A stretch of DNA of 64,000 nucleotides from a virus (Duplodnaviria; Heunggongvirae; Uroviricota; Caudoviricetes): the IMG/VR virus record IMGVR_UViG_2855308460_000004. The stretch is one strand, 5' to 3'. The position numbers and the translations under genes were made by a program. Every line of letters begins with the position of its first letter. The stretch's first letter is position 1. Shown here piece after piece: positions 1-64,000 of the stretch. The notes beneath the pieces were generated by a model that was given only the letters and a program-made list of their open reading frames with translations, had not been told where the DNA came from and did no database searches.

Positions 1-20
1 GTTTCCTCAGCTTTTTTGTA

Positions 21-123
21 TAAAAATAAATATTTATATTTTTTCAAAAAAAGGTTAACAAAATGAAAAAATCCATCATAATATATATGTAATAAAAAAA
101 TCACCAAAGCTGTCCATACATGT
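21..123 (+). repeat. Copy A of a ~100-bp conserved module (weaker similarity continues to ~300); second copy at 15996–16092. Contains a sigma-70-like promoter: TTAACA (55–60), 17-bp spacer, ATAATA (78–83)
   Basis: Near-identical direct repeat read in the sequence (…aaaaaaggttaacaaaatgaaaaaatccatcataatatatatgtaataaaaaa…aaagctgtccata…). Both copies lie ~400 bp upstream of a tRNA array. Confidence 0.6.
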
Positions 124-477
124 ATTGTCTCTCCCATGTCATTCTTGACTCGTGATTGTAGCCTAGCAATCATTAAAGGGCAAGATAAAGCTTCCTTCTT
201 CTATATTAAGAAATTAATTTGGTATGGCCTCGGCCATATATGATGGTAGGTATTAGCTCATGTGCTTACAGCTAACTAAAAAAACAGAAAGGATAAACGA
301 CCATGTTAAAGAAAATAACTGTTATGAATCATATTAATGTACCGGCAGTAGCTATGCATAATGATATTATGGATAGATTTTTTGGCATGGATAATTTAAG
401 GATTCGTTTAGTCCGAAGAAAGACCAGTTATATGTGAATTAGTGACTTGATTAGATAGTTATTAATTAACACATATT

Positions 478-506
478 GGAGTCGCTTCGGCGGCTCCATT
501 TTTATT
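478..506 (+). terminator. Intrinsic terminator/attenuator hairpin (ggagtcgc-ttcg-gcggctcc + T-run) just upstream of tRNA array 1
   Basis: GC stem, tetraloop and T tract. Confidence 0.5.
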
Positions 507-538
507 TTACACAAAATAGTTCAATAAGAAAGTTGTAT

Positions 539-610
539 TCCTTGGTAGCTCAATGGTAGAGCGTCCGGCTGTTAACCGGGATGTTGCAGGTTCGAGTCCT
601 GTCCTTGGAG
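539..610 (+). tRNA. tRNA-Asn (GTT); acceptor stem has two U·U mismatches (pairs 4–69 and 5–68)
   Basis: Cloverleaf read manually: D-stem gctc/gagc, anticodon loop ctGTTaa, T-arm gcagg-ttcgagt-cctgt. Confidence 0.55.
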
Positions 611-615
611 CTTAT

Positions 616-689
616 GGCTTAGTAGCTTAGAGGCTTAAAGCGCTGCCCTGTCACGGCAGAGATCGTGGGTTCGAATCCCATCTAAGTCG
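616..689 (+). tRNA. tRNA-Asp (GTC)
   Basis: Acceptor ggcttag/ctaagtc, anticodon loop ctGTCac, T-loop ttcgaat. Confidence 0.75.
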
Positions 690-710
690 TTTGTTTCAAA
701 TAATTGTTAC

Positions 711-784
711 TGGTTGATAGCTCAGTTGGTTAGAGCAACCGCCTGTTAAGCGGTGGGTCGTGGGTTCAAGTCCCACTCTTCCAG
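711..784 (+). tRNA. tRNA-Asn (GTT), second copy; same U·U mismatches at acceptor positions 4 and 5
   Basis: Anticodon arm accgc-ctGTTaa-gcggt, T-arm gtggg-ttcaagt-cccac. Confidence 0.55.
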
Positions 785-788
785 CTAT

Positions 789-860
789 ATCTCCATAGTT
801 CAATGGAAGAGCATTACGTTGACATCGTAAAGGTTGTTGGTTCGACTCCAACTGGAGATA
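789..860 (+). tRNA. tRNA-Val (GAC)
   Basis: Perfect acceptor atctcca/tggagat, anticodon loop ttGACat. Confidence 0.8.
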
Positions 861-864
861 TTTT

Positions 865-941
865 GGGATGATAGCTTACTTGCGGTCCGCAGCACTGGTC
901 TGAAAAACCAGAGGGTGATGGTTCGACTCCATCTCATCTCA
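865..941 (+). tRNA. tRNA-Phe (GAA) with an enlarged 12-nt D-loop (77 nt)
   Basis: Anticodon arm ctggt-ctGAAaa-accag, T-arm gatgg-ttcgact-ccatc. Confidence 0.55.
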
Positions 942-945
942 TTTT

Positions 946-1018
946 GGCTTATTAGATTAATTGGTTAAATCACATGCCTGTCACGCATGAGACATGGGTT
1001 CGAATCCCATATAGGTCG
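946..1018 (+). tRNA. tRNA-Asp (GTC), second copy
   Basis: Anticodon arm catgc-ctGTCac-gcatg, T-loop ttcgaat. Confidence 0.75.
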
Positions 1019-1024
1019 TTTTAT

Positions 1025-1097
<73 letters not shown>

Positions 1098-1101
1098 CTT
1101 T

Positions 1102-1173
1102 GCTGGATTAGTTCAGTGGTAGAGCACTGGTCTGATATACCAGGAGTCGTTGGTTCAAATCCAACATCCAGCA
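1102..1173 (+). tRNA. tRNA-Ile (GAT)
   Basis: Perfect acceptor gctggat/atccagc, anticodon loop ctGATat. Confidence 0.8.
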
Positions 1174-1177
1174 TTAC

Positions 1178-1249
1178 ATCCGCATAGCTCAATGGATAGA
1201 GCATCGTTCTTCTAAATCGACGACAAGAGTTCGATTCTCTTTGCGGATA
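1178..1249 (+). tRNA. tRNA-Arg (TCT)
   Basis: Perfect acceptor atccgca/tgcggat, anticodon loop ctTCTaa. Confidence 0.75.
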
Positions 1250-1254
1250 TTTTT

Positions 1255-1328
1255 CGGAGTGTGCAGCTAAATGGTAGGCAGCTTCCCTTGGAAGGAAGAA
1301 CGTGTGAGTTCGAATCTCACTGCTCCGA
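1255..1328 (+). tRNA. tRNA-Pro (TGG); D-arm pairing poor
   Basis: Anticodon arm cttcc-ctTGGaa-ggaag, T-arm gtgag-ttcgaat-ctcac. Confidence 0.6.
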
Positions 1329-1330
1329 CT

Positions 1331-1417
1331 AATCCAGTAGTATAATGGAAGTCGATTTAATATATAAGTACGCTGGCTTGTCCGTCAGTAGTGCCGGTTC
1401 GATTCCGGCCTGGATTG
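1331..1417 (+). tRNA. tRNA-like 87-nt element; no canonical anticodon arm could be folded (atypical tRNA or pseudo-tRNA)
   Basis: Perfect acceptor aatccag/ctggatt and canonical T-arm gccgg-ttcgatt-ccggc; the interior is AT-rich with no 5-bp/7-nt anticodon hairpin. Confidence 0.35.
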
Positions 1418-1421
1418 TTTT

Positions 1422-1495
1422 GGGATCATAGCTCTAAATGGGAGAGCATTTGCCTTGCAAGCAAAGGGTTGAGGGTTCAAATCCCTCTGGTTCCA
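1422..1495 (+). tRNA. tRNA-Ala (TGC)
   Basis: Anticodon arm tttgc-ctTGCaa-gcaaa, T-arm gaggg-ttcaaat-ccctc. Confidence 0.8.
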
Positions 1496-1542
1496 TTTGA
1501 TGAAGTGGGAAAAGTATTATAATTCCGATTTCTATCAATTTA

Positions 1543-1615
1543 CGGGATGTAGCCTAGTTGGTAAGGCGCGTGATTTGGGATCACGAAATCGCAGGTTCAA
1601 GTCCTGTCATTCCGA
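1543..1615 (+). tRNA. tRNA-Pro (TGG), second copy
   Basis: D-stem gcct/aggc, anticodon arm cgtga-ttTGGga-tcacg. Confidence 0.75.
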
Positions 1616-1666
1616 TTTAATTCCATATCATTACCATAGTCTCAGTGATATGGATTATATTAATAT

Positions 1667-1738
1667 GCCCGCTTAACTCAATGGGAGAGTGCTTCCCTTA
1701 CAAGGAAGATGTTACAGGTTCAAGTCCTGCAGCGGGTA
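1667..1738 (+). tRNA. tRNA-Val (TAC)
   Basis: Perfect acceptor gcccgct/agcgggt, anticodon loop ctTACaa. Confidence 0.8.
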
Positions 1739-1740
1739 TT

Positions 1741-1841
1741 ACGCTAATGCCTATGGCAGCTAATGAGCTGGGAGTAAACGAACCTCTGTGCAAGTACTGG
1801 CAGTCAGAAGGCTAGGAAAAGATAAGTGAAACCATTAGCGT
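1741..1841 (+). ncRNA. Structured non-tRNA insert in the array, closed by a 9-bp stem (acgctaatg…cattagcgt); unclassified
   Basis: Long-range inverted repeat plus internal hairpins (cagc-taatga-gctg). No T-loop consensus and no ORF. Confidence 0.3.
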
Positions 1842-1972
1842 ACATAAGCTCCGTGTAAAACACACCAAATAAACATAAGTCTATATAGCGCTGTCGACTA
1901 CGAAGTAGGTGTGTACACGTTAAGATGGTAATATGTAGCAATCCGGGTTCTTTTCGGAGCTTTCCCGGTTAT

Positions 1973-2046
1973 AGTGGATTAGCTCAGTTGGTTAGAGCGT
2001 TGGTCTGATAAGCCAAAGGCCACCGGTTCAAGTCTGGTATCCACTA
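1973..2046 (+). tRNA. tRNA-Ile (GAT), second copy
   Basis: Perfect acceptor agtggat/atccact, anticodon arm ttggt-ctGATaa-gccaa. Confidence 0.8.
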
Positions 2047-2048
2047 TT

Positions 2049-2215
2049 CTGGATTATTAATTTAAATTGCCCAAAACAAATTTAACGGCAGTGGTGGGCG
2101 AAGAGAAGTCGGTATCCCTCACTGCCATGAGGCCAACCACGTGTCTACATAGGATGCAGTCGCACTTCTGTAATATACCGAGCGTGGATTGAAACAAGTT
2201 GGTTTATTAATCCAG
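2049..2215 (+). ncRNA. ~167-nt structured element inside the tRNA array; closing stem ctggatta…taatccag, internal hairpin ggcagtg…cactgcc (2087–2126); unclassified
   Basis: Nested inverted repeats read in the sequence; no tRNA cloverleaf and no plausible ORF. Confidence 0.3.
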
Positions 2216-2345
2216 AAAATTAATATGTTCCTATGCGAAATAATAATATGGAGTCATGACCATAGGATTATATTCATCACTTTTTCATGTGCAAAAAGTA
2301 GAGAGCGATTTGCGAGAACTGGTGCAAGGCCAGACACGAACCCAT

Positions 2346-2416
2346 GCAGATGTAGTTTAACGGAAAAACGCTGTTTTGCCATAGCAGAGTTGAGGGTTCG
2401 ATTCCCTTCATTTGCT
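2346..2416 (+). tRNA. tRNA-Gly (GCC)
   Basis: D-stem gttt/aaac, anticodon arm ctgtt-ttGCCat-agcag, T-arm gaggg-ttcgatt-ccctt. Confidence 0.75.
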
Positions 2417-2421
2417 TCAAA

Positions 2422-2442
2422 CATCCGGCTCATAACCGGATC
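2422..2442 (+). pseudogene. Isolated anticodon-arm-like hairpin (tccgg-ctCATaa-ccgga); possible tRNA-Met remnant
   Basis: 5-bp stem with a 7-nt loop carrying CAT; no D- or T-arm nearby. Confidence 0.3.
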
Positions 2443-2459
2443 TAAAATGTTTTTCTTAT

Positions 2460-2533
2460 ATCAGTATAGCTCAGCAGGCAAGAGCACCAGACTCATACCC
2501 TGGAGGCCGCTGGTTCGATTCCAGCTACTGATA
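2460..2533 (+). tRNA. tRNA-Met/Ile2 (CAT)
   Basis: Perfect acceptor atcagta/tactgat, anticodon loop ctCATac. Confidence 0.7.
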
Positions 2534-2534
2534 T

Positions 2535-2606
2535 TACGGTGTAGTTCAACGGATAGAACATAGGTTTCCTAGACCTACAATATGGGTTCGATTCCCATCA
2601 TCGTAA
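2535..2606 (+). tRNA. tRNA-Arg (CCT)
   Basis: Anticodon arm taggt-ttCCTag-accta. Confidence 0.75.
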
Positions 2607-2608
2607 CT

Positions 2609-2682
2609 GTGGCCGTGGCTCAATTGGTACAGCAGCGGATTGTGGCTCCGCCATTTTGCGGGTTCAACTCCCGTCGGTCACC
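2609..2682 (+). tRNA. tRNA-His (GTG)
   Basis: Anticodon arm gcgga-ttGTGgc-tccgc, acceptor gtggccg/cggtcac. Confidence 0.7.
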
Positions 2683-2692
2683 TTTATTGAAG

Positions 2693-2718
2693 ACCAGTCT
2701 GTAATGGACTGGTTTTTG
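2693..2718 (+). terminator. Intrinsic terminator closing tRNA array 1
   Basis: accagtc-tgtaatg-gactggt + TTTTT. Confidence 0.65.
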
Positions 2719-2734
2719 CATATCTATAAGTTGG

Positions 2735-3016
2735 ATGGAGTATTATAAAGGAATTACGGAGAAGGATAAACCAATTAATGGAGGATCTTTTGTTACTAAA
2801 ACAGGAATGGCAAATGAAGACCTTAATTTCTGTCCGATTGAAATGGAGGATGGGAATGAATATTGTTTTGGCTTTGTTGAAACCAAAAGTACAAATAGAA
2901 AAGATAAAAATCAATTACATATAGAGAATATAGATGGATGCAGACATTTAGTAGATGCGGATTCTGTAGATGATGTGTTGGTTATAGTCTGTGCATTAGC
3001 ATCTTTTAGACAATAG
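2735..3016 (+). CDS. Hypothetical protein (93 aa)
   Basis: ORF only. Confidence 0.3.
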   Translation: MEYYKGITEKDKPINGGSFVTKTGMANEDLNFCPIEMEDGNEYCFGFVETKSTNRKDKNQLHIENIDGCRHLVDADSVDDVLVIVCALASFRQ

Positions 3017-3125
3017 ACGAAGAATCCTCGTGACTTAAGTCATGAGATGAATTCGTTATGTATTAATTATAGATATTTGGTTGACAACATCATCTTTTTC
3101 ATCATCATATATATGGAGGTGAAAT

Positions 3126-4370
3126 ATGCTATTATCAAAAAGAACAACGATCCACGTATCTGAACACCAAGCAAATATTTTGAACCATATGAATTATGCA
3201 GCCAGTAAGTTATGGAATGTATGCAATTATGAGAAACGAAATTATAAGACTTTGGGCATTCCATATCCAAATTGGTACAATCAGAAATCAAGGCTAAAGG
3301 ATAATATCTGGTTTAAGTCGCTTCCATCCCAAACAGCTCAGGAAATCTGCAACCAGATTGATCAGGCTTTTAAAAGCTACTATAAGCTATTAAAAACAGG
3401 TGGAATCAAGTCTCCAAAACCACCTAAATTCAAGCAGGAAGGGATTCCAATTACTTATATGCAGAATGGGATTGTACATAATAAGAAATCTGCACAGATC
3501 CGGCTAAGTATTCCAAAGAATTTAAAGGTACATATGGCAGAACGGTTTGATGTCCATGATAACTATCTATTCCTGGAAAATAAAGTTTTCCAGGACATGG
3601 AAAACATCAAACAGATCAAGCTATATCCACCTGTAAATGGAGAACTACTGATGATTGTTATCTATGAGATTCCAGAGGTTGGCTGGCTTCCAGATAATAG
3701 CCATTATCTGTCCATTGACTTAGGAATCGAGAACCTGATGACCTGCTATGATAGTTTGGGTAACAGTTTTATTGTTGGAAATAGCTACTTGGAAGTTTCG
3801 CATTACTTTAACAAAAAAATTGCACACTATCAGTCCATATCAGACAGTCAGCAAGTGTCAAAAGGAACTAAGTATCCAAAATCTTCCAAACGCGTTCTGA
3901 AGCTCTATAAAAAGAAGCACAACAGTATTAAAGATGTCCTCCACAAATCAACAAAATATATTGTTGATTATTGTTTGGAACATCATATCTATACAGTAAT
4001 TATCGGTGATATAAAACATATCAGGGACAACAATAGTTTGGGTTCTAAAACAAATCAGGTGTTTCATGCCTGGCCATTTCGTGAAATATATTTGATGTTG
4101 GAATATAAATTAAAGCAGCATGGAATTCGCTTAACAAGGATAAAAGAATCCTATTCCAGTCAATGTAGTCCATTATCAAAAGAAGTTAGTAAACGATATG
4201 CAAATAAGTCGAATCGAATAAAAAGAGGCTTATATAAAGAAGCCGGACATATATGGAATACCGATGCGGTAGGCGCTTATAATATCATGAGACTATACTT
4301 TAAACAGATAGGTCGAGGCAAACAGATTTCTCATCAAAACCTAGGAAGTCCGATAAAAGTAACTGTGTAA
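3126..4370 (+). CDS. tnpB: IS605/IS1341-family TnpB-like (OrfB) protein, 414 aa; RuvC-II Glu and zinc finger look degenerate
   Basis: TnpB hallmarks are visible: RuvC-I SIDLGIENL and RuvC-III NTDAVGAYNI. Where the RuvC-II motif (IxEDL) is expected the sequence reads VIIGDIKH. The C-terminal CxxC…CxxC is reduced to a single Cys. Confidence 0.7.
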   Translation: MLLSKRTTIHVSEHQANILNHMNYAASKLWNVCNYEKRNYKTLGIPYPNWYNQKSRLKDNIWFKSLPSQTAQEICNQIDQAFKSYYKLLKTGGIKSPKPPKFKQEGIPITYMQNGIVHNKKSAQIRLSIPKNLKVHMAERFDVHDNYLFLENKVFQDMENIKQIKLYPPVNGELLMIVIYEIPEVGWLPDNSHYLSIDLGIENLMTCYDSLGNSFIVGNSYLEVSHYFNKKIAHYQSISDSQQVSKGTKYPKSSKRVLKLYKKKHNSIKDVLHKSTKYIVDYCLEHHIYTVIIGDIKHIRDNNSLGSKTNQVFHAWPFREIYLMLEYKLKQHGIRLTRIKESYSSQCSPLSKEVSKRYANKSNRIKRGLYKEAGHIWNTDAVGAYNIMRLYFKQIGRGKQISHQNLGSPIKVTV

Positions 4371-4810
4371 CGAAAGTAGCAGTATTGCTGGCATGAACCC
4401 AGTCTAAGGTAACTGTACCTGCAGTGGCTTAGAAGCTTATGACTTTAGTCACGAGTAGTTCACACGATAATGATTCTAGAGTCTACAATATTTTGGCACG
4501 GTGTAATGATGTGGTATTACTTCCTCATTCTACACGTGTGTCGAATAGGCCATTATGGATGGCACCTAGAAATAAAGGCCAACATTTTGGTTTTGGACAA
4601 TCTGAGGTATGGTACGCAACGGATGATAAAGCGTGCAAGTACGCATATCTTAATAGGATTGTTAATCAAATCCAGAATTATAATGGAGATAATTGGTTAT
4701 ATAAATAAGATATCACAATAATATAAAAAATAATCCTTATATTTTTCAATCTTATTATAATCTCTCATATTAATTGTAATTGGAAATTCGGATAATGAAG
4801 GAGCCAAAAC

Positions 4811-5521
4811 ATGAGATATAGAGGAAGTAAAATAATGAGATTTCGTGAAGGGATTTGTATTAATTGCAAACATGAATTGCAAATAGATACAAATAAAATA
4901 ACATCAACATGTCCTTTTTGTGGTATGTCCTATGATGTAATAAAAACAATCGACGGAAAGAATCAATTATTAGAAGAAAAAAAATATGATGAGTTAAATG
5001 AACTATGTACAGTCATTTTAAAAGGGATTTTTGCTACAATCATAGCCATAATAATCGGAAGCTACATGGTTATGGCCTTATCTCCTAAACAGGATGATAA
5101 TAGTACAGAAAAGCCAACAAATATTGTTGAGTCAACCATATCTGAAAACATAGCAGGAAAAGTAGATATTGGTGATAAAGAGAAGAAGGAAATGGATGTA
5201 GTTGAACCAATAGATGGTAAGCACATAGAAAAATCCAAGAAGCTAGATACTACGGAATCACAACAGTCTGCTGATGTTTTTGAATCAGGAGAAAAAACTA
5301 CAATCTCAAATATAGCTGATAATGAAATGATGTTATTATTAGGCAGAATTCTCTCAATGTTAAAATTTATTGCATTCTTTAATTTAGGATTTGGATTGAT
5401 TCGGCTTATAATTGGAATCGTAAATGAAGATATAGAAGGTGTATCAGGAGCAAGTCTCTTTTTGATACTAAATGCATTTATGTTGCTATGCGTATCAGTT
5501 ATAACACCATTTATAACATAA
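4811..5521 (+). CDS. Hypothetical membrane protein with an N-terminal zinc-ribbon (CINC…CPFC) and a C-terminal TM region
   Basis: Good RBS, Cys pairs, hydrophobic C-terminus. Confidence 0.5.
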   Translation: MRYRGSKIMRFREGICINCKHELQIDTNKITSTCPFCGMSYDVIKTIDGKNQLLEEKKYDELNELCTVILKGIFATIIAIIIGSYMVMALSPKQDDNSTEKPTNIVESTISENIAGKVDIGDKEKKEMDVVEPIDGKHIEKSKKLDTTESQQSADVFESGEKTTISNIADNEMMLLLGRILSMLKFIAFFNLGFGLIRLIIGIVNEDIEGVSGASLFLILNAFMLLCVSVITPFIT

Positions 5522-5602
5522 AAGAGGCAAATGCCTCTTTTTATTATATATGAAATTGAGTTCAACTATCAGAATTTTCCATACTATGAATAATATCTTA
5601 TA

Positions 5603-5782
5603 TTATGTACATTGACCATATAATCCAATGCGGTGACCTATTTTATCACACCAACAAGTTTCAGCTATCATTTCGATCACATCTTCTTCAAAGCCTGGAT
5701 GATCCTCCATTTCAGCGTACCCAAACCGATTCATATAAAGTTCCAATTCGTCTTTGATATAAGGACAATTGATACATTCCAT
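5603..5782 (-). CDS. Small Cys-rich protein (59 aa; CINC…CWC…C)
   Basis: Minus-strand ORF with RBS aaagggag; more coherent than the overlapping + ORF 5633..5827. Confidence 0.4.
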   Translation of the reverse strand: MECINCPYIKDELELYMNRFGYAEMEDHPGFEEDVIEMIAETCWCDKIGHRIGLYGQCT

Positions 5783-5918
5783 AATTCATCTCCCTTTCAA
5801 AATTCTTATATTATTAATATGCATTAAAAATATCAAAAAAAACAATAATACTCTTATTTCAAACATAAAAATCCAATCATACTATATGTGATAAAAGAAA
5901 AGAAGGAGAGAAATATAT

Positions 5919-6440
5919 ATGAAATACTATAGTATAAGCGAAATAAAAAATGAGCTATGTAATCATTCAATTACAAGTGATAAGACGGTTTTTAAAAATA
6001 GTATAAAATCCATTAAGGAACAAAGAAAAAGATTTTACTCAATACTTGTACAGTTAGAAGAAGCGTTAGAAAATCGCTTTAAACAAAAAAGTTTCACATA
6101 TAATAGGTTTGATGGGATGATAGCAGAAGTTTCGGAGAACCTAATCAACAATTATGCTTATATTAAAAAAATTATGGATACTTTTGACGATAATGAATAT
6201 AAAAGATTACAAGCATTTCATTTATCTATTCCAAAGGAACTCCAGTATCAAAAATTGGAAATGTATGAGGACATAATTGATAAAATCAGAGATTGCATAA
6301 CCAAAAATGAGAAATTGATTATTCAAATTGAAGGCATCATTCCTGAAATAATCGAACTGAACGATAGAACTGAAGAAATGTCAGAGTCAAGCAAAAAAAT
6401 AGAAGAACTAGTGGAACAACTAAAATTTTATAAACAATAA
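5919..6440 (+). CDS. Hypothetical protein (173 aa, helical/coiled-coil)
   Basis: ORF with RBS aaggagag. Confidence 0.5.
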   Translation: MKYYSISEIKNELCNHSITSDKTVFKNSIKSIKEQRKRFYSILVQLEEALENRFKQKSFTYNRFDGMIAEVSENLINNYAYIKKIMDTFDDNEYKRLQAFHLSIPKELQYQKLEMYEDIIDKIRDCITKNEKLIIQIEGIIPEIIELNDRTEEMSESSKKIEELVEQLKFYKQ

Positions 6441-6524
6441 AATATTTTTACATACTAGTAACAACAACTGAAGTCAGGATATAATATTGTGATTTTAGTT
6501 AATAAAGGAAAGGGAGAACATGAA

Positions 6525-7706
6525 ATGGAAAACTTTAGCCTGGATTTACCAAAGGTAGAGGATATAAAAGAAAATTTGGAAAAAGAATTAAAACTATCAG
6601 ACGAGAGAGAAATTGTGATTTCTGATGCGGCAAGAGAAAAAGCAGACCAGATTCTTCAGGTTGATGCATATGATTTTTCTAATCGTCAGCAGTTAATTAA
6701 AGCAATTGAGACATTTGGCTCAGACTTAATGGAACAGTCAGAAGAAAAAAACGCAATTTTGGGAAAGCGAATCAGTGAATTAAATCGGATGGGTGGAGAG
6801 AGTCAGGCTGTAGCGAATGGCCTTGATAAACTATCAACAGAAGTGGCTGAATTAAATCCGTCTGGGATTGATTTCACAAAAAATGGATTTTTAGGAATCT
6901 TTTTCAATCCTGTAAAGAAATACTTTAAAAAATATGAAACAGCAGATGTTGTAATCGGGAACATAATCGATGCATTGGAAGAAGGCTCCACCATACTTAA
7001 GGATGATAACACAACACTTGAAATTGAAACAACATCAATGAGAAACATATCAAAACAGTTAATTGAAAAAAGAAAACTAGGTCAGGAATTGGATGACTAT
7101 TTAACCATGCAGATAAACAATATGCGTGCAGAGAATGGCGATAATGAAAAGATTAAATTCATCGAAGAAGAAATTCTATTTCCACTAAGACAACGGATGA
7201 TTGATTTTGGCCAGAAACTGGCCGTGAATCAACAGGGTATCATTGCAATGGAAACAACAAAAAGAAATAATTATGAGTTGATTCGATCGGTTGAAAGAGC
7301 CAAATTTGTAACGGTATCTGCATTACGAACAGCAGTAATTGTTGCAGGATCATTATATAACCAGAATCTTGTTATGTCCAAAATAAAGTTAGTTAATGAT
7401 ACAACGAATGATATGATTGCTACGACATCAAAAATGCTGAAAACCCAAGGTGTAGAAATCCAAAAACAAGCCATTGAAACAAATATAGATATGGACACAC
7501 TTAAGCTGGCAATTACCGATGCATTAGAAGCGTTTGAATCTATTAATAGCTACAAGCAGAAAGCATTACCGCAAATGAAACAAACATTAGCGGAATTTGA
7601 CACCCTTGTAACACAAGGGCAAAAAATTGTAGATGGCATTGAATCATCTGAAAACTTAAGATTAGAAATGATGGGAGATACAAAAGGGAAATTGACGGAT
7701 AAATAA
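6525..7706 (+). CDS. TelA-like (toxic anion resistance family) protein
   Basis: ~390-aa all-helical protein whose size and motif pattern are recalled from the TelA/YaaN family. Start chosen at the ATG with RBS gggag. Confidence 0.45.
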   Translation: MENFSLDLPKVEDIKENLEKELKLSDEREIVISDAAREKADQILQVDAYDFSNRQQLIKAIETFGSDLMEQSEEKNAILGKRISELNRMGGESQAVANGLDKLSTEVAELNPSGIDFTKNGFLGIFFNPVKKYFKKYETADVVIGNIIDALEEGSTILKDDNTTLEIETTSMRNISKQLIEKRKLGQELDDYLTMQINNMRAENGDNEKIKFIEEEILFPLRQRMIDFGQKLAVNQQGIIAMETTKRNNYELIRSVERAKFVTVSALRTAVIVAGSLYNQNLVMSKIKLVNDTTNDMIATTSKMLKTQGVEIQKQAIETNIDMDTLKLAITDALEAFESINSYKQKALPQMKQTLAEFDTLVTQGQKIVDGIESSENLRLEMMGDTKGKLTDK

Positions 7707-7726
7707 TACGATAATTCATAATTTAA

Positions 7727-7748
7727 AAAGGCATTCATGCCTTTTTAT
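7727..7748 (+). terminator. Intrinsic terminator
   Basis: aggcat-tc-atgcct + T-run. Confidence 0.6.
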
Positions 7749-7813
7749 TTTTATAAATAAAATCACAACATACTATAAATGAACTATTACATAAAAGGTA
7801 TAAGGAGATCGTA

Positions 7814-9121
7814 ATGAATAAAAGAATTGTAGAAATAAGTGCAGCTGTAATGTTAGCATTGACAACAGTCTTAGCACTTATTGCTTTTATAGGATATAAA
7901 AAGGTAGATCAGACACTGGGATTAATGCAAAGAACAGATAAAGAAGAAATAAAGGAAATGACAAATCCAAATATATCGAATGATGTTGTGTCAACCTTAA
8001 AAGAGAATTGGACAGTCGCATTATTTGGGCTCGATACAAGGGATACAGATGGTCTGTCGGGTGCAAATTCTGATGTAATCATTCTTGCATCTATTAATAA
8101 TAAAACTGGTGATATTAATTTAATTTCTGTATATCGGGATACATGTTTAAAAACTGGTGATAATCGATACCGAAAAGTAAATGAAGCATATGCAATTGGC
8201 GGACCTAAGAAGGCTGTAGAGGTACTAAATGAAAACCTTGATTTGGAAATTGATGACTATGTAGCGGTAAATTGGAAAGCTGTTGCAACAGCAATTAATA
8301 TTTTAGGCGGAGTCGATATTGAAATCACAAAAGATGAATTGAAATATATCAATGGATATATAACAGAAACAGTGAATAGTACAGGAATAGGGTCATATCA
8401 GATACATGAAGCAGGGATGCAGCATTTGGATGGAATTCAAGCAGTTGCATATTCAAGAATCCGATATACAGCAGGAAATGATTATAAGCGGACAGAACGC
8501 CAAAGAACAGTCCTTGCTGCTGTTTTAGAGAAAGCAAAACATTCAGATTGGTCTACGCTTAATAATGTCATAGTGACTGTTTTCCCAATGACATCTTCAT
8601 CCATCGATACAAATGATGTGATTACAGTTGCTATGAATGTCGCTAATTATAAATTAATAAAAACAGGAGGGTTCCCATTTGATGTAATTGAAAAAAGCGT
8701 GGATAAGCAGGATTATGTTTTTCCTGATACGCTCGAAACTAACGTCTCTAAATTACATGAATTTTTATATGGAACAGACGCCTATACTCCTTCAGATAAA
8801 ATATCTTCCATTAGTAATAAAATTGATAATAAGCGCTTAGGAAGTAAAAGGAACATAAGCAGCACAATCCAACAGGAAACAATGCCAACTGAAGTAAATA
8901 ATGAACCAGAAACAGAAGAGGCAATGTCACAGACAGTAGCCATAGTAAGTGATGAAACAGAAGAAAATATGGATAATATGACAGAACCAGAAACCAATAT
9001 AGAACCGGAAGTAGGCCCGGGAATACAAATTTCAACGCCAGAAGAAAAAACAAAAGAAAACTATGGACCAGGATTTGAAATAGAAATAGAGGAAACTGAA
9101 GAAGCCCAAAGCCCTTCATAA
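7814..9121 (+). CDS. LCP (LytR-CpsA-Psr) family protein with an N-terminal TM and acidic C-terminal tail
   Basis: LCP motifs: LFGLDTRDTDG…SDVIILASIN, YRDT, AVNWKAVATAINILGGVDIEI. Confidence 0.75.
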   Translation: MNKRIVEISAAVMLALTTVLALIAFIGYKKVDQTLGLMQRTDKEEIKEMTNPNISNDVVSTLKENWTVALFGLDTRDTDGLSGANSDVIILASINNKTGDINLISVYRDTCLKTGDNRYRKVNEAYAIGGPKKAVEVLNENLDLEIDDYVAVNWKAVATAINILGGVDIEITKDELKYINGYITETVNSTGIGSYQIHEAGMQHLDGIQAVAYSRIRYTAGNDYKRTERQRTVLAAVLEKAKHSDWSTLNNVIVTVFPMTSSSIDTNDVITVAMNVANYKLIKTGGFPFDVIEKSVDKQDYVFPDTLETNVSKLHEFLYGTDAYTPSDKISSISNKIDNKRLGSKRNISSTIQQETMPTEVNNEPETEEAMSQTVAIVSDETEENMDNMTEPETNIEPEVGPGIQISTPEEKTKENYGPGFEIEIEETEEAQSPS

Positions 9122-9230
9122 AATAGCTAGAAAAATCAAAGATAAACCTTAGTGGTTTATCTTTTTTGTAATTTTTGTTTTTCGAAACCAACTTACATAC
9201 TTTAATTATATTAATGTGTGGAGGTGAAGT

Positions 9231-9872
9231 ATGGCTGAACAAGTGAGAATGGTATTTCAACCTATTTTTGATAAAACAATGCAGGTGTTTGCATACGAGG
9301 GATTAATGAGATTTACAGATACAACGATTGTAAAAGTAATAAGTGAGTGCAGGTCATATTCCGACTTTTACGAAATAGAAAAACTGACATTTTTTAAAGC
9401 TTTACAGGAATATCAAAAACGTAACTATAAAGAAAAACTTTTTATTAACTCGTTCCCTCATGTCCATCTAAGCAAAGCTGATCTGTCTGAAATAATTTCT
9501 CATCACAAGGATACATTAAAAAAAGTAGTAATAGAAATACTTGAATATCCAGATTTAGACCAAGCATCAGTCAAGCAAAAAAAAGATGATGTTAGAAATT
9601 ACGAAGTATTATTTGCAATTGATGATTATGGAGTAAATACATTTGAAAATCTGAAATCAATTGCTCCGGCTTATCTAAAGATTGACAGAAGTATTATTTC
9701 TGGGATACATGAGGACAAAGAAAAACAAAATCAGTTGGATAGTATTCTAGAAATTGCAGATAAATATTCATGTCTTACAATTGCCGAAGGAATAGAAACA
9801 GATAATGAGTTATCTTATTTAAAAAATAAGGTTAATTATTTTCAGGGTTTTCTTTTAGGAAAACCAAATTAA
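9231..9872 (+). CDS. Stand-alone EAL-domain protein (c-di-GMP phosphodiesterase-like), 213 aa
   Basis: YEGLMR (EAL motif), DDYGVN (DDFGTG), LKIDRS, AEGIET, FQGFLLGKP. Confidence 0.7.
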   Translation: MAEQVRMVFQPIFDKTMQVFAYEGLMRFTDTTIVKVISECRSYSDFYEIEKLTFFKALQEYQKRNYKEKLFINSFPHVHLSKADLSEIISHHKDTLKKVVIEILEYPDLDQASVKQKKDDVRNYEVLFAIDDYGVNTFENLKSIAPAYLKIDRSIISGIHEDKEKQNQLDSILEIADKYSCLTIAEGIETDNELSYLKNKVNYFQGFLLGKPN

Positions 9873-9951
9873 AAAGGCCATCAGGCCTTTTATTTATTAA
9901 TAATTATAGACATTATATTACAGAATAAATAAAGATAAAGGAGAAAATATT

Positions 9952-10707
9952 ATGTCAGTTGTACTCAATACAAAAAAAGAATTGTTTTTAGGGAAAAGAC
10001 CTTTTAAGTCAAGAAAGATGGATAAAGATGAATTTGCTAGTCTGGCAAAAGAACTGTATGACAAAATAAAAAATCAGTATAAAGATGAATATGAAGACTA
10101 TTTTGAAGAGGATAACAATACTACAGATTCTCAATTATGGGCTATCGATATATTTGTCAACGAATATGATGGAGATGAATTACCAGAGGAACTGAAATTA
10201 TACTATGAGGACTTAAGCGAAGTTATTGGTGCTGGAATGACCATAATGAACTGGGAAGATGAGCCAGGCCAGTTTAGTATTCAGACATTGGATAATGGAT
10301 TCACTTATATGAAAGTATATTCTTCTGTTGGAGATGATGCGTTTAGACCAATGTGTAACATTATCTACTTTAATCAGGATAACAAATTGCGATTGTATGT
10401 CCCATATTGTGGAAACTTAGTATTTGTTGGAGCGGATACACAAATGTGTGTATATGGCGGATATGGAGAAGAAGAACGTGAAATCAAGAAATTATTTGAC
10501 GAAGCAAAAAGTTCTAATGGACCAGCTGAATTAAATATCATGGGAAAAGTTTTTATGTGCTATTATAAGGATGAAACCTTCTATAAGTTATATGGACAGA
10601 AATATGGTATGAATTGTTCAGATGAAGATTTTAATTCTGACGAAGATTTTATTTTTGATGAAGAACTTATGCTTGAAGACATTAAATCAAATGTCATTTT
10701 AGAATAA
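9952..10707 (+). CDS. Hypothetical acidic protein (251 aa)
   Basis: ORF with RBS; D/E-rich. Confidence 0.5.
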   Translation: MSVVLNTKKELFLGKRPFKSRKMDKDEFASLAKELYDKIKNQYKDEYEDYFEEDNNTTDSQLWAIDIFVNEYDGDELPEELKLYYEDLSEVIGAGMTIMNWEDEPGQFSIQTLDNGFTYMKVYSSVGDDAFRPMCNIIYFNQDNKLRLYVPYCGNLVFVGADTQMCVYGGYGEEEREIKKLFDEAKSSNGPAELNIMGKVFMCYYKDETFYKLYGQKYGMNCSDEDFNSDEDFIFDEELMLEDIKSNVILE

Positions 10708-10791
10708 AAGGCTGAAAAGCCTTTTTTTAACTTAGCATTTTTACTCAATCATGTCATACTAACTATAAGAAAAGAGAAAGGTGATTAAAAT

Positions 10792-12114
10792 ATGTTTGTA
10801 TTAATGAAAAATAAAGGGACAAGAAATAAAATATTATTGATTTTAGGATTCATAATATTTGTTCGTATTGGAAGTATTATTCCAATACCTGGGATTAATA
10901 GTGAATATATGAAATCAATCATATCAGGATCCGGATTTCAGTTCTTTAATATGATTACAGGTAACTCTTTTTCCAAGATGTCTCTATTTGCACTAAGTAT
11001 AAGTCCATATATCACAGCGTCAATCATCATCCAATTAATGACTGTAATAATTCCTAAATTAGAAGATTTAAGTAAGGATGGAAAAACAGGACTAGAAAAG
11101 ATTCAAAAAATAACAAATGTTACTGGAATTATAATAGGTTTCATCCAATCTTTTTTCATGGCAGTCAGTTTGGGATCAAAAGGTCTTCTTAATCCATATA
11201 CATGGTGGATGGTTTTGATTGCAACCTGCATCTGGACATTAGGAGCTACTATTTTAATCATAATGGGTGAGAAGATAACGAAACTGGACCTTGGAAATGG
11301 AATATCCTTTATATTATTATTCAATATCCTATCTACATTCCCTGGTGATCTAATGGTTGTCTATGAACGGTTTTCATATGATAGTAAACCAGTTGCAATT
11401 GCTTTAAAACTTTTTTTGGCAATAGCCGTATTCATGGTTTTCCTGGCTGGATGTATCTATTTGAATTTATCTGAAAAAAGAATACAGATAAGATTTTCTA
11501 GAAAGAGCATAAATAATGAGCAAGGAAAAGATTTGCCAATATCATTGAATATCTGTAATGTGATGCCAGTCATTTTTACTGGAAGTATTATAAGCATGGT
11601 TAACATTGCAGCAACTTTCAGCTCCAATCAAATACTATTAACAATTTCAAAATACTTATCACCCAATAATTGGTTTATAATAGGTAGTCTAAAATATACA
11701 TTAGGTTGCATTGTATATATACTGCTTGCCTATTTCTTTGCAAATTTTTATTTAGACATAGCATTTAATGCCACTGAAATTGCACAAAGATTGAAAGCTC
11801 AAGGTGCTACCATTCCAGGAATTAGGCCAGGAAAACCAACATCAGAATTTTTACATACAAATGCGTTTGAAATGATGGTACTAGGGACTGGTTTGATGTT
11901 GTGCATTGTTCTGGGAGCATCTTTGGTGTGTAATATCTTTGGAATAGGTGTTTTGAGTATTGGCGGTACATCTATCCTAATCTGCGTTAATGTAATCATA
12001 GAAACATACAAAAAAATTAAAACAGCTGCCCAAAGTGTAAGGGTTCAGAGTTACTATAAGAAAAAGAATAGCAGAAAGTCATTATTCCAGATGAAAGGAG
12101 TCTATAATGTTTAA
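10792..12114 (+). CDS. secY: SecY preprotein translocase subunit homolog (440 aa), outside any ribosomal-protein operon
   Basis: FVRIGSIIPIPGIN; FALSISPYITASIIIQLMTVI; GKTGLEKIQKITN; GNGISFIL; GIRPGKPTSEFL; GGTSILI — these match SecY signatures across all regions. Confidence 0.85.
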   Translation: MFVLMKNKGTRNKILLILGFIIFVRIGSIIPIPGINSEYMKSIISGSGFQFFNMITGNSFSKMSLFALSISPYITASIIIQLMTVIIPKLEDLSKDGKTGLEKIQKITNVTGIIIGFIQSFFMAVSLGSKGLLNPYTWWMVLIATCIWTLGATILIIMGEKITKLDLGNGISFILLFNILSTFPGDLMVVYERFSYDSKPVAIALKLFLAIAVFMVFLAGCIYLNLSEKRIQIRFSRKSINNEQGKDLPISLNICNVMPVIFTGSIISMVNIAATFSSNQILLTISKYLSPNNWFIIGSLKYTLGCIVYILLAYFFANFYLDIAFNATEIAQRLKAQGATIPGIRPGKPTSEFLHTNAFEMMVLGTGLMLCIVLGASLVCNIFGIGVLSIGGTSILICVNVIIETYKKIKTAAQSVRVQSYYKKKNSRKSLFQMKGVYNV

Positions 12115-12256
12115 TCGCATTCACCAAATGTATATACCAGATAAGATTAAAGTAATTAAAACAATGGTAATGGTAAGCTTGTCTATTTTAATATTGTCAA
12201 GCTTTGTATTTAGTATTGACACACTTATTGCAGGAATATATCAGATGATAATATAA
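12107..12256 (+). CDS. Possible small membrane protein (49 aa) overlapping the secY stop
   Basis: ATG overlaps the secY stop; hydrophobic. Confidence 0.25.
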   Translation: MFNRIHQMYIPDKIKVIKTMVMVSLSILILSSFVFSIDTLIAGIYQMII

Positions 12257-12262
12257 AATAAA

Positions 12263-12283
12263 AAGAAGGCGCAAGCCTTCTTT
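12263..12283. terminator. Bidirectional terminator between secY (+) and clpP (−)
   Basis: gaaggc-gcaa-gccttc flanked by A and T runs. Confidence 0.6.
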
Positions 12284-12878
12284 ATTTTGTTGATACGATT
12301 GTATCTACAATACCATATGCCAATGCTTCATCAGCAGTCAGATAGTTGTCTCTTTCTGTATCTTCACATACCGTGACATAGGGCTTCCCGGTATTCTCAG
12401 ATAAAATTCTGTTTAAACGTTCTTTGGTTTTTTTAATATGGTCAGCGACAATCAGGATTTCGGTTGCCTGGCCTTTTGCACCTCCACTTGGCTGATGAAT
12501 CATTACCTCCGCATTCGGCATAATCATACGTTTGCCTTTTGTACCACCAGCAAGCAGGAATGCTCCCATGCTAGCAGCCATTCCCATACAGATTGTGGAA
12601 ACATCACTTTTGATATATTTCATTGTGTCATAAATAGCCATCCCTGCAGTTACAGACCCACCCGGACTGTTAATGTATAAATAAATATCTTTACCAGGAT
12701 CAACAGAATCCAAAAATAGAAGCTGAGAAGTGATAGAGGCGGCCATTTCATCACAAACTTCTCCAGTTAACATGATGATTCTGTCATTAAGTAATCTTGA
12801 AAAAATATCATATGATCTTTCTCCAGTAGCTGTTCTTTCTATTACATATGGCATTGTAGTCATATTCGTATATCCCAT
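12282..12878 (-). CDS. clpP: ATP-dependent Clp protease proteolytic subunit ClpP
   Basis: Ser-His-Asp motifs [31 protein letters not shown]; bacterial-type length. Confidence 0.9.
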
Positions 12879-13101
12879 AATTATATCTCCTTTTATTCTA
12901 TAAATTTTACATGTTTATAATGTTAAAAAAAAGGACCATATAACTACTAAATTGTATTCTGTGCGTATTACGGTTTGTGACCATCGATAATTTCGAATTA
13001 TATCGGAAGTTAAAATGACATTATATATGCATCAACAGAAATAGATGGAGCATATTTAATGTTTTTATATTTCTGTATTAAAACAAAAGGAGAATTTCAA
13101 T

Positions 13102-13620
13102 ATGAAACTTACTATTATTGGAAAAACTGTTACAATTACGGATGGTATGAGGGAGGCTATTACCGAAAAGCTTTCTAAATGTGATAAATATTTAAAGGAA
13201 AACACGCCGGTAAGAGTAGTTGTCCGAACTGTAAGAGATGACCAAATCATTGAGGTAGCCATTCCAACTGGAAAGAATAAGGAAATCCGAGCAGAACGCA
13301 GAAGTAAGGATCTTTATGAAGCAATTGATTTGGTAGAAGAAGTTCTCAACAGACAGCTTAGGAAACAGAAAGAAAAGAAATTAGATAAGAAACGTATACC
13401 GGTTATGTTTTTAGAAACAGAGCCAGAAGCAGAAATCAAACCGCTTATTATGAAAGAAAAACAGTTTGATTTACAGATGATGACTCCTGAAGAGGCGGTT
13501 GAGGAACTGGAGGCTTTAGACCATGACTTTCATTTATTTATGAATGTGATGGATGGTAGGGTAGGTGTCGTATATAGAAGGAAAGAGGCTGGATACGGGC
13601 TGCTTGCAGCAAATATGTAA
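13102..13620 (+). CDS. hpf: Ribosome hibernation promoting factor (long HPF/RaiA family)
   Basis: MKLTIIGK…ITDGMREAI; N-terminal RaiA fold plus a C-terminal dimerisation domain; 172 aa. Confidence 0.75.
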   Translation: MKLTIIGKTVTITDGMREAITEKLSKCDKYLKENTPVRVVVRTVRDDQIIEVAIPTGKNKEIRAERRSKDLYEAIDLVEEVLNRQLRKQKEKKLDKKRIPVMFLETEPEAEIKPLIMKEKQFDLQMMTPEEAVEELEALDHDFHLFMNVMDGRVGVVYRRKEAGYGLLAANM

Positions 13621-13645
13621 GAGAGGGAAACCTCTCTTTTTGTTT
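13621..13645 (+). terminator. Intrinsic terminator
   Basis: gagagg-gaaa-cctctc + T-run. Confidence 0.6.
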
Positions 13646-13697
13646 TGAGGAATTATCATACATATTATCTCAAAGATGAAAAAATGGAGATAAAATT

Positions 13698-14111
13698 ATG
13701 ATGATAGAGAAATATTTTGAGATGACAAAGAGAGTGGCCATGAACTCTGAATTCAACAGAGTCCATGTTGGATGTATTGCCATTTATAAAGGCAGAATGA
13801 TAGGTTCAGGTTTCAATTCAGAGAAGACACATCCAATGCAGTATCACTATAACCGATATCGGCAGAATGATAATGTGATATCAGCTAATCTGTTGCCAAA
13901 GATTCATGCTGAAATCATGTGCATCAGTAGCATAAAAAACCAGGATATTGATTTTAAAAAGGTTAAGCTATTTATCTATAGAATTAGAAATGACCAGCCT
14001 TTTGGTATTGCAAGGCCATGCGCGGCATGCATGAATGCAATAAAAGATTTAGGAATCAAAAATATATACTATACAACTGATGTGGGTTATGCACATGAAT
14101 ACTTGGCCTGA
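13698..14111 (+). CDS. dCMP/cytidine deaminase-family zinc enzyme (137 aa)
   Basis: HAE…PCAAC zinc-binding signature. Confidence 0.65.
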   Translation: MMIEKYFEMTKRVAMNSEFNRVHVGCIAIYKGRMIGSGFNSEKTHPMQYHYNRYRQNDNVISANLLPKIHAEIMCISSIKNQDIDFKKVKLFIYRIRNDQPFGIARPCAACMNAIKDLGIKNIYYTTDVGYAHEYLA

Positions 14112-14147
14112 ATTATCTTAATAACAAAAAAGAGGCATCTGCCTCTT

Positions 14148-14789
14148 TTATTTTGACTCAAAATACGATTTCAATTTCTCGTTATGATGAAGTAAAGTAA
14201 TCAGTGTTTTATCATTGCCTTTTAACACGGTTTCAACCATATCATACGGAAGAAACTGTAACGCGCACATGGTTTTTTTAATATGATAATCCATATCAAA
14301 ATATGTGCGGATATAATATTCCTGCAGATTTGGAATCTCTCCTATAAACGGCTGACAATCAGGATCTGACATGATTTCTTTTCGTATATCCATTGGACAT
14401 AAAGGATGTATCATGATTTGAGTCCGAACAGCATAATCATCGGGTAATAAAGAATTATTATATACAAGCCTCAGAAAATCACAGGTACAGTCTTTCTTAT
14501 TCTCCACTATTTTATACTTTAAATAAGTCGTTGCTGTTTTTAGGACTTGCTTAATGAGTTCTGGTGGACAGTTTGGAGCGGTTGCAATCGCTAATTGTAT
14601 TTTTTCATTATTGCTATCGACATATGACCACAACTCATGAATGGAAATCTTCCCTAAGGTACAATCTTCATAGAAGGTATCAGAAACAGTTTCTATTTCT
14701 TTAATAAAGCCATATTTCCTTAATCTGTTTTTTATTTTATTAAGGAAAAAATATATATGCAACCTGTATTTTAATCTGCTTAACTTCAT
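14148..14789 (-). CDS. Hypothetical protein (213 aa)
   Basis: ORF flanked by terminators. Confidence 0.5.
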   Translation of the reverse strand: MKLSRLKYRLHIYFFLNKIKNRLRKYGFIKEIETVSDTFYEDCTLGKISIHELWSYVDSNNEKIQLAIATAPNCPPELIKQVLKTATTYLKYKIVENKKDCTCDFLRLVYNNSLLPDDYAVRTQIMIHPLCPMDIRKEIMSDPDCQPFIGEIPNLQEYYIRTYFDMDYHIKKTMCALQFLPYDMVETVLKGNDKTLITLLHHNEKLKSYFESK

Positions 14790-14901
14790 GTTTTCCTCCT
14801 GTTATCTTTGATACTAATAGTATGAAATGAAATGATGTAATATAATTATCAACTTAGATTTATTGACATTATACTACTATAAACAGATGAAAGGAGTAAA
14901 T

Positions 14902-15504
14902 ATGCATAAAGTTATAAATTTAGATGAAACCTTTTATCGGATTTCTAGGAACCAGATAAAGAACCTGCATGGAAAAAGAGAATTTTTACATAGCATCTTG
15001 GTCGATTATACAAGATGGTTTGGAAATATAACAGACGCAACGAGAACTTACCCAGAATGGCAGATTACAGGTAATGATATGGTCAGGAAATATACAAATG
15101 GATACAAGGCTATATACACATTAAAGGATGTTGAATATTTTGATGGGTATGGAAGACGGATTAATCCCAGAGATTATTTACCAGAGGCAATGAGAACCGT
15201 GAAGCTGCAGAATATATATAATCCGACATATTATATCCGAGGAAGAAGGATATCACATCACTATAGATACCGGATGGATCCCGTCCCTTACACCGGGAAG
15301 ATAAAGGGCGGATGTTCAGGAACAAAGAAATTTAGAGGGCTTAAGCGTATTTATCAACAAGCTTCAGACCCTGAATATGGAAAATATATAAGAAAGAAAG
15401 CTTTGCCAGTGGGACCACACTTAACATGGGACTGTGAAGCTTATGAAGAAACAAGGTTACATGAATCTTGGAAAAAACAAAAGAAGCGCAAACAATGGAT
15501 GTAA
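14902..15504 (+). CDS. Hypothetical protein (~200 aa; start at the ATG after RBS aaaggag)
   Basis: ORF with RBS. Confidence 0.5.
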   Translation: MHKVINLDETFYRISRNQIKNLHGKREFLHSILVDYTRWFGNITDATRTYPEWQITGNDMVRKYTNGYKAIYTLKDVEYFDGYGRRINPRDYLPEAMRTVKLQNIYNPTYYIRGRRISHHYRYRMDPVPYTGKIKGGCSGTKKFRGLKRIYQQASDPEYGKYIRKKALPVGPHLTWDCEAYEETRLHESWKKQKKRKQWM

Positions 15505-15526
15505 TTGAGATGAGGAAAGGATTAGT

Positions 15527-15949
15527 ATGGATAGAGAAAAATTAATAGAATATAACGAAATATTAAAGAGACGGGCATTAACGAATACCGAGTGGGATGA
15601 AATAAAAGAGATTATTGAAAGAAACCGGAATAACCAAAGCTTTATATTAGAGGAACTTTGCCCTCTTGTTGCAGTAAGATTCAATGGAGGTCAAAGTTCC
15701 TATGAACTTTTCCTTAAAATAATGTGTAAAGTATTAAATGATGACCCAAAACATATCTTGATTGGGAATGGAATAATTGCAAGAGTTGAAAAGAATGAAC
15801 TTGGAGATGGCGGTGGAGCATATATTGCTTTTGTAATGGGAGACGTTATAATCGGAGCAATGAGTGCCATAGAGGAGTATACAGAATTTATCAATGATAG
15901 ATTGGTATTTAATGAAATTAGAGATCAGATTCTTAGACATTTTTTATAA
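15527..15949 (+). CDS. Hypothetical protein (140 aa)
   Basis: ORF with RBS aggaaagga. Confidence 0.5.
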   Translation: MDREKLIEYNEILKRRALTNTEWDEIKEIIERNRNNQSFILEELCPLVAVRFNGGQSSYELFLKIMCKVLNDDPKHILIGNGIIARVEKNELGDGGGAYIAFVMGDVIIGAMSAIEEYTEFINDRLVFNEIRDQILRHFL

Positions 15950-15970
15950 AAGGCATTCATTGCCTTTTTA
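15949..15970 (+). terminator. Intrinsic terminator
   Basis: aggca-ttcat-tgcct + T-run. Confidence 0.55.
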
Positions 15971-15995
15971 ATTTACCAGGCTGATGGCTTTCTAA

Positions 15996-16092
15996 TAATA
16001 AAAATAAATTTTTTTTTAAAAAAGGTTAACAAAATAGAAAAATCAATCATAATATATATGTAATAAAAAATTACTAAAGCTGTCCATATGTG
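15996..16092 (+). repeat. Copy B of the conserved upstream module with the same promoter (TTAACA 16026–16031, 17-bp spacer, ATAATA 16049–16054)
   Basis: About 90% identical to 21–123. Confidence 0.6.
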
Positions 16093-16458
16093 AGTATCTA
16101 AATAATGGTCATTGAGCATAGATATATCTTATAGAAGAAGTGATTCTTCCATAAGAAAATCGATTGCTGACTACACACCAATAGCCACCATTAAAAAGAT
16201 GCGTTACTTCCTTCATAATAATAAAAAATAACATTATCCAAAGGTGAAATAATAGTACACATGCTTACAGTTAAAAAGAAGAAAGGAGATTAATGAAATG
16301 AGATATCGTTGTCAGTTATTGCAGGTTTGTTTAGAACAATGTACTACTCTTAAAAAACAGGAGTGGTTAGTTTTGAATGCAAAAATTGAATGATGATATC
16401 GAAGTATTATTAATCCATAAAACTATTTATGTATAGATTTCGTGCTATACACAATTAT

Positions 16459-16486
16459 GGGATTACTTCGGTAGTCCCATTTTTAT
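16459..16486 (+). terminator. Terminator/attenuator hairpin immediately upstream of tRNA array 2
   Basis: gggattac-ttcg-gtagtccc + TTTTT. Confidence 0.55.
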
Positions 16487-16488
16487 TT

Positions 16489-16570
16489 GCTCGCATGGCG
16501 GAACAGGAAGACGCATGGGACTTAAAATCCCAGGAAGAAATTCGTGAGGGTTCGATTCCCTCTGTGAGTA
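16489..16570 (+). tRNA. tRNA-Leu (TAA), class II
   Basis: Anticodon arm tggga-ctTAAaa-tccca, long variable arm, T-arm gaggg-ttcgatt-ccctc. Confidence 0.7.
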
Positions 16571-16575
16571 CTGAT

Positions 16576-16647
16576 AGATCGATGGTGTAAATGGCAACAT
16601 GATGGTCTCCAAAACCATTGCTCAGGGTTCGAGTCCCTGTCGGTCTG
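16576..16647 (+). tRNA. tRNA-Trp (CCA)
   Basis: Anticodon arm atggt-ctCCAaa-accat. Confidence 0.8.
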
Positions 16648-16651
16648 TTAT

Positions 16652-16736
16652 ACGGCTATTGCCAAGCGGTAAGGCGGGAGGCTTTGACCCTCTTAAATAT
16701 CAATAGATTTCGCTGGTTCGAATCCAGCTAGCCGTG
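16652..16736 (+). tRNA. Class II-shaped tRNA (Ser-like D-arm, 18-nt variable region) with ambiguous anticodon (loop ctttgac: TTG or shifted TGA)
   Basis: Perfect acceptor acggcta/tagccgt; D-arm gcc-aagcggtaa-ggc; T-arm gctgg-ttcgaat-ccagc. Confidence 0.45.
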
Positions 16737-16763
16737 TTATATAACTACCAAAGTTATAATCCT

Positions 16764-16836
16764 GGCCGCATAGTCGAGTGGTTATGACGGGAGCCTTTCA
16801 AGCTTCAGGTGTCGGGTTCAATTCCCACTGCGGTCA
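16764..16836 (+). tRNA. tRNA-Glu (TTC); T-stem has mismatches
   Basis: Anticodon arm ggagc-ctTTCaa-gcttc; acceptor ggccgca/tgcggtc. Confidence 0.5.
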
Positions 16837-16862
16837 TTATATCAAAATAAGGAGATAAAAAA

Positions 16863-16898
16863 ATGAAACGAAAAACAGAACGTACGAAAACAGAATGA
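16863..16898 (+). CDS. 11-codon mini-ORF (MKRKTERTKTE) with a strong RBS inside the tRNA array
   Basis: aaggagat, 8-nt spacer, then ATG; ends 9 nt before tRNA-Lys. Confidence 0.25.
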   Translation: MKRKTERTKTE

Positions 16899-16906
16899 AA
16901 TTATAC

Positions 16907-16980
16907 GCGCCTGTAGCTCAGTTGGCTAAAGCAACCGGCTTTTAACCGGTAGACCGTGGGTTCGAGTCCCACTAGGCGCA
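16907..16980 (+). tRNA. tRNA-Lys (TTT)
   Basis: Anticodon arm accgg-ctTTTaa-ccggt. Confidence 0.8.
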
Positions 16981-16984
16981 TTTA

Positions 16985-17066
16985 GCACGTATCGCCTAGT
17001 GGTAGGGCACTCGACTTTTAATCGAGAGGCACATGGCCATCCTGGGTTCGAATCCCAGTACGTGCA
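16985..17066 (+). tRNA. tRNA-Lys(TTT)-like with an anomalous 15-nt variable region (82 nt)
   Basis: Perfect acceptor gcacgta/tacgtgc; anticodon arm ctcga-ctTTTaa-tcgag; T-arm ctggg-ttcgaat-cccag. Confidence 0.45.
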
Positions 17067-17071
17067 TTCAT

Positions 17072-17143
17072 GCATCGTAGCCCATGCGGAGTGGGAACAG
17101 TCTGCAAAACTGTCTTTGGTCGGTTCGACTCCGACACGATGCT
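17072..17143 (+). tRNA. tRNA-Cys (GCA)
   Basis: Perfect acceptor; anticodon arm acagt-ctGCAaa-actgt. Confidence 0.8.
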
Positions 17144-17412
17144 TGTGCATATTATCGCTGTGGCAAAAAAAGTACTAAAGATATCGGAAACAGCATAAAA
17201 CGACTCTTTGGTAAATAGCACAGACGCATGGAACTAACAATTGTGAAATGCGGAGCAGACAGGATAGGAAAATTGATATGCTGGTCAAAATTACTACTGT
17301 AAAAAAACATGGTATATGAAACTATATCTGCGTAAAGTGGTGAGGTTCTTTTGGATGCCCGATGAAATAAAAATAATGCTTTCGGCCAACTCCACGTAAT
17401 ATGCCCAATTAA

Positions 17413-17832
17413 TTGGAGGTTGTAATGTATCATTTGATAAAGAAACATCAATACCTTGTAATTAGTATCTTATTTATGGTTGTCTTGAGAGGAATAGAGT
17501 TTGCGTTAGTAAATACAGGACATGAATTTGAAATGGTACTCCTTGATCCTATAGCATTCGCACTGCTGTATGTTTTGCTGGCAATAAAATGTAATATTAC
17601 GGATATAAGCAAGATAACATTTACTTTAATATGTCTCATTATGATGTATATAGTAAGCGAATCAATTTTTTTAGTTCCACATTCTTGGATTACTTATAAG
17701 GATAAGGGTTTTTTTGGAGGCCTTTACACATTAATGTATTCATTAACAATCCTGTATGATTGGATATATGTAATCGTGTGTTATTTAATAACAATTATAG
17801 TTAAATTAGTCATTAATAGACTGCGTCTGTAG
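17413..17832 (+). CDS. Small polytopic membrane protein (139 aa) between the two halves of array 2; its stop lies inside the next tRNA
   Basis: RBS ggaggt; four hydrophobic segments; TAG stop at 17830–17832, inside tRNA-Lys (17823–17895). Confidence 0.5.
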   Translation: MEVVMYHLIKKHQYLVISILFMVVLRGIEFALVNTGHEFEMVLLDPIAFALLYVLLAIKCNITDISKITFTLICLIMMYIVSESIFLVPHSWITYKDKGFFGGLYTLMYSLTILYDWIYVIVCYLITIIVKLVINRLRL

Positions 17833-17895
17833 CTCAGCTGGAAGAGCAGGTGGCTCTTAACCATCAGGTCCAGGGTTCGATGCCCTGCAGGCGCA
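17823..17895 (+). tRNA. tRNA-Lys (CTT)
   Basis: Anticodon arm ggtgg-ctCTTaa-ccatc. Confidence 0.8.
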
Positions 17896-17936
17896 TTTCT
17901 ATCCAATAGGAAAGATTCATGTGAATTATAAATTTA

Positions 17937-18010
17937 GGCGCTATAGTGGAATTGGTTATCACGCCAGACTCTCAATCTGGAGACTGCGAGTTCAAGCCTC
18001 GCTAGCGTCA
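17937..18010 (+). tRNA. tRNA-Glu (CTC)
   Basis: Anticodon arm ccaga-ctCTCaa-tctgg. Confidence 0.8.
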
Positions 18011-18013
18011 TAT

Positions 18014-18093
18014 GTCCATATGGTGGAACGGAATACACGCTCGGCTAAGAACCGGGTCCCAAGAGGATGTGGGTTCAAATCCCACTATGGACA
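18014..18093 (+). tRNA. Class II tRNA with anticodon loop ctAAGaa (Leu AAG; A34 is unusual)
   Basis: Perfect acceptor gtccata/tatggac; 12-nt variable arm; T-arm gtggg-ttcaaat-cccac. Confidence 0.5.
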
Positions 18094-18097
18094 TTAT

Positions 18098-18170
18098 AGC
18101 CCAATAGTTCAACTGGAAGAACATCAGTTTCTGAATCTGAATGTTGCAGGTTCGAATCCTGCTTGGGTTG
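18098..18170 (+). tRNA. tRNA-Gln (CTG)
   Basis: Anticodon loop ttCTGaa. Confidence 0.7.
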
Positions 18171-18193
18171 TCAAACAGAGTTTTTGATAATTT

Positions 18194-18275
18194 GCCCATA
18201 TGGCGTAATGGCAGACGCTGTGGACTTAAAATCCACTGGATTCATTCCGTGCCGGTTCGAGTCCGGCTATGGGTA
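18194..18275 (+). tRNA. tRNA-Leu (TAA), second copy
   Basis: Perfect acceptor gcccata/tatgggt; anticodon arm gtgga-ctTAAaa-tccac. Confidence 0.8.
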
Positions 18276-18283
18276 TTTATTTT

Positions 18284-18355
18284 GGCATCTTCGACAAGTT
18301 GGTAAGTCGCAGGTATTTCAAACCTGAGTCACTGGTTCGAATCCAGTAGATGTCA
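18284..18355 (+). tRNA. tRNA-Glu (TTC)-like (loop atTTCaa, A32)
   Basis: Acceptor ggcatct/agatgtc; T-arm actgg-ttcgaat-ccagt. Confidence 0.5.
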
Positions 18356-18358
18356 TCA

Positions 18359-18429
18359 GCTTTCATAGTTTAAAGGTAGAACAGCTGCCTCGTAAGCAGT
18401 CAATGACAGTTCGATTCTGTCTGGAAGCT
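18359..18429 (+). tRNA. tRNA-Thr (CGT)
   Basis: Anticodon arm gctgc-ctCGTaa-gcagt; T-arm gacag-ttcgatt-ctgtc. Confidence 0.7.
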
Positions 18430-18430
18430 T

Positions 18431-18591
18431 TCCTATAGTCGCTGTGGTACGGACACAGACGCCATCGCAGGTCATAGTGGCGGAGCAAGGACGAGTCGAA
18501 ACGATGACGGTATTAGACAGTCTAAATAGAGCAAAGGCAGATTGCTTGCGTAAAGAGGTGAGTCTTAGCGGACAATTCCTCGCTATAGGAA
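18431..18591 (+). ncRNA. ~160-nt structured element between tRNAs, closed by a 9-bp stem (tcctatagt…gctatagga); unclassified
   Basis: Long-range inverted repeat plus internal hairpins (gcaaaggcagattgcttgc, cgaaacg loop); no ORF. Confidence 0.3.
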
Positions 18592-18676
18592 TACTATATA
18601 TTTTTGACCGTTTGTGGAGCTGACTTTTTGGTATGTGAGGTTAGTGGTGACAATGAGGAGGAGGGCATTGTCATTA

Positions 18677-18757
18677 GCTCGTATGATGGAAAGGAAGACA
18701 TGGCTGACTCAAAATCAGCTGCCGATAGGCGTAAGGGTTCAAATCCCTTTATGAGCA
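18677..18757 (+). tRNA. tRNA-Leu (CAA)
   Basis: Anticodon arm gctga-ctCAAaa-tcagc; class II. Confidence 0.75.
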
Positions 18758-18763
18758 TGCAAT

Positions 18764-18843
18764 GTTCATGTGGCGGAATGGAATACGCGTGCGGCTCAGA
18801 ACCGCATGGTTATACCTTGTGGGTTCGAATCCCACCATGAACA
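18764..18843 (+). tRNA. tRNA-Leu (CAG)
   Basis: Perfect acceptor; anticodon arm tgcgg-ctCAGaa-ccgca. Confidence 0.8.
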
Positions 18844-18846
18844 TCT

Positions 18847-18918
18847 GCCTTTATAGGCTAATGGACAAACTGCCTGACTTCGAATCAGGTGTTATGAGTT
18901 CGAATCTCATTAAAGGCA
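18847..18918 (+). tRNA. tRNA-Arg (TCG)
   Basis: Anticodon arm cctga-ctTCGaa-tcagg. Confidence 0.75.
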
Positions 18919-18922
18919 CTAA

Positions 18923-18994
18923 GTTCCTGTAGGCTAATGGATAAACCATCCGGCTACGAACCGGCAATTGGGAGTTCGAATCTCTTCAGGAACA
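18923..18994 (+). tRNA. tRNA-Arg (ACG)
   Basis: Perfect acceptor gttcctg/caggaac; anticodon loop ctACGaa. Confidence 0.75.
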
Positions 18995-18998
18995 TGAA

Positions 18999-19077
18999 GC
19001 CCGCATGGTGGAATGGAAGACATGCCTGACTTAGGATCAGGTGCGAAAGCGTGAGGGTTCAAATCCCTCTGTGGGTA
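18999..19077 (+). tRNA. tRNA-Leu (TAG)
   Basis: Anticodon arm cctga-ctTAGga-tcagg; variable arm tgcgaaagcgt. Confidence 0.8.
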
Positions 19078-19085
19078 TAAATAAA

Positions 19086-19108
19086 GGAGACAATTGTCTC
19101 CTTTTTTA
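19086..19108 (+). terminator. Intrinsic terminator closing tRNA array 2
   Basis: ggagacaattgtctcc + TTTTTT. Confidence 0.7.
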
Positions 19109-19196
19109 TTGAGAATCTTCATAAACAATTTTTGATTATTCATATATAAGAAAAAATAACATAATTAATTATATTAAAGACTAAAAGGAGAAAATA

Positions 19197-20147
19197 ATGA
19201 TGAGCGAAAATAAATATATCAATAAACTATTTTTAATGGACAATTTGGAATTGTTAAGGTCACTTCCATCCAATTCAATTGACTTGATTTTTTGCGATAT
19301 CCTTTATAACACTGGAAAGACATTTGATGATTATGAAGATAAACTTGGAAATGCAAAGGAGGCTATGGAATGGTATGAACCAAGATTAAAAGAGATGTGG
19401 AGGGTGATTAAGGACACAGGCGCTGTATACCTTCATTGCAATTACCGCTTGGTACACTATTTGCGTGTAAAATTGGATGAGATATTTGGCATAGATTCAT
19501 ATCGAAATGAAATTATTTGGCATCAGGGCAGTTGGAAGAATTATAGTAATAAGAAACTAGAATCCGCACATGAAAGTATGCTTTTTTACGCAAAACCAAA
19601 TCATACAATTAATGAACAGTTGGCAAGAGGATATACCGATGTTTGGACCATAGACGCCCTGAACCAAAATGATAGAATTAATGAAAAGGTTGGATATGAA
19701 GGGCAAAAACCAATTGAATATATTGAGCGGGTCATAAAAATTAGTAGCAAACCAGGTGATTTGGTTGCTGATTTCTTTTTGGGAAGTGGAACTACATGTG
19801 TTGCAGCAAAAAAGTTGGGAAGAAATTATTTAGGCTGTGATATTAATCCAAGAGCAATTGAATTAACAATGGAACGTTTGGATGATTTAGATCACAAAGA
19901 AAACATAGTAAAACATACTATGACCAACCTAAAAGACTGTCCAATTGGTTTGTTTTACTTGATTTTAGGAGATGGAACTGATCAACTTTGCGTGAAAACC
20001 GAGTATATTACCAGCAGCGGTGGTATCGAAGCATATATCGTTGAGTCAGGTGAATATCTTTCTTGTAATGGGCTGACTAGTTCATTAGAAGGATGCGAAA
20101 AAATTAAGGTAATACCAGTTAATATAACAACCTCAGAAAGGGTATAA
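19197..20147 (+). CDS. Beta-class N6A/N4C DNA methyltransferase-like protein with DILY in place of the DPPY motif
   Basis: IDLIFCDILYNTG where motif IV is expected; FxGxG SAM motif DFFLGSGTTCVAA downstream; ~100-aa C-terminal extension. Confidence 0.6.
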   Translation: MMSENKYINKLFLMDNLELLRSLPSNSIDLIFCDILYNTGKTFDDYEDKLGNAKEAMEWYEPRLKEMWRVIKDTGAVYLHCNYRLVHYLRVKLDEIFGIDSYRNEIIWHQGSWKNYSNKKLESAHESMLFYAKPNHTINEQLARGYTDVWTIDALNQNDRINEKVGYEGQKPIEYIERVIKISSKPGDLVADFFLGSGTTCVAAKKLGRNYLGCDINPRAIELTMERLDDLDHKENIVKHTMTNLKDCPIGLFYLILGDGTDQLCVKTEYITSSGGIEAYIVESGEYLSCNGLTSSLEGCEKIKVIPVNITTSERV

Positions 20148-20159
20148 GGAGAAAATAAA

Positions 20160-20378
20160 ATGAAAGCTTTATTAATTTCAACGGATGGTTATTCAATTCA
20201 AACAAAAAAGTGTGATTCTATTCAGGAAGCACAAAAAATAATGAGTGACGAATATAAAGACGCATACCCAGAAGTAAATGATGAAAGTTCAGAAGAAATG
20301 AGTTCTATTTCAGAACGTGATGCAATTTTGTATGCAAATGGAGAAAATGTATTTGTTTGGTCTATTGTAGAAATTTAA
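20160..20378 (+). CDS. Small acidic hypothetical protein (72 aa)
   Basis: ORF with RBS. Confidence 0.4.
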   Translation: MKALLISTDGYSIQTKKCDSIQEAQKIMSDEYKDAYPEVNDESSEEMSSISERDAILYANGENVFVWSIVEI

Positions 20379-20475
20379 GAGAAGGATAAAACCTTCTCTT
20401 TTTAATTCTTCAGTAAAAATAGCATTATATATAGGAACAAGAAAACAAGGAGTTGAATATAGAAAAGGAGAGAAA

Positions 20476-21183
20476 ATGGAAAAAGATATAGTTTGTGTTT
20501 GTGAAATCGCACAAGATATTGATGATTTAATAGCTCTTGATTTTTTAAATAGAAGTAATCGGTTAAAAGGAGTAGTGCTTGATCCGCCTCCCAAAACTAG
20601 AGAAGACTGGACAAGAGTTGAAAGAATCAAATCATTAGGAATTGAAATTTATAAGTCCATTCCTTATTGTAAGGCTATTTTTGTTGGAGGTGCGTTTACA
20701 AGTGTAGCGAGATATTTATTAATGAACAAAGTAGAATACATAATTGCAAATGGAGGATTTGTAGGTGCAAACATAGTACCGGAAGATAAACAGTTAAAAA
20801 AGTTTAAAGGAAAAACTCATGTCAGAACTTTTAATTTCTGCTTAGATGTGGATAGTGCTTTAAAAGTCTTAGGTAGTAAAAATGTGGAACATATTTTATT
20901 GGTTGGAAAAAATGTATGCCATGATGAAAAAAATACTTTATCAGGAATATGGAAAGATGAAAATTGGATTCGAGAATATAAAATATCTGAGACAAAACGT
21001 CTTCATGATGTCTTGGCTTATGCGGAAGGGCTTGACTACATAGATGGCATAAAAAGTAAAAGGCTAAATTACCAGCCTGTGGAACCAGAGGCTGTAGACA
21101 TAGCTGGAAATAAAACAAAATTTGGTAGTATACCGTTGGATTCCAGTCACATTCTGGCAGCAACAACATGGAAAATAGCATAA
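20476..21183 (+). CDS. Hypothetical protein (235 aa)
   Basis: ORF with RBS aaaaggagag. Confidence 0.5.
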   Translation: MEKDIVCVCEIAQDIDDLIALDFLNRSNRLKGVVLDPPPKTREDWTRVERIKSLGIEIYKSIPYCKAIFVGGAFTSVARYLLMNKVEYIIANGGFVGANIVPEDKQLKKFKGKTHVRTFNFCLDVDSALKVLGSKNVEHILLVGKNVCHDEKNTLSGIWKDENWIREYKISETKRLHDVLAYAEGLDYIDGIKSKRLNYQPVEPEAVDIAGNKTKFGSIPLDSSHILAATTWKIA

Positions 21184-21207
21184 ACTAATTATGAAAGGAA
21201 GATATGT

Positions 21208-21867
21208 ATGGATATTTATTTAATTCGTCATGGTGAATCAATCATGAACACAGGAGAAAATACAAAAATTGGAGCAATTGATAATAAAGTCTGGCTCACT
21301 GAAAAAGGGAAAGAGCAAGCAAAAAGATCAGCAGAATTTTTAAAAGAATACTTAGAATATGATTGCAATGGTACGGCTAAAACTGGAATATGGGTTAGTC
21401 CATATAGTAGAACGCGTGAAACTTTTAATATATTCAAGTCAATTATCGACTTCCAGGATATGGGTGCTGTATGTAAAGAAGATATTCTTTTAGCAGAACA
21501 GGAATTTGGATTATTTGACTCTGTACCAGAAGAAAATTGGAGTGATGAGTTTCCAAAAGAATATACGTATTACAAGAAACTGAAAGAAAACCAAGGCAAA
21601 TTTTACGCAAGGTGCCCTATGGGTGAAAGTCCAAAAGATGTTGCAATTAGGTGCCGTATATTTTTTGATACAATCTGGAGAGATTATGATAAGCATCATA
21701 TTGACAAGCTCTTTATATTTACACATGGGACAGTGCTTCGTTCTTTTGTAATGGCTTGGCAGCACTATACACCAGAATGGTATGAAGCAGAAAAAAATCC
21801 AGGCAATTGCTGGATTAGAAGGATTAGTAACAACAAGGACATGGGTTATATATACAAAGGAGAATAA
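21208..21867 (+). CDS. Histidine phosphatase superfamily protein (PGAM-like)
   Basis: N-terminal LIRHGES catalytic motif. Confidence 0.65.
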   Translation: MDIYLIRHGESIMNTGENTKIGAIDNKVWLTEKGKEQAKRSAEFLKEYLEYDCNGTAKTGIWVSPYSRTRETFNIFKSIIDFQDMGAVCKEDILLAEQEFGLFDSVPEENWSDEFPKEYTYYKKLKENQGKFYARCPMGESPKDVAIRCRIFFDTIWRDYDKHHIDKLFIFTHGTVLRSFVMAWQHYTPEWYEAEKNPGNCWIRRISNNKDMGYIYKGE

Positions 21868-21868
21868 T

Positions 21869-22681
21869 ATGTTTTTTTTACTTCAAAAGGAAGAGAAATA
21901 TAACAATCTGGATTTAGAAACATTTATCGTCAAAGATATCCTTGAGCACAATAAATTTATGGATGAATATATTTTCTATTCAAAAGATGATTTTGTTTTA
22001 GATGGACTTTGTGAATATCCAAGATATATAAAACAAGCGATTCCTGTGGGAACAATAGATTTTGTTGAAGCCTGGCTGTATCGATTCCACAAAATCGACT
22101 GTATTAACCCAATTGAGATTCCACCTTGCTTAAGAAAGGAAGAATTCCTAAAGAGAGAATATAGAATTGTAAGGAAAGAGAATCTTCCAACTGCAGGGCA
22201 AATTTTTTTTAAGGATGCATCAAGATTGAAAGTTTTTTCGGGAGAAATTAATTGCGAGACATTTTTTACAGATGATTTGTGGAAACCGAAACAGAATGAT
22301 GTTGATACAACACTTCACTTGGATCCAGAGCATTTATTTCAGGTATCAGAGATTGTGAATATAAGAAGTGAATATAGAATATATATACAGGATAATATCA
22401 TCCAGGCCATCGCAAATTATAATGGAGCTCCTTGTTTGTTGCCAGATGTTGAGTTACTGCAAAAGATGATAAATATCTATTCCATGCAGTACGATTGCCC
22501 AAAAGCTTATACAATGGATGTCGCAGTTAATGAAAAGGGAACATTCCTTTTAGAAATACATCCATGGATAGCAGTAGGATTATATAATAGTCTGTGGAGC
22601 AGAAATTTGTTATATGCATATAGAGATGGCATACAATATGTTTTGGATTTTAATACAGAGATAGAAGAGTGGAACAATTAG
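21869..22681 (+). CDS. ATP-grasp-like hypothetical protein (270 aa)
   Basis: YRIYIQDNII and MDVAVNEKGTFLLEIHPW resemble ATP-grasp C-terminal motifs; start placed at the ATG after RBS aaaggagaa. Confidence 0.35.
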   Translation: MFFLLQKEEKYNNLDLETFIVKDILEHNKFMDEYIFYSKDDFVLDGLCEYPRYIKQAIPVGTIDFVEAWLYRFHKIDCINPIEIPPCLRKEEFLKREYRIVRKENLPTAGQIFFKDASRLKVFSGEINCETFFTDDLWKPKQNDVDTTLHLDPEHLFQVSEIVNIRSEYRIYIQDNIIQAIANYNGAPCLLPDVELLQKMINIYSMQYDCPKAYTMDVAVNEKGTFLLEIHPWIAVGLYNSLWSRNLLYAYRDGIQYVLDFNTEIEEWNN

Positions 22682-22709
22682 GCGAAATATTTAATAGAGG
22701 AGAAAAACT

Positions 22710-23915
22710 GTGTTCGAGTTAAAAGGAAAATATAATAAGTGCAAAATCTTTACGGACGATGTAGATGAGGATTGTATAAGGCAATTAATTTCGCTGCTGA
22801 ATCAAGAGAGTTTACAAGACTCAATAATAAGGATTATGCCGGATGCGCATGCTGGAGCGGGATGTGTGATAGGTACAACAATGACCATTACAGATAAAGT
22901 TATTCCCAATTTAGTTGGCGTTGATATAGGTTGTGGTATGCGTACAGTGAGACTCAAAGAAAAACGGATTGAATTACCAAAATTAGATAGCATAATTCGT
23001 AAGAACATTCCTTCAGGTGGAAGTATACATGACAAATTCAATCAACTTCAATATGCAAGACGATTTGATATTGAACGCCTTCGCTGCATAGGAAAAAATA
23101 ATTGCAAAGTAAGTGAAGACATTGCTGCTTGCAGTATTGGAACACTTGGCGGCGGAAATCATTTCATTGAAGTCGACAAAGATGAAGATGGTAACTTATA
23201 TCTGGTTGTTCATACTGGAAGCCGTAGGCTTGGTAAAGATGTTGCTGAATACTATCAAAATAGGGCCTATGAGGAACTAAATTGTGTTGCCACCTATTAC
23301 AAAGAAATTAAAAAGAAGGATAGGCGGGAAAAGTGGGAAAGACCTGATCCAAGTAAATTGCCATCTGTTCCATATGAATTAGCATACTGTGAAAATGAAT
23401 TGTTGGCTGATTATATCCATGATATGGAGGTTGTGCAGGAATATGCATTTTGGAATCGGAAAGCTATTGCGAATACGATTTTAAAGGAAATGAAACTTCA
23501 TTCAGTAGAAGAATTTGAGACAGTCCACAACTATATTGATACTGAATATATGATTCTTAGAAAAGGTGCCGTCTCAGCAAGGAAAGTTGAAAAAATTTTA
23601 ATCCCGATAAATATGCGTGATGGTTCTTTACTTTGTATGGGAAAAGGAAATGAGGATTGGAATTATTCCGCACCACATGGAGCTGGCCGCTTGATGTCAA
23701 GAAGTCAGGCAAAAGAAAATATTACATTATCAGCATTCAAGAAAACAATGAAGGAGGCAGGTGTTTATAGTACATCGGTGACACGAGATACCATTGATGA
23801 GTCACCATTTGTATACAAACCCATGGAGGAGATTGTAGAAAACATAAAGGATACAGTAGAAATCATAAATGTAATTAGACCAATCTATAATTTTAAAGCT
23901 AGTGTGAAAGAATAG
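22710..23915 (+). CDS. rtcB: RtcB-family RNA ligase (GTG start)
   Basis: MPDAHAGAGCVIG and GGGNHFIEV metal-binding motifs. Confidence 0.8.
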   Translation: MFELKGKYNKCKIFTDDVDEDCIRQLISLLNQESLQDSIIRIMPDAHAGAGCVIGTTMTITDKVIPNLVGVDIGCGMRTVRLKEKRIELPKLDSIIRKNIPSGGSIHDKFNQLQYARRFDIERLRCIGKNNCKVSEDIAACSIGTLGGGNHFIEVDKDEDGNLYLVVHTGSRRLGKDVAEYYQNRAYEELNCVATYYKEIKKKDRREKWERPDPSKLPSVPYELAYCENELLADYIHDMEVVQEYAFWNRKAIANTILKEMKLHSVEEFETVHNYIDTEYMILRKGAVSARKVEKILIPINMRDGSLLCMGKGNEDWNYSAPHGAGRLMSRSQAKENITLSAFKKTMKEAGVYSTSVTRDTIDESPFVYKPMEEIVENIKDTVEIINVIRPIYNFKASVKE

Positions 23916-23997
23916 TATAAAGAGTATCTTCGGATACTTTTTATCATTTAAGGGAAATACACATTATATAGTTATAAAATTGAAAGGATGAGAATGT

Positions 23998-24162
23998 ATG
24001 AAGAATGTTTGTGAAAGATGTTCTCTTTATAAGACATGTAATGGAATTAAACATGATCCAAATGAATGTGAATGCATTGAAAATTTTTATGATCAATTTT
24101 TAGATTCTGATGATGACTTAATATGGGAGGAGAAATCGATGAATACTGTTGAAGCTGCATAA
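23998..24162 (+). CDS. Small Cys-rich protein (54 aa)
   Basis: C-x2-C…C…C-x-C pattern; below the ORF-track length cutoff. Confidence 0.3.
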   Translation: MKNVCERCSLYKTCNGIKHDPNECECIENFYDQFLDSDDDLIWEEKSMNTVEAA

Positions 24163-24381
24163 AGAGGTAGGTACAAAACTAAAAAAGCCATTATTATACT
24201 ATATGAATTCATAAGTTATACAGTTTAATTGCAGATTCCGAATATGGATTCTACATACGAAGAAAAGAAAACAATGGATGTAAATATTATATATTAAACA
24301 GGGTTATCCCTGTTTTTCTATTTTCTATCATACATAAAGAAATACATACTATCTTTAATAAGAGAAAAAGGAGAAAAATAA

Positions 24382-24687
24382 ATGAAAACTTTGATTGATA
24401 TCATTATCGGAATTTTAATATGGCAGCTTTTATCAACAATATTATTATATTGGAATGATGATTCAAACACATTCAAGATTATCTTATGCGGAATTCCATT
24501 ATTGTTTCTTTGGGTGATAGGGTATCCGTTTAGAAAGACAGATTTCTTTAACCGTATAAGATATTTTCGGTGTAGTAAGAAAATAACTGAAAACGGAAAG
24601 ACGGAAGCAAGGGAATACTACTGCACCGTACATGATGAACGCCATGTATGTGTTTATAGTCCAGGAGATAAAAAAAGTATCGGATGA
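24382..24687 (+). CDS. Small membrane protein (101 aa)
   Basis: Two TM segments; RBS aaaaggagaaaaa. Confidence 0.45.
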   Translation: MKTLIDIIIGILIWQLLSTILLYWNDDSNTFKIILCGIPLLFLWVIGYPFRKTDFFNRIRYFRCSKKITENGKTEAREYYCTVHDERHVCVYSPGDKKSIG

Positions 24688-24961
24688 GCAAGGAGTGGTT
24701 TATTCAAAATACAAGATATGTAACACGAAAAGAAATTAGAAGAGAAGACCTTAAATACTGGAAGGACTATAGACCATTAGAGGAGGAAGACAAATGTATG
24801 AAGTAAGAAAGACTGATAAAAACAGACTGTGATTAAGCGAACTAGGGAAACGAACCTGTCAAACAGATTCGTTTTTTTATGGGATTGTTAGATGACAAAA
24901 AAATAAAACACATCATAATATAAATATCTATTATAAAAAATTGCCAAAGGAGGCCAATAGC

Positions 24962-25453
24962 ATGATTAGCCCTACATATGGAAATGTGTCAATTAAACAA
25001 ATGGCTGATATTTTAAATTCCTATTATCAAAATAACAAACATTTTGAGTCTGAATTTAGCTTAACAATCGGAACAGACAGTCAAAATTTTTCATATACGA
25101 AAGTGGTTATTGTCGTAGCAATGCGTTGCATTGGTCATGGAGGAATTTACTTTTATGAAATTAGCCATGTTGATAAGATTCAAAATGTAAAGCAGAAACT
25201 TAATTTTGAGACCAGCCTAAGTTTGGACATGGCGAATTCTATCATGGACATATTTGAAGACAATCAAGATTATGAAGATCTGTACTTAAATTCAAATTTT
25301 GCAATCCATGTAGATGCTGGCCATAGTCCAGAAGGAAAAACAAAAGAAGTAATTCCTGAAATAGTGGGATGGATTAAAGCTTGTGGATATGAATGTGTCG
25401 TTAAGCCAGATTCATATACAGCAAGTTCAATTGCAGATAGAATCAGCAAATAA
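24962..25453 (+). CDS. YkuK/DUF458-like RNase H-fold protein
   Basis: IGTDSQ motif; ~165 aa; RBS aaggagg. Confidence 0.4.
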   Translation: MISPTYGNVSIKQMADILNSYYQNNKHFESEFSLTIGTDSQNFSYTKVVIVVAMRCIGHGGIYFYEISHVDKIQNVKQKLNFETSLSLDMANSIMDIFEDNQDYEDLYLNSNFAIHVDAGHSPEGKTKEVIPEIVGWIKACGYECVVKPDSYTASSIADRISK

Positions 25454-25478
25454 AAACGGATAAATCCGTTTTTATTTT
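25453..25478 (+). terminator. Intrinsic terminator
   Basis: aaacgga-taaa-tccgttt + T-run. Confidence 0.6.
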
Positions 25479-25529
25479 ACTCTCTTATTAAGTTATGATA
25501 TAATGGATAAAAGAAAATGGGAGGATAAT

Positions 25530-26279
25530 ATGCTTCTAAAAATAACAACAAAATGCAATATGAACTGCAGCCATTGCTTTAATTCTTGCTCAGCCAATGG
25601 TATTAATATGAGTTGGCCTGATATTACATCATCAATTGATTTTATTAACAGGGTGAGAGCTAAATGCTTAATATTGACAGGCGGTGAACCTACTGAACAC
25701 CCGGATTTTATAGATGTGACAAAATACATATGTAAAAATACAAAGGCTGTTATTAAAATTATTATTGCCTCAAACGGAATTTATTTTGAGAAAAATCCAT
25801 TAGTTGTGAAAGAATTATTGGCATATGATTCTCGAATTAGTATTCAAGTAACAAATGTTCCTGAATATTATCCTATTAGTATAGATGAAAATAATGAAAT
25901 ATACAAATTAGATAGAGCTTTATTATGCAGGAAAATTGAAAGCATGTATCCTCAAGGAAACGCTTTAAAGAATAATTATAAGTGGAGTGCAAAGTGTTCC
26001 AAATGTTTTAATTTTATTTCGATTATGAATCAACTTAAGAAGAAGAGCATTGAAGAAACCATATATACATTAGAATCTAATTTTAAATTCTGTACACCTC
26101 AGATTGATGCAGATGGAACTCTGAAGCCAGGAGAGAGCAGCTTGTGTAAGGGCGTTGGAACAATACATGATGACGAGGCTATATTGGTCCATAATATTTT
26201 AAATTTCAGATGTGAACAGTGTGATTTTATCAATAAAAACTTGCCTAAATCATATCAGCAACTAATAAATATAAAATAA
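25530..26279 (+). CDS. Radical SAM domain protein
   Basis: CNMNCSHC (Cx3Cx2C) and LTGGEPTEHPDF. Confidence 0.65.
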   Translation: MLLKITTKCNMNCSHCFNSCSANGINMSWPDITSSIDFINRVRAKCLILTGGEPTEHPDFIDVTKYICKNTKAVIKIIIASNGIYFEKNPLVVKELLAYDSRISIQVTNVPEYYPISIDENNEIYKLDRALLCRKIESMYPQGNALKNNYKWSAKCSKCFNFISIMNQLKKKSIEETIYTLESNFKFCTPQIDADGTLKPGESSLCKGVGTIHDDEAILVHNILNFRCEQCDFINKNLPKSYQQLINIK

Positions 26280-26325
26280 TTCGAATGACTGTTTCCTGAA
26301 TCTACTTCTATCATATTATCTAAGG

Positions 26326-26853
26326 GTGATAATAATGAAAGAAGCATGGAAACCATTGATTTATAAGGGCGTGGATTATTCAGACCGGTTTTACATTTCA
26401 AATCATGGGAATATTTACAGCACATATCGTAAACATGTTCTAAAGGGATTTACTAATAAAAAGGGATATATTCAAATTTCAGCTAGTTACCATGGAAGAA
26501 GATTACTCATTAAGATTCATCAAGCAGTAGCTGAAAATTTTGTGGACGGGTATAAGAAGGGTTTGATCGTAAATCATAAAGATGGAAATAAAACAAATAA
26601 CAAATATACTAATTTAGAATGGGTTACATCAGGAGATAATACTAGACATGCTCATGAAAACGGATTATGTTTATTCGCTAAACCAATAATATGTTTAAAT
26701 ACGGGAGATACTTTTCCATCTTTAGCAGCTGCAGCACGATGGTGTGGACTGAACGAAAAGAGTAGTTCTTTTAGGAGGTATTTCAGAGGTGAGTATAAGT
26801 TTGCTGGAAGAAATCCAGTCACAAAGGAACCTCTCCGATGGAGACTTTTATAA
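26326..26853 (+). CDS. HNH homing endonuclease (NUMOD4 + HNH_3)
   Basis: WKPLIYKGVDYSDRFYISNHGNIYS; NHKDGNKTNNKYTNLEWVT…DN. Confidence 0.75.
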   Translation: MIIMKEAWKPLIYKGVDYSDRFYISNHGNIYSTYRKHVLKGFTNKKGYIQISASYHGRRLLIKIHQAVAENFVDGYKKGLIVNHKDGNKTNNKYTNLEWVTSGDNTRHAHENGLCLFAKPIICLNTGDTFPSLAAAARWCGLNEKSSSFRRYFRGEYKFAGRNPVTKEPLRWRLL

Positions 26854-27077
26854 TGAAAAGAGCCTGCCAGGGCTCTTTTTAATGTGTATGTGTCTGTTTA
26901 CACTGTAGACATAGATAGGCTCCACAGGCTGTACATTTTTCATAGTTGTCCTTATATAATTTTGTCTGACAATCATGGCAGACTACAGGGACACCAGAAA
27001 AACATAATTTCTTTCTGCTTGCCGTGATTTTATTTTCTTGCATTAATTATCCTCCTTGGTTCTTTAGTATAAATATA

Positions 27078-28130
27078 TTATGTATCAATGACTCCTAAAA
27101 CATATTTTTTTGCAAAATCTCTTGTTAGATAGTAGTCAAGCTGACTAGGTCTTTTGATTACATCTCCTATAGATTCCATATAGTCCCATATATCTGGTGC
27201 CACCTTACAAAAAAAATCCTGGTATTCAACTGTACCTAGTTTAGCACTAAAATACTCTGCTATATTAATGATGAACGAGTCCAAAATAGAATCTTCAAGC
27301 CAATATTGGAACTGTATTTCTGGATATTTAAGTTCATTTTTAGCAAATTTTTTCATGTATTCAGCTCCGGATACATTATCTTCCCAAATATCAAAAAATA
27401 CTGTATCGTAGTGTGAAAGATTATTATTTTTAATATATTGCTCAGCCTCACATAAAATAATCTGGGTCTTATGATTTTTAAACTGAGGCAAAATAATATC
27501 CTTGATGATATGAAAAATTCGTTCATCCGATTCAATGATTGTGATTTCAGACACATCTTCTTTTAAGGATATCATGTATGGGTAATAAGCCAAACCACCT
27601 CCAAAGACTAGAACTTTTCCTTTAGCTGATTTTATATGTTTGTACATTGTGTTAATTTCCATAGGACAAATGCTCATCCATACAAAATATTTGTTTTTTA
27701 ATACATAAGTAAAAGCGGTATCGTCAAAAATTCCAATCGGAAATTTCCTTAAAAGGTCATCTGTTTGTAAAGGCTCATTTATAATGGCCAGTTCGTTTTT
27801 GGCATAAAATGCTGTCTCTAATTTTAAGTCACCAATCGATAGTGGCTTTAAGACAATGTTTTTTAAGTAAGGATTCTGTAATAAATCAATAGCATGAATA
27901 GTATCAATATTAGGAATACATTGATCAAAAACATATGGATTAATGGGATGGTTATTCACCGAATATGTTTTAAAAAGTTCCCTGGCCTCTTCGTTTGTAA
28001 CGATATTTTCACTTTGAATCTTACTACCATCAATGTATGGTTCCAATATAGACATACTCATAAAATCTGCTATATTTTGTTTTAGACCTGCCATTTTTTT
28101 AATTATTCTATTTGTTAACTCTATATTCAT
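27078..28130 (-). CDS. Spermidine synthase-like / class I SAM-dependent methyltransferase-fold protein (350 aa)
   Basis: VLVFGGGLAYYPYMI…ITIIESDERI…DTVFFDIW resembles the SpeE glycine-rich and acidic motifs. Confidence 0.4.
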   Translation of the reverse strand: MNIELTNRIIKKMAGLKQNIADFMSMSILEPYIDGSKIQSENIVTNEEARELFKTYSVNNHPINPYVFDQCIPNIDTIHAIDLLQNPYLKNIVLKPLSIGDLKLETAFYAKNELAIINEPLQTDDLLRKFPIGIFDDTAFTYVLKNKYFVWMSICPMEINTMYKHIKSAKGKVLVFGGGLAYYPYMISLKEDVSEITIIESDERIFHIIKDIILPQFKNHKTQIILCEAEQYIKNNNLSHYDTVFFDIWEDNVSGAEYMKKFAKNELKYPEIQFQYWLEDSILDSFIINIAEYFSAKLGTVEYQDFFCKVAPDIWDYMESIGDVIKRPSQLDYYLTRDFAKKYVLGVIDT

Positions 28131-28212
28131 TCCATTACCTTCTTTCTTGTTTTACATAGTATGAAAGAATTTATTTATATGAATTAGATTGTTTTTTATA
28201 TACAGGGAAAAC

Positions 28213-28236
28213 AAAAAAGGCCAGCAGGCCTTTTAA
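28213..28236. terminator. Bidirectional terminator
   Basis: aaggcc-agca-ggcctt. Confidence 0.55.
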
Positions 28237-28733
28237 ATAAAACAAATTCTCATTTCTTTTACAAGGGATATCTGATCCTCCATAATAGTGGGTGAAAATA
28301 ATTTATCCTGATAGAAATCAACCACGATACCATCCTCATCATATTGACCATTTTGCAATTTTCTACAATAAACATGATAATTATCTTTGACTTCTGTGAC
28401 CACATAGTCACCGATTAAGTGCCTTGAATCATATTCATAATCATTTTTATATTTTGCTATGGTCGCGCTAACCAACTGTTTAACCATTTCTTTGTCAACA
28501 GACATTCCGTAGGAATTGAATATGTTATTAATACGCTCTAAAAATTCTTTCTTTAATGAATCCTTTTTATCAGATACATCAACCAGATAGAGGCGTCCAA
28601 TATCAACTTTTTGGCAAACTATTTCATCTGAAAACGGAACATTCTCATATATAAATTTAGCTTCTACATTTGTCCTTACTTGAAATCCTTCTGATAAGTA
28701 AACAACATCGCCAATCTTTAATTTTCTTTCCAT
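28233..28733 (-). CDS. Hypothetical protein (166 aa)
   Basis: ORF with RBS. Confidence 0.5.
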   Translation of the reverse strand: MERKLKIGDVVYLSEGFQVRTNVEAKFIYENVPFSDEIVCQKVDIGRLYLVDVSDKKDSLKKEFLERINNIFNSYGMSVDKEMVKQLVSATIAKYKNDYEYDSRHLIGDYVVTEVKDNYHVYCRKLQNGQYDEDGIVVDFYQDKLFSPTIMEDQISLVKEMRICFI

Positions 28734-28821
28734 AATAATTCTCCTTTTTACTTTTCTTAATAATTTCTTTAGATATATAATATGTTCTTACTTTATAAAG
28801 ATAAAAAAGACCCGAAGGTCT

Positions 28822-29598
28822 TTACAAATATTTTTTTAAAATAGACGCAACCTGATAGATAGATTCAATATTGATATATACCTTGGATTCAAATGCAAGA
28901 TACTTTAAACGTCTATCCTCGGCAATATAGTCATTGAGTACTGAACTTAATTCAGAAAGACTTTCAATAAAAAGACCTTCAACAATTAAAAATTTTGAAA
29001 CTATATGACACATATATCTATATGAATCGGCAGGAATTTTATAATAATATGTATTTCCTTTATAACTGTTGTGGCTCCTTTTATATAATTCCAAAGAATA
29101 CATAAATCTAAATAATTCATCAACCAGAGAAGTTCTTTTTGTTTCTTTCTCAAACGCATTGTAATCAAATAAACTGTGATGATTTACCGTTGTACCGGGA
29201 AAACATGAATTGCTAGGATGATAAACTCCATTAATTTCTTTCTTGAGTTTGTTCTTTAATACTGGCAAACCAGGAACATAGATTGAATCTTCCTCATCAT
29301 AGTAATCATTTAATTTTGATTCCATAGAAGCTAACTTACGTCGATCCTGCATTGTGGTCCCATGAAATGAACACAAGCCACAGGAACAGTGGATTTTCCC
29401 TTTAGAGAGCACTCCTTTGTGTTTTACATACCAATAGGAAGAAATATCACCATAAGAATTTCTCAATTCATTATCAGACTCATTCTCGTTATAGAATGCA
29501 GGTGGATTATCCTGTCTATATGAATTAATGATTTTCAGTTTTCTATTGATTGCTTTTTTTCTCATTTTTCTATAATAATCTCTCGTACGATTCGCCAT
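28822..29598 (-). CDS. Hypothetical protein with a Cys cluster (HCSCGLCSFHG)
   Basis: ORF. Confidence 0.5.
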   Translation of the reverse strand: MANRTRDYYRKMRKKAINRKLKIINSYRQDNPPAFYNENESDNELRNSYGDISSYWYVKHKGVLSKGKIHCSCGLCSFHGTTMQDRRKLASMESKLNDYYDEEDSIYVPGLPVLKNKLKKEINGVYHPSNSCFPGTTVNHHSLFDYNAFEKETKRTSLVDELFRFMYSLELYKRSHNSYKGNTYYYKIPADSYRYMCHIVSKFLIVEGLFIESLSELSSVLNDYIAEDRRLKYLAFESKVYINIESIYQVASILKKYL

Positions 29599-29741
29599 AA
29601 TAATACACTCCTTTTGTTATTCATATAGAATTAGTATGTGGCACTGATTTGCTAAATAAAACATATTCAAACAAAAGATAATAAGAATATGAATCTTACA
29701 TAATAAAAAAGACAATAAAAAGGATAGGAGGCTATTATCAA

Positions 29742-30194
29742 ATGGCAAAAATTTTTAAAACAAACTCACAGGAGCAGGCTTTAAAAGAGATCGTCGATTC
29801 ATTAAAAATTGTATCAGCATTGAATGAAATTTTAGATGATGAAGATGTATCCGAATGCAAGATAAGAGTAAATGGAACCACAAAGAGTGGTCAGATTAAT
29901 GAACAAATTCCAATTCCATTCACAATGATTGCTTCGCAATTAAAGGATTATCGGAAGCGATTGGTGAAAGAAATACAGGACAAATCCAAAAATTTCAGCA
30001 TCAAGCTTGATGAAAATGAAAATGAAATAATCTCTATGAAGAAGAAAAAAGATACGGAAACTGTTAGGCCTAAGCAGGTGGAAGATGAGATAAAAGAGGA
30101 AGATTTGAAGGAAGAAGATGTTGAATCTGAACAGGAATCCTCCTACATACCCAACAATGATTTTGCAGGAAATTCACATAAGGAATGGATGTAA
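29742..30194 (+). CDS. Hypothetical acidic protein (150 aa)
   Basis: ORF with RBS aggagg. Confidence 0.5.
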   Translation: MAKIFKTNSQEQALKEIVDSLKIVSALNEILDDEDVSECKIRVNGTTKSGQINEQIPIPFTMIASQLKDYRKRLVKEIQDKSKNFSIKLDENENEIISMKKKKDTETVRPKQVEDEIKEEDLKEEDVESEQESSYIPNNDFAGNSHKEWM

Positions 30195-30215
30195 TAGGAA
30201 TAAAATACTGACATA

Positions 30216-30238
30216 GAGGAGCGTAAGCTCCTTTTTTA
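30216..30238 (+). terminator. Intrinsic terminator
   Basis: ggagc-gtaa-gctcc + TTTTTT. Confidence 0.6.
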
Positions 30239-31237
30239 ATATGAATATTATTAAAATTGCGTAATAAGTAATAACGAAAAGAAAAAACTGAAAAATATTC
30301 AAAACCTTTATTAAGCCATAAAAGATATAGATTTCAATTCTTTTTCTCTTTACACTCTTTTAAATTGCCTGGCAATTTCATTTTCCCTTTTCTGTTTTTT
30401 GGCTACAGAAAATATATAGGAAAATAAAAAAGAATACCTTTTAAATCTTTTAAAAAACCAGAGGATAAATTCTGATGCATGCTTAAAATGTTTCAACTTA
30501 CAAAATAGTGGATACCTATTATCTCTGTAACCCTCTAACTTTTACAAGTTTATGATCCGTATTAAGTGTTTGATTTTGATATATAAAAAATCGGGTTACC
30601 ATGTAAGTACAATCAAGGTCCTATAAATGCTGTAAAACACTCCATATAGCAGCAATCAAACTATTACCAATATATATGATATTTTATTTTCGATTTTTGG
30701 CTCCATATAAAGAAATTCAGACATATTATTTGTAGAATACGAAAGGAGGTATCCATGGGAGGATAGTAAGATAATATATATGATTAAAAAAAGAATAATA
30801 TATGGTTGATTGTTATATATCTTTTTATTTCAACTTTATATCTTACATTTGTGATTGCTCGTCTACTGCATTTGTTGATTTGTGACATACCACTATTAGT
30901 GATATTCTATACAATTATCAATGATTTAAATACAAATGATAAATATCGATATATCGATATATAGATATACGAATACAGGAGATGATAGTTGGTTTTCTTT
31001 TTGGGTGTTCTTTAATTAATGATTAAAACACTTTCAACCTATTCACTTTCAATTGAAATAAAGAATAGAGTGAAGTGTTATTTAATACAGATGTTCATGG
31101 CAATACCTATATTTGTGGTATTTAAAGTCGTAAATACAAAAACAAAAACAGAATAATTTGATTGGATACTAGTTATTTGCAAATTTTTATCACCATATTA
31201 AAACTGTAAAAAATAAAGAAAATAAAGGAGATTTAAT

Positions 31238-32779
31238 ATGTTAGATTTAATTTTACCGATGTTGCCAATTGTTTTAGTTGTAATCATTCTACTTGGTATT
31301 TTAGCCAGTGGTTATGTAAAAGCGCCACCGGACAGGGCATATATTATTTCTGGCCTTAAGAAGGAACCTAAAATTTTAACTGGTCGTGCTGGTATTAAAA
31401 TTCCGTTTCTTGAGAGACTTGATAAATTGTATCTAGGTCAGATGACGGTTGATATTAAAACAGAGCAGTCCGTTCCAACCAACGACTTTATTAATGTTAA
31501 TGTTGACGCTGTTGCAAAAGTAAGGATTGAACCCTCTGAAGAAGGAATCAAGCTAGCTGCAAAGAACTTCCTTAATAAGAATCAAGATCAGATTACCCTT
31601 GATCTACAGGATTCATTACAAGGAAATATGCGTGAGATTATCGGCACTCTGACATTAAAGGCTATTAACACAGATCGTGATTCATTCTCAGATCAGGTAA
31701 TGGAAAAAGCCTCAAAGGATATGAAGAAACTTGGTATCGAAATCGTATCATGCAATATCCAGAACGTGACAGACGAAAATGGGCTGATTAAGGATCTTGG
31801 TGCTGACAATACTGCCAGAATCAAAAAGGATGCATCTATTGCAAAAGCACAGGCTGAAAGAGATATTGCAATTGCCCAGGCTGAAGCTGATAAGACAGCA
31901 AATGATGCACGAGTAATTTCTGAAACTGAGATTGCACAGAGAAACAATGAACTGTCAATTAAGAAATCCGAGCTGCAGAAAGTTTCCGACACGAAGAAAG
32001 CAGAAGCAGATGCAGCATATGAGATTCAGAGACAGGAGCAGGAAAAAACAATTCAGACCGCAACTGTCAATGCGCAGATTGCAAAAGCTGAAAAGGAAGC
32101 TGAGCTGAAAACAAAAGAAGTTGCTGTTATGCAACAGAAATTAGAAGCTGAAATTAATAAAAAAGCGGATGCAGAACGTTATCGTGTTGAACAAATTGCA
32201 GCTGCGGACCTTGCCCGTAGACAACGAGAAGCAGAAGCTAAGAAATATGAGCAAGAGAAAGAGGCAGAGGCTAAAAAGGCAATTGCAGAAGCACAAAAAT
32301 ATGCAATGTTACAGGAAGCTGAAGGTGTGAAAGCAAAAGGTGAGGCTGAAGCTACTGCAATTCAGGCAAAAGGCCTTGCAGAAGCAGAAGCTATGGAAAA
32401 GAAAGCAGAGGCAATGAAGAAGTATGGCCAGGCTGCTATGATGGAAATGATTGTACAGGCATTACCAGAAATGGCAAAAGCAATTGCGGAACCATTGTCT
32501 ACTATTGATAAGGTAACAATCATTGACAGTGGTAATGGTGAAGCGGGTGTATCTTCCATGGGTTCCTATGTCCCTGGTGTGTTAGCCAAGACGATTGAAT
32601 CTGTAAAGGAGACAACCGGATTGGATATAACGGAAATTATGAAAGCCAATACGTATGATGCTAAGGTAACCAGGAACGTAAATATTTCTGGTCTTCCTGA
32701 GAATGTTGAATCTGATGAAGTTTCAAATGCAATGGTAGCGAAAGAAGTAGTTGAAGCTACTAACAGTAAGGAAGACTAA
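31238..32779 (+). CDS. floT: Flotillin-like SPFH/band-7 protein (FloT/YuaG family)
   Basis: N-terminal TM; SPFH domain; long Ala/Glu/Lys-rich coiled coil; C-terminal MEMIVQALPEMAKAIAEPLSTIDKVTIID. Confidence 0.8.
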   Translation: MLDLILPMLPIVLVVIILLGILASGYVKAPPDRAYIISGLKKEPKILTGRAGIKIPFLERLDKLYLGQMTVDIKTEQSVPTNDFINVNVDAVAKVRIEPSEEGIKLAAKNFLNKNQDQITLDLQDSLQGNMREIIGTLTLKAINTDRDSFSDQVMEKASKDMKKLGIEIVSCNIQNVTDENGLIKDLGADNTARIKKDASIAKAQAERDIAIAQAEADKTANDARVISETEIAQRNNELSIKKSELQKVSDTKKAEADAAYEIQRQEQEKTIQTATVNAQIAKAEKEAELKTKEVAVMQQKLEAEINKKADAERYRVEQIAAADLARRQREAEAKKYEQEKEAEAKKAIAEAQKYAMLQEAEGVKAKGEAEATAIQAKGLAEAEAMEKKAEAMKKYGQAAMMEMIVQALPEMAKAIAEPLSTIDKVTIIDSGNGEAGVSSMGSYVPGVLAKTIESVKETTGLDITEIMKANTYDAKVTRNVNISGLPENVESDEVSNAMVAKEVVEATNSKED

Positions 32780-32801
32780 TTCAACCGTAATAGTAAATAA
32801 A

Positions 32802-32827
32802 AGAGAGCTCAGGCTCTCTTTTTTTGT
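32802..32827 (+). terminator. Intrinsic terminator
   Basis: gagagc-tcag-gctctc + T7. Confidence 0.65.
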
Positions 32828-32949
32828 ACAAAAAACAGTCAATAATTTAGCAGTTGTGCTGATATCAACTTTAGGTGATACCTGCAAATATGATACATTC
32901 ATACATACTTAATATAAAAGTTTATATGACTAAAATAAAGGAGATTAAA

Positions 32950-33204
32950 ATGAAGGGAAGATTAAAAGAAGCAAGAAAAGAAGCAAGAGAATACATGAAC
33001 GAACGTGGACGGTATCATTCATGCATAAGTTTTACAAGACAAAAAGGATACTACTTTACGCCACATGGTGATGGATTTACCGTTTTTTATTGTAATAAAA
33101 ATGGCAGCCTAACAGAATCTAAAACAGATTATGCAAGAAGATTTCATCAATGTAAAAAGCAAAGGGAAAAAAGGCGAAACCTAAATGGTAAGAAAAAACA
33201 CTGA
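32950..33204 (+). CDS. Small basic protein (84 aa from the RBS-supported ATG)
   Basis: K/R-rich; RBS aaaggagat. Confidence 0.4.
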   Translation: MKGRLKEARKEAREYMNERGRYHSCISFTRQKGYYFTPHGDGFTVFYCNKNGSLTESKTDYARRFHQCKKQREKRRNLNGKKKH

Positions 33205-33279
33205 AATGCTTTTGGAATCTTATTTATATTATTGTCTTATATCACACATAATATTCAAAAATAAAAAAGGAGAATATAA

Positions 33280-34386
33280 ATGAGAAAAATTATGAACCGA
33301 TTTGGGACAGGAATACTATATGATGAAACAGATTTAGGAAAAGGTATATACTGCGTATGTACTGCATGTATGAGTGTCTGGTCTGATTTCTTAAGTTTTG
33401 CTAATTTAGAATTAGAAAAAGGAGGCTTTAAAGGTTTCGTCAAACATAAAAATCAGAGTAAAGAAGTATCACCATACTACATAGAAAATGACTGTTACCT
33501 TAATGATACGGATACAATCGTAGTGTTAGGATGTCAAGTGACTGATCTTGCAATTTATAATGATTTAAAAACAGCAGAAAAATTGCATGAAAGATACCCA
33601 GATATTCCTATTTATATGGGAGGATGTTTGGCTCAAAGATTTGATATTGAGCTGCCTGAATATCTAAAGCGACTTGATGTTATTAGAGAAGAATATCAAA
33701 ACCTGCAGTTTGTAAATGGATTTATTGATTATAAAAAACCGTTTTGGAATAAGGAACTGAAAGATGACGAAAAGGATGAACTTGCTGCAGGCAACTTATT
33801 TCGGCATATGTATCCATTAAAGATTGGAGCAGGATGTCATGGAAAATGCAAATACTGTACCATAAGAGACACAAGAGGTGAAACTTATGAAACAGATGCT
33901 TATCTGCAGATAAATGAATTTTTGATGCATGACAACATTGTCTTAATCAGTGATAGTCCAACTGTAAAACAAATACATGATTGGTGTCACCTTGCGGATA
34001 GATATGATAGGACAATATCTCTTAGGAATGTAGAACCTCAGATTGCAAATGCATGCCGAAATGATTTAATGTATATTGCTAAAAAGGGCCTTCTTAAAAT
34101 CTTACATTGTCCAATCCAGAGTAATAACACAAATGTGTTGTCTGCAATGAATCGAGATATCAAAGGAACACTTGAGTATATAGACTTTGCTCAAGAACTA
34201 AGATCAATGGGAGTGATTGTTGCCACAAACATTATTATAGATTACACCGTGGACGGAGATGTAATACATAATATGGATGAAGATTGGCTTGATTCACATT
34301 TCGATTACTGGTCATGGAATCCATACTTTGATGGTAACTGGGATTATGAGAAAGCAAAAGAACGGTTTGAAAAGTATATTGGGTGA
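33280..34386 (+). CDS. Radical SAM methylthiotransferase-like protein (MiaB/RimO family, no TRAM domain)
   Basis: N-terminal MTTase-like Cys (YCVCTAC, LGCQVT, GGCLAQR) plus radical SAM CHGKCKYC. Confidence 0.5.
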   Translation: MRKIMNRFGTGILYDETDLGKGIYCVCTACMSVWSDFLSFANLELEKGGFKGFVKHKNQSKEVSPYYIENDCYLNDTDTIVVLGCQVTDLAIYNDLKTAEKLHERYPDIPIYMGGCLAQRFDIELPEYLKRLDVIREEYQNLQFVNGFIDYKKPFWNKELKDDEKDELAAGNLFRHMYPLKIGAGCHGKCKYCTIRDTRGETYETDAYLQINEFLMHDNIVLISDSPTVKQIHDWCHLADRYDRTISLRNVEPQIANACRNDLMYIAKKGLLKILHCPIQSNNTNVLSAMNRDIKGTLEYIDFAQELRSMGVIVATNIIIDYTVDGDVIHNMDEDWLDSHFDYWSWNPYFDGNWDYEKAKERFEKYIG

Positions 34387-34470
34387 GTGACTATTACATT
34401 TATAAAGAGCTGACCAATAATCAGTTCTTTTTTTATGAAATATCATACTAAAAATAAAAAGGAGTATTTT

Positions 34471-35694
34471 ATGTTCTTAGATATATTTAAAATAAAAAAA
34501 TATTCCAACAAGCAATTTGATAGTTGGCAATTAGATGAAATCCAAAAAGGTAAGGAAGCTGGAGTTGATACTTCAATTTATGCTTATCCGCAAATTAAGC
34601 CATATGAAATGGAAGCTGCTAGAAAGGCTTTGATAATGGGAGTATCTCCAGATTGTTTAAGTTATCTTATTAAAGAATATACTGATAGGAATATAGAAAC
34701 ATATAATTTAGAAGACTTAATAAAAAACTCAATTTATGTTCTTGATATTGATTTTTTAACCACAAAATATTTACCCAAAGAGGCTCCTTCTGAAACGCAT
34801 AAGCTTTTTAAATCTGAAATTCTATATGGTGCGGTATTTGGAGATATTGCTGGAAGTTTCTATGATTTTACACTAAAATCAGATGAGCGTAAGGGTCTTA
34901 ATATAAATAATTGTATAGTTAATGGAAGTAGCTTTACTGATGACACAATTCTTACTTGTGCTACAGCTATTACCATAGGTAATAACACAATAAAAAAAGA
35001 ACAAAGAAGACCCGCTATAAGCGACTTCAATAAAAACTCTTGCTATCCATTTCTAAATAACCCTTTTAAAAGTGAATATCGAGAAAAAACACTTAAATTT
35101 CCTGGAAGTGGATATGGTGCTAATTTCTATGAATGGGCTATTTACAATAGTGATTATCCATATGGCAGTTTTGGAAATGGATCAGCAATGAGAGTTTCTC
35201 CTATTGGCGTTAAGTTTGAAAAAGTAAAAGATGTGATTCTATATGCAATAGCAAGTGCCTCTGTAACACACAATCATCCAGAAGGGATAAAAGGCGCTGC
35301 AGTCACGGCTGTTATTATTTGGATGGCAAGGAATGGGTATAGCAAAGAACAAATCTTTGCATATATGAAAAACTATTATATCAATACATATGGATTTGTT
35401 CACTTTAGTTTAGATGAATTAAAATACCCAATGCATCAATTAAAATCTGATTCAACTTGTATGTTTGCTGTACCTGCAGCTGTTATATGTTTTTATAATG
35501 CAAATTCATATGAAGAAACCATTGATAATATTTTATCATTTAATGGAAATTCTGATACTATAGGCACTATTGCAGGATCAATTGCAGCAGCCTATTATGG
35601 AGTTCCCAAAATGGTAATAGAGAAAGTAAATGAATATAAACCAGAGGGAATATTTGATGAAGCACTATCTGCTTTGAAAAAAGAAGAACCTTAA
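34471..35694 (+). CDS. ADP-ribosylglycohydrolase family protein
   Basis: GAVFGDIAGSFYDF, GSSFTDDTILT, GNGSAMRVSPIG, GNSDTIGTIAGSIAAAYYG. Confidence 0.65.
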   Translation: MFLDIFKIKKYSNKQFDSWQLDEIQKGKEAGVDTSIYAYPQIKPYEMEAARKALIMGVSPDCLSYLIKEYTDRNIETYNLEDLIKNSIYVLDIDFLTTKYLPKEAPSETHKLFKSEILYGAVFGDIAGSFYDFTLKSDERKGLNINNCIVNGSSFTDDTILTCATAITIGNNTIKKEQRRPAISDFNKNSCYPFLNNPFKSEYREKTLKFPGSGYGANFYEWAIYNSDYPYGSFGNGSAMRVSPIGVKFEKVKDVILYAIASASVTHNHPEGIKGAAVTAVIIWMARNGYSKEQIFAYMKNYYINTYGFVHFSLDELKYPMHQLKSDSTCMFAVPAAVICFYNANSYEETIDNILSFNGNSDTIGTIAGSIAAAYYGVPKMVIEKVNEYKPEGIFDEALSALKKEEP

Positions 35695-35786
35695 ATAATT
35701 TTTCGTTATATGACAGAAAGCATGATTGTGAAAATAAATATACTTACATATTAATAATACAATCAAATAGAAATGGAGAGTAAAAA

Positions 35787-35936
35787 ATGACAATTAAAGA
35801 ATTAGCAGAAAAGTGTAAAGAACGCAAAATTGAATGTGAAGGATGTCCATACAAAAAGAAATGCGATGAATTTTCAAACTTCATAGAAGAAATTTCTCCA
35901 GCTGGACTTTTAGATATACTTGAGGAAACTATATAA
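35787..35936 (+). CDS. Small Cys-rich protein (49 aa)
   Basis: CKERKIECEGCPYKKKC. Confidence 0.3.
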   Translation: MTIKELAEKCKERKIECEGCPYKKKCDEFSNFIEEISPAGLLDILEETI

Positions 35937-35975
35937 TTAAAAATCTGAAATTACAAAAATAAATCGGAGGAAAAA

Positions 35976-36263
35976 ATGTGGAATGTTATATTAAGCAGAA
36001 TAGAGAATAATGTTATAAAACCATCCCAAAATAATCCAGGCATAAGTGGAAGGTACCTGTGTACTTGTGTACAATTTTATCGAGGAAAGGAATACAATCG
36101 ATATCTACAAATGATGGAATATAATGCAGAGAAACAATACTGGCATGATCCTGGAAAGGAAAATGCAGTTAGCCATGTAATTTTGGCATGGACTGAAGAT
36201 ATTTGCCCATGTGATTATAATGACTTTAGATACAATACTGGAGGGTATTTAACGGCAGAGTAA
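35976..36263 (+). CDS. Hypothetical protein (95 aa)
   Basis: ORF with RBS. Confidence 0.4.
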   Translation: MWNVILSRIENNVIKPSQNNPGISGRYLCTCVQFYRGKEYNRYLQMMEYNAEKQYWHDPGKENAVSHVILAWTEDICPCDYNDFRYNTGGYLTAE

Positions 36264-36338
36264 TTAAGCGGTATAGATTATGTTAGAAAGTGATTGGAAT
36301 GGGTGTCCATATAGACGGAATCTAATTATAAGGAGATA

Positions 36339-36629
36339 ATGATGGAAGAATCCAAATTAATGACTTATGAAGAAATGAAGCAAATTTTACTCACGGAAAT
36401 ACCATTTGATACATTAGAAAAGAATAGTGGAATCTATGAATTTCATGAAGTTGGATTTCTTAGTATTGGCATTTCCTACGAAGATGTATACGACCCTAAT
36501 GAAATTTATTACTATAATCTGTTTTGGGCTGATCAATATATTGATATTGGTGCAATAGGAACAAAGTCAGAGCCAGTTAATGATAACGTGATTTGGAAAC
36601 TAGTAAATAAATGGAACGAGTTGTTTTAA
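36339..36629 (+). CDS. Hypothetical protein (96 aa)
   Basis: ORF with RBS aaggagat. Confidence 0.4.
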   Translation: MMEESKLMTYEEMKQILLTEIPFDTLEKNSGIYEFHEVGFLSIGISYEDVYDPNEIYYYNLFWADQYIDIGAIGTKSEPVNDNVIWKLVNKWNELF

Positions 36630-36683
36630 AAATCTTCAATACATAATAATAAATGATTATAAACATAAAAGGAGAAAATTAAA

Positions 36684-37058
36684 ATGGGAATTGGACTTGA
36701 AACAATTTTTGATTTAGGAATTGAGAAAAGTATGAAAGAAGAAGTAAAAACTTTGCGTTTTTACGTATCAAGTGATGGAAGAAAAACAACTGCAATTGAA
36801 GAAGGACATGAGCTAGATGGAATCAATCTTATTTTGAAACGATATCCTTTTGTAGATCCGGAATGGCTCCTTTCAAAAAAGCGCTATCTTGTTCATGATA
36901 AGCTGGTTGCAACAGCTATCTGCCACGAAGAGGATACTCCTGATAAAAAAGAAGGAAAGAAAGTTGCAATCAAAAAATTGAATGTTTTAATTAAAGGACA
37001 GGCGATATCAGCTTTGAAACTTTTTGAACTTGATATGAAAAAACAGTTTGCAAAATAG
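36684..37058 (+). CDS. Hypothetical protein (124 aa)
   Basis: ORF with RBS aaaggagaaaa. Confidence 0.45.
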   Translation: MGIGLETIFDLGIEKSMKEEVKTLRFYVSSDGRKTTAIEEGHELDGINLILKRYPFVDPEWLLSKKRYLVHDKLVATAICHEEDTPDKKEGKKVAIKKLNVLIKGQAISALKLFELDMKKQFAK

Positions 37059-37118
37059 TGAATAGAAACGCGGCTTAATCTTTAAGGTTATAGCAGCGTT
37101 TTTTCAAAAGGAGGACTT

Positions 37119-37913
37119 ATGTTAGAACTAGAAGAATTATTAGAAAAATTAGAGCTTACAACAGATCCAGAGAGATTGGATGAGTATGCTGATTTTTCAA
37201 ATAAAGAGGTAAGACTTACAGTTGCTTTAAATTTAGCAGCATCAAAAGAAACAATGTTCCGAAGGCTGGCCTTAGAAAAAGATGAAGATATTCTGTCTAT
37301 ATGGGAACAACAGTTGAAACATTGGTATAGACATAAAAAGCACCATATCGATGCTAAATTAGGAGATGACACAGTTAGGTTTTATCCCAGGCAGTCATCT
37401 GTTCATGGATTTGATTATAGATGTCCTAAAAGCTGGGATAATTATTACAAAGAATATTTATCATTTGCTATTTTATATCAAAACGAGTTCATGAGAGAAG
37501 AAAATAGAGCTCCTGAAATGGTATTCGAATGCCGTTGTGATGAATGTAGTAGTCTATTAAACCTGAATTGTTATCTGTATTTATGGCTACAGGAAACCCG
37601 TTATAAAGACGAAGCAAGACTGACCTGTGTAACGCTGAGGGATTGTAAGACTGTAAAAGATGACACAACACTAATAACGTTAGGCGATGGAGCCGAATGG
37701 AAAATAAAAAGAGAACGCAAATCATATTTCAGAGATCCAGAAGGAGAAGAAGATGGGAAGGTAGACAGATGGTTCTATACGATTATTCCATACCTTAATT
37801 ATGGAGCTCAGAAAGCTTACATCCTGGAAATGGGAGAAAAAGATTTATTGACACTAAATAATGCTATTGCTGAATATCTGGATGAATGTATTAAAAATTC
37901 GGAATCCATTTAA
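37119..37913 (+). CDS. Hypothetical protein (264 aa)
   Basis: ORF with RBS aaaggagga. Confidence 0.5.
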   Translation: MLELEELLEKLELTTDPERLDEYADFSNKEVRLTVALNLAASKETMFRRLALEKDEDILSIWEQQLKHWYRHKKHHIDAKLGDDTVRFYPRQSSVHGFDYRCPKSWDNYYKEYLSFAILYQNEFMREENRAPEMVFECRCDECSSLLNLNCYLYLWLQETRYKDEARLTCVTLRDCKTVKDDTTLITLGDGAEWKIKRERKSYFRDPEGEEDGKVDRWFYTIIPYLNYGAQKAYILEMGEKDLLTLNNAIAEYLDECIKNSESI

Positions 37914-37927
37914 AGGAAAGGAATGAT

Positions 37928-38371
37928 ATGGAAACACAATATATATTATACCCTATTGCAATTATATGTTTACTTGTTGGATTCATTTTTTTGGGAATAT
38001 CGATTGGTTTATCAAAAGTTATGAAACACAAGAAAAGAGTCTGTAACCAAAAGGTAAATGCCAAAGTGATTAACATGACAAGGAATAGAACAAACACGTT
38101 GGTTAATTACAATCAGAATTCGTCTTGGTATCCTATATATGAATATTGGGTAGACAATCAAAGAATACAAAGGTGCTCACATGTTGGAGGAACTAGGAAG
38201 TCATTTCAGATAGGACAAGAGGTGGAACTTTTTATTAATCCTAATAACCCGAAAGAATTTTATAATCCTATGGACCAGATGCTTATATTAAAGATGACTT
38301 TTATGATTATTGGACTGATTTTATTTAGTTTTAGCATCGGACTAGTAGTTATAGGCGTATTTGTTCTGTAA
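37928..38371 (+). CDS. Membrane protein (147 aa, TM at both ends)
   Basis: ORF with RBS. Confidence 0.45.
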   Translation: METQYILYPIAIICLLVGFIFLGISIGLSKVMKHKKRVCNQKVNAKVINMTRNRTNTLVNYNQNSSWYPIYEYWVDNQRIQRCSHVGGTRKSFQIGQEVELFINPNNPKEFYNPMDQMLILKMTFMIIGLILFSFSIGLVVIGVFVL

Positions 38372-38395
38372 AATCAAGAAAGGACGAGAGAAAAA

Positions 38396-38599
38396 ATGAA
38401 TGAAATAAAAATGGCATACGGAAGAGCCTATGAAAATATTTTAAGTACATGTGCAGGATTGAGAATTGAAGCACCAAAAAATGAGACTGAAATTTCTTAT
38501 AACAATGCATTAGGAGATATTTTTGACTCTATCATCGAAAACGAGGCAGAGTATCTTATGCCAGGAACAGTGTCACAGGGAAAGTGGAGGAGAGATTAA
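38396..38599 (+). CDS. Hypothetical protein (67 aa)
   Basis: ORF. Confidence 0.3.
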   Translation: MNEIKMAYGRAYENILSTCAGLRIEAPKNETEISYNNALGDIFDSIIENEAEYLMPGTVSQGKWRRD

Positions 38600-38600
38600 T

Positions 38601-39122
38601 ATGCCGATAGAAAATAATACTTATTGGGATGGTGCTGGCAAATATCAAAGTTGGGCAGATAAGGTTAGTGAAACAATGCCCACCTATAACAAAACTGACA
38701 ATGAATATATGAATGTATTCATCTCCATATCTAAAATATATTATGAAATATACAATAATGGTGGCGGGAACCTTTATGATGGTGTTTATGACGATGATAT
38801 TGAAAGTATTAATGAATTTTTAAGTAAACAGGACCAAAAAAGACACGAAAGTTTTTCATGGAAACAGGCAATTGACGAACCCGAATATTTAGAATCCAAG
38901 ATGAATGAAATCATCGAACTGCTTATGGATAAGGACTTACATTTTGTGGATCATGGTTTCTGGGTGAATTATGATAAAAGAGAGCTATCATTAGTAGATA
39001 TAAAAGGAGAAAATTGGGTTTATATAACTTATGGTACAGAAGCAAATGCAAATGATGAAATGAGACGAATGAAATCACGTGGATTCATAGACGTTACAAC
39101 TTTACTTAAACAGATAATTTAA
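38601..39122 (+). CDS. Hypothetical protein (173 aa; start at ATG after RBS gtggagga)
   Basis: ORF. Confidence 0.45.
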   Translation: MPIENNTYWDGAGKYQSWADKVSETMPTYNKTDNEYMNVFISISKIYYEIYNNGGGNLYDGVYDDDIESINEFLSKQDQKRHESFSWKQAIDEPEYLESKMNEIIELLMDKDLHFVDHGFWVNYDKRELSLVDIKGENWVYITYGTEANANDEMRRMKSRGFIDVTTLLKQII

Positions 39123-39301
39123 AAGGCCTTATGGCCTTTTTCTTTACCATTCTTAATTGCTGGTCTTGCATCTGTTAATGAAGGAGAAAGCAATGAATTA
39201 GAAATTTCAAAAAAATCCATTATTTCATTCCAAAACACACATAATAACTATGAATAATTGATGAATGGAGACACGAATCTCCACAGAAGGAGGATTTTAT
39301 T

Positions 39302-39484
39302 ATGTGTAACGAATGCTTAGAATTAAGAATTGACGACATGGGTTTTGAAGAACTTGCTGTAGAGCAGGAAATCAACTCTGACTATCTGAATGGCATGAGA
39401 TATCAGCATGGTCCCAATGATGGTGACCCGGATTGGCGATATGAGGAAATACGTTCAGGTATCGGCCATCATTATTTTTGCTAA
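39302..39484 (+). CDS. Small Cys/His protein (60 aa)
   Basis: RBS aaggagga; CNEC…HHYFC. Confidence 0.35.
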   Translation: MCNECLELRIDDMGFEELAVEQEINSDYLNGMRYQHGPNDGDPDWRYEEIRSGIGHHYFC

Positions 39485-39561
39485 GTTACATAAGAAGAAA
39501 CATGATTACAATGGTTTCTTTTTTTTCATACTATTCTTAGAAAGGAAAAGGAGAGAGATAT

Positions 39562-39987
39562 ATGAATGATAAAAAAGAAGATAAGAAAACAATGGAAGTC
39601 CTTATTTATACAAGTTTTGGACTTAATACGGTACCATCTTGTATTAGATCTGCAATAAATGAAAATCCGGCCGGGCCATTACAAGAAAGAACTGAAAGAG
39701 TGATTGATAAAATACGTGAGATGGCATATAAAATAGAGAACTTGGACGGAATGGATGAAACTTCCATGGCTGAAATGATAAAGGAACACAATATCGTTCA
39801 TTGTGAAAAGTTAGATCGCTATTTTTATATACCGTCTGAATTTAATCCATATCATCACATTAAAACGATGTCAATCGTAACAGTGGATATTAGCAAACCA
39901 TGGATTATTTCAGAGTACGATGGAGCAGAGTCAATCCAATATTTTGATATATTAGATGATACCATTAATTTTTACAGAATGAAATAA
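39562..39987 (+). CDS. Hypothetical protein (141 aa); its C-terminal half is paralogous to the C-terminus of the 40073–41134 product
   Basis: Shared motifs KIREMAYKIENL / RIREIAYQVEDI and IVTVDISKPWII / IVMVDASKDWTII. Confidence 0.5.
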   Translation: MNDKKEDKKTMEVLIYTSFGLNTVPSCIRSAINENPAGPLQERTERVIDKIREMAYKIENLDGMDETSMAEMIKEHNIVHCEKLDRYFYIPSEFNPYHHIKTMSIVTVDISKPWIISEYDGAESIQYFDILDDTINFYRMK

Positions 39988-40072
39988 CAATATAATCAGG
40001 ATAAGAAACCAGTTTCCTATTGGTTTCTTTTTTATTACATACTATTTTTATCAAATATTGAAGGAGTAAACC

Positions 40073-41134
40073 ATGGAGAAAATTAAAGCAATCAAATCAA
40101 CCGAAAAATTATGTTGGAAATGTTTACAGGAGAAAGATAATATTCATAAAATAGAATTTGGACCGTTGGGTTATGGTTCTGCATTTGACTGTTGTTCAAC
40201 TAAAATACAGTTGTGTGATGAATGCTATAAAGCCAGCTGCCCAGAGATATGGTCAGATGAATTGGTATATGATGATGAAGAATGTAAGGAATATGACTGG
40301 AGCCACTATAAATATGAAGATGAGATGTTTGAATATTTTGAATCGCTACCGATTGAAGGGAAACAGCTTGTCATGAATGAATACTGGATGGGAGACCATT
40401 TCATGGAACCACAGGATTGGATTGATTATGAATTGGGTATTTTACCACATGAGAAAGCCAAAGAATATGGCCTATATTCCATACAGGAAATAGCAGCGTA
40501 TGAAGAACGGTTTCCTAAATGCAAATGGCCAGCAAATAGAATTTATAGCGATGGAAGCAAAGGCTGCTGGTGTCCCTTTGGTGCATCAGGAAATTATAAT
40601 CAAGAGATTGGTAGTAATATAGCTGAAGAATGTTATGGATGCCCATATTACGAAGAAAGGAATGTTGAAAATATAATTCGTGATATTCCGGATAAGGATT
40701 TTAATGATTATGAAATATTATCAAAGGCATCTATAATGAAAAGTGTTAGGAAAAACATAGAGGTTTTATTGTTTCATGATTTTAATTTGGAGAGTTTACC
40801 TCACGAATTATTAGAGGTTGCTGAACATTCCAACGATCTGCTGAAGATAAGAGGGAAGGATGTTATCAATAGAATTAGAGAAATAGCTTATCAGGTGGAA
40901 GATATTCCTTCAAATAGAAAGAAGATGGAGCTATGTAAACATCACATGATTGTTTATGACAAAAAAAATGACATATATCTATATTCTGCCAAGGAAGAAA
41001 AGAATATAAGAGAGATTAAGATTGTAATGGTTGATGCATCAAAAGATTGGACAATTATAAATGTCGAACAGAAAGAACGGATTCTATACATTAAGCCGAT
41101 TCATCCATCAATTGGTTTCTGTAAATTAATTTAA
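40073..41134 (+). CDS. Hypothetical protein with a Cys-rich N-terminus and a paralog-domain C-terminus (353 aa)
   Basis: ORF with RBS aaggagtaaacc. Confidence 0.5.
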   Translation: MEKIKAIKSTEKLCWKCLQEKDNIHKIEFGPLGYGSAFDCCSTKIQLCDECYKASCPEIWSDELVYDDEECKEYDWSHYKYEDEMFEYFESLPIEGKQLVMNEYWMGDHFMEPQDWIDYELGILPHEKAKEYGLYSIQEIAAYEERFPKCKWPANRIYSDGSKGCWCPFGASGNYNQEIGSNIAEECYGCPYYEERNVENIIRDIPDKDFNDYEILSKASIMKSVRKNIEVLLFHDFNLESLPHELLEVAEHSNDLLKIRGKDVINRIREIAYQVEDIPSNRKKMELCKHHMIVYDKKNDIYLYSAKEEKNIREIKIVMVDASKDWTIINVEQKERILYIKPIHPSIGFCKLI

Positions 41135-41224
41135 AGCCTAGTAATAGGCTTTTTATTTATTAAAAGCCTTATATAAGAAAATCTTACATACTGAATGGTA
41201 GAAAACAGTAGGAGGATATAAATA

Positions 41225-42355
41225 ATGATTCATTTTAAAAACGTCTCCAAATATTTTCATGATAAAGCAGTGATTGATAAAATAAGCATGGAAATTAAAG
41301 ACGGAGAGTTTATTGTTTTACTTGGTGAAAGTGGATGCGGAAAAACGACAACATTAAAAATGATTAATAAACTAATAAGTCCATCAGATGGTGTAATAGA
41401 GATAAATGGAGAAGATATTTCTAAATTGGACACAATAGAATTAAGACGAAAAATGGGATATGTAATTCAGCAAACCGGATTGTTTCCACATATGACAATA
41501 GAGGAAAACATATCGTTGATTGCAAAATTAAATTCAAACAATCATAAAGAAATCTCTAATCATGGAAGACGACTGATGAAAATGGTTAACTTGGACCCGG
41601 AAATATATTTGTCTACCTTTCCATCTGAACTTTCAGGTGGACAGCAGCAGCGAGCAGGTGTAGTCCGTGCATTCATGACAAATCCAGAAATTGTATTAAT
41701 GGATGAACCATTTTCCGCATTGGACCCAATCACAAGGGCCCAGATACAGAATTCACTTTTAGAGATGCAGGAAGAACTGAAACGAACGATTGTTTTTGTG
41801 ACACATGATATGGATGAAGCAATAAAACTTGCGGACCGGATTTGTATCATGGAGGATGGTAGGATTACACAGTTTGATACACCAGAAAACATTTTAAAGT
41901 ATCCAGCAAACGATTTTGTAAAGAATTTTGTCGGTCCGAACCGGATATGGACTTCGCCAAAGTTTATTAGGACTAAGGATATCATGATTTCAGAACCGGT
42001 ATGCTGTCATCCAAGAATGCCAATCTTTAAGTGTGTTGAGACGATGAGTCGTAGGCATGTAGATACGTTGATGGTAACAGATAAGAACAAGCGGTTATAT
42101 GGTGTTTTATATGCAGATTCATTAATCGGATACAATGGAGAAAATAAGAAGGCAGAGGATTTAATGGATACAAATATAACATCCGTATCGCCGGACAGCT
42201 GTATTGTTGATTTACTTACAAAATTTGATGAAAAACATATATCGACACTTCCAGTTGTAAATGTAAATGGCATGCTAGAAGGTTTAATAACAAGGAGTAC
42301 ATTAGTAAACACCCTAAGCCGGCAATTTATCACAGAGAACAAGGAGGAAAATTGA
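41225..42355 (+). CDS. opuCA: Glycine betaine/carnitine/choline ABC transporter ATP-binding protein (OpuCA/ProV-like) with tandem CBS domains
   Basis: Walker A GESGCGKTT; ABC signature LSGGQQQR; Walker B VLMDEP; C-terminal CBS pair. Confidence 0.85.
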   Translation: MIHFKNVSKYFHDKAVIDKISMEIKDGEFIVLLGESGCGKTTTLKMINKLISPSDGVIEINGEDISKLDTIELRRKMGYVIQQTGLFPHMTIEENISLIAKLNSNNHKEISNHGRRLMKMVNLDPEIYLSTFPSELSGGQQQRAGVVRAFMTNPEIVLMDEPFSALDPITRAQIQNSLLEMQEELKRTIVFVTHDMDEAIKLADRICIMEDGRITQFDTPENILKYPANDFVKNFVGPNRIWTSPKFIRTKDIMISEPVCCHPRMPIFKCVETMSRRHVDTLMVTDKNKRLYGVLYADSLIGYNGENKKAEDLMDTNITSVSPDSCIVDLLTKFDEKHISTLPVVNVNGMLEGLITRSTLVNTLSRQFITENKEEN

Positions 42356-42356
42356 C

Positions 42357-43916
42357 ATGAAAGACTTCCTTCAATATGTTTCCACAGCAAGAGAGGAAAT
42401 ATTATATCTATTCTTTGAACATATACAACTAACTGTAATTGCATTATTTGCAGCCATCCTGATTGGAGTACCACTTGGAATTCTTATTTCTTATGTAAGG
42501 AAAACGAGTAAACCAGTCCTGGCATTTGCAAACTTGGTTCAGGCAATACCAAGCATGGCACTGCTCGGTTTAACGATTCCGGTCTTAGGGATTGGAGTAA
42601 AACCTGCCATATGCCTGGTTGTAATTTATTCACTGCTGCCAATCATAAAGAACACATATGCCGGACTCATGAATATCAATGAACAGACCCTGGAAGCAGC
42701 AGAAGGAATTGGACTTACAAAATGGCAGATTTTGTTTAAGATTCGTTTGCCAATGGCGCTTCCGGTCATTATGACAGGCGTCAGGATATCTGCAGTATCG
42801 GCGGTAGGACTTATGACACTGGCTGCTTTTGTTGGAGGCGGAGGTCTTGGATTTTTAGTGTTTTCTGGAATCAGGACAGTAGATAATTCAAAGATACTGG
42901 CTGGTGCGATTCCAGCATGTATTTTAGCTCTACTTGTAGACCGTGTGTTTGCTGCAATTGAAACTATTGTGACACCTATTAGTCTAATGGAAGGAAAGGA
43001 TAAAAGTAAGAAAATCAAACAGAAAAAACTAGATAGACTAATTGTGATTGCTGCCATGGCAACAATGATAGGATTGATAATGGCTTCATGCTTAAAACCA
43101 AAAGAGGAGAATCAAATTACGATAGCTAGCCAGGACTTTACAGAGAATGAAATTTTAGCTTATATGATGGAAGAAATGATAGAGAATGAAACAGGCTACA
43201 ACGTAGAAGTCATCCCGGACTTGGGAGGAGAATCCGTCTGTTTATCTTCAATCCGGGCAGGAGAAATAGATGGTTATGTTGACTATACAGGGACCCTATA
43301 TGTAAATGTCCTAAAAAAGGAAGCAATATCAGATGTTAACCAAGTTTACGAAGAAACCAGGAGTAGTATGCTGGATCAATACAATCTTGTGGTTCTACCA
43401 TCACTGAATGTTAATAATACATACACAATTTCAACCACAAAAGAAATAGCAGAGGAATATGGATTGGATACAATAAGTGACTTAAAAAAACAAAGCGGAA
43501 AATTAAGGATGGTTTCCACGTTATCATTTTTAAATAGGGAAGATGGTCTAAAAAAGGTTAAGAGTGTCTATGGATTGACTTTTTCTGATGAAATTGGAGT
43601 TGATGGTGCTTCCAGATACACAGCCTTAATGAACGGAGAAGGTGATTTAATTGATGCTTACTCAACTGACGGATTACTGGAAAAATTTGAACTGAAGATC
43701 CTTGAAGATGATAAGGGTGCATTTCCACCTTATTATGCCGTTCCTGTTTTCCGTTCAGAAATCATAGAGAAATATCCAGTGATTTCAAGTGTCACAGAGA
43801 AAATGACAGAACTTCTGTCTACGGAAGAGATGGCAAAATTAAATTACTTGGTAGACGAAGAAGGAATGTCACCCAAAGATGTTGCTCGTGATTTCCTGGA
43901 TGAAAAATCAAAATAA
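42357..43916 (+). CDS. Fused permease plus substrate-binding protein of an OpuC/BusA-type osmoprotectant ABC transporter
   Basis: N-terminal ABC TM permease (EAA-like region) joined to a C-terminal glycine-betaine-binding SBP domain. Confidence 0.75.
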   Translation: MKDFLQYVSTAREEILYLFFEHIQLTVIALFAAILIGVPLGILISYVRKTSKPVLAFANLVQAIPSMALLGLTIPVLGIGVKPAICLVVIYSLLPIIKNTYAGLMNINEQTLEAAEGIGLTKWQILFKIRLPMALPVIMTGVRISAVSAVGLMTLAAFVGGGGLGFLVFSGIRTVDNSKILAGAIPACILALLVDRVFAAIETIVTPISLMEGKDKSKKIKQKKLDRLIVIAAMATMIGLIMASCLKPKEENQITIASQDFTENEILAYMMEEMIENETGYNVEVIPDLGGESVCLSSIRAGEIDGYVDYTGTLYVNVLKKEAISDVNQVYEETRSSMLDQYNLVVLPSLNVNNTYTISTTKEIAEEYGLDTISDLKKQSGKLRMVSTLSFLNREDGLKKVKSVYGLTFSDEIGVDGASRYTALMNGEGDLIDAYSTDGLLEKFELKILEDDKGAFPPYYAVPVFRSEIIEKYPVISSVTEKMTELLSTEEMAKLNYLVDEEGMSPKDVARDFLDEKSK

Positions 43917-43968
43917 AAGCACAGATGTGCTTTTATTTTTTTCATAATAAAAACATACTTTTTAGGTA

Positions 43969-44433
43969 ATGGATATATGGAGATTAATTGATGTGGAGGA
44001 ACAAAATATGATGAATATGACCGATTTTGCAAAAGAAGTGGATGGAAACATGAAGTTTGTTGCATTTCTGATTCAACTTGCTAATGTGCCCAACATAAGT
44101 GGGAAAATCCGGGTTTTTGATGAATCCGGAACGGACCTTGAAATTAAGGTGGTGGATGCAGCTTTCAGTCGAAAAAAAAGAAAAGGGCTGGATATAGATA
44201 AAGCTTATTTCTTATTGCAAGGTTGTAGTAGTGATGATATGTCATTTAAATTTGGCAGTCGAGCGATTACCATAAAAGGACTTCTTGATATATATTTTGA
44301 AGGAATAGATGAAAACAATGTCTTCCAGTCTCCGGTCTTAGTAAATAAAAGTACAGGAGCCTATTATAAAGTAATTGGCATGGGACAGGATGTATATCAT
44401 AATGTCGTTTTCTGGGTTAAAGCAGTAAAATAA
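43969..44433 (+). CDS. Hypothetical protein (154 aa)
   Basis: ORF. Confidence 0.45.
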   Translation: MDIWRLIDVEEQNMMNMTDFAKEVDGNMKFVAFLIQLANVPNISGKIRVFDESGTDLEIKVVDAAFSRKKRKGLDIDKAYFLLQGCSSDDMSFKFGSRAITIKGLLDIYFEGIDENNVFQSPVLVNKSTGAYYKVIGMGQDVYHNVVFWVKAVK

Positions 44434-44498
44434 GAAATTTAAGGGTCTGGAGAGAGGCCCAATCAAAATAGCTACATAGAATTAAGGAGGATAATAAA

Positions 44499-44897
44499 AT
44501 GAGAAAGACAGTAGAAGAGATGTGCCGAAAATATAATGAAGAATATGAAAGACGAACCAAACCAAGAAAAATGGTTCCAATCTTTTCAAGAAGCTGCCAT
44601 TGTTGTGGCGATGAAATAAAATTTGAGTCTATGTGGGAAATTGCAGTCCCATTGACTGTGCCATTTAGTGATAGATCGTCATATTACTATGGTTGTACTA
44701 AATGTTTTCCAGAGTCAGAAGATTTTTATAATCAATTAGTGAATGAGGGATATATCAATCAGTCAGCCTGGGTTTTTAGAGAAAAACCTGAGAATGTTAG
44801 TTTAGAAGACTGGGCTGTAATGAGTGGATATTATAAGGAAGAGGAACTTGAAAATATAGCATATAAGAATCTTTTAAGGACGTGGGTTTCTATATAA
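44499..44897 (+). CDS. Hypothetical protein with Cys pairs (132 aa)
   Basis: RBS aaggaggat. Confidence 0.45.
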   Translation: MRKTVEEMCRKYNEEYERRTKPRKMVPIFSRSCHCCGDEIKFESMWEIAVPLTVPFSDRSSYYYGCTKCFPESEDFYNQLVNEGYINQSAWVFREKPENVSLEDWAVMSGYYKEEELENIAYKNLLRTWVSI

Positions 44898-44993
44898 AGG
44901 GACGAAAGAAAAGAAGGCAGTTGCCTTCTTTTTTAAATAAACAATCCAGTCCATTACAAAATAAGACATACTATTGGTACAGGGAATGGAAAG

Positions 44994-46007
44994 ATGAAAG
45001 AGAGGACTTTTAAAATGATAAAAATTGATGGAAATAAGGTTAAAATTGGAGACAACATTTACCTGCCTGAAGCCTGGCATGAAAATATATTGGCCAAAAC
45101 AGAAAAAAAAGATATTCCATATCAGTACACCATTAAGGAAGAAAAGAAGCTAGACCAAAAAGTTTTTATATGTGAAGGGATAAAAAACAAAAAATCATAT
45201 AATATCGCATTAACCGAAAATGTCATCAAATATTTACTTGGTTCAGAAGTACCGGACTCAAACATTGGGTTTTCTTTTAAAGAATATCTTCCGGTTGAAG
45301 GGACCGATATCTTGATTACCAGTAATAAAAATCCTAGTGATGTTGTCCCGGCAAAAATAAATTTATACTGTGAATATGTTGAAATTGAGGATAAGAAATA
45401 TGTATTATTTGATTTCCGTGCGGACTACTTGAATGGAAAAGGCTTTACATCGATTAATTATTATACTGGTTACTCAAGAGGTATTTGGAAATTCCTATTC
45501 CATACAGATATTTCTTACATGACAGATTATGAAAAGATGTTCCAGGATACCTACGTCCATAAAGAATACATTAAAAAGGCGTGCAGAAAGCTTGCTGATT
45601 ATATGTTTTCAAAAGGAATGGATATACATGCCAAGAAACTGTTAGAGAGAGCCGAAACACATGACAATTCTAAGGTAATGTGTGAAGATGAGTTGTATGC
45701 TCTTTCCACCATTATTAATGACAAATCATGTTTAAAGGATGCGAATAAAGCACTATCGCAGTTAAAACAGGATGCCATAAAGCTTCATTGGAAGCACAAC
45801 AGTCATCATCCAGAGCATTTTAAAAATTATGCAGATATGGAAAGACTTGATGTTATGGAAATGGTATGCGACTGGTATGCAAGAGCTCTACAGTATGGGA
45901 CTGACTTAATGGAATTTGCAAAAATAAGACAAGAAGATAGGTTCCATTTTCCACAATACATGTTTGATGAGATTATGTTTTACTGTGAGATATTAGTGAG
46001 GGATTAA
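44994..46007 (+). CDS. Hypothetical protein (337 aa)
   Basis: ORF. Confidence 0.5.
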   Translation: MKERTFKMIKIDGNKVKIGDNIYLPEAWHENILAKTEKKDIPYQYTIKEEKKLDQKVFICEGIKNKKSYNIALTENVIKYLLGSEVPDSNIGFSFKEYLPVEGTDILITSNKNPSDVVPAKINLYCEYVEIEDKKYVLFDFRADYLNGKGFTSINYYTGYSRGIWKFLFHTDISYMTDYEKMFQDTYVHKEYIKKACRKLADYMFSKGMDIHAKKLLERAETHDNSKVMCEDELYALSTIINDKSCLKDANKALSQLKQDAIKLHWKHNSHHPEHFKNYADMERLDVMEMVCDWYARALQYGTDLMEFAKIRQEDRFHFPQYMFDEIMFYCEILVRD

Positions 46008-46009
46008 TT

Positions 46010-46231
46010 ATGATGGATTTATTATTGCTGATAGCAATTGTATCAAGTATATTTCTTTGTTTTAAAAGTAAAATGACAGTAGATACAAGATGCTTTGTGA
46101 AAAGAACAGCATATATAAGCTGGCTGTTGTATCTTCTTCCAATCATTTTACATATATCATACAAATTGTTGATAATTTGTATTTTAATCATATTCATATA
46201 CTTAATTGCAAGGTTATTAAATCATAAATAA
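46010..46231 (+). CDS. Small membrane protein (73 aa)
   Basis: ATG overlaps the upstream stop; two TM segments. Confidence 0.4.
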   Translation: MMDLLLLIAIVSSIFLCFKSKMTVDTRCFVKRTAYISWLLYLLPIILHISYKLLIICILIIFIYLIARLLNHK

Positions 46232-46253
46232 AAAAGAGGCATAAGCCTCTTTT

Positions 46254-46721
46254 TTATTCAAATGCAATGCCATCATAATAAATTGTTGCAGGAGCACCAC
46301 CCATCTCATAGAGCGGCTCGCAATAATAAGTAGTATAACCGCTTGTAAAGATATGCATATTGTATATGCGGCATTCTTTAGAATCACCCGAGATTCCAGA
46401 AACACCACGGCTGTCAACTACACGCCCTACCCATTCCGTATTGCTAATCCATTCACCACTCCCAAAGTGTGAATACCCATTAGGTAATTCTACGTCTTCA
46501 ACGACAGTCGCTTCACAAGCAACTACACTTGTTTGTCCTGTGGCAGCAATAATGCAGAAGATAATGAATAATCCAAACGAAATGGAAGCCATTGTTATGT
46601 AAAAGCTTTTGATTTCTTTTGCAACAGCCTTTACTGCTAATCCGATTTTCTTTAATAAATTACCTATGTTTACCTTCATCATAAAATCCTCCATCCATCT
46701 TAATATACTTATATTATGCAT
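46254..46721 (-). CDS. Hypothetical membrane-anchored protein (155 aa)
   Basis: ORF with one TM segment. Confidence 0.45.
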   Translation of the reverse strand: MHNISILRWMEDFMMKVNIGNLLKKIGLAVKAVAKEIKSFYITMASISFGLFIIFCIIAATGQTSVVACEATVVEDVELPNGYSHFGSGEWISNTEWVGRVVDSRGVSGISGDSKECRIYNMHIFTSGYTTYYCEPLYEMGGAPATIYYDGIAFE

Positions 46722-47086
46722 TTCGGTTTACAAACATAGTTTTTATTTTATAATAGATATATCGAATGGAGGAGGATGGTTATGATTAAAAAAATAGCAA
46801 CTGGATGTTTTTGCGACAAGGAATGTACATGCGAGTGTGGTAATAAACACGAATTATATGGAGGCATGGGTTACGATACGATTGCCTGTGATTCGTACAC
46901 TCCAGGTATAGGTGATGGTGGTACCGGATTTTATTTTCATTCGGTGAAATGTCGTAAATGTGGTTTCATATCTAATTTAAAAGTAATTGGGTAACAACTT
47001 TCAAATAAGAGAGGATTTATAACATCTTCCGTATCTGCCTGTAACGCAGCAATCGTCCTTAAATGACAACAATATATATAGATACT

Positions 47087-47587
47087 TTACTGATTCAATA
47101 ATCGGACAGAACAATAAGTATTATATCTGGATTGATTGCAGTTAGCATGACCATTCACAAATACATCAATGCGATTACCCTTGATGCGGCCGCCAACATC
47201 TTCAGCCCGGAACTGATGCCAACCTTCACCGGGTATATCAATTTCTACGATACTCCCTAAAGGAATGATTCTTCGATCTACTGCTATTGTACGTCCTTCA
47301 ACATAATCAGTACCTAAAGCTGTAGGTTGTCCGGTATAAGGACGATTACAGGTATTGCATTCACAATAAGCAGTTAATTTAAACATGCCAAGGTCTACAT
47401 ACGTGTTAGGATTGGCTTGAGTTATTTCATCATTTACACTGGGAATGGATTCTATATATTGAATTTCTTCTTCCGTCAATTGGTTAACTTCAATGATTTC
47501 TGTTCCATCTTCAATAGGAGAAGCTGCATAAGAAGGAATAGAAGAAAGACATAACATCGTTAAGAGTGGTAAAAATAATTTTTTCAT
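47087..47587 (-). CDS. Secreted 3D-domain protein (MltA-like / YuiC / YocH family; possible cell-wall hydrolase)
   Basis: Signal peptide; RTIAVDRRIIPLGS…AEDVGGRIKGNRIDVF 3D motif. Confidence 0.65.
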   Translation of the reverse strand: MKKLFLPLLTMLCLSSIPSYAASPIEDGTEIIEVNQLTEEEIQYIESIPSVNDEITQANPNTYVDLGMFKLTAYCECNTCNRPYTGQPTALGTDYVEGRTIAVDRRIIPLGSIVEIDIPGEGWHQFRAEDVGGRIKGNRIDVFVNGHANCNQSRYNTYCSVRLLNQ

Positions 47588-47694
47588 AAATAATCTCCTT
47601 TTTGTTTTTCCTGTTTTAGTATGATAGAAATAAAAAAGGATAATAAATCTCGCATTATATCTATATCAAAATACGAAAGGATATAGATATAAGC

Positions 47695-48861
47695 ATGATC
47701 CCTATTAAAATATACGATAGAGGAATTACACATAATGGAACTTTTCATGCAGATGATGTTTTGTCTACATGTCTACTAATGTTGTTAAATCCTAAGTTTA
47801 CATACAAACGCGTAAATATTGTCCCAGAAGAATATATAGGAATTGTATACGATATTGGAGGCGGAACATATGACCATCATGGAGAAATAAAGAAAAGAAG
47901 TAACGGGAAAACTTATGCAGCGTTTGGGCTATTGTGGAATGATTATGGCACTGTTTTTATGAATAAAAGCAATGCCGATTTGTTTGACGATGTATTCGTT
48001 TCTGAGATAGATAAATGTGATACATCATCAAATACAAATATGCTAACCTCATCAATTGAATATTTTAATCCAAATTGGAATTCTGAAGTTTCATCCGATG
48101 AGGCTTTTTCAAAAGCAGTTAGTACATTTTATCCTGTTTTAAAAGCATTAATTGAACATTTTAGTAATTCAACATTTGTTCCAAGATTCTGCAAAACAAT
48201 GAATGTAGATATATTAATCGCATTAGAAAATATAAACAGAAGACATTACCATAACGAAAACAGGATACATTATGATAGTGTCAATAATGCATGGAATTTA
48301 TACTACAAGGAAATACTTATGGATGAAGATAATGATATGTTTGTAAATACCTTTACTTCACAGGTAAATAAAACATATGGAAAATACAAAACTTCACCAT
48401 TTATATTGGGACTTTCAGTATTACAAAGAAGAAAAAGAATTGAAATTCTGGAGCATATTATTATAGAACGCATTAACAGTATCAACTCACTTGTCCCAGC
48501 AAGAGTGGAATGTGAACGTATTTATCAGGAATCCTTACGGAAAGACCTGTTAGTATTTGACCGATATATACCTAATGCCTCATTATCATCAAATCATGAG
48601 GATGTCAAAGGGATTATATTTCCATCAGAAAGAGGCGTTAATGTATTATTATTAGAGATGAGCGAGAGAGAGAAGATTAAAAACGGAATTGATCCTAAAA
48701 AAGGATGCAGAAGGTTATACTTCCCGGAGAAATTAAGAGGTAAGGATCGGGAGGAATTGGAAACTTTTAGTAAAGGGTTGTTCTTTGTTCACTCATCCGG
48801 ACATATTGCCGGTTGTGAAAATCTAGATGATGCCATTCATTTTTTTAATAAAATTTCATAA
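47695..48861 (+). CDS. MYG1/UPF0160-family metal-dependent hydrolase (3'-5' exonuclease family)
   Basis: THNGTFHADD, DIGGGTYDHHG, FFVHSSGHIAGC. Confidence 0.75.
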   Translation: MIPIKIYDRGITHNGTFHADDVLSTCLLMLLNPKFTYKRVNIVPEEYIGIVYDIGGGTYDHHGEIKKRSNGKTYAAFGLLWNDYGTVFMNKSNADLFDDVFVSEIDKCDTSSNTNMLTSSIEYFNPNWNSEVSSDEAFSKAVSTFYPVLKALIEHFSNSTFVPRFCKTMNVDILIALENINRRHYHNENRIHYDSVNNAWNLYYKEILMDEDNDMFVNTFTSQVNKTYGKYKTSPFILGLSVLQRRKRIEILEHIIIERINSINSLVPARVECERIYQESLRKDLLVFDRYIPNASLSSNHEDVKGIIFPSERGVNVLLLEMSEREKIKNGIDPKKGCRRLYFPEKLRGKDREELETFSKGLFFVHSSGHIAGCENLDDAIHFFNKIS

Positions 48862-49421
48862 AGTCTTACATACTATTATAAAGTGAACTGCCTGATCAAA
48901 AGTTGTTACTTCGATTAGGTGCAGTCTCACGTTTATATAGATCTGCGTTAGCAGCGTGAATTTATGGATATTCAGTTATCGTGAATTCATGGTTATCCAA
49001 GGGCCTTAGTGCCCTTGATTTTTTTGTTTAAAATAGTCTGTTCTGATTTTCAATAAAAAAGACCTATACTCATAAATGTATAGGTCTTCATTTATTTTTA
49101 AACCATAAGCTTATGAATTTTTCCACATGGAACAAGCTGTAAATCTTTCGGATTTTTCTGGTTATATTCCTTAATATGCGGAATCTGCTGGTCCATCTTC
49201 CGGATCATATTATCTGCAGTATGTAGCCTCCGTACCATGTCCTGTTTTACCATTTGCTTCATAACACGTGATTTTTGCTTCATAGCTTCTTTTTTTAAAT
49301 TCATAATAAACCTCCTGTTTTAATTTGTCATTAATAGTATGTTTGAAACAAAAGAATAGCTAACTTTTTTTTGTTAAAAAAAATTAGCATACTATTAAAA
49401 ATATGAAAAAAGGAGAATGAT

Positions 49422-49838
49422 ATGAAACATAAACTTACGAGAAAACAAATGATTGAACTAAAACAATTTTGTCCAAATTTAAAAATCGGAGGAAGTTGTT
49501 GGGCCAGATGTCCATATCGTGAAAATGGAAGGTGTGAACTTAACTCTGATGATGTTCTTGCATTAGCGATTAAATATCTGGCAGAGGAAGGAAAAGAAGA
49601 TGAGAGTGAGCTGGCTCCAATTGATGTGAATGTTAATTATTCCATTAATGGAAAAACCATAACACAAGATACAGACGTGGAGGTAAATGGATATTGCAGA
49701 AATATCTCATCAACCGTAAAAGTGAGAGGAAATATTGAGTTTATGTCATCAGAAAAATTTACAATCTGTGAAAATGGGCCAGGAAATAAGTCATATGATT
49801 TTTATTTAGAAGACGTTCCAATGGTAAGAGTGATTTGA
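49422..49838 (+). CDS. Hypothetical protein with Cys residues (138 aa)
   Basis: RBS aaaggaga. Confidence 0.45.
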   Translation: MKHKLTRKQMIELKQFCPNLKIGGSCWARCPYRENGRCELNSDDVLALAIKYLAEEGKEDESELAPIDVNVNYSINGKTITQDTDVEVNGYCRNISSTVKVRGNIEFMSSEKFTICENGPGNKSYDFYLEDVPMVRVI

Positions 49839-49988
49839 AATGTATTATTTACGAAATACTTTTGTAACAATTTGTAACATTTTAGAAGTGTTCTTTCATA
49901 CTAACTAAGTGTGAAAAACACTAAAAATGAAAAAGGAGAGATTGATATAGTATTATTAAGAAATAGTACTCATATCATAAAAACGTAC

Positions 49989-50657
49989 ATGAATAAACAT
50001 CTAAAACAATTTAATAAAAACTTTTTAAGGTGTGGTTTAACCATAGGATTGATTACATCGATGAATGTAACTCCTGTATTCGCAGATACAACAGCACAGG
50101 TATCGAATACAGAAGATTATATTGTGGTTAATGAGCTATCAGAAGAAGAAATAAACATAGTTGAAGATGCAATCGCTATAAATGACCCGGATTATCAAAA
50201 AGATGGTGTAGTATTGAATGGGATTACATATTACACCATAAACGACAACGGCTATCAGGCTTACCTATCAGAAGATTTGCAGGATTGGGTATATCAGATG
50301 TGCGCAGAATACGGGATACCTGGATATGAAAAACTAATAATTTCAAAATTATACTGTGAATCAGGTTTTAATCCAAATGTAAAACATAGGAATAAAAATG
50401 GAACGGTGGATTATGGAATCGCCCAGATTAATTCCAGTAATCACGGCTGGTTAAGAAAAACCCTTGGAATCACGGATTTTATGGATCCATATCAATCAAT
50501 CAGATGTGGAGTCTATATGATGTCAGAAAATCTCAAGAAAAACGGTTTTAATGAGAGTATGGCACTTGTTGCTTATAATACAGGCAAAAATGGAATTTCC
50601 TCGACCTCATATTCAAGGAAGGTATTAAGAATCAAGGATGCCGCTTTGGCATGTTAA
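49989..50657 (+). CDS. Secreted lytic transglycosylase (SLT domain)
   Basis: Signal peptide; ESGFNPN…DYGIAQINSSN. Confidence 0.65.
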   Translation: MNKHLKQFNKNFLRCGLTIGLITSMNVTPVFADTTAQVSNTEDYIVVNELSEEEINIVEDAIAINDPDYQKDGVVLNGITYYTINDNGYQAYLSEDLQDWVYQMCAEYGIPGYEKLIISKLYCESGFNPNVKHRNKNGTVDYGIAQINSSNHGWLRKTLGITDFMDPYQSIRCGVYMMSENLKKNGFNESMALVAYNTGKNGISSTSYSRKVLRIKDAALAC

Positions 50658-51135
50658 AATATATTTATAGGCCTAACTTTTATTACATATTACCCTTATA
50701 AACGAATATGTGGAGGGAAAATATGAGCGCTATCTTATTTATTGTGGTTGTGGTATTATGGAGCATGGAGGCATGGAACTTAAGGAACAAGAAGTTTACA
50801 ATTTATCTTCCGGTCTTTAAAATTAAGAAAACAAGAAATAAGAAAAAAGTATTCAAAACCTATCGATATGTCGAAACCAAGAACGGTTCCAGATGTATTG
50901 AGGAACAGAGATACCGGGTTATATAAAGATGTCATCTGACATCTTTTTTTGTTGGACATATAGTTAAATCCAATGAGTTATATATGGCATACTATTGGAA
51001 CTAACATTTTAATAAATTCTAAGATTAATTAAGTTGAATTATTTTTTAAAAAGAAAAATCAACTCTTTTGAGAAAATGTTTGCATAATAATATTGGAATA
51101 GTTATAAGAAAAAAAATAATGAAAGGATCTTATAT

Positions 51136-52626
51136 ATGAATGAGGATAGAGTATATAAAGTACTTATGGCTACTGGAATCAAAGACCTAGATTCCAGTGT
51201 GGCAGAACTAACTAACTGTGAGGTTGTAGGCATTTCAAAGACAAAAGAAGATTTATATGTAGACATTCATAACCATAAACCACAGGTTGTTATTGTTTCT
51301 GATTTATTGGATGGAGAAGGTGTGCTATCAGGAATGTTACCACCATTAAAGAGGGAGTTCCATTATACCCGGTTTATTTATCTGGCAGGCCAGCTTAATC
51401 CAAGGGACCAGGAAAGAATTGATGAACTGGGCAAATTGGTATTGAATGGGATTTATGATATATGTATTGCTAAAGTCCTAAATCTGGAGCTTTTAGATAA
51501 TTTGATCAAAAATCCAAAGACAGAAGAGGCGGTATCCTATTTGGCAAAAAATATTCTTAACAATACAGAGACAATGGAGCAGTTTGATGTACCGATTTCT
51601 GGCTTAGTCCAGGCAAAGAATATTGGAAAGGGAAGTATTGACAATGTTTATGTGTTTACTTCTGTTAAGCCAGGTACTGGAAAATCTTTCTTATCAGTTA
51701 ATACAGCATGTGCAATAGCAAAATATGGAGTATGTAAGGAGCACGGAGATAAACCAAGGATTGCATTGGTGGAAGCAGATTTGCAGACATTATCAATTGG
51801 AACAATATTAAACATTAAAGAAGACAAGAAAAAAAACATGAAAACGGCAATGGAAGCAATCAGCACAATCTTCGATAAAGGAAATCTTGTAGGTGATGAT
51901 TCTTCCATTATGCTTGTCAATAAACTAATTCGGGATTGCATGGTACCATATGACGGATTGGATAATCTGCATGTGCTTGCTGGATCCACATTAACACCAG
52001 AAGAAATTGATTCACTAAAGATTTCATCCGAATATTATATTTATCTACTTGAGGTGTTAAAGAAGGAATACGACATTGTGATAATTGATACAAATTCATC
52101 CATGATGCACATAACCACCTATCCGTTACTGCAGAAGGCAGAACGATGCTTTTATATTATGAACTTGGATATTAATAATGTCCGAAATAATTTAAGATAT
52201 TTAGGCGTATTGAAGAAACTAAACCTGACGGACAAAATTAATTGGATCTTGAATGAAAATATAGAGAATAATAAGAAATTTAAGGAACAGGGAATAGACG
52301 TTGAAAAGCTCCATTTTACTGCGGAAGACCTTGAAACAAAATATAGGATGAACTTTGTTGCTAAGATTCCTGCTATCTCAAAAACAATTTTTCTAAACCG
52401 TGTATATGATGGCACGCCTTTGGTACTAGATGAAGATAATGTTACATATACATTGGATGCTAAAAGGGAATTACTGAATTTGGCGGATATTATATGGAAA
52501 ATAGAAAAAGAGGTACCTTCGGCTCCCGAAAAAAAGAGTGGAGGTTTCTTTGGGCTTTTTTCAAAAAAGGATAAGAAGGAACCAAAACCACCTAAGACGA
52601 AAAAAAATAAGAAGGAGGAAAATTAA
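51136..52626 (+). CDS. ParA/MinD/CpaE-family P-loop ATPase with an N-terminal receiver-like domain and a basic C-terminal tail
   Basis: Deviant Walker A SVKPGTGKSF; VIIDTNSS; 496 aa. Confidence 0.5.
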   Translation: MNEDRVYKVLMATGIKDLDSSVAELTNCEVVGISKTKEDLYVDIHNHKPQVVIVSDLLDGEGVLSGMLPPLKREFHYTRFIYLAGQLNPRDQERIDELGKLVLNGIYDICIAKVLNLELLDNLIKNPKTEEAVSYLAKNILNNTETMEQFDVPISGLVQAKNIGKGSIDNVYVFTSVKPGTGKSFLSVNTACAIAKYGVCKEHGDKPRIALVEADLQTLSIGTILNIKEDKKKNMKTAMEAISTIFDKGNLVGDDSSIMLVNKLIRDCMVPYDGLDNLHVLAGSTLTPEEIDSLKISSEYYIYLLEVLKKEYDIVIIDTNSSMMHITTYPLLQKAERCFYIMNLDINNVRNNLRYLGVLKKLNLTDKINWILNENIENNKKFKEQGIDVEKLHFTAEDLETKYRMNFVAKIPAISKTIFLNRVYDGTPLVLDEDNVTYTLDAKRELLNLADIIWKIEKEVPSAPEKKSGGFFGLFSKKDKKEPKPPKTKKNKKEEN

Positions 52627-52628
52627 CA

Positions 52629-54971
52629 ATGATTTCAAAAAAAGACAAAATCCAAAAACTTGCACTGACACTTAAGGAGTCTGATATTCTGATGAAAGAA
52701 CTGGAGGCGGAAAGGGATGAATCCTTACAAAACATCCGGTTCGATGGAGAAGAAGAGCTCCTTGAACAGTATTATAAGAAAAGCCTGACATCAGTCTACC
52801 GTATCAGGAATAACGCTGCTGCATTGCTATTAAGGAGTAACTGCTCCTGCTTGGTGTCGGAAGATAACACAAAAATATACTTATATGTAGATGATAGAGT
52901 ATGTGAGTTTTCCATACCGACCATTAAAAATATACTTCAAGGTGATTTTGATAAGATACTAGAAAAAAACCGTACAGAGAATCCTGTCATAATATATTTA
53001 GAGATGCCGAATCAGACAAATATGGGAAAGACAATGGAGGCCAGTCCTATAGTAGATGCATCTGTAAAACCAGAAAAACCAAATAAAATGATGCAGAAAG
53101 AAAATAAACCATCTGATAACAAGTCGGTCATAACGGTTAAACCAAAGGTGGATATTAAACCAGAGAGAATGGCTAATGACAACAAACAGGACACAGCTAT
53201 ATTAAAACCTAAGGAAATAAAGAAAGTAAAAGAAGACATAAGTGATGGTATGGATGATTTCTTGTGGGAAGATGAACCCAGAAAAGATATTAGTGCAGTG
53301 ATTGCAAAACCAGCCGGTCCTGAGGTTATGAAAGAAACAGACCAGCCCGCTAAGCAAAAGGCTGAAAAAATCCCTACATGTTTGCAAGAAACCAACATGG
53401 ATGAAAAGAAGCCAGAATTAGAACAAACTAAAAATATACCTTACATGGATACCGATTTTAATAAAAAGGAACAGCCTTTACAGAAAAAAGATAATGATAC
53501 TGTCACGGATAAATCAATTGATGATGAACCTCTTTGGGATATTGACGATGATTTATTTAGTCCTGGAACTGTTGATAAAATAAACGAAAGTGAAAAACCA
53601 GTATTAACCATTAAGGAAAATATAAAAGAAAAACGCAAGATTCATATCGCTCCGGTAAAGAATAAAGAAGTACATGCTAACGAGGATTTACATGCAAAAT
53701 ATCCTTTACAGAATAAAGAAGATGATTTCATATTTGGCCATGAGGAATCGCTAGTATGGAATGATGATGAAGATATGGGATTGGAAGAACAGGATGATAA
53801 AACATCAAAGACACAAGCGAAACCATTTCAATCTCATGATAATTCAGACACATCAAGTACTTCAAAGCCACTACAATCAAAACCTAATGATGTAATTAAA
53901 AAAAATACAGATGAGATAGAAAAGGAAAATACAGAACGGTTCCGGTTTGATAAGTTAGTAAATGATACTGAAGACGTAAATGAAGAGGAGATAACTACCC
54001 AACCGATTTTTAGTTCAGAAACAATTGACATGGATCCAGAGGAAATTCTTAAAAAATTGAAGAATACCAAATCAATCCGTGAACAGGCTGAAATTGAACA
54101 ACGGATTTTAAGTGAAGCTAATACGGAAGTTTCAAGTGGAGCCATCTTTGATATGTCAACTGGCAAGAAACAGACAGGAAACATTGATGTAGAGCGTGAA
54201 GCAAACAAAATTGGTGAGGTAGCAGAAGGCGTCATTAGTACATCCAAAAAAGATACGTTAGTGGATAAAAAACTGGAACTTGATTTAACATCAGCTGGAA
54301 CATCAAACCGATATGCAATACAACCAGAATCTGATTATAAAAGAAAACATTCTGCTTTCTTGTATGATAAATGTAAACTTAGGATTAGCATGTATGACGA
54401 ATCAGATGAACTTATCAAGACAGAAGAGGCAGAATTAATTATATTCCCGTTAAAAATTCCCGAGTCTGGTAATTCATTAGTTACAGATATCTGTGCATAT
54501 CTAGAAGCAGATGGTGAATCACATATAGCAGCTGTCTCGCCTGGTGGAAAGACAACCGTGACAATTAAATCAGATGAATATGCAATATTTATAAGAGGGT
54601 CTTGGGAAAATGGAAACTTTATAACAGCCATTTCGGTCATTGGTGTAGGTACGAATGTTAAAGCAGATATTCAGAAAGATGAAATACGCCCAGAAAATCT
54701 TATGGAAGCGGGTATAGGACATAACGTTCTTTACATAGATCATATAACAACCGTCCATATCATGCCGCGAGAAGAAAAGAATAACCTATATGAAGGTGAT
54801 TATGTTGATTTCATTGCAGTAATCGTAAGAGACTATGGAATTGATCAGGACTGTGAAACGGCATACACAAATCATGATGTTGAAATGAAAATTAAAGGTG
54901 AACGATATAAATACAATTTAATTGGTAAGTGGGATAATGAGGAATTCAGATTGAAATTAATGGCAAAATAA
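52629..54971 (+). CDS. Large hypothetical protein (780 aa) with a long acidic/Lys-rich low-complexity centre carrying repeated [DE]-rich-Trp motifs and a globular C-terminal domain
   Basis: Immediately follows the ParA-like gene; motifs DDFLWEDEP, DEPLWDIDDDLF, ESLVWNDDEDMG. Confidence 0.5.
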   Translation: MISKKDKIQKLALTLKESDILMKELEAERDESLQNIRFDGEEELLEQYYKKSLTSVYRIRNNAAALLLRSNCSCLVSEDNTKIYLYVDDRVCEFSIPTIKNILQGDFDKILEKNRTENPVIIYLEMPNQTNMGKTMEASPIVDASVKPEKPNKMMQKENKPSDNKSVITVKPKVDIKPERMANDNKQDTAILKPKEIKKVKEDISDGMDDFLWEDEPRKDISAVIAKPAGPEVMKETDQPAKQKAEKIPTCLQETNMDEKKPELEQTKNIPYMDTDFNKKEQPLQKKDNDTVTDKSIDDEPLWDIDDDLFSPGTVDKINESEKPVLTIKENIKEKRKIHIAPVKNKEVHANEDLHAKYPLQNKEDDFIFGHEESLVWNDDEDMGLEEQDDKTSKTQAKPFQSHDNSDTSSTSKPLQSKPNDVIKKNTDEIEKENTERFRFDKLVNDTEDVNEEEITTQPIFSSETIDMDPEEILKKLKNTKSIREQAEIEQRILSEANTEVSSGAIFDMSTGKKQTGNIDVEREANKIGEVAEGVISTSKKDTLVDKKLELDLTSAGTSNRYAIQPESDYKRKHSAFLYDKCKLRISMYDESDELIKTEEAELIIFPLKIPESGNSLVTDICAYLEADGESHIAAVSPGGKTTVTIKSDEYAIFIRGSWENGNFITAISVIGVGTNVKADIQKDEIRPENLMEAGIGHNVLYIDHITTVHIMPREEKNNLYEGDYVDFIAVIVRDYGIDQDCETAYTNHDVEMKIKGERYKYNLIGKWDNEEFRLKLMAK

Positions 54972-54997
54972 AAAGCGGTAATTAAACCGCTTTTTCT
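54972..54997. terminator. Bidirectional terminator
   Basis: gcggt-aattaa-accgc flanked by A and T runs. Confidence 0.6.
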
Positions 54998-55326
54998 TTT
55001 GACTGGATGAATACATAGAAGGATACGCAAACAGCAAATTTTTGTGTAAGATATCTTGCCTGGAAATCGTATCCTAACATGTTTGTAATCGTCAGATACA
55101 TTGTTTTGATGGAATCAGCTAATTGTGCATGATATTCCGTAAGTCTACTGGAATACCATGACCCAGCCTTCCATACAAGCTCGGTCATTTCGTTGAACAT
55201 AGACTTAATCGCTGATAAATCACTGGAGCTCAAATTATTAAATTTTTCGTTGAACAATCTTAAGTACATATCATTGATTGTCCTATTTTTCATTACCTCT
55301 TCAATTTTTTCGATGTCGATTAACAT
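54982..55326 (-). CDS. Hypothetical protein (114 aa)
   Basis: ORF. Confidence 0.45.
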   Translation of the reverse strand: MLIDIEKIEEVMKNRTINDMYLRLFNEKFNNLSSSDLSAIKSMFNEMTELVWKAGSWYSSRLTEYHAQLADSIKTMYLTITNMLGYDFQARYLTQKFAVCVSFYVFIQSKEKAV

Positions 55327-55524
55327 TACTCAGTCTATGACTCCTTTCAAGTTATTTCTCCACATATCGTTATCAATTATAATAATGTAAATAAAAAAAG
55401 TAGAATAACTGAATAAATGAGATTTATCGAATCACAAATAAATATAAAAGAGTGTGGCAAATAAGGTTTCAAATACATAGGTTTAAAAATATTCTGTCAT
55501 ACTAAGTCTAGAGGAGGGTGTAAG

Positions 55525-56454
55525 ATGGGTTTTTTAGATAAACTATTATTAAAGAAAAAAGACAAAGAAGGTATCTCTGAAAAAGATTTATTAACGAGAT
55601 TGGATGAAAAAGGAATCATATACGCATTATCAGAGACGGATAATGGTTATCAAATGACGTACCTTGATACGTTTGACAAAGAGAAATTTGTTATAGTCAA
55701 AGATGGCGATAAATACAGGATTAATGGAAAAAGTGTATCCGAGGAGGAGATAGAAGAAATACTCGATAAACAACATAAGTTAGATAATGAAATGGAAGTT
55801 TTGCTATATGATCCAGATTATGAGAAATTAATGCTAATATACGATTTTTTAATAAAGGCCATCCCTAAAAATATAATAACCATAGATTTTGCATTATCAC
55901 CAAAAGGAGATCTTACGTTATTATTTTCAGAACCAGAGTCACGCCCTTTTACATCAATCCATATGGACAGTAAAACAAAGAAACTTGTGTATGATAAAAC
56001 AAGAGAGGTATTGAATAAAAATAATATACTGATACGGATTATAAAAGATATAAAAAAACAATTGCCTCTATTTTTCGATGCAGGAGAATTTAAAATTCCG
56101 GAACAGACTCCTTTTACAGATGTTGTAAAGACTTTTTTTGTGAATGAAGCCTTGATAGAAAGATTAAATAAGACAAAAAACATCGAAGCGAAGTTAATAG
56201 AATTTTCAGGAAACACTACAATCTTTATTATATTTAAGAATGGATCGGCCATGGAATACATTTCACCAACAAAACAGAATCCAGCAGGGAAACTTTTATT
56301 GATGGATGTCGATGAAGATACAACATTAGAAGATAATGAAGAATATTGGTTAGTCCAGAAAATATTAAAATTACCATCTTGTCTAGATGGTAAGCCAGAT
56401 GAAGAGAACATGCCTATCCGTAATTTTAAGAACAGAAAAAGCCTGAAAGTATAA
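55525..56454 (+). CDS. Hypothetical protein (309 aa)
   Basis: RBS gaggagggtg. Confidence 0.5.
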   Translation: MGFLDKLLLKKKDKEGISEKDLLTRLDEKGIIYALSETDNGYQMTYLDTFDKEKFVIVKDGDKYRINGKSVSEEEIEEILDKQHKLDNEMEVLLYDPDYEKLMLIYDFLIKAIPKNIITIDFALSPKGDLTLLFSEPESRPFTSIHMDSKTKKLVYDKTREVLNKNNILIRIIKDIKKQLPLFFDAGEFKIPEQTPFTDVVKTFFVNEALIERLNKTKNIEAKLIEFSGNTTIFIIFKNGSAMEYISPTKQNPAGKLLLMDVDEDTTLEDNEEYWLVQKILKLPSCLDGKPDEENMPIRNFKNRKSLKV

Positions 56455-56466
56455 TCAGGCTTTTAT

Positions 56467-57306
56467 TTATATGTCATATAACCAGTTATCATTAATCTGT
56501 GATATTTCATCTTTCGAAGCGACTTTACAATAAATATTTTCTACTGATATATATCGTAGTCTGAATTCATTTTTTAGTTCTTCAGCCAAACTTTCTCTTT
56601 GGTCCGGATTAACGCAAGACATGAGCGGATGTTCAAATAATTTACAGTCTGCGACAAGTCTTTTATAAAATTCCATTTTCTCCTTAGCCTTACTTTTAAC
56701 AATATCAAAATAAATATTGCGTGGTAATGAACTAAAGAGCTTTCCTTGTGTCTGTATTTCCAGATACGAAACTTTATTTAATTGATTCTCCGTATATACA
56801 TCAAAATTAGTATCCCGTTTTAGTCCATATGTATCAGAAAGCTGCGATTCATCATAACTTGCAAGATAAATATTCAAAAAAAGATTTGGCTCTAATCCAA
56901 GTTCCTTTAACTCATCTACAAATATCCCAAATTCTTCTTGTGTTCCCTTTTTTCTTTTACGTTTTGAATATTCCGAATCAGAAATAACGAAGAGCTCCTC
57001 ACCGCCGCATGATTCTGCTGCAATTTTTAGGATTTGAATGAAATCTTTTTTAATGTCCAGATTTAGAAACCCTGATATTAAGTCGAATCCATTGCCAAAA
57101 CCATGGCAGCTATGGCAGTAGAAAGCTTTTTTAAAGGTCTCGCCTAACACACAGTTATTTATATGGCGATCCTTGGAACCAGTTTCTCGTTCATGGACAG
57201 GACATTCTATGAATATGGTTTTCCCTGATTCTTTTGTGGGAATACCAAGATACTTTACAATTCCCATAGGAGAGGCTTCCTCAACAATCAAGTCAATATC
57301 ATACAT
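56467..57306 (-). CDS. CHC2 zinc-finger (DnaG primase N-terminal-like) domain protein
   Basis: CPVHERETGS…YCHSCHGFGNGFDLI. Confidence 0.45.
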   Translation of the reverse strand: MYDIDLIVEEASPMGIVKYLGIPTKESGKTIFIECPVHERETGSKDRHINNCVLGETFKKAFYCHSCHGFGNGFDLISGFLNLDIKKDFIQILKIAAESCGGEELFVISDSEYSKRKRKKGTQEEFGIFVDELKELGLEPNLFLNIYLASYDESQLSDTYGLKRDTNFDVYTENQLNKVSYLEIQTQGKLFSSLPRNIYFDIVKSKAKEKMEFYKRLVADCKLFEHPLMSCVNPDQRESLAEELKNEFRLRYISVENIYCKVASKDEISQINDNWLYDI

Positions 57307-57381
57307 ACATTTCCTCCTTCTAAGTCAAGATATTAGTATAATGCGATATAAAAGATTATAATAAAAACGGCATTGCTGCCG

Positions 57382-58185
57382 TTAAACCTCTCCATTAAAA
57401 AAGTTATTCAGTTCTTTGCTTCTCTTAAGCTTATTCATCGCATTGGATTTTATTTTATAAACATATTGTCTTGATACACCAAGTTCAAGTGCGAGATCTG
57501 TTAATTTTCGTACATGACCATTAATCCCAAAAGTATTGATGATTACATACTGTTCCAAAGGTTTTAATCGACTTTGGATTTCATGCTTTATCATCTTTTT
57601 TAACTCTTCATTAATGATGAGAGTCTCAATCGGCTCATTGAATATTAAATCACTATTCTCATCCATGGAAGCGAAGGTTCCGTTTTCCGTAAGGGAATCT
57701 AATGAATAGCATGCCTCTCTTTTGTATTTTTGTACTGTCTCTACATCTTTTACTGTTAGGTTAAACTGTTCTAACTCCTCTTCAGTGAAACAGGACTTTT
57801 TTGTAGAACTAACCAGTTTATCATATTTCCTGAGTTTATCATAAAAAGTAGAATTATAGTGAAAATCTGAATTATTCTTAGATGTTTTATCTCTCATTTC
57901 TGCACGTATCCAGCTAAAGGCATGCGTCGTAAATGAGGCCTTTGTTTCATCGTATGTAGCTAGTGCATTTATCATGCCAACAATTCCATCCTGAAACAAA
58001 TCATCTTCAGAATAATTGGATGTTTTATATTGATGAGCTAATTTGCTAATAAGTCGATAATTGTGAGCCAGTAGTTTTTCTTTTGCTTCAACATCTCCTT
58101 GTTTAGCTAGGATAGCTAAACGGTTATTCTCATCATGTCCTAAAATACATTTTTTTACCATATCTTCTTTTATGTCTTGATTCAT
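57382..58185 (-). CDS. Sigma-70 family RNA polymerase sigma factor
   Basis: Region 2-like HAFSWIRAEM and a C-terminal region 4 HTH LTDLALELGVSRQYVYKIK. Confidence 0.6.
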   Translation of the reverse strand: MNQDIKEDMVKKCILGHDENNRLAILAKQGDVEAKEKLLAHNYRLISKLAHQYKTSNYSEDDLFQDGIVGMINALATYDETKASFTTHAFSWIRAEMRDKTSKNNSDFHYNSTFYDKLRKYDKLVSSTKKSCFTEEELEQFNLTVKDVETVQKYKREACYSLDSLTENGTFASMDENSDLIFNEPIETLIINEELKKMIKHEIQSRLKPLEQYVIINTFGINGHVRKLTDLALELGVSRQYVYKIKSNAMNKLKRSKELNNFFNGEV

Positions 58186-58376
58186 AGTTTATTTATTAAA
58201 GCCATCTTCTTTGGATTTATAATTGAACTTGCATATTTTTTTAGGAATTTCATCTGACTTTAATTTTCCTCCTTTTTTCATATTTGCTTTTAATATGTCG
58301 ATTATTTAAACAAAACAATTTTGTTTTTTATTCCAAATCATCCAAAAAGCAGATACTATACTTGGAGGTGAATATT

Positions 58377-60596
58377 ATGGTGAATCATTTTCAGGGTGTA
58401 TTCAAACGTGTTTACAAGAGAAACAGTTATACGGGAGACACCATATTTGGAGTGGAAACAGATGAGATTGATGTAAGAAGAAATAAAAATGGTGAAGTAG
58501 AATGTGAGGGAATCATTCCTGAATGGCCAGAAGAATTACGGGTCATCCTTAATGGTGAATGGACAGAAGACGGTACAAGGTTTCTAATTGAAACAGTAAA
58601 ACCATGCACAGCAACGGAAGATTTAAGTAAAAAATTAATTAAGCGTGTCATTAAGGATTTAAAAGATGAGAATAATGATTTTAAAGTTGGCCCAAGGATT
58701 ATAAATAAAATACTGGAGACTTCTGGCCCAGACATACTGACTTACATAAAAAACCCAGACAGTATTGAAACTCTCAAGAAGAATATTAAGGTTGAAGAAT
58801 GGAAAATAGAAAAAATTTACGAATCACTGCTTTGTATCAATGAAAGCTATTCAATTATCGATTATGTCTCGCATTTCGGCTGCAGTATGACGGCATGTGA
58901 TAGGCTCGTAAAGAAATATGGGACAACAGCTCTGCGCAGGTTAAAGGCACATCCATATAAAATTGGATATTCAATTGGGATGGATTTCTATTCAATGGAT
59001 AAGATGGGAAAACATCGTAAATTTGATCCACTAAACAAAGAACGAGTAACTGCGGTTATTTATGAAGCACTAAATACATTATTGGAACAATATGGTTCAA
59101 CATATGTCATACAGTCTATGTTAAAAAGGCAGATAGATAAAGTAGTAAAGAAATCATCTTATCCGAATACTTTAATTCCATTTGCTTATGTTGGTACCAT
59201 ACTTGGAAAAATAAGTGGAATAAAGACAGAAATTGTAACAAACGGAGTAAGGATTTACAGAAAGGATTATTACGATTGGGAATATTCCATTGCATATGAC
59301 CTAAAACGGCTAAATAAGGATAAAAAGCAATGTATAACTAAAGGACAGATTAATGCTATGATTAAAAAGCGCGAATTGGAATATAAGATGGAATATTCAG
59401 ATGAACAAAGAAATTCATTCCAATCGATATGTACACCAGGGATAAAGATCATAACCGGTGGCCCAGGTGTTGGAAAAACAACAACAATTAATGGATTAAT
59501 CAATTCCTACATGGAACTATTTCCAGATAAGAAAATTGCTTTAGCCGCTCCAACAGGCAGGGCTGCCCAAAGAATGTGGGATATCACTATGATTGAAGCA
59601 AGAACCATCCATAAACTTCTTGACTTTAAACCATACTCTGCAGCTGGAGATGAATCTGGAGCAACAAAAGATAAGGATAACCCAATTGATGCAGATATGA
59701 TTGTGGTTGATGAAATGTCTATGGTAGATACCGAATTATTCTATTTACTGTTACAGGCAATTAGAACAGGTACAATCGTTCTATTGATTGGTGATAAAGA
59801 TCAGCTACAAAGCGTATCTCCAGGAAACATCCTTCATGATCTTCTTAAGTGCAAGATGTTCGAGGTATATCAGCTTACAAAAGTATATCGACAAAAGGGT
59901 GATAATACAATCATAGATAACGCCTATAAGATATTAAATGGCAGGATGGATTTTATTAAAAATAATAAATTTGAAATCAAACAGGCAGAATCAGATGCGG
60001 ACGCAGTGAACTGCATAATTGATAAATTCAATGAATGGTATGAAAAAGAAGATTTGAAAAAAATACAGATATTGACTCCAATCAAAGGCGGTGAATGTGG
60101 AACCGTTCAAATCAATTCTGCTGTAGCAAAAATAGTACGACATGAAATTCCAGAAGGCGTTTCTATATACCATTTTGGAAAAAACTCTTACACAGTGGGA
60201 GATAAAGTTATTTTCCATAAGAACAATTATGACAAAGACTATTATAATGGTGATATTGGATATGTTACAAATATCATAAAAAATGGAATTGAAGTCGAAG
60301 TTGGAGAGGAACTTAAGAAAGTGACAGGTGACGCATTAAAAGATGTGACACTTGCATATTCCATTACGATGCATAAGAGCCAGGGTAGTGAGTTCGAGGA
60401 TATTATCATCATGTTACCGGATACCTATAAAAATATGCTTAATAGAAATCTGTTATTTACAGCTGTCACAAGAGCGAAAAGAAAGGTTTTTATAGTCTAT
60501 ATTAATTCCGCATTAAGTGATTCCGTGCATACTATAGTTGTAGATAAACGATATACAGGTTTAGTAGATAAAATAAGGAAGGTAATGGCAGCATAA
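58377..60596 (+). CDS. RecD-like (SF1) DNA helicase
   Basis: Walker A GGPGVGKTT; AAPTGRAAQR; VVDEMSMVD; C-terminal SH3-like and motif VI regions. Confidence 0.8.
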   Translation: MVNHFQGVFKRVYKRNSYTGDTIFGVETDEIDVRRNKNGEVECEGIIPEWPEELRVILNGEWTEDGTRFLIETVKPCTATEDLSKKLIKRVIKDLKDENNDFKVGPRIINKILETSGPDILTYIKNPDSIETLKKNIKVEEWKIEKIYESLLCINESYSIIDYVSHFGCSMTACDRLVKKYGTTALRRLKAHPYKIGYSIGMDFYSMDKMGKHRKFDPLNKERVTAVIYEALNTLLEQYGSTYVIQSMLKRQIDKVVKKSSYPNTLIPFAYVGTILGKISGIKTEIVTNGVRIYRKDYYDWEYSIAYDLKRLNKDKKQCITKGQINAMIKKRELEYKMEYSDEQRNSFQSICTPGIKIITGGPGVGKTTTINGLINSYMELFPDKKIALAAPTGRAAQRMWDITMIEARTIHKLLDFKPYSAAGDESGATKDKDNPIDADMIVVDEMSMVDTELFYLLLQAIRTGTIVLLIGDKDQLQSVSPGNILHDLLKCKMFEVYQLTKVYRQKGDNTIIDNAYKILNGRMDFIKNNKFEIKQAESDADAVNCIIDKFNEWYEKEDLKKIQILTPIKGGECGTVQINSAVAKIVRHEIPEGVSIYHFGKNSYTVGDKVIFHKNNYDKDYYNGDIGYVTNIIKNGIEVEVGEELKKVTGDALKDVTLAYSITMHKSQGSEFEDIIIMLPDTYKNMLNRNLLFTAVTRAKRKVFIVYINSALSDSVHTIVVDKRYTGLVDKIRKVMAA

Positions 60597-61162
60597 TGAG
60601 ACATTTGTTTAAAGATTTTTTAGAATTTATAAAAACAGTCATACCAGCTATTATATTAGCATGGGTCATAACACATTTTTTGATTGCGAATGCAATCGTA
60701 CCAACAGGGTCAATGGAGTCAACCATCGTAACAGGAAGCCGGTTAATAGGAAATCGTTTGGCATATAAGTTTGGAACATTGCCAGAACGTGGAGATATTA
60801 TTATATTTAAATATCCTGATGACGAATCCATTTACTATGTAAAACGTATTATAGGAACACCTGGAGACACAATAGAAATCATCCCAGATGTAGATATAAC
60901 GTCAGAAACATCAAATCTTAAAACAGCAACCGGTCATGTATACGTAAATGGACATCCAATCTATGAAGATTATTTAAATGAACCGATGATGGTGAATGAA
61001 TATATGAAATTTGAAGTCCCTGAAGACGCTTATTTTTGTATGGGAGATAATCGGAACAATTCTCATGATTCGAGATATTGGGATAACCACTTTGTATATG
61101 AAGAAAAAATCATAGCAAAAGTAATGTTCCAATATTGGAAGGGTATAAAAATTTTTCATTGA
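60596..61162 (+). CDS. lepB: Signal peptidase I (S26 family)
   Basis: GSMESTI (catalytic Ser), YVKRIIGTPGD (catalytic Lys), GDNRNNSHDSRYW. Confidence 0.85.
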   Translation: MRHLFKDFLEFIKTVIPAIILAWVITHFLIANAIVPTGSMESTIVTGSRLIGNRLAYKFGTLPERGDIIIFKYPDDESIYYVKRIIGTPGDTIEIIPDVDITSETSNLKTATGHVYVNGHPIYEDYLNEPMMVNEYMKFEVPEDAYFCMGDNRNNSHDSRYWDNHFVYEEKIIAKVMFQYWKGIKIFH

Positions 61163-61249
61163 AAAACAAGCCCAGGATATTGTTATTAAATGGAAATGTA
61201 GATTGATACAAACATACTTGTTATAGACTATTTACTAGGAGGGTATATA

Positions 61250-62908
61250 ATGAAATTTTATAAAATCATTCCCATAGTGCTGGCCTCGACCATGCTGCTT
61301 TCGGGATGCAATTTACCGTTTGGAAACAAAAAAACAGAAACAAAGGAAACTACATATGAGTTGACCGCTACTCCAAAAGAGGAGCTAAAGAATGGGATGT
61401 TCTATGTCAAGACAGATGATGTGTTTTATCCGGTTGCCATAGGCCAATCGAATTTAAATGAAAAAAACAGGATTGCAAAAGAATCCGAACCATCCCGCAT
61501 TATAAGTTTCACAAAAAATGATGTAATGATTCCAACATTGTATAAGGATGATAAGCTGGTATATTCAACAACAAGCGGTATTTCTGGAATTACATTGGAA
61601 CGGTTTAAAGATTTAGGATGGTCTGTCGGTTTTTATAACTTACAGGAAGATGAATCCAACAAAGTAAAATATGTAATTGGGAAGTCATCATATGATCATT
61701 CTTCTTCCCTAAATGAAAGCCTGCCAACCTTATCAATCAGTGATGAATCAGCACTGATAATTGTAGATCGGATTGCTGGAAAACAGATTACAATAGATGA
61801 TCTTTCAGAATGTGGGACTATAAATGGCTTGAAAACAGGCAGCCTTGCGAACATAGATCTGTATATTGGTACAAAGCATTATGAACTGCCAGCGACAGTA
61901 GATACACATGTCCTGTCATCTATGGAATTATATGAACTGAACGAGTATGCATTAAACCCGGAAGGATATGCTGAGATTACAATCCCTGACTATCTTTTAA
62001 GCGGATATTATTACATAAATGGTATTGGAGTATTCAGATATGTTGCAAATGAAAAAGCTGATGGTGTAGCAGGCGTGGATTTTTCTGTACCATATTTTTA
62101 TGAGGACCAAAATGGAAAGAAAATTACAAAAGAAGAGTATGATAAATTAAAAGGGAAGATTACGGATAATGAAAAAGAAAAACCATCCAATACATTTGAA
62201 ATATCAATCGATGCAACTCAAAAATCCTATTCATTGGATATTTCATATGAATTAACCGGAAAGGAAAATAAAGACAGCCTAAGTTATAGAGAACCCTATG
62301 CAGAAATTGTTTCACCGGATGGACAGTCAACAAAATTCGATGCTTCCACGAGAGATAAAAAGGAACATCTTTCTATTTCGATAAATGGTATGAAATCCGG
62401 AACATGGACAGTCAATTTATATAATCTGGAAAATTATGCTTTAAGTTATGTCCAGTCAATCGAAAGCGGTAACGCTGATAGTTTTGTTCACAGTGGAAAA
62501 GGAGAAGGAAAGATTACGATTCATACAGATGGAATAAGCGGATCTGCCAATGCGATTATCAATTGGGAAAAATCTGAACATGCAGTAGAAGAATCTAAAA
62601 TAACATCTCCATCAGGGACAGAATATAAGTATGTTAGAAGTAGTGATGATGGAACATTCGCATCTACTTATGGAAATCTAACACTTCCATTATCCTCAGT
62701 AGAACCAGGAGAATGGACCATGACCATAAGAGGTGAGGAACTTGGGCGTGTATGGTTTAAATTCGAAAGCGTGACAGATACACAGCCAATTGAATCAACA
62801 GCTGGAGAACAAGCGTCTATGGAGAATACGGATGAAGATCCGATGGATGTCCAAGAAAACCAAACCATACCACAGGATGATACAGATGAAGTTCCAATAA
62901 ACGAATAA
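61250..62908 (+). CDS. Lipoprotein, hypothetical (552 aa)
   Basis: Signal peptide with lipobox LLSGC. Confidence 0.5.
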   Translation: MKFYKIIPIVLASTMLLSGCNLPFGNKKTETKETTYELTATPKEELKNGMFYVKTDDVFYPVAIGQSNLNEKNRIAKESEPSRIISFTKNDVMIPTLYKDDKLVYSTTSGISGITLERFKDLGWSVGFYNLQEDESNKVKYVIGKSSYDHSSSLNESLPTLSISDESALIIVDRIAGKQITIDDLSECGTINGLKTGSLANIDLYIGTKHYELPATVDTHVLSSMELYELNEYALNPEGYAEITIPDYLLSGYYYINGIGVFRYVANEKADGVAGVDFSVPYFYEDQNGKKITKEEYDKLKGKITDNEKEKPSNTFEISIDATQKSYSLDISYELTGKENKDSLSYREPYAEIVSPDGQSTKFDASTRDKKEHLSISINGMKSGTWTVNLYNLENYALSYVQSIESGNADSFVHSGKGEGKITIHTDGISGSANAIINWEKSEHAVEESKITSPSGTEYKYVRSSDDGTFASTYGNLTLPLSSVEPGEWTMTIRGEELGRVWFKFESVTDTQPIESTAGEQASMENTDEDPMDVQENQTIPQDDTDEVPINE

Positions 62909-63124
62909 GTTATTAAGAGGTGTAATTACAAAGTTACATCTCTTTTTATTTATGTGATTAAAATTCCATATTAAAGCATATAAGGGAAAAATGGAGGGTA
63001 CAAGAATGAATATAAACAGAAATATTACCTTATGGCCAAAAAGGCCACAATACACAGACAGTAAACTGAATACAGGAGAGGCCTGTTTCAAATATATGAA
63101 ATATACAGGAGTGGAGGTAAACAT

Positions 63125-64000
63125 ATGCGTAAAGTATTAGTTTTAAGAGGTGCTCCTGGCGCAGGAAAGACAACATGGATTAAAGACAAGAAACTGGTTC
63201 CATATACCTTATCATTTGACAATATCAGGATGCTATATCAAAGCCCGATACAGACAATCTATGGACGAGAGTCTACTGGTCAAAAGGCAAATGCACAGGC
63301 TTATGATACTCTATTCAGTATATTGGAAGAGCGTATGAAGAACGGAGAATTCACCGTGATTGATTGTGTGAACAGCAAGAAATCACAAATTCAGAAATAT
63401 CAGGAATTAGCCTTAAAATACCGATACGAGTTGTATGTTGTTGATTTTACCACAGTCCCAATTGGCGTTGCAAAATCCAGGAACATTCATCGTTCCGCAA
63501 GAAAAAGGGTTCCAGACAGCGTTGTTGAAAATGCTTATAATGAATTCAAAGAGGAAGCACTGTCAGATAAAATAAAAGTAATTAAACCGGATGAGTTAAA
63601 TACAATATATGAAAAACCTGTAGATTTATCAGTATACAGGAAAATTCATCATATCGGAGATATCCATGGTTGCGATGAAGTATTAAAAAGGGCACTGAAT
63701 GATAATGGGAACCTACGCGAAGATGAATTCTATATCTTTCTTGGTGACTACACAGATAAAGGACCTCGTAGCGATAGAATTCTTGAATTCTTACTATCAA
63801 TCAGGAACAAGCCAAATGTAATCCTTTGTGAAGGAAACCATGAACATTGGATATGGAATTGGAGTAATGGAATAGAAGATTACTCAGAAGATTTCATGAC
63901 GAATACATTTCCTCAGCTTAATGGCATAAATAAAAAGGATATCAGAAAGCTGTATAGACAACTGAAAGAGTGTTTCATCTATACTTATAAAGGAAAGAAT
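63125..64000 (+). CDS. Pnkp-like polynucleotide kinase-phosphatase (P-loop kinase plus calcineurin-type metallophosphatase); 3' end lies beyond the window
   Basis: LRGAPGAGKTT; GDIHG, GDYTDKG, EGNHE metallophosphoesterase motifs. Absent from the ORF track only because no stop falls within the window. Confidence 0.75.
   Translation, partial: MRKVLVLRGAPGAGKTTWIKDKKLVPYTLSFDNIRMLYQSPIQTIYGRESTGQKANAQAYDTLFSILEERMKNGEFTVIDCVNSKKSQIQKYQELALKYRYELYVVDFTTVPIGVAKSRNIHRSARKRVPDSVVENAYNEFKEEALSDKIKVIKPDELNTIYEKPVDLSVYRKIHHIGDIHGCDEVLKRALNDNGNLREDEFYIFLGDYTDKGPRSDRILEFLLSIRNKPNVILCEGNHEHWIWNWSNGIEDYSEDFMTNTFPQLNGINKKDIRKLYRQLKECFIYTYKGKN

Follow-up and report, generated by a model that had tools for sequence, protein, structure and literature searches.

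A ligase-less kinase-phosphatase, a probable polynucleotide end-healing enzyme, conserved across related large elements of 33% GC

Introduction

The window analysed here, a stretch of 64,000 nucleotides from the IMG/VR virus record IMGVR_UViG_2855308460_000004, breaks off inside an open reading frame with the motifs of a P-loop kinase and of a calcineurin-type phosphoesterase. An initial annotation, made from the letters alone, read this frame as the Pnkp subunit in the Pnkp/Hen1 system by which bacteria repair and methylate RNA, with a possible ligase domain and a Hen1 methyltransferase lying beyond the end of the window. The locus hence raises the questions of whether the gene is intact, to which family its product belongs, and what an enzyme of this kind might do for the element that encodes it.

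Materials and methods

For the family model bacter_Pnkp (TIGR04075), a score of 750 bits, the curated cut-off for equivalogs, was required and a genuine Pnkp (locus L054, 1367.2 bits) served as positive control. Ligases were searched for in every stop-to-stop ORF of the window and flanks, both by phmmer with three phage ligase domains (ORFs of at least 50 aa) and with an HMM of five (ORFs of at least 40 aa), which reached up to 1e-133 in fused relatives. The Hen1 HMM was derived from four genuine hen1-pnkp loci, two of them confirmed with Pfam (PF12623, 1e-105 to 1e-109).

Results

The frame opens with an ATG and runs to the last base of the window over 292 codons (Table 1); it was absent from the ORF list because that list omits frames running off an end. 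The source contig QSGP01000005.1 (locus L005, 472 kb) shows no mismatches to the window over 12,751 shared bases, and on it the stop codon was read after codon 399, at the window-equivalent position 64324, the full gene product being RHB42184.1. Past 64000, where a ligase domain had been considered possible, there is thus none, and the last residue of the protein, 399, closely follows the phosphatase fold. An in-frame stop sits 20 codons 5' of the ATG, and the start methionine is the same in homologues P0002 and P0005. Furthermore, all 44 members of the 90% cluster of RHB42184.1 are 399-430 aa long, and dN/dS amounted to 0.054 to 0.062 against orthologues of 99% and 92% identity. The frame at the window end is genuine and encodes an intact enzyme of 399 residues, and this ligase-less kinase-phosphatase is under strong purifying selection. 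A consensus scan revealed three terminator-like sites around the gene versus 0.1 expected; a terminator-like hairpin, recognised by pattern match, precedes the gene and suggests that it is transcribed on its own.

Table 1. Features of the kinase-phosphatase gene and its upstream region, in window coordinates
Feature	Position	Strand	Basis or remark
Terminator-like hairpin and T-run	62915..62944	+	3' of the upstream lipoprotein gene; 13-pair stem, pattern match only
Shine-Dalgarno-like GGAGG	63113..63117	+	7 nt before ATG; read directly from sequence
Kinase-phosphatase CDS	63125..64000	+	Codons 1-292 of 399; translation and own contig
Polynucleotide 5'-kinase domain (predicted), residues 4-142	63134..63550	+	Pfam AAA_33
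P-loop GAPGAGKTT, G9-T17	63149-63175	+	Sequence motif
Catalytic Asp32 and Arg35	63218-63229	+	Alignment to CthPnk 4gp7
Lid Arg119, Arg123, Arg126	63479-63502	+	Alignment to CthPnk 4gp7
Binuclear metallophosphoesterase domain (predicted), residues 173-292 of 173-366	63641..64000	+	Pfam Metallophos, Foldseek
GDIHG	63656-63670	+	Phosphoesterase motif
GDYTDKG	63743-63763	+	Phosphoesterase motif
GNHE	63833-63844	+	Phosphoesterase motif
HGG (His297) and GHR (His346)	past 64000, outside the window	+	On full protein

Already in the window-truncated protein, Pfam returned AAA_33 (4e-15, residues 4-142) and Metallophos (4.6e-14, residues 173-256), and with such matches the open frame is not a product of chance. 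In the full 399-aa protein, where Metallophos spans residues 173-366, these were the only Pfam domains: a PF09511/T4 Rnl1-type ligase is absent, and so is a HAD DxDxT acylphosphatase, the second domain being Metallophos. Translation and the own contig bore out the frame with its P-loop and three phosphoesterase motifs, and the proposed fusion of a P-loop kinase to a calcineurin-type phosphoesterase was upheld by both domain matches and by the closest structures, 4gp7 and 4j6o.

HMMER alignment to the kinase domain of C. thermocellum Pnkp (CthPnk, 4gp7) placed K15, T16, D32, R35, R119, R123 and R126 on CthPnk Lys21, Ser22, Asp38, Arg41, Arg116, Arg120 and Arg123, residues with assigned roles in CthPnk, of which Lys21, Ser22, Asp38 and Arg41 are essential (PMC3902929). 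K15, D32 and R123 are invariant, and R35 nearly so, in alignments of 26-31 homologues. In the phosphoesterase half, D179, H181, D208, D211, N238, H239 and H297 are invariant in two homologue alignments, H346 is invariant in one and nearly so in the other, and by motif the ligands match Asp187, His189, Asp233, Asn263, His264, His323 and His376 of CthPnkp (PMC3675462). The catalytic residues of the kinase and the metal ligands are therefore all in place. Two further positions deserve mention. In most members of the window's clade, Val or Ile stands at the equivalent of CthPnk Thr80, which contacts the acceptor phosphate, unlike the Thr of the phage fusion proteins described below. Position 212 is Lys, where CthPnkp has the phosphate-binding Arg237; since the R237K mutant of CthPnkp lost its Mn-dependent phosphomonoesterase and kept the cyclic phosphodiesterase (PMC3675462), the 3' end product of the window protein may differ from a clean 3'-OH. 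Arg and Lys alternate at this position inside the window's clade, so Lys212 is not a fixed specialisation.

The AlphaFold model of P0002, which is 78% identical to the window protein, has a pLDDT of 92.9, and its top PDB matches were the CthPnkp kinase (4gp7/4jt2, TM 0.74-0.77) and the CthPnkp phosphatase (4j6o, TM 0.65-0.68), followed by PP5-type phosphatases and lambda phosphatase. Foldseek matched the phosphoesterase domain to 4j6o and 1g5b, and the first match of the family profile was again 4gp7 (8e-14). A cluster member of RHB42184.1 bears the NCBI name 'serine/threonine protein phosphatase', and the top PDB sequence matches for the phosphoesterase half were PP1/PP2A/BSU1 and lambda phosphatase. 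It is nevertheless very improbable that the protein is a generic Ser/Thr phosphatase fused to an unrelated ATPase: the PPP-family matches are limited to the shared metal-binding core (residues ~173-245), polynucleotide kinases share their Asp-x-x-Arg acceptor site and Arg lid with the N-terminal half, and in most relatives both domains travel with an RNA ligase. Nor did profile searches assign such a phosphatase, an outcome that would have spoken against the initial annotation, as the NCBIfam phosphatase models scored far below their cut-offs (PRK09968, 32 vs 332 bits; PRK11439, 28.5 vs 326 bits). Lambda phosphatase shares the core fold and the GDxHG, GDxxDRG and GNHE motifs with the window protein; its 221 aa form one domain with no kinase attached, and it also hydrolyses 2',3'-cyclic nucleotides (PMC3675462).

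Membership in the Pnkp/Hen1 system was assessed on the same full protein. The kinase-then-metallophosphoesterase order is that of Pnkp, no structure matches better than the CthPnkp domains, and bacter_Pnkp is the best NCBIfam model, covering both domains at 1e-19. Its kinase features (P-loop, Asp-x-x-Arg acceptor site, Arg lid) are present, and so is its metallophosphoesterase ligand set with the exception of Lys212, together with the fold match to 4j6o. The score was, however, 70.3 bits versus the required 750 and the 1367 of the positive control, and identity to genuine Pnkp is just 22-27%. In the control loci, most Pnkp ORFs have 831-866 aa (one has 783 aa), and there hen1 lies directly upstream of pnkp, whereas the gene upstream of the window frame encodes a lipoprotein. 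The Hen1 HMM yielded a best E of 0.5 across the window and 9.5 kb of the source contig downstream (73 kb in all) as well as in the orthologous loci, and five downstream ORFs had no Pfam match. With no ligase domain in the protein and no Hen1 partner in these 73 kb, the locus does not represent a bacterial Pnkp/Hen1 system, membership being ruled out by gene length, by the TIGR04075 score with its positive control and by the Hen1 HMM search; for a Pnkp subunit with ligase and Hen1 beyond the window there is next to no probability left. What survives of the Pnkp-type identity proposed initially is the domain order and the best-matching model, while the expected downstream Hen1 was not found, and the extended sequence has the early stop without ligase or Hen1 that had been named in advance as speaking against the proposal.

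Much closer relatives were found among phage proteins. The profile phrog_8238 ('RNA ligase') matched with E = 2e-82, residues 1-291 aligning to profile positions 1-295 of 737. Among the matches listed, the homologues nearest outside the own clade, at 31-50% identity, come from phages and prophages and are proteins of ~730 aa that combine kinase, phosphatase and a T4-Rnl1-type ligase. PHROG 8238, usually annotated as 'RNA ligase', includes proteins of SPbeta-like Bacillus phages (732 aa with PF09511, 43.8% identity to the window protein), Staphylococcus Twortvirinae (766 aa) and Fusobacterium phage phiKSUM (721 aa). Kinase and phosphatase halves of these fusions are homologous to the window protein end to end at 36-44% identity, with the same motifs and domain order; unlike them, the window protein has no ~300-aa C-terminal T4-Rnl1-type ligase (PF09511), and none is encoded nearby. 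Relatives from genome bins of Lachnospiraceae and from metagenomes are up to 47-50% identical. A GTDB scan with patterns from P0002 returned no relatives, and that with the family alignment returned, among the matches listed, only relatives of at most 47% identity; in 22 of the 27 listed GTDB loci at 31-47% identity the kinase-phosphatase ORF has a fused Rnl1-like domain and is mostly 715-742 aa long.

In a neighbour-joining tree calculated without bootstrap, the window's clade nests among the fused kinase-phosphatase-Rnl1 proteins, so this clade most likely lost the ligase module of a fused ancestor. Across the family, at least 4-5 independent ligase losses were counted (L016, L039, L025/L027, L033/L035 and the window's clade). 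By homology, the true family of the protein is the phage kinase-phosphatase-Rnl1 group (phrog_8238), represented here by a ligase-less form. An alignment scan of IMG/VR returned 545 relatives of the ligase domain, the best 80 of which are ordinary phage fusions, the 233-kb contig of the element not being among these 80; judged from such matches, the family is abundant in gut viromes. We found no experimental work on it in the literature.

A separately encoded ligase was therefore of particular interest. Both ligase probes gave only noise (best E 0.11) in the window, in the 9.5 kb downstream on the source contig and in five orthologous loci (L001, L002, L009, L011 and L012), and a ligase hidden in a small or unannotated ORF was dropped on these grounds. 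ORFs of 235-780 aa without any family match remain, among which a very divergent ligase is possible. The sole RNA ligase of the window is RtcB (22710-23915). RtcB requires 3'-P or 2',3'-cyclic phosphate termini together with 5'-OH termini, exactly those that the kinase-phosphatase would destroy.

The gene resides in a family of elements seen as contigs of 0.23-0.56 Mb with 33% GC in Enterocloster and Hungatella assemblies, and the genes around it keep their order in loci with protein identity as low as 55%. The kinase-phosphatase is a conserved, syntenic core gene of this family and is vertically inherited within it. When 14-20 kb of the window were compared by megablast with INPHARED and PLSDB, no match was obtained, and a known phage or plasmid identity for the element was accordingly discarded; a full-text literature search found no published description of the element family. 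A PADLOC search gave only a noise match (0.006), and membership in a defence system was dropped. It should be added that the element, about half a megabase in size and of foreign GC content, carries tRNA arrays and a SecY, ClpP and sigma factor of its own, and that it occurs in assemblies of cultured isolates.

The neighbouring genes (RecD2-like helicase, topoisomerase, sigma factor, signal peptidase, lipoproteins) include none for RNA repair, so that the context gives no support for RNA over DNA as substrate. In every orthologous locus, at identities as low as 55%, the gene shares a block with genes for a CHC2 zinc-finger primase-like protein, the RecD2-like helicase and a type IA topoisomerase, and CthPnk phosphorylates 5'-OH ends of DNA as well as RNA (PMC1920235; PMC3902929). 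Both points would fit a DNA-end processor that, like mammalian PNKP, would combine a 5'-kinase with a 3'-phosphatase and would help to replicate or repair the large element together with helicase, topoisomerase and DNA ligase. We consider this improbable: with signal peptidase and lipoprotein genes in it, the block is no functional operon, the kinase-phosphatase gene is preceded by the terminator-like hairpin, and in L002 three unrelated genes are inserted directly after it. Moreover, the wider family is fused to a T4 Rnl1-type RNA ligase and not to DNA ligases, and a phosphoesterase of the CthPnkp type works on 2',3'-cyclic, 2'- and 3'-phosphates of ribonucleotides (PMC1920235).

Discussion

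We consider it probable that the gene product is a stand-alone enzyme of two domains that heals the ends of broken polynucleotides, with RNA as the most likely substrate. By homology with characterised enzymes, we infer RNA 5'-kinase and 2',3'-phosphoesterase activities, an RNA substrate and a role in repair or counter-defence. The N-terminal P-loop kinase would move the NTP gamma-phosphate onto a 5'-OH end, with Asp32 as general base oriented by Arg35, and with Lys15, Thr16 and Mg2+ holding the NTP. The C-terminal binuclear phosphoesterase, predicted to be of the Mn2+ type, would open the 2',3'-cyclic phosphate and perhaps also remove the resulting 2'- or 3'-phosphate. The 5'-OH and 2',3'-cyclic phosphate termini that anticodon nucleases and other metal-independent RNases leave behind would in this manner become 5'-P and 3'-OH ends. 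The enzyme would descend from phage kinase-phosphatase-Rnl1 tRNA-repair proteins by loss of the ligase module, and with that module lost any sealing must use an unlinked ATP-dependent ligase, unless healing alone is the end point. The division of labour has precedents: CthPnkp combined with T4 Rnl1 as a separate ligase achieved tRNA splicing in vitro, and CthPnkp-H189D(1-472), consisting of the kinase and phosphoesterase modules only, was fully active with the yeast Trl1 ligase (PMC1920235). Against the end-healing explanation stand the neighbourhood described above, the ends required by RtcB, Lys212, the Val or Ile at the Thr80 position in most of the clade, and the fact that no ligase for the healed ends was seen in the window, 9.5 kb downstream or in the orthologous loci.

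Among known systems, CthPnkp is similar in that a T4-like polynucleotide kinase at the N-terminus precedes a binuclear metallophosphoesterase, with the catalytic residues kept; the low identity, the missing Pnkp-type ligase domain and Hen1, and the Lys at the Arg237 position set the window protein apart. To our knowledge, a natural healer of kinase and metallophosphoesterase without ligase is an arrangement otherwise known only from laboratory-truncated C. thermocellum Pnkp. T4 Pnkp with Rnl1 and Capnocytophaga Pnkp1-Rnl-Hen1 are alike in logic, a separate healer and a separately encoded ligase being set against anticodon nucleases or ribotoxins, and the fold of the kinase, like its Asp/Arg acceptor site, is shared with the window protein (PMC3902929). 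The phosphatase of T4 Pnkp and Pnkp1 is a DxDxT/HAD acylphosphatase and belongs to another superfamily (PMC3592404; PMC4411300); Pnkp1, being T4-type with a HAD phosphatase, was rejected as a structural precedent (PMC4411300). Furthermore, the ligase partner is known in the T4 and Capnocytophaga systems, whereas none was found near the window gene.

Healing might also be the whole task, in counter-defence or housekeeping, for which no ligase would be required. The repeated independent losses of the ligase, the strong purifying selection on the form that lacks it and the five orthologous loci without one nearby would all agree with this, as would the resemblance of Lys212 to CthPnkp R237K; weak, sub-threshold matches to ApaH/PrpE Ap4A hydrolases point in the same direction. 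We regard it as unlikely, given that the ligase search spanned ~73 kb and an unlinked ligase could lie in the other ~400 kb of the contig, that position 212 alternates between Arg and Lys, that the ApaH and PrpE models scored far under their cut-offs (PRK00166, 41.3 vs 176; PRK13625, 26.5 vs 340), and that the kinase acceptor residues are of the polynucleotide type.

The window holds 37 tRNA genes along with the RtcB gene. More speculatively, the ligase-less healer could be one tool of a self-contained kit for tRNA supply and maintenance (at least 37 tRNA genes, RtcB and the healer) on giant extrachromosomal or viral elements of gut Lachnospiraceae. Such a role, feeding no classical ligase, would be new for the fold, and we deem it doubtful. 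If true, ends of cleaved tRNA might be converted to a form that blocks re-cleavage or signalling by the host, or the Lys212 variant might yield 2'- or 3'-phosphate ends for non-canonical sealing.

For annotation, the label 'Pnkp/Hen1 repair system' is certainly wrong for RHB42184.1, and the GenBank label 'serine/threonine protein phosphatase' probably so. The host element is perhaps a more interesting object than the kinase-phosphatase gene itself, and the role of a healer without a sealing partner would sharpen the view of how large mobile elements guard translation from tRNA-cleaving defences.

Extent and domain content of the kinase-phosphatase

Translation from the ATG at 63125 gave 292 codons open up to the window end; ahead of this ATG lie GGAGG (63113-63117) and, 20 codons upstream, an in-frame stop. 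Motif positions and Pfam matches (table below) confirmed the initial annotation in that a frame with kinase and phosphoesterase motifs is open at the window end; its absence from the ORF list is due only to the ORF tool, which drops frames running off an end. The complete gene was present on the window's own contig QSGP01000005.1 (472,371 bp; assembly GCA_003467385.1, labelled Enterocloster aldenensis), identical to the window in 12,751 of 12,751 shared bases. There, a stop codon follows after 399 codons, at 64324 in window numbering carried past 64000, and the full product is RHB42184.1, annotated as 'serine/threonine protein phosphatase'. The last 107 residues finish the phosphoesterase fold with HGG (His297) and GHR (His346) motifs; Metallophos spans residues 173-366 of the full protein, which has no third domain. 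The ligase domain suspected past 64000 is not encoded there.

Coordinates of motifs, domains and genes
Feature	Position	Strand	Remark
GAPGAGKTT	63149-63175		kinase-phosphatase ORF
GDIHG	63656-63670		kinase-phosphatase ORF
GDYTDKG	63743-63763		kinase-phosphatase ORF
GNHE	63833-63844		kinase-phosphatase ORF
AAA_33	residues 4-142		Pfam, in-window part of ORF, 4e-15
Metallophos	residues 173-256		Pfam, in-window part of ORF, 4.6e-14
tRNA arrays	539-2682 and 16489-19077
TnpB (OrfB_IS605 + Cas12f-like TNB domain)	3126-4370		just past first tRNA array
TelA	6489-7706
LytR-family protein	7814-9121
EAL domain protein	9231-9872
SecY homologue	10792-12114	minus	adjoins ClpP
ClpP protease	12282-12878	minus	adjoins SecY
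Histidine phosphatase (His_Phos_1), R2K-clade ATP-grasp protein, RtcB RNA ligase	21208-23915		consecutive trio
NUMOD4/HNH homing endonuclease	26326-26853		after radical-SAM gene
Flotillin-like protein	31238-32779
ADP-ribosylglycohydrolase	34435-35694
OpuA-type ABC transporter	41225-43916
ParA-like ATPase	51136-52626		within 51136-58185 region
780-aa ORF and 309-aa ORF	within 51136-58185		no family match
279-aa protein, DnaG-type CHC2 zinc finger only	56467-57306	minus
Sigma-70 family factor	57382-58185	minus

Relation to Pnkp/Hen1 and to ligase-fused proteins

The protein had also been proposed to be the Pnkp of a Pnkp/Hen1 RNA repair system. Genuine, canonical Pnkp loci from GTDB genomes, sharing 22-27% identity with the query among the matches listed, served as positive controls. 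Most of their Pnkp ORFs measured 831-866 aa, with one of only 783 aa. In all four control loci examined, a gene of 467-478 aa lay directly upstream of pnkp; for two of these genes, Pfam matches to PF12623 (1e-105 to 1e-109) and to a methyltransferase domain confirmed a Hen1 identity. With the NCBIfam bacterial Pnkp model TIGR04075, the full window protein scored 70.3 bits versus a cut-off of 750, and one control Pnkp (L054) 1367 bits. An HMM built from four control Hen1 proteins had no match in the window, at the locus on its own contig, downstream region included, or in orthologous loci (best E-value 0.5), and none of five unannotated downstream ORFs had a Pfam match. On the grounds of length, model score and the Hen1 search, membership was rejected: the kinase-phosphatase is not part of a Pnkp/Hen1 system.

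The best family match was PHROG 8238 'RNA ligase' (2e-82), which covers only profile positions 1-295 of 737. All homologues of the protein's own clade (55-92% identity, 388-430 aa) have two domains only. More distant homologues (31-50% identity) are mostly proteins of ~715-766 aa with a C-terminal T4-Rnl1-type ligase domain (PF09511), fused in 22 of 27 GTDB loci among the matches listed; their sources are phages of Bacillus (SPbeta-like), Staphylococcus and Fusobacterium, as well as contigs assigned to genome bins of Lachnospiraceae, Phascolarctobacterium, Saccharibacteria, Campylobacter and Bacilli. When the kinase-phosphatase region was analysed by neighbour joining, with canonical Pnkp as the root and without bootstrap values, the two-domain clade was nested among fused proteins, and at least four further independent ligase-less lineages were present. 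The parsimonious reading of these sequences is that the clade would have lost its ligase.

In Staphylococcus phages, a nucleoside 2-deoxyribosyltransferase gene lies 3' of the fused kinase-phosphatase-ligase gene. On a 178-kb phage-like contig (L014, 6001-9031), the kinase-phosphatase (496 aa) and Rnl1 ligase (251 aa) parts lie on either side of a 249-aa ORF that weakly matches LAGLIDADG, and it looks as if a mobile-element insertion split a trifunctional gene.

Catalytic residues

A confident AlphaFold model of a 78%-identical homologue, P0002 (pLDDT 92.9, pTM 0.89), was closest in the PDB to two domains of Clostridium thermocellum Pnkp (CthPnkp), with target-normalised TM scores of 0.74-0.77 for the kinase and 0.65-0.68 for the phosphatase; PP5-type phosphatases and lambda phosphatase came next. 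HMMER alignment to the CthPnkp kinase domain (4gp7) placed K15, T16, D32 and R35 at Lys21, Ser22, Asp38 and Arg41, which are essential (PMC3902929), and R119, R123 and R126 at Arg116, Arg120 and Arg123. Thr80 of that domain, which touches the acceptor's first phosphodiester (PMC3902929), is replaced in most members of the window's clade by Val or Ile, whereas several fused or split relatives have Thr.

The phosphoesterase ligands match by motif the CthPnkp residues listed in PMC3675462: among 26-31 homologues, D179, H181, D208, N238, H239 and H297 show no variation and H346 little or none. Unlike CthPnkp with Arg237, the window protein has Lys at the equivalent residue 212, where Arg and Lys alternate inside its clade; R237K in CthPnkp retained a faster cyclic phosphodiesterase and abolished Mn-dependent monoesterase (PMC3675462). 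Two unsaturated orthologue comparisons gave dN/dS of 0.054 and 0.062.

Gene neighbourhood and the large element

The neighbourhood block is preserved down to 55% protein identity, in the order CHC2 zinc-finger protein and sigma factor (both minus), RecD2-like helicase, signal peptidase I, ~540-aa lipoprotein, kinase-phosphatase, ~134-aa ORF, variable insert, ~87-aa ORF, ~480-aa lipoprotein (minus) and topoisomerase. The closest orthologous loci share most of the 51136-58185 region, from the 780-aa ORF to the sigma factor, and its CHC2 and sigma-factor genes are found again down to the same 55% identity. Past the kinase-phosphatase, the window's contig encodes three ORFs (134, 219 and 87 aa), one of 483 aa on the opposite strand, a topoisomerase of type IA, a further ORF of 108 aa, and Uma2-family and PcfJ-like genes. 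At another locus (L002, 11283-13825; kinase-phosphatase 78% identical), three unrelated genes are inserted directly 3' of it: one for a PnuC-type NMN transporter, an ORF of 205 aa, and one for a protein of 448 aa that has a radical-SAM motif near its N-terminus. A terminator-like hairpin (pattern match) precedes the kinase-phosphatase gene, and no operon partner was evident in the block.

The window corresponds to about 276603-340602 of its 472-kb contig, from an E. aldenensis isolate assembly. Contigs of 233-562 kb, of which some bear the label Hungatella hathewayi or Enterocloster citroniae, encode these proteins as well, and a 233-kb IMG/VR contig carries a 99% identical kinase-phosphatase. 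The GC content of the element is about 33%; ~50% was reported for the close relative E. hominis (PMC12056005). The window had no nucleotide match among known phages (INPHARED) or plasmids (PLSDB), no published description of the element was found, and its nature may be that of a giant phage, of a megaplasmid or of another kind of replicon. SecY (without its usual ribosomal-protein neighbours), ClpP, TelA, LytR, EAL, flotillin-like, ADP-ribosylglycohydrolase and OpuA genes are cellular-type genes on this element of foreign GC.

The two arrays hold 18 and 19 tRNA genes (37 for 18 amino acids; Rfam 35, with 1255-1329 and 1330-1418 called by ARAGORN only), and no rRNA was detected in the window. 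In the cloverleaves of tRNA-Gln(UUG) (87 nt, 16651-16737) and tRNA-Lys(UUU) (82 nt, 16985-17066), the variable region forms an additional stem-loop, which is unusual for these bacterial tRNAs. The trio with RtcB (phrog_1075, 1e-136), which lies some 2-5 kb downstream of array two, may constitute a second RNA-end-processing module.

Proposed role

As a stand-alone healing enzyme, the two-domain protein would phosphorylate 5'-OH ends with its kinase domain, Asp32 acting as general base, and its binuclear phosphoesterase would open 2',3'-cyclic phosphates and perhaps strip the monoester too. In vitro, CthPnkp performed tRNA splicing when T4 Rnl1 served as the separate ligase, and its H189D variant of aa 1-472, comprising the kinase and phosphoesterase modules only, was fully active with yeast Trl1 ligase (PMC1920235). 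The weak point of the proposed mechanism is sealing: no Rnl1-like gene was found in the 73 kb searched, and RtcB acts on unhealed ends, making it a parallel or competing route and no partner of the kinase-phosphatase. We therefore regard RNA end healing as the somewhat more probable activity; the protein may serve repair together with an unlinked ligase, heal ends that are never sealed, or process DNA ends.

No experimental work on the kinase-phosphatase-Rnl1 family was found in the literature. The protein represents a natural kinase and metallophosphoesterase without ligase, derived from this abundant family, and the giant element surrounding it is more unusual than the gene itself.
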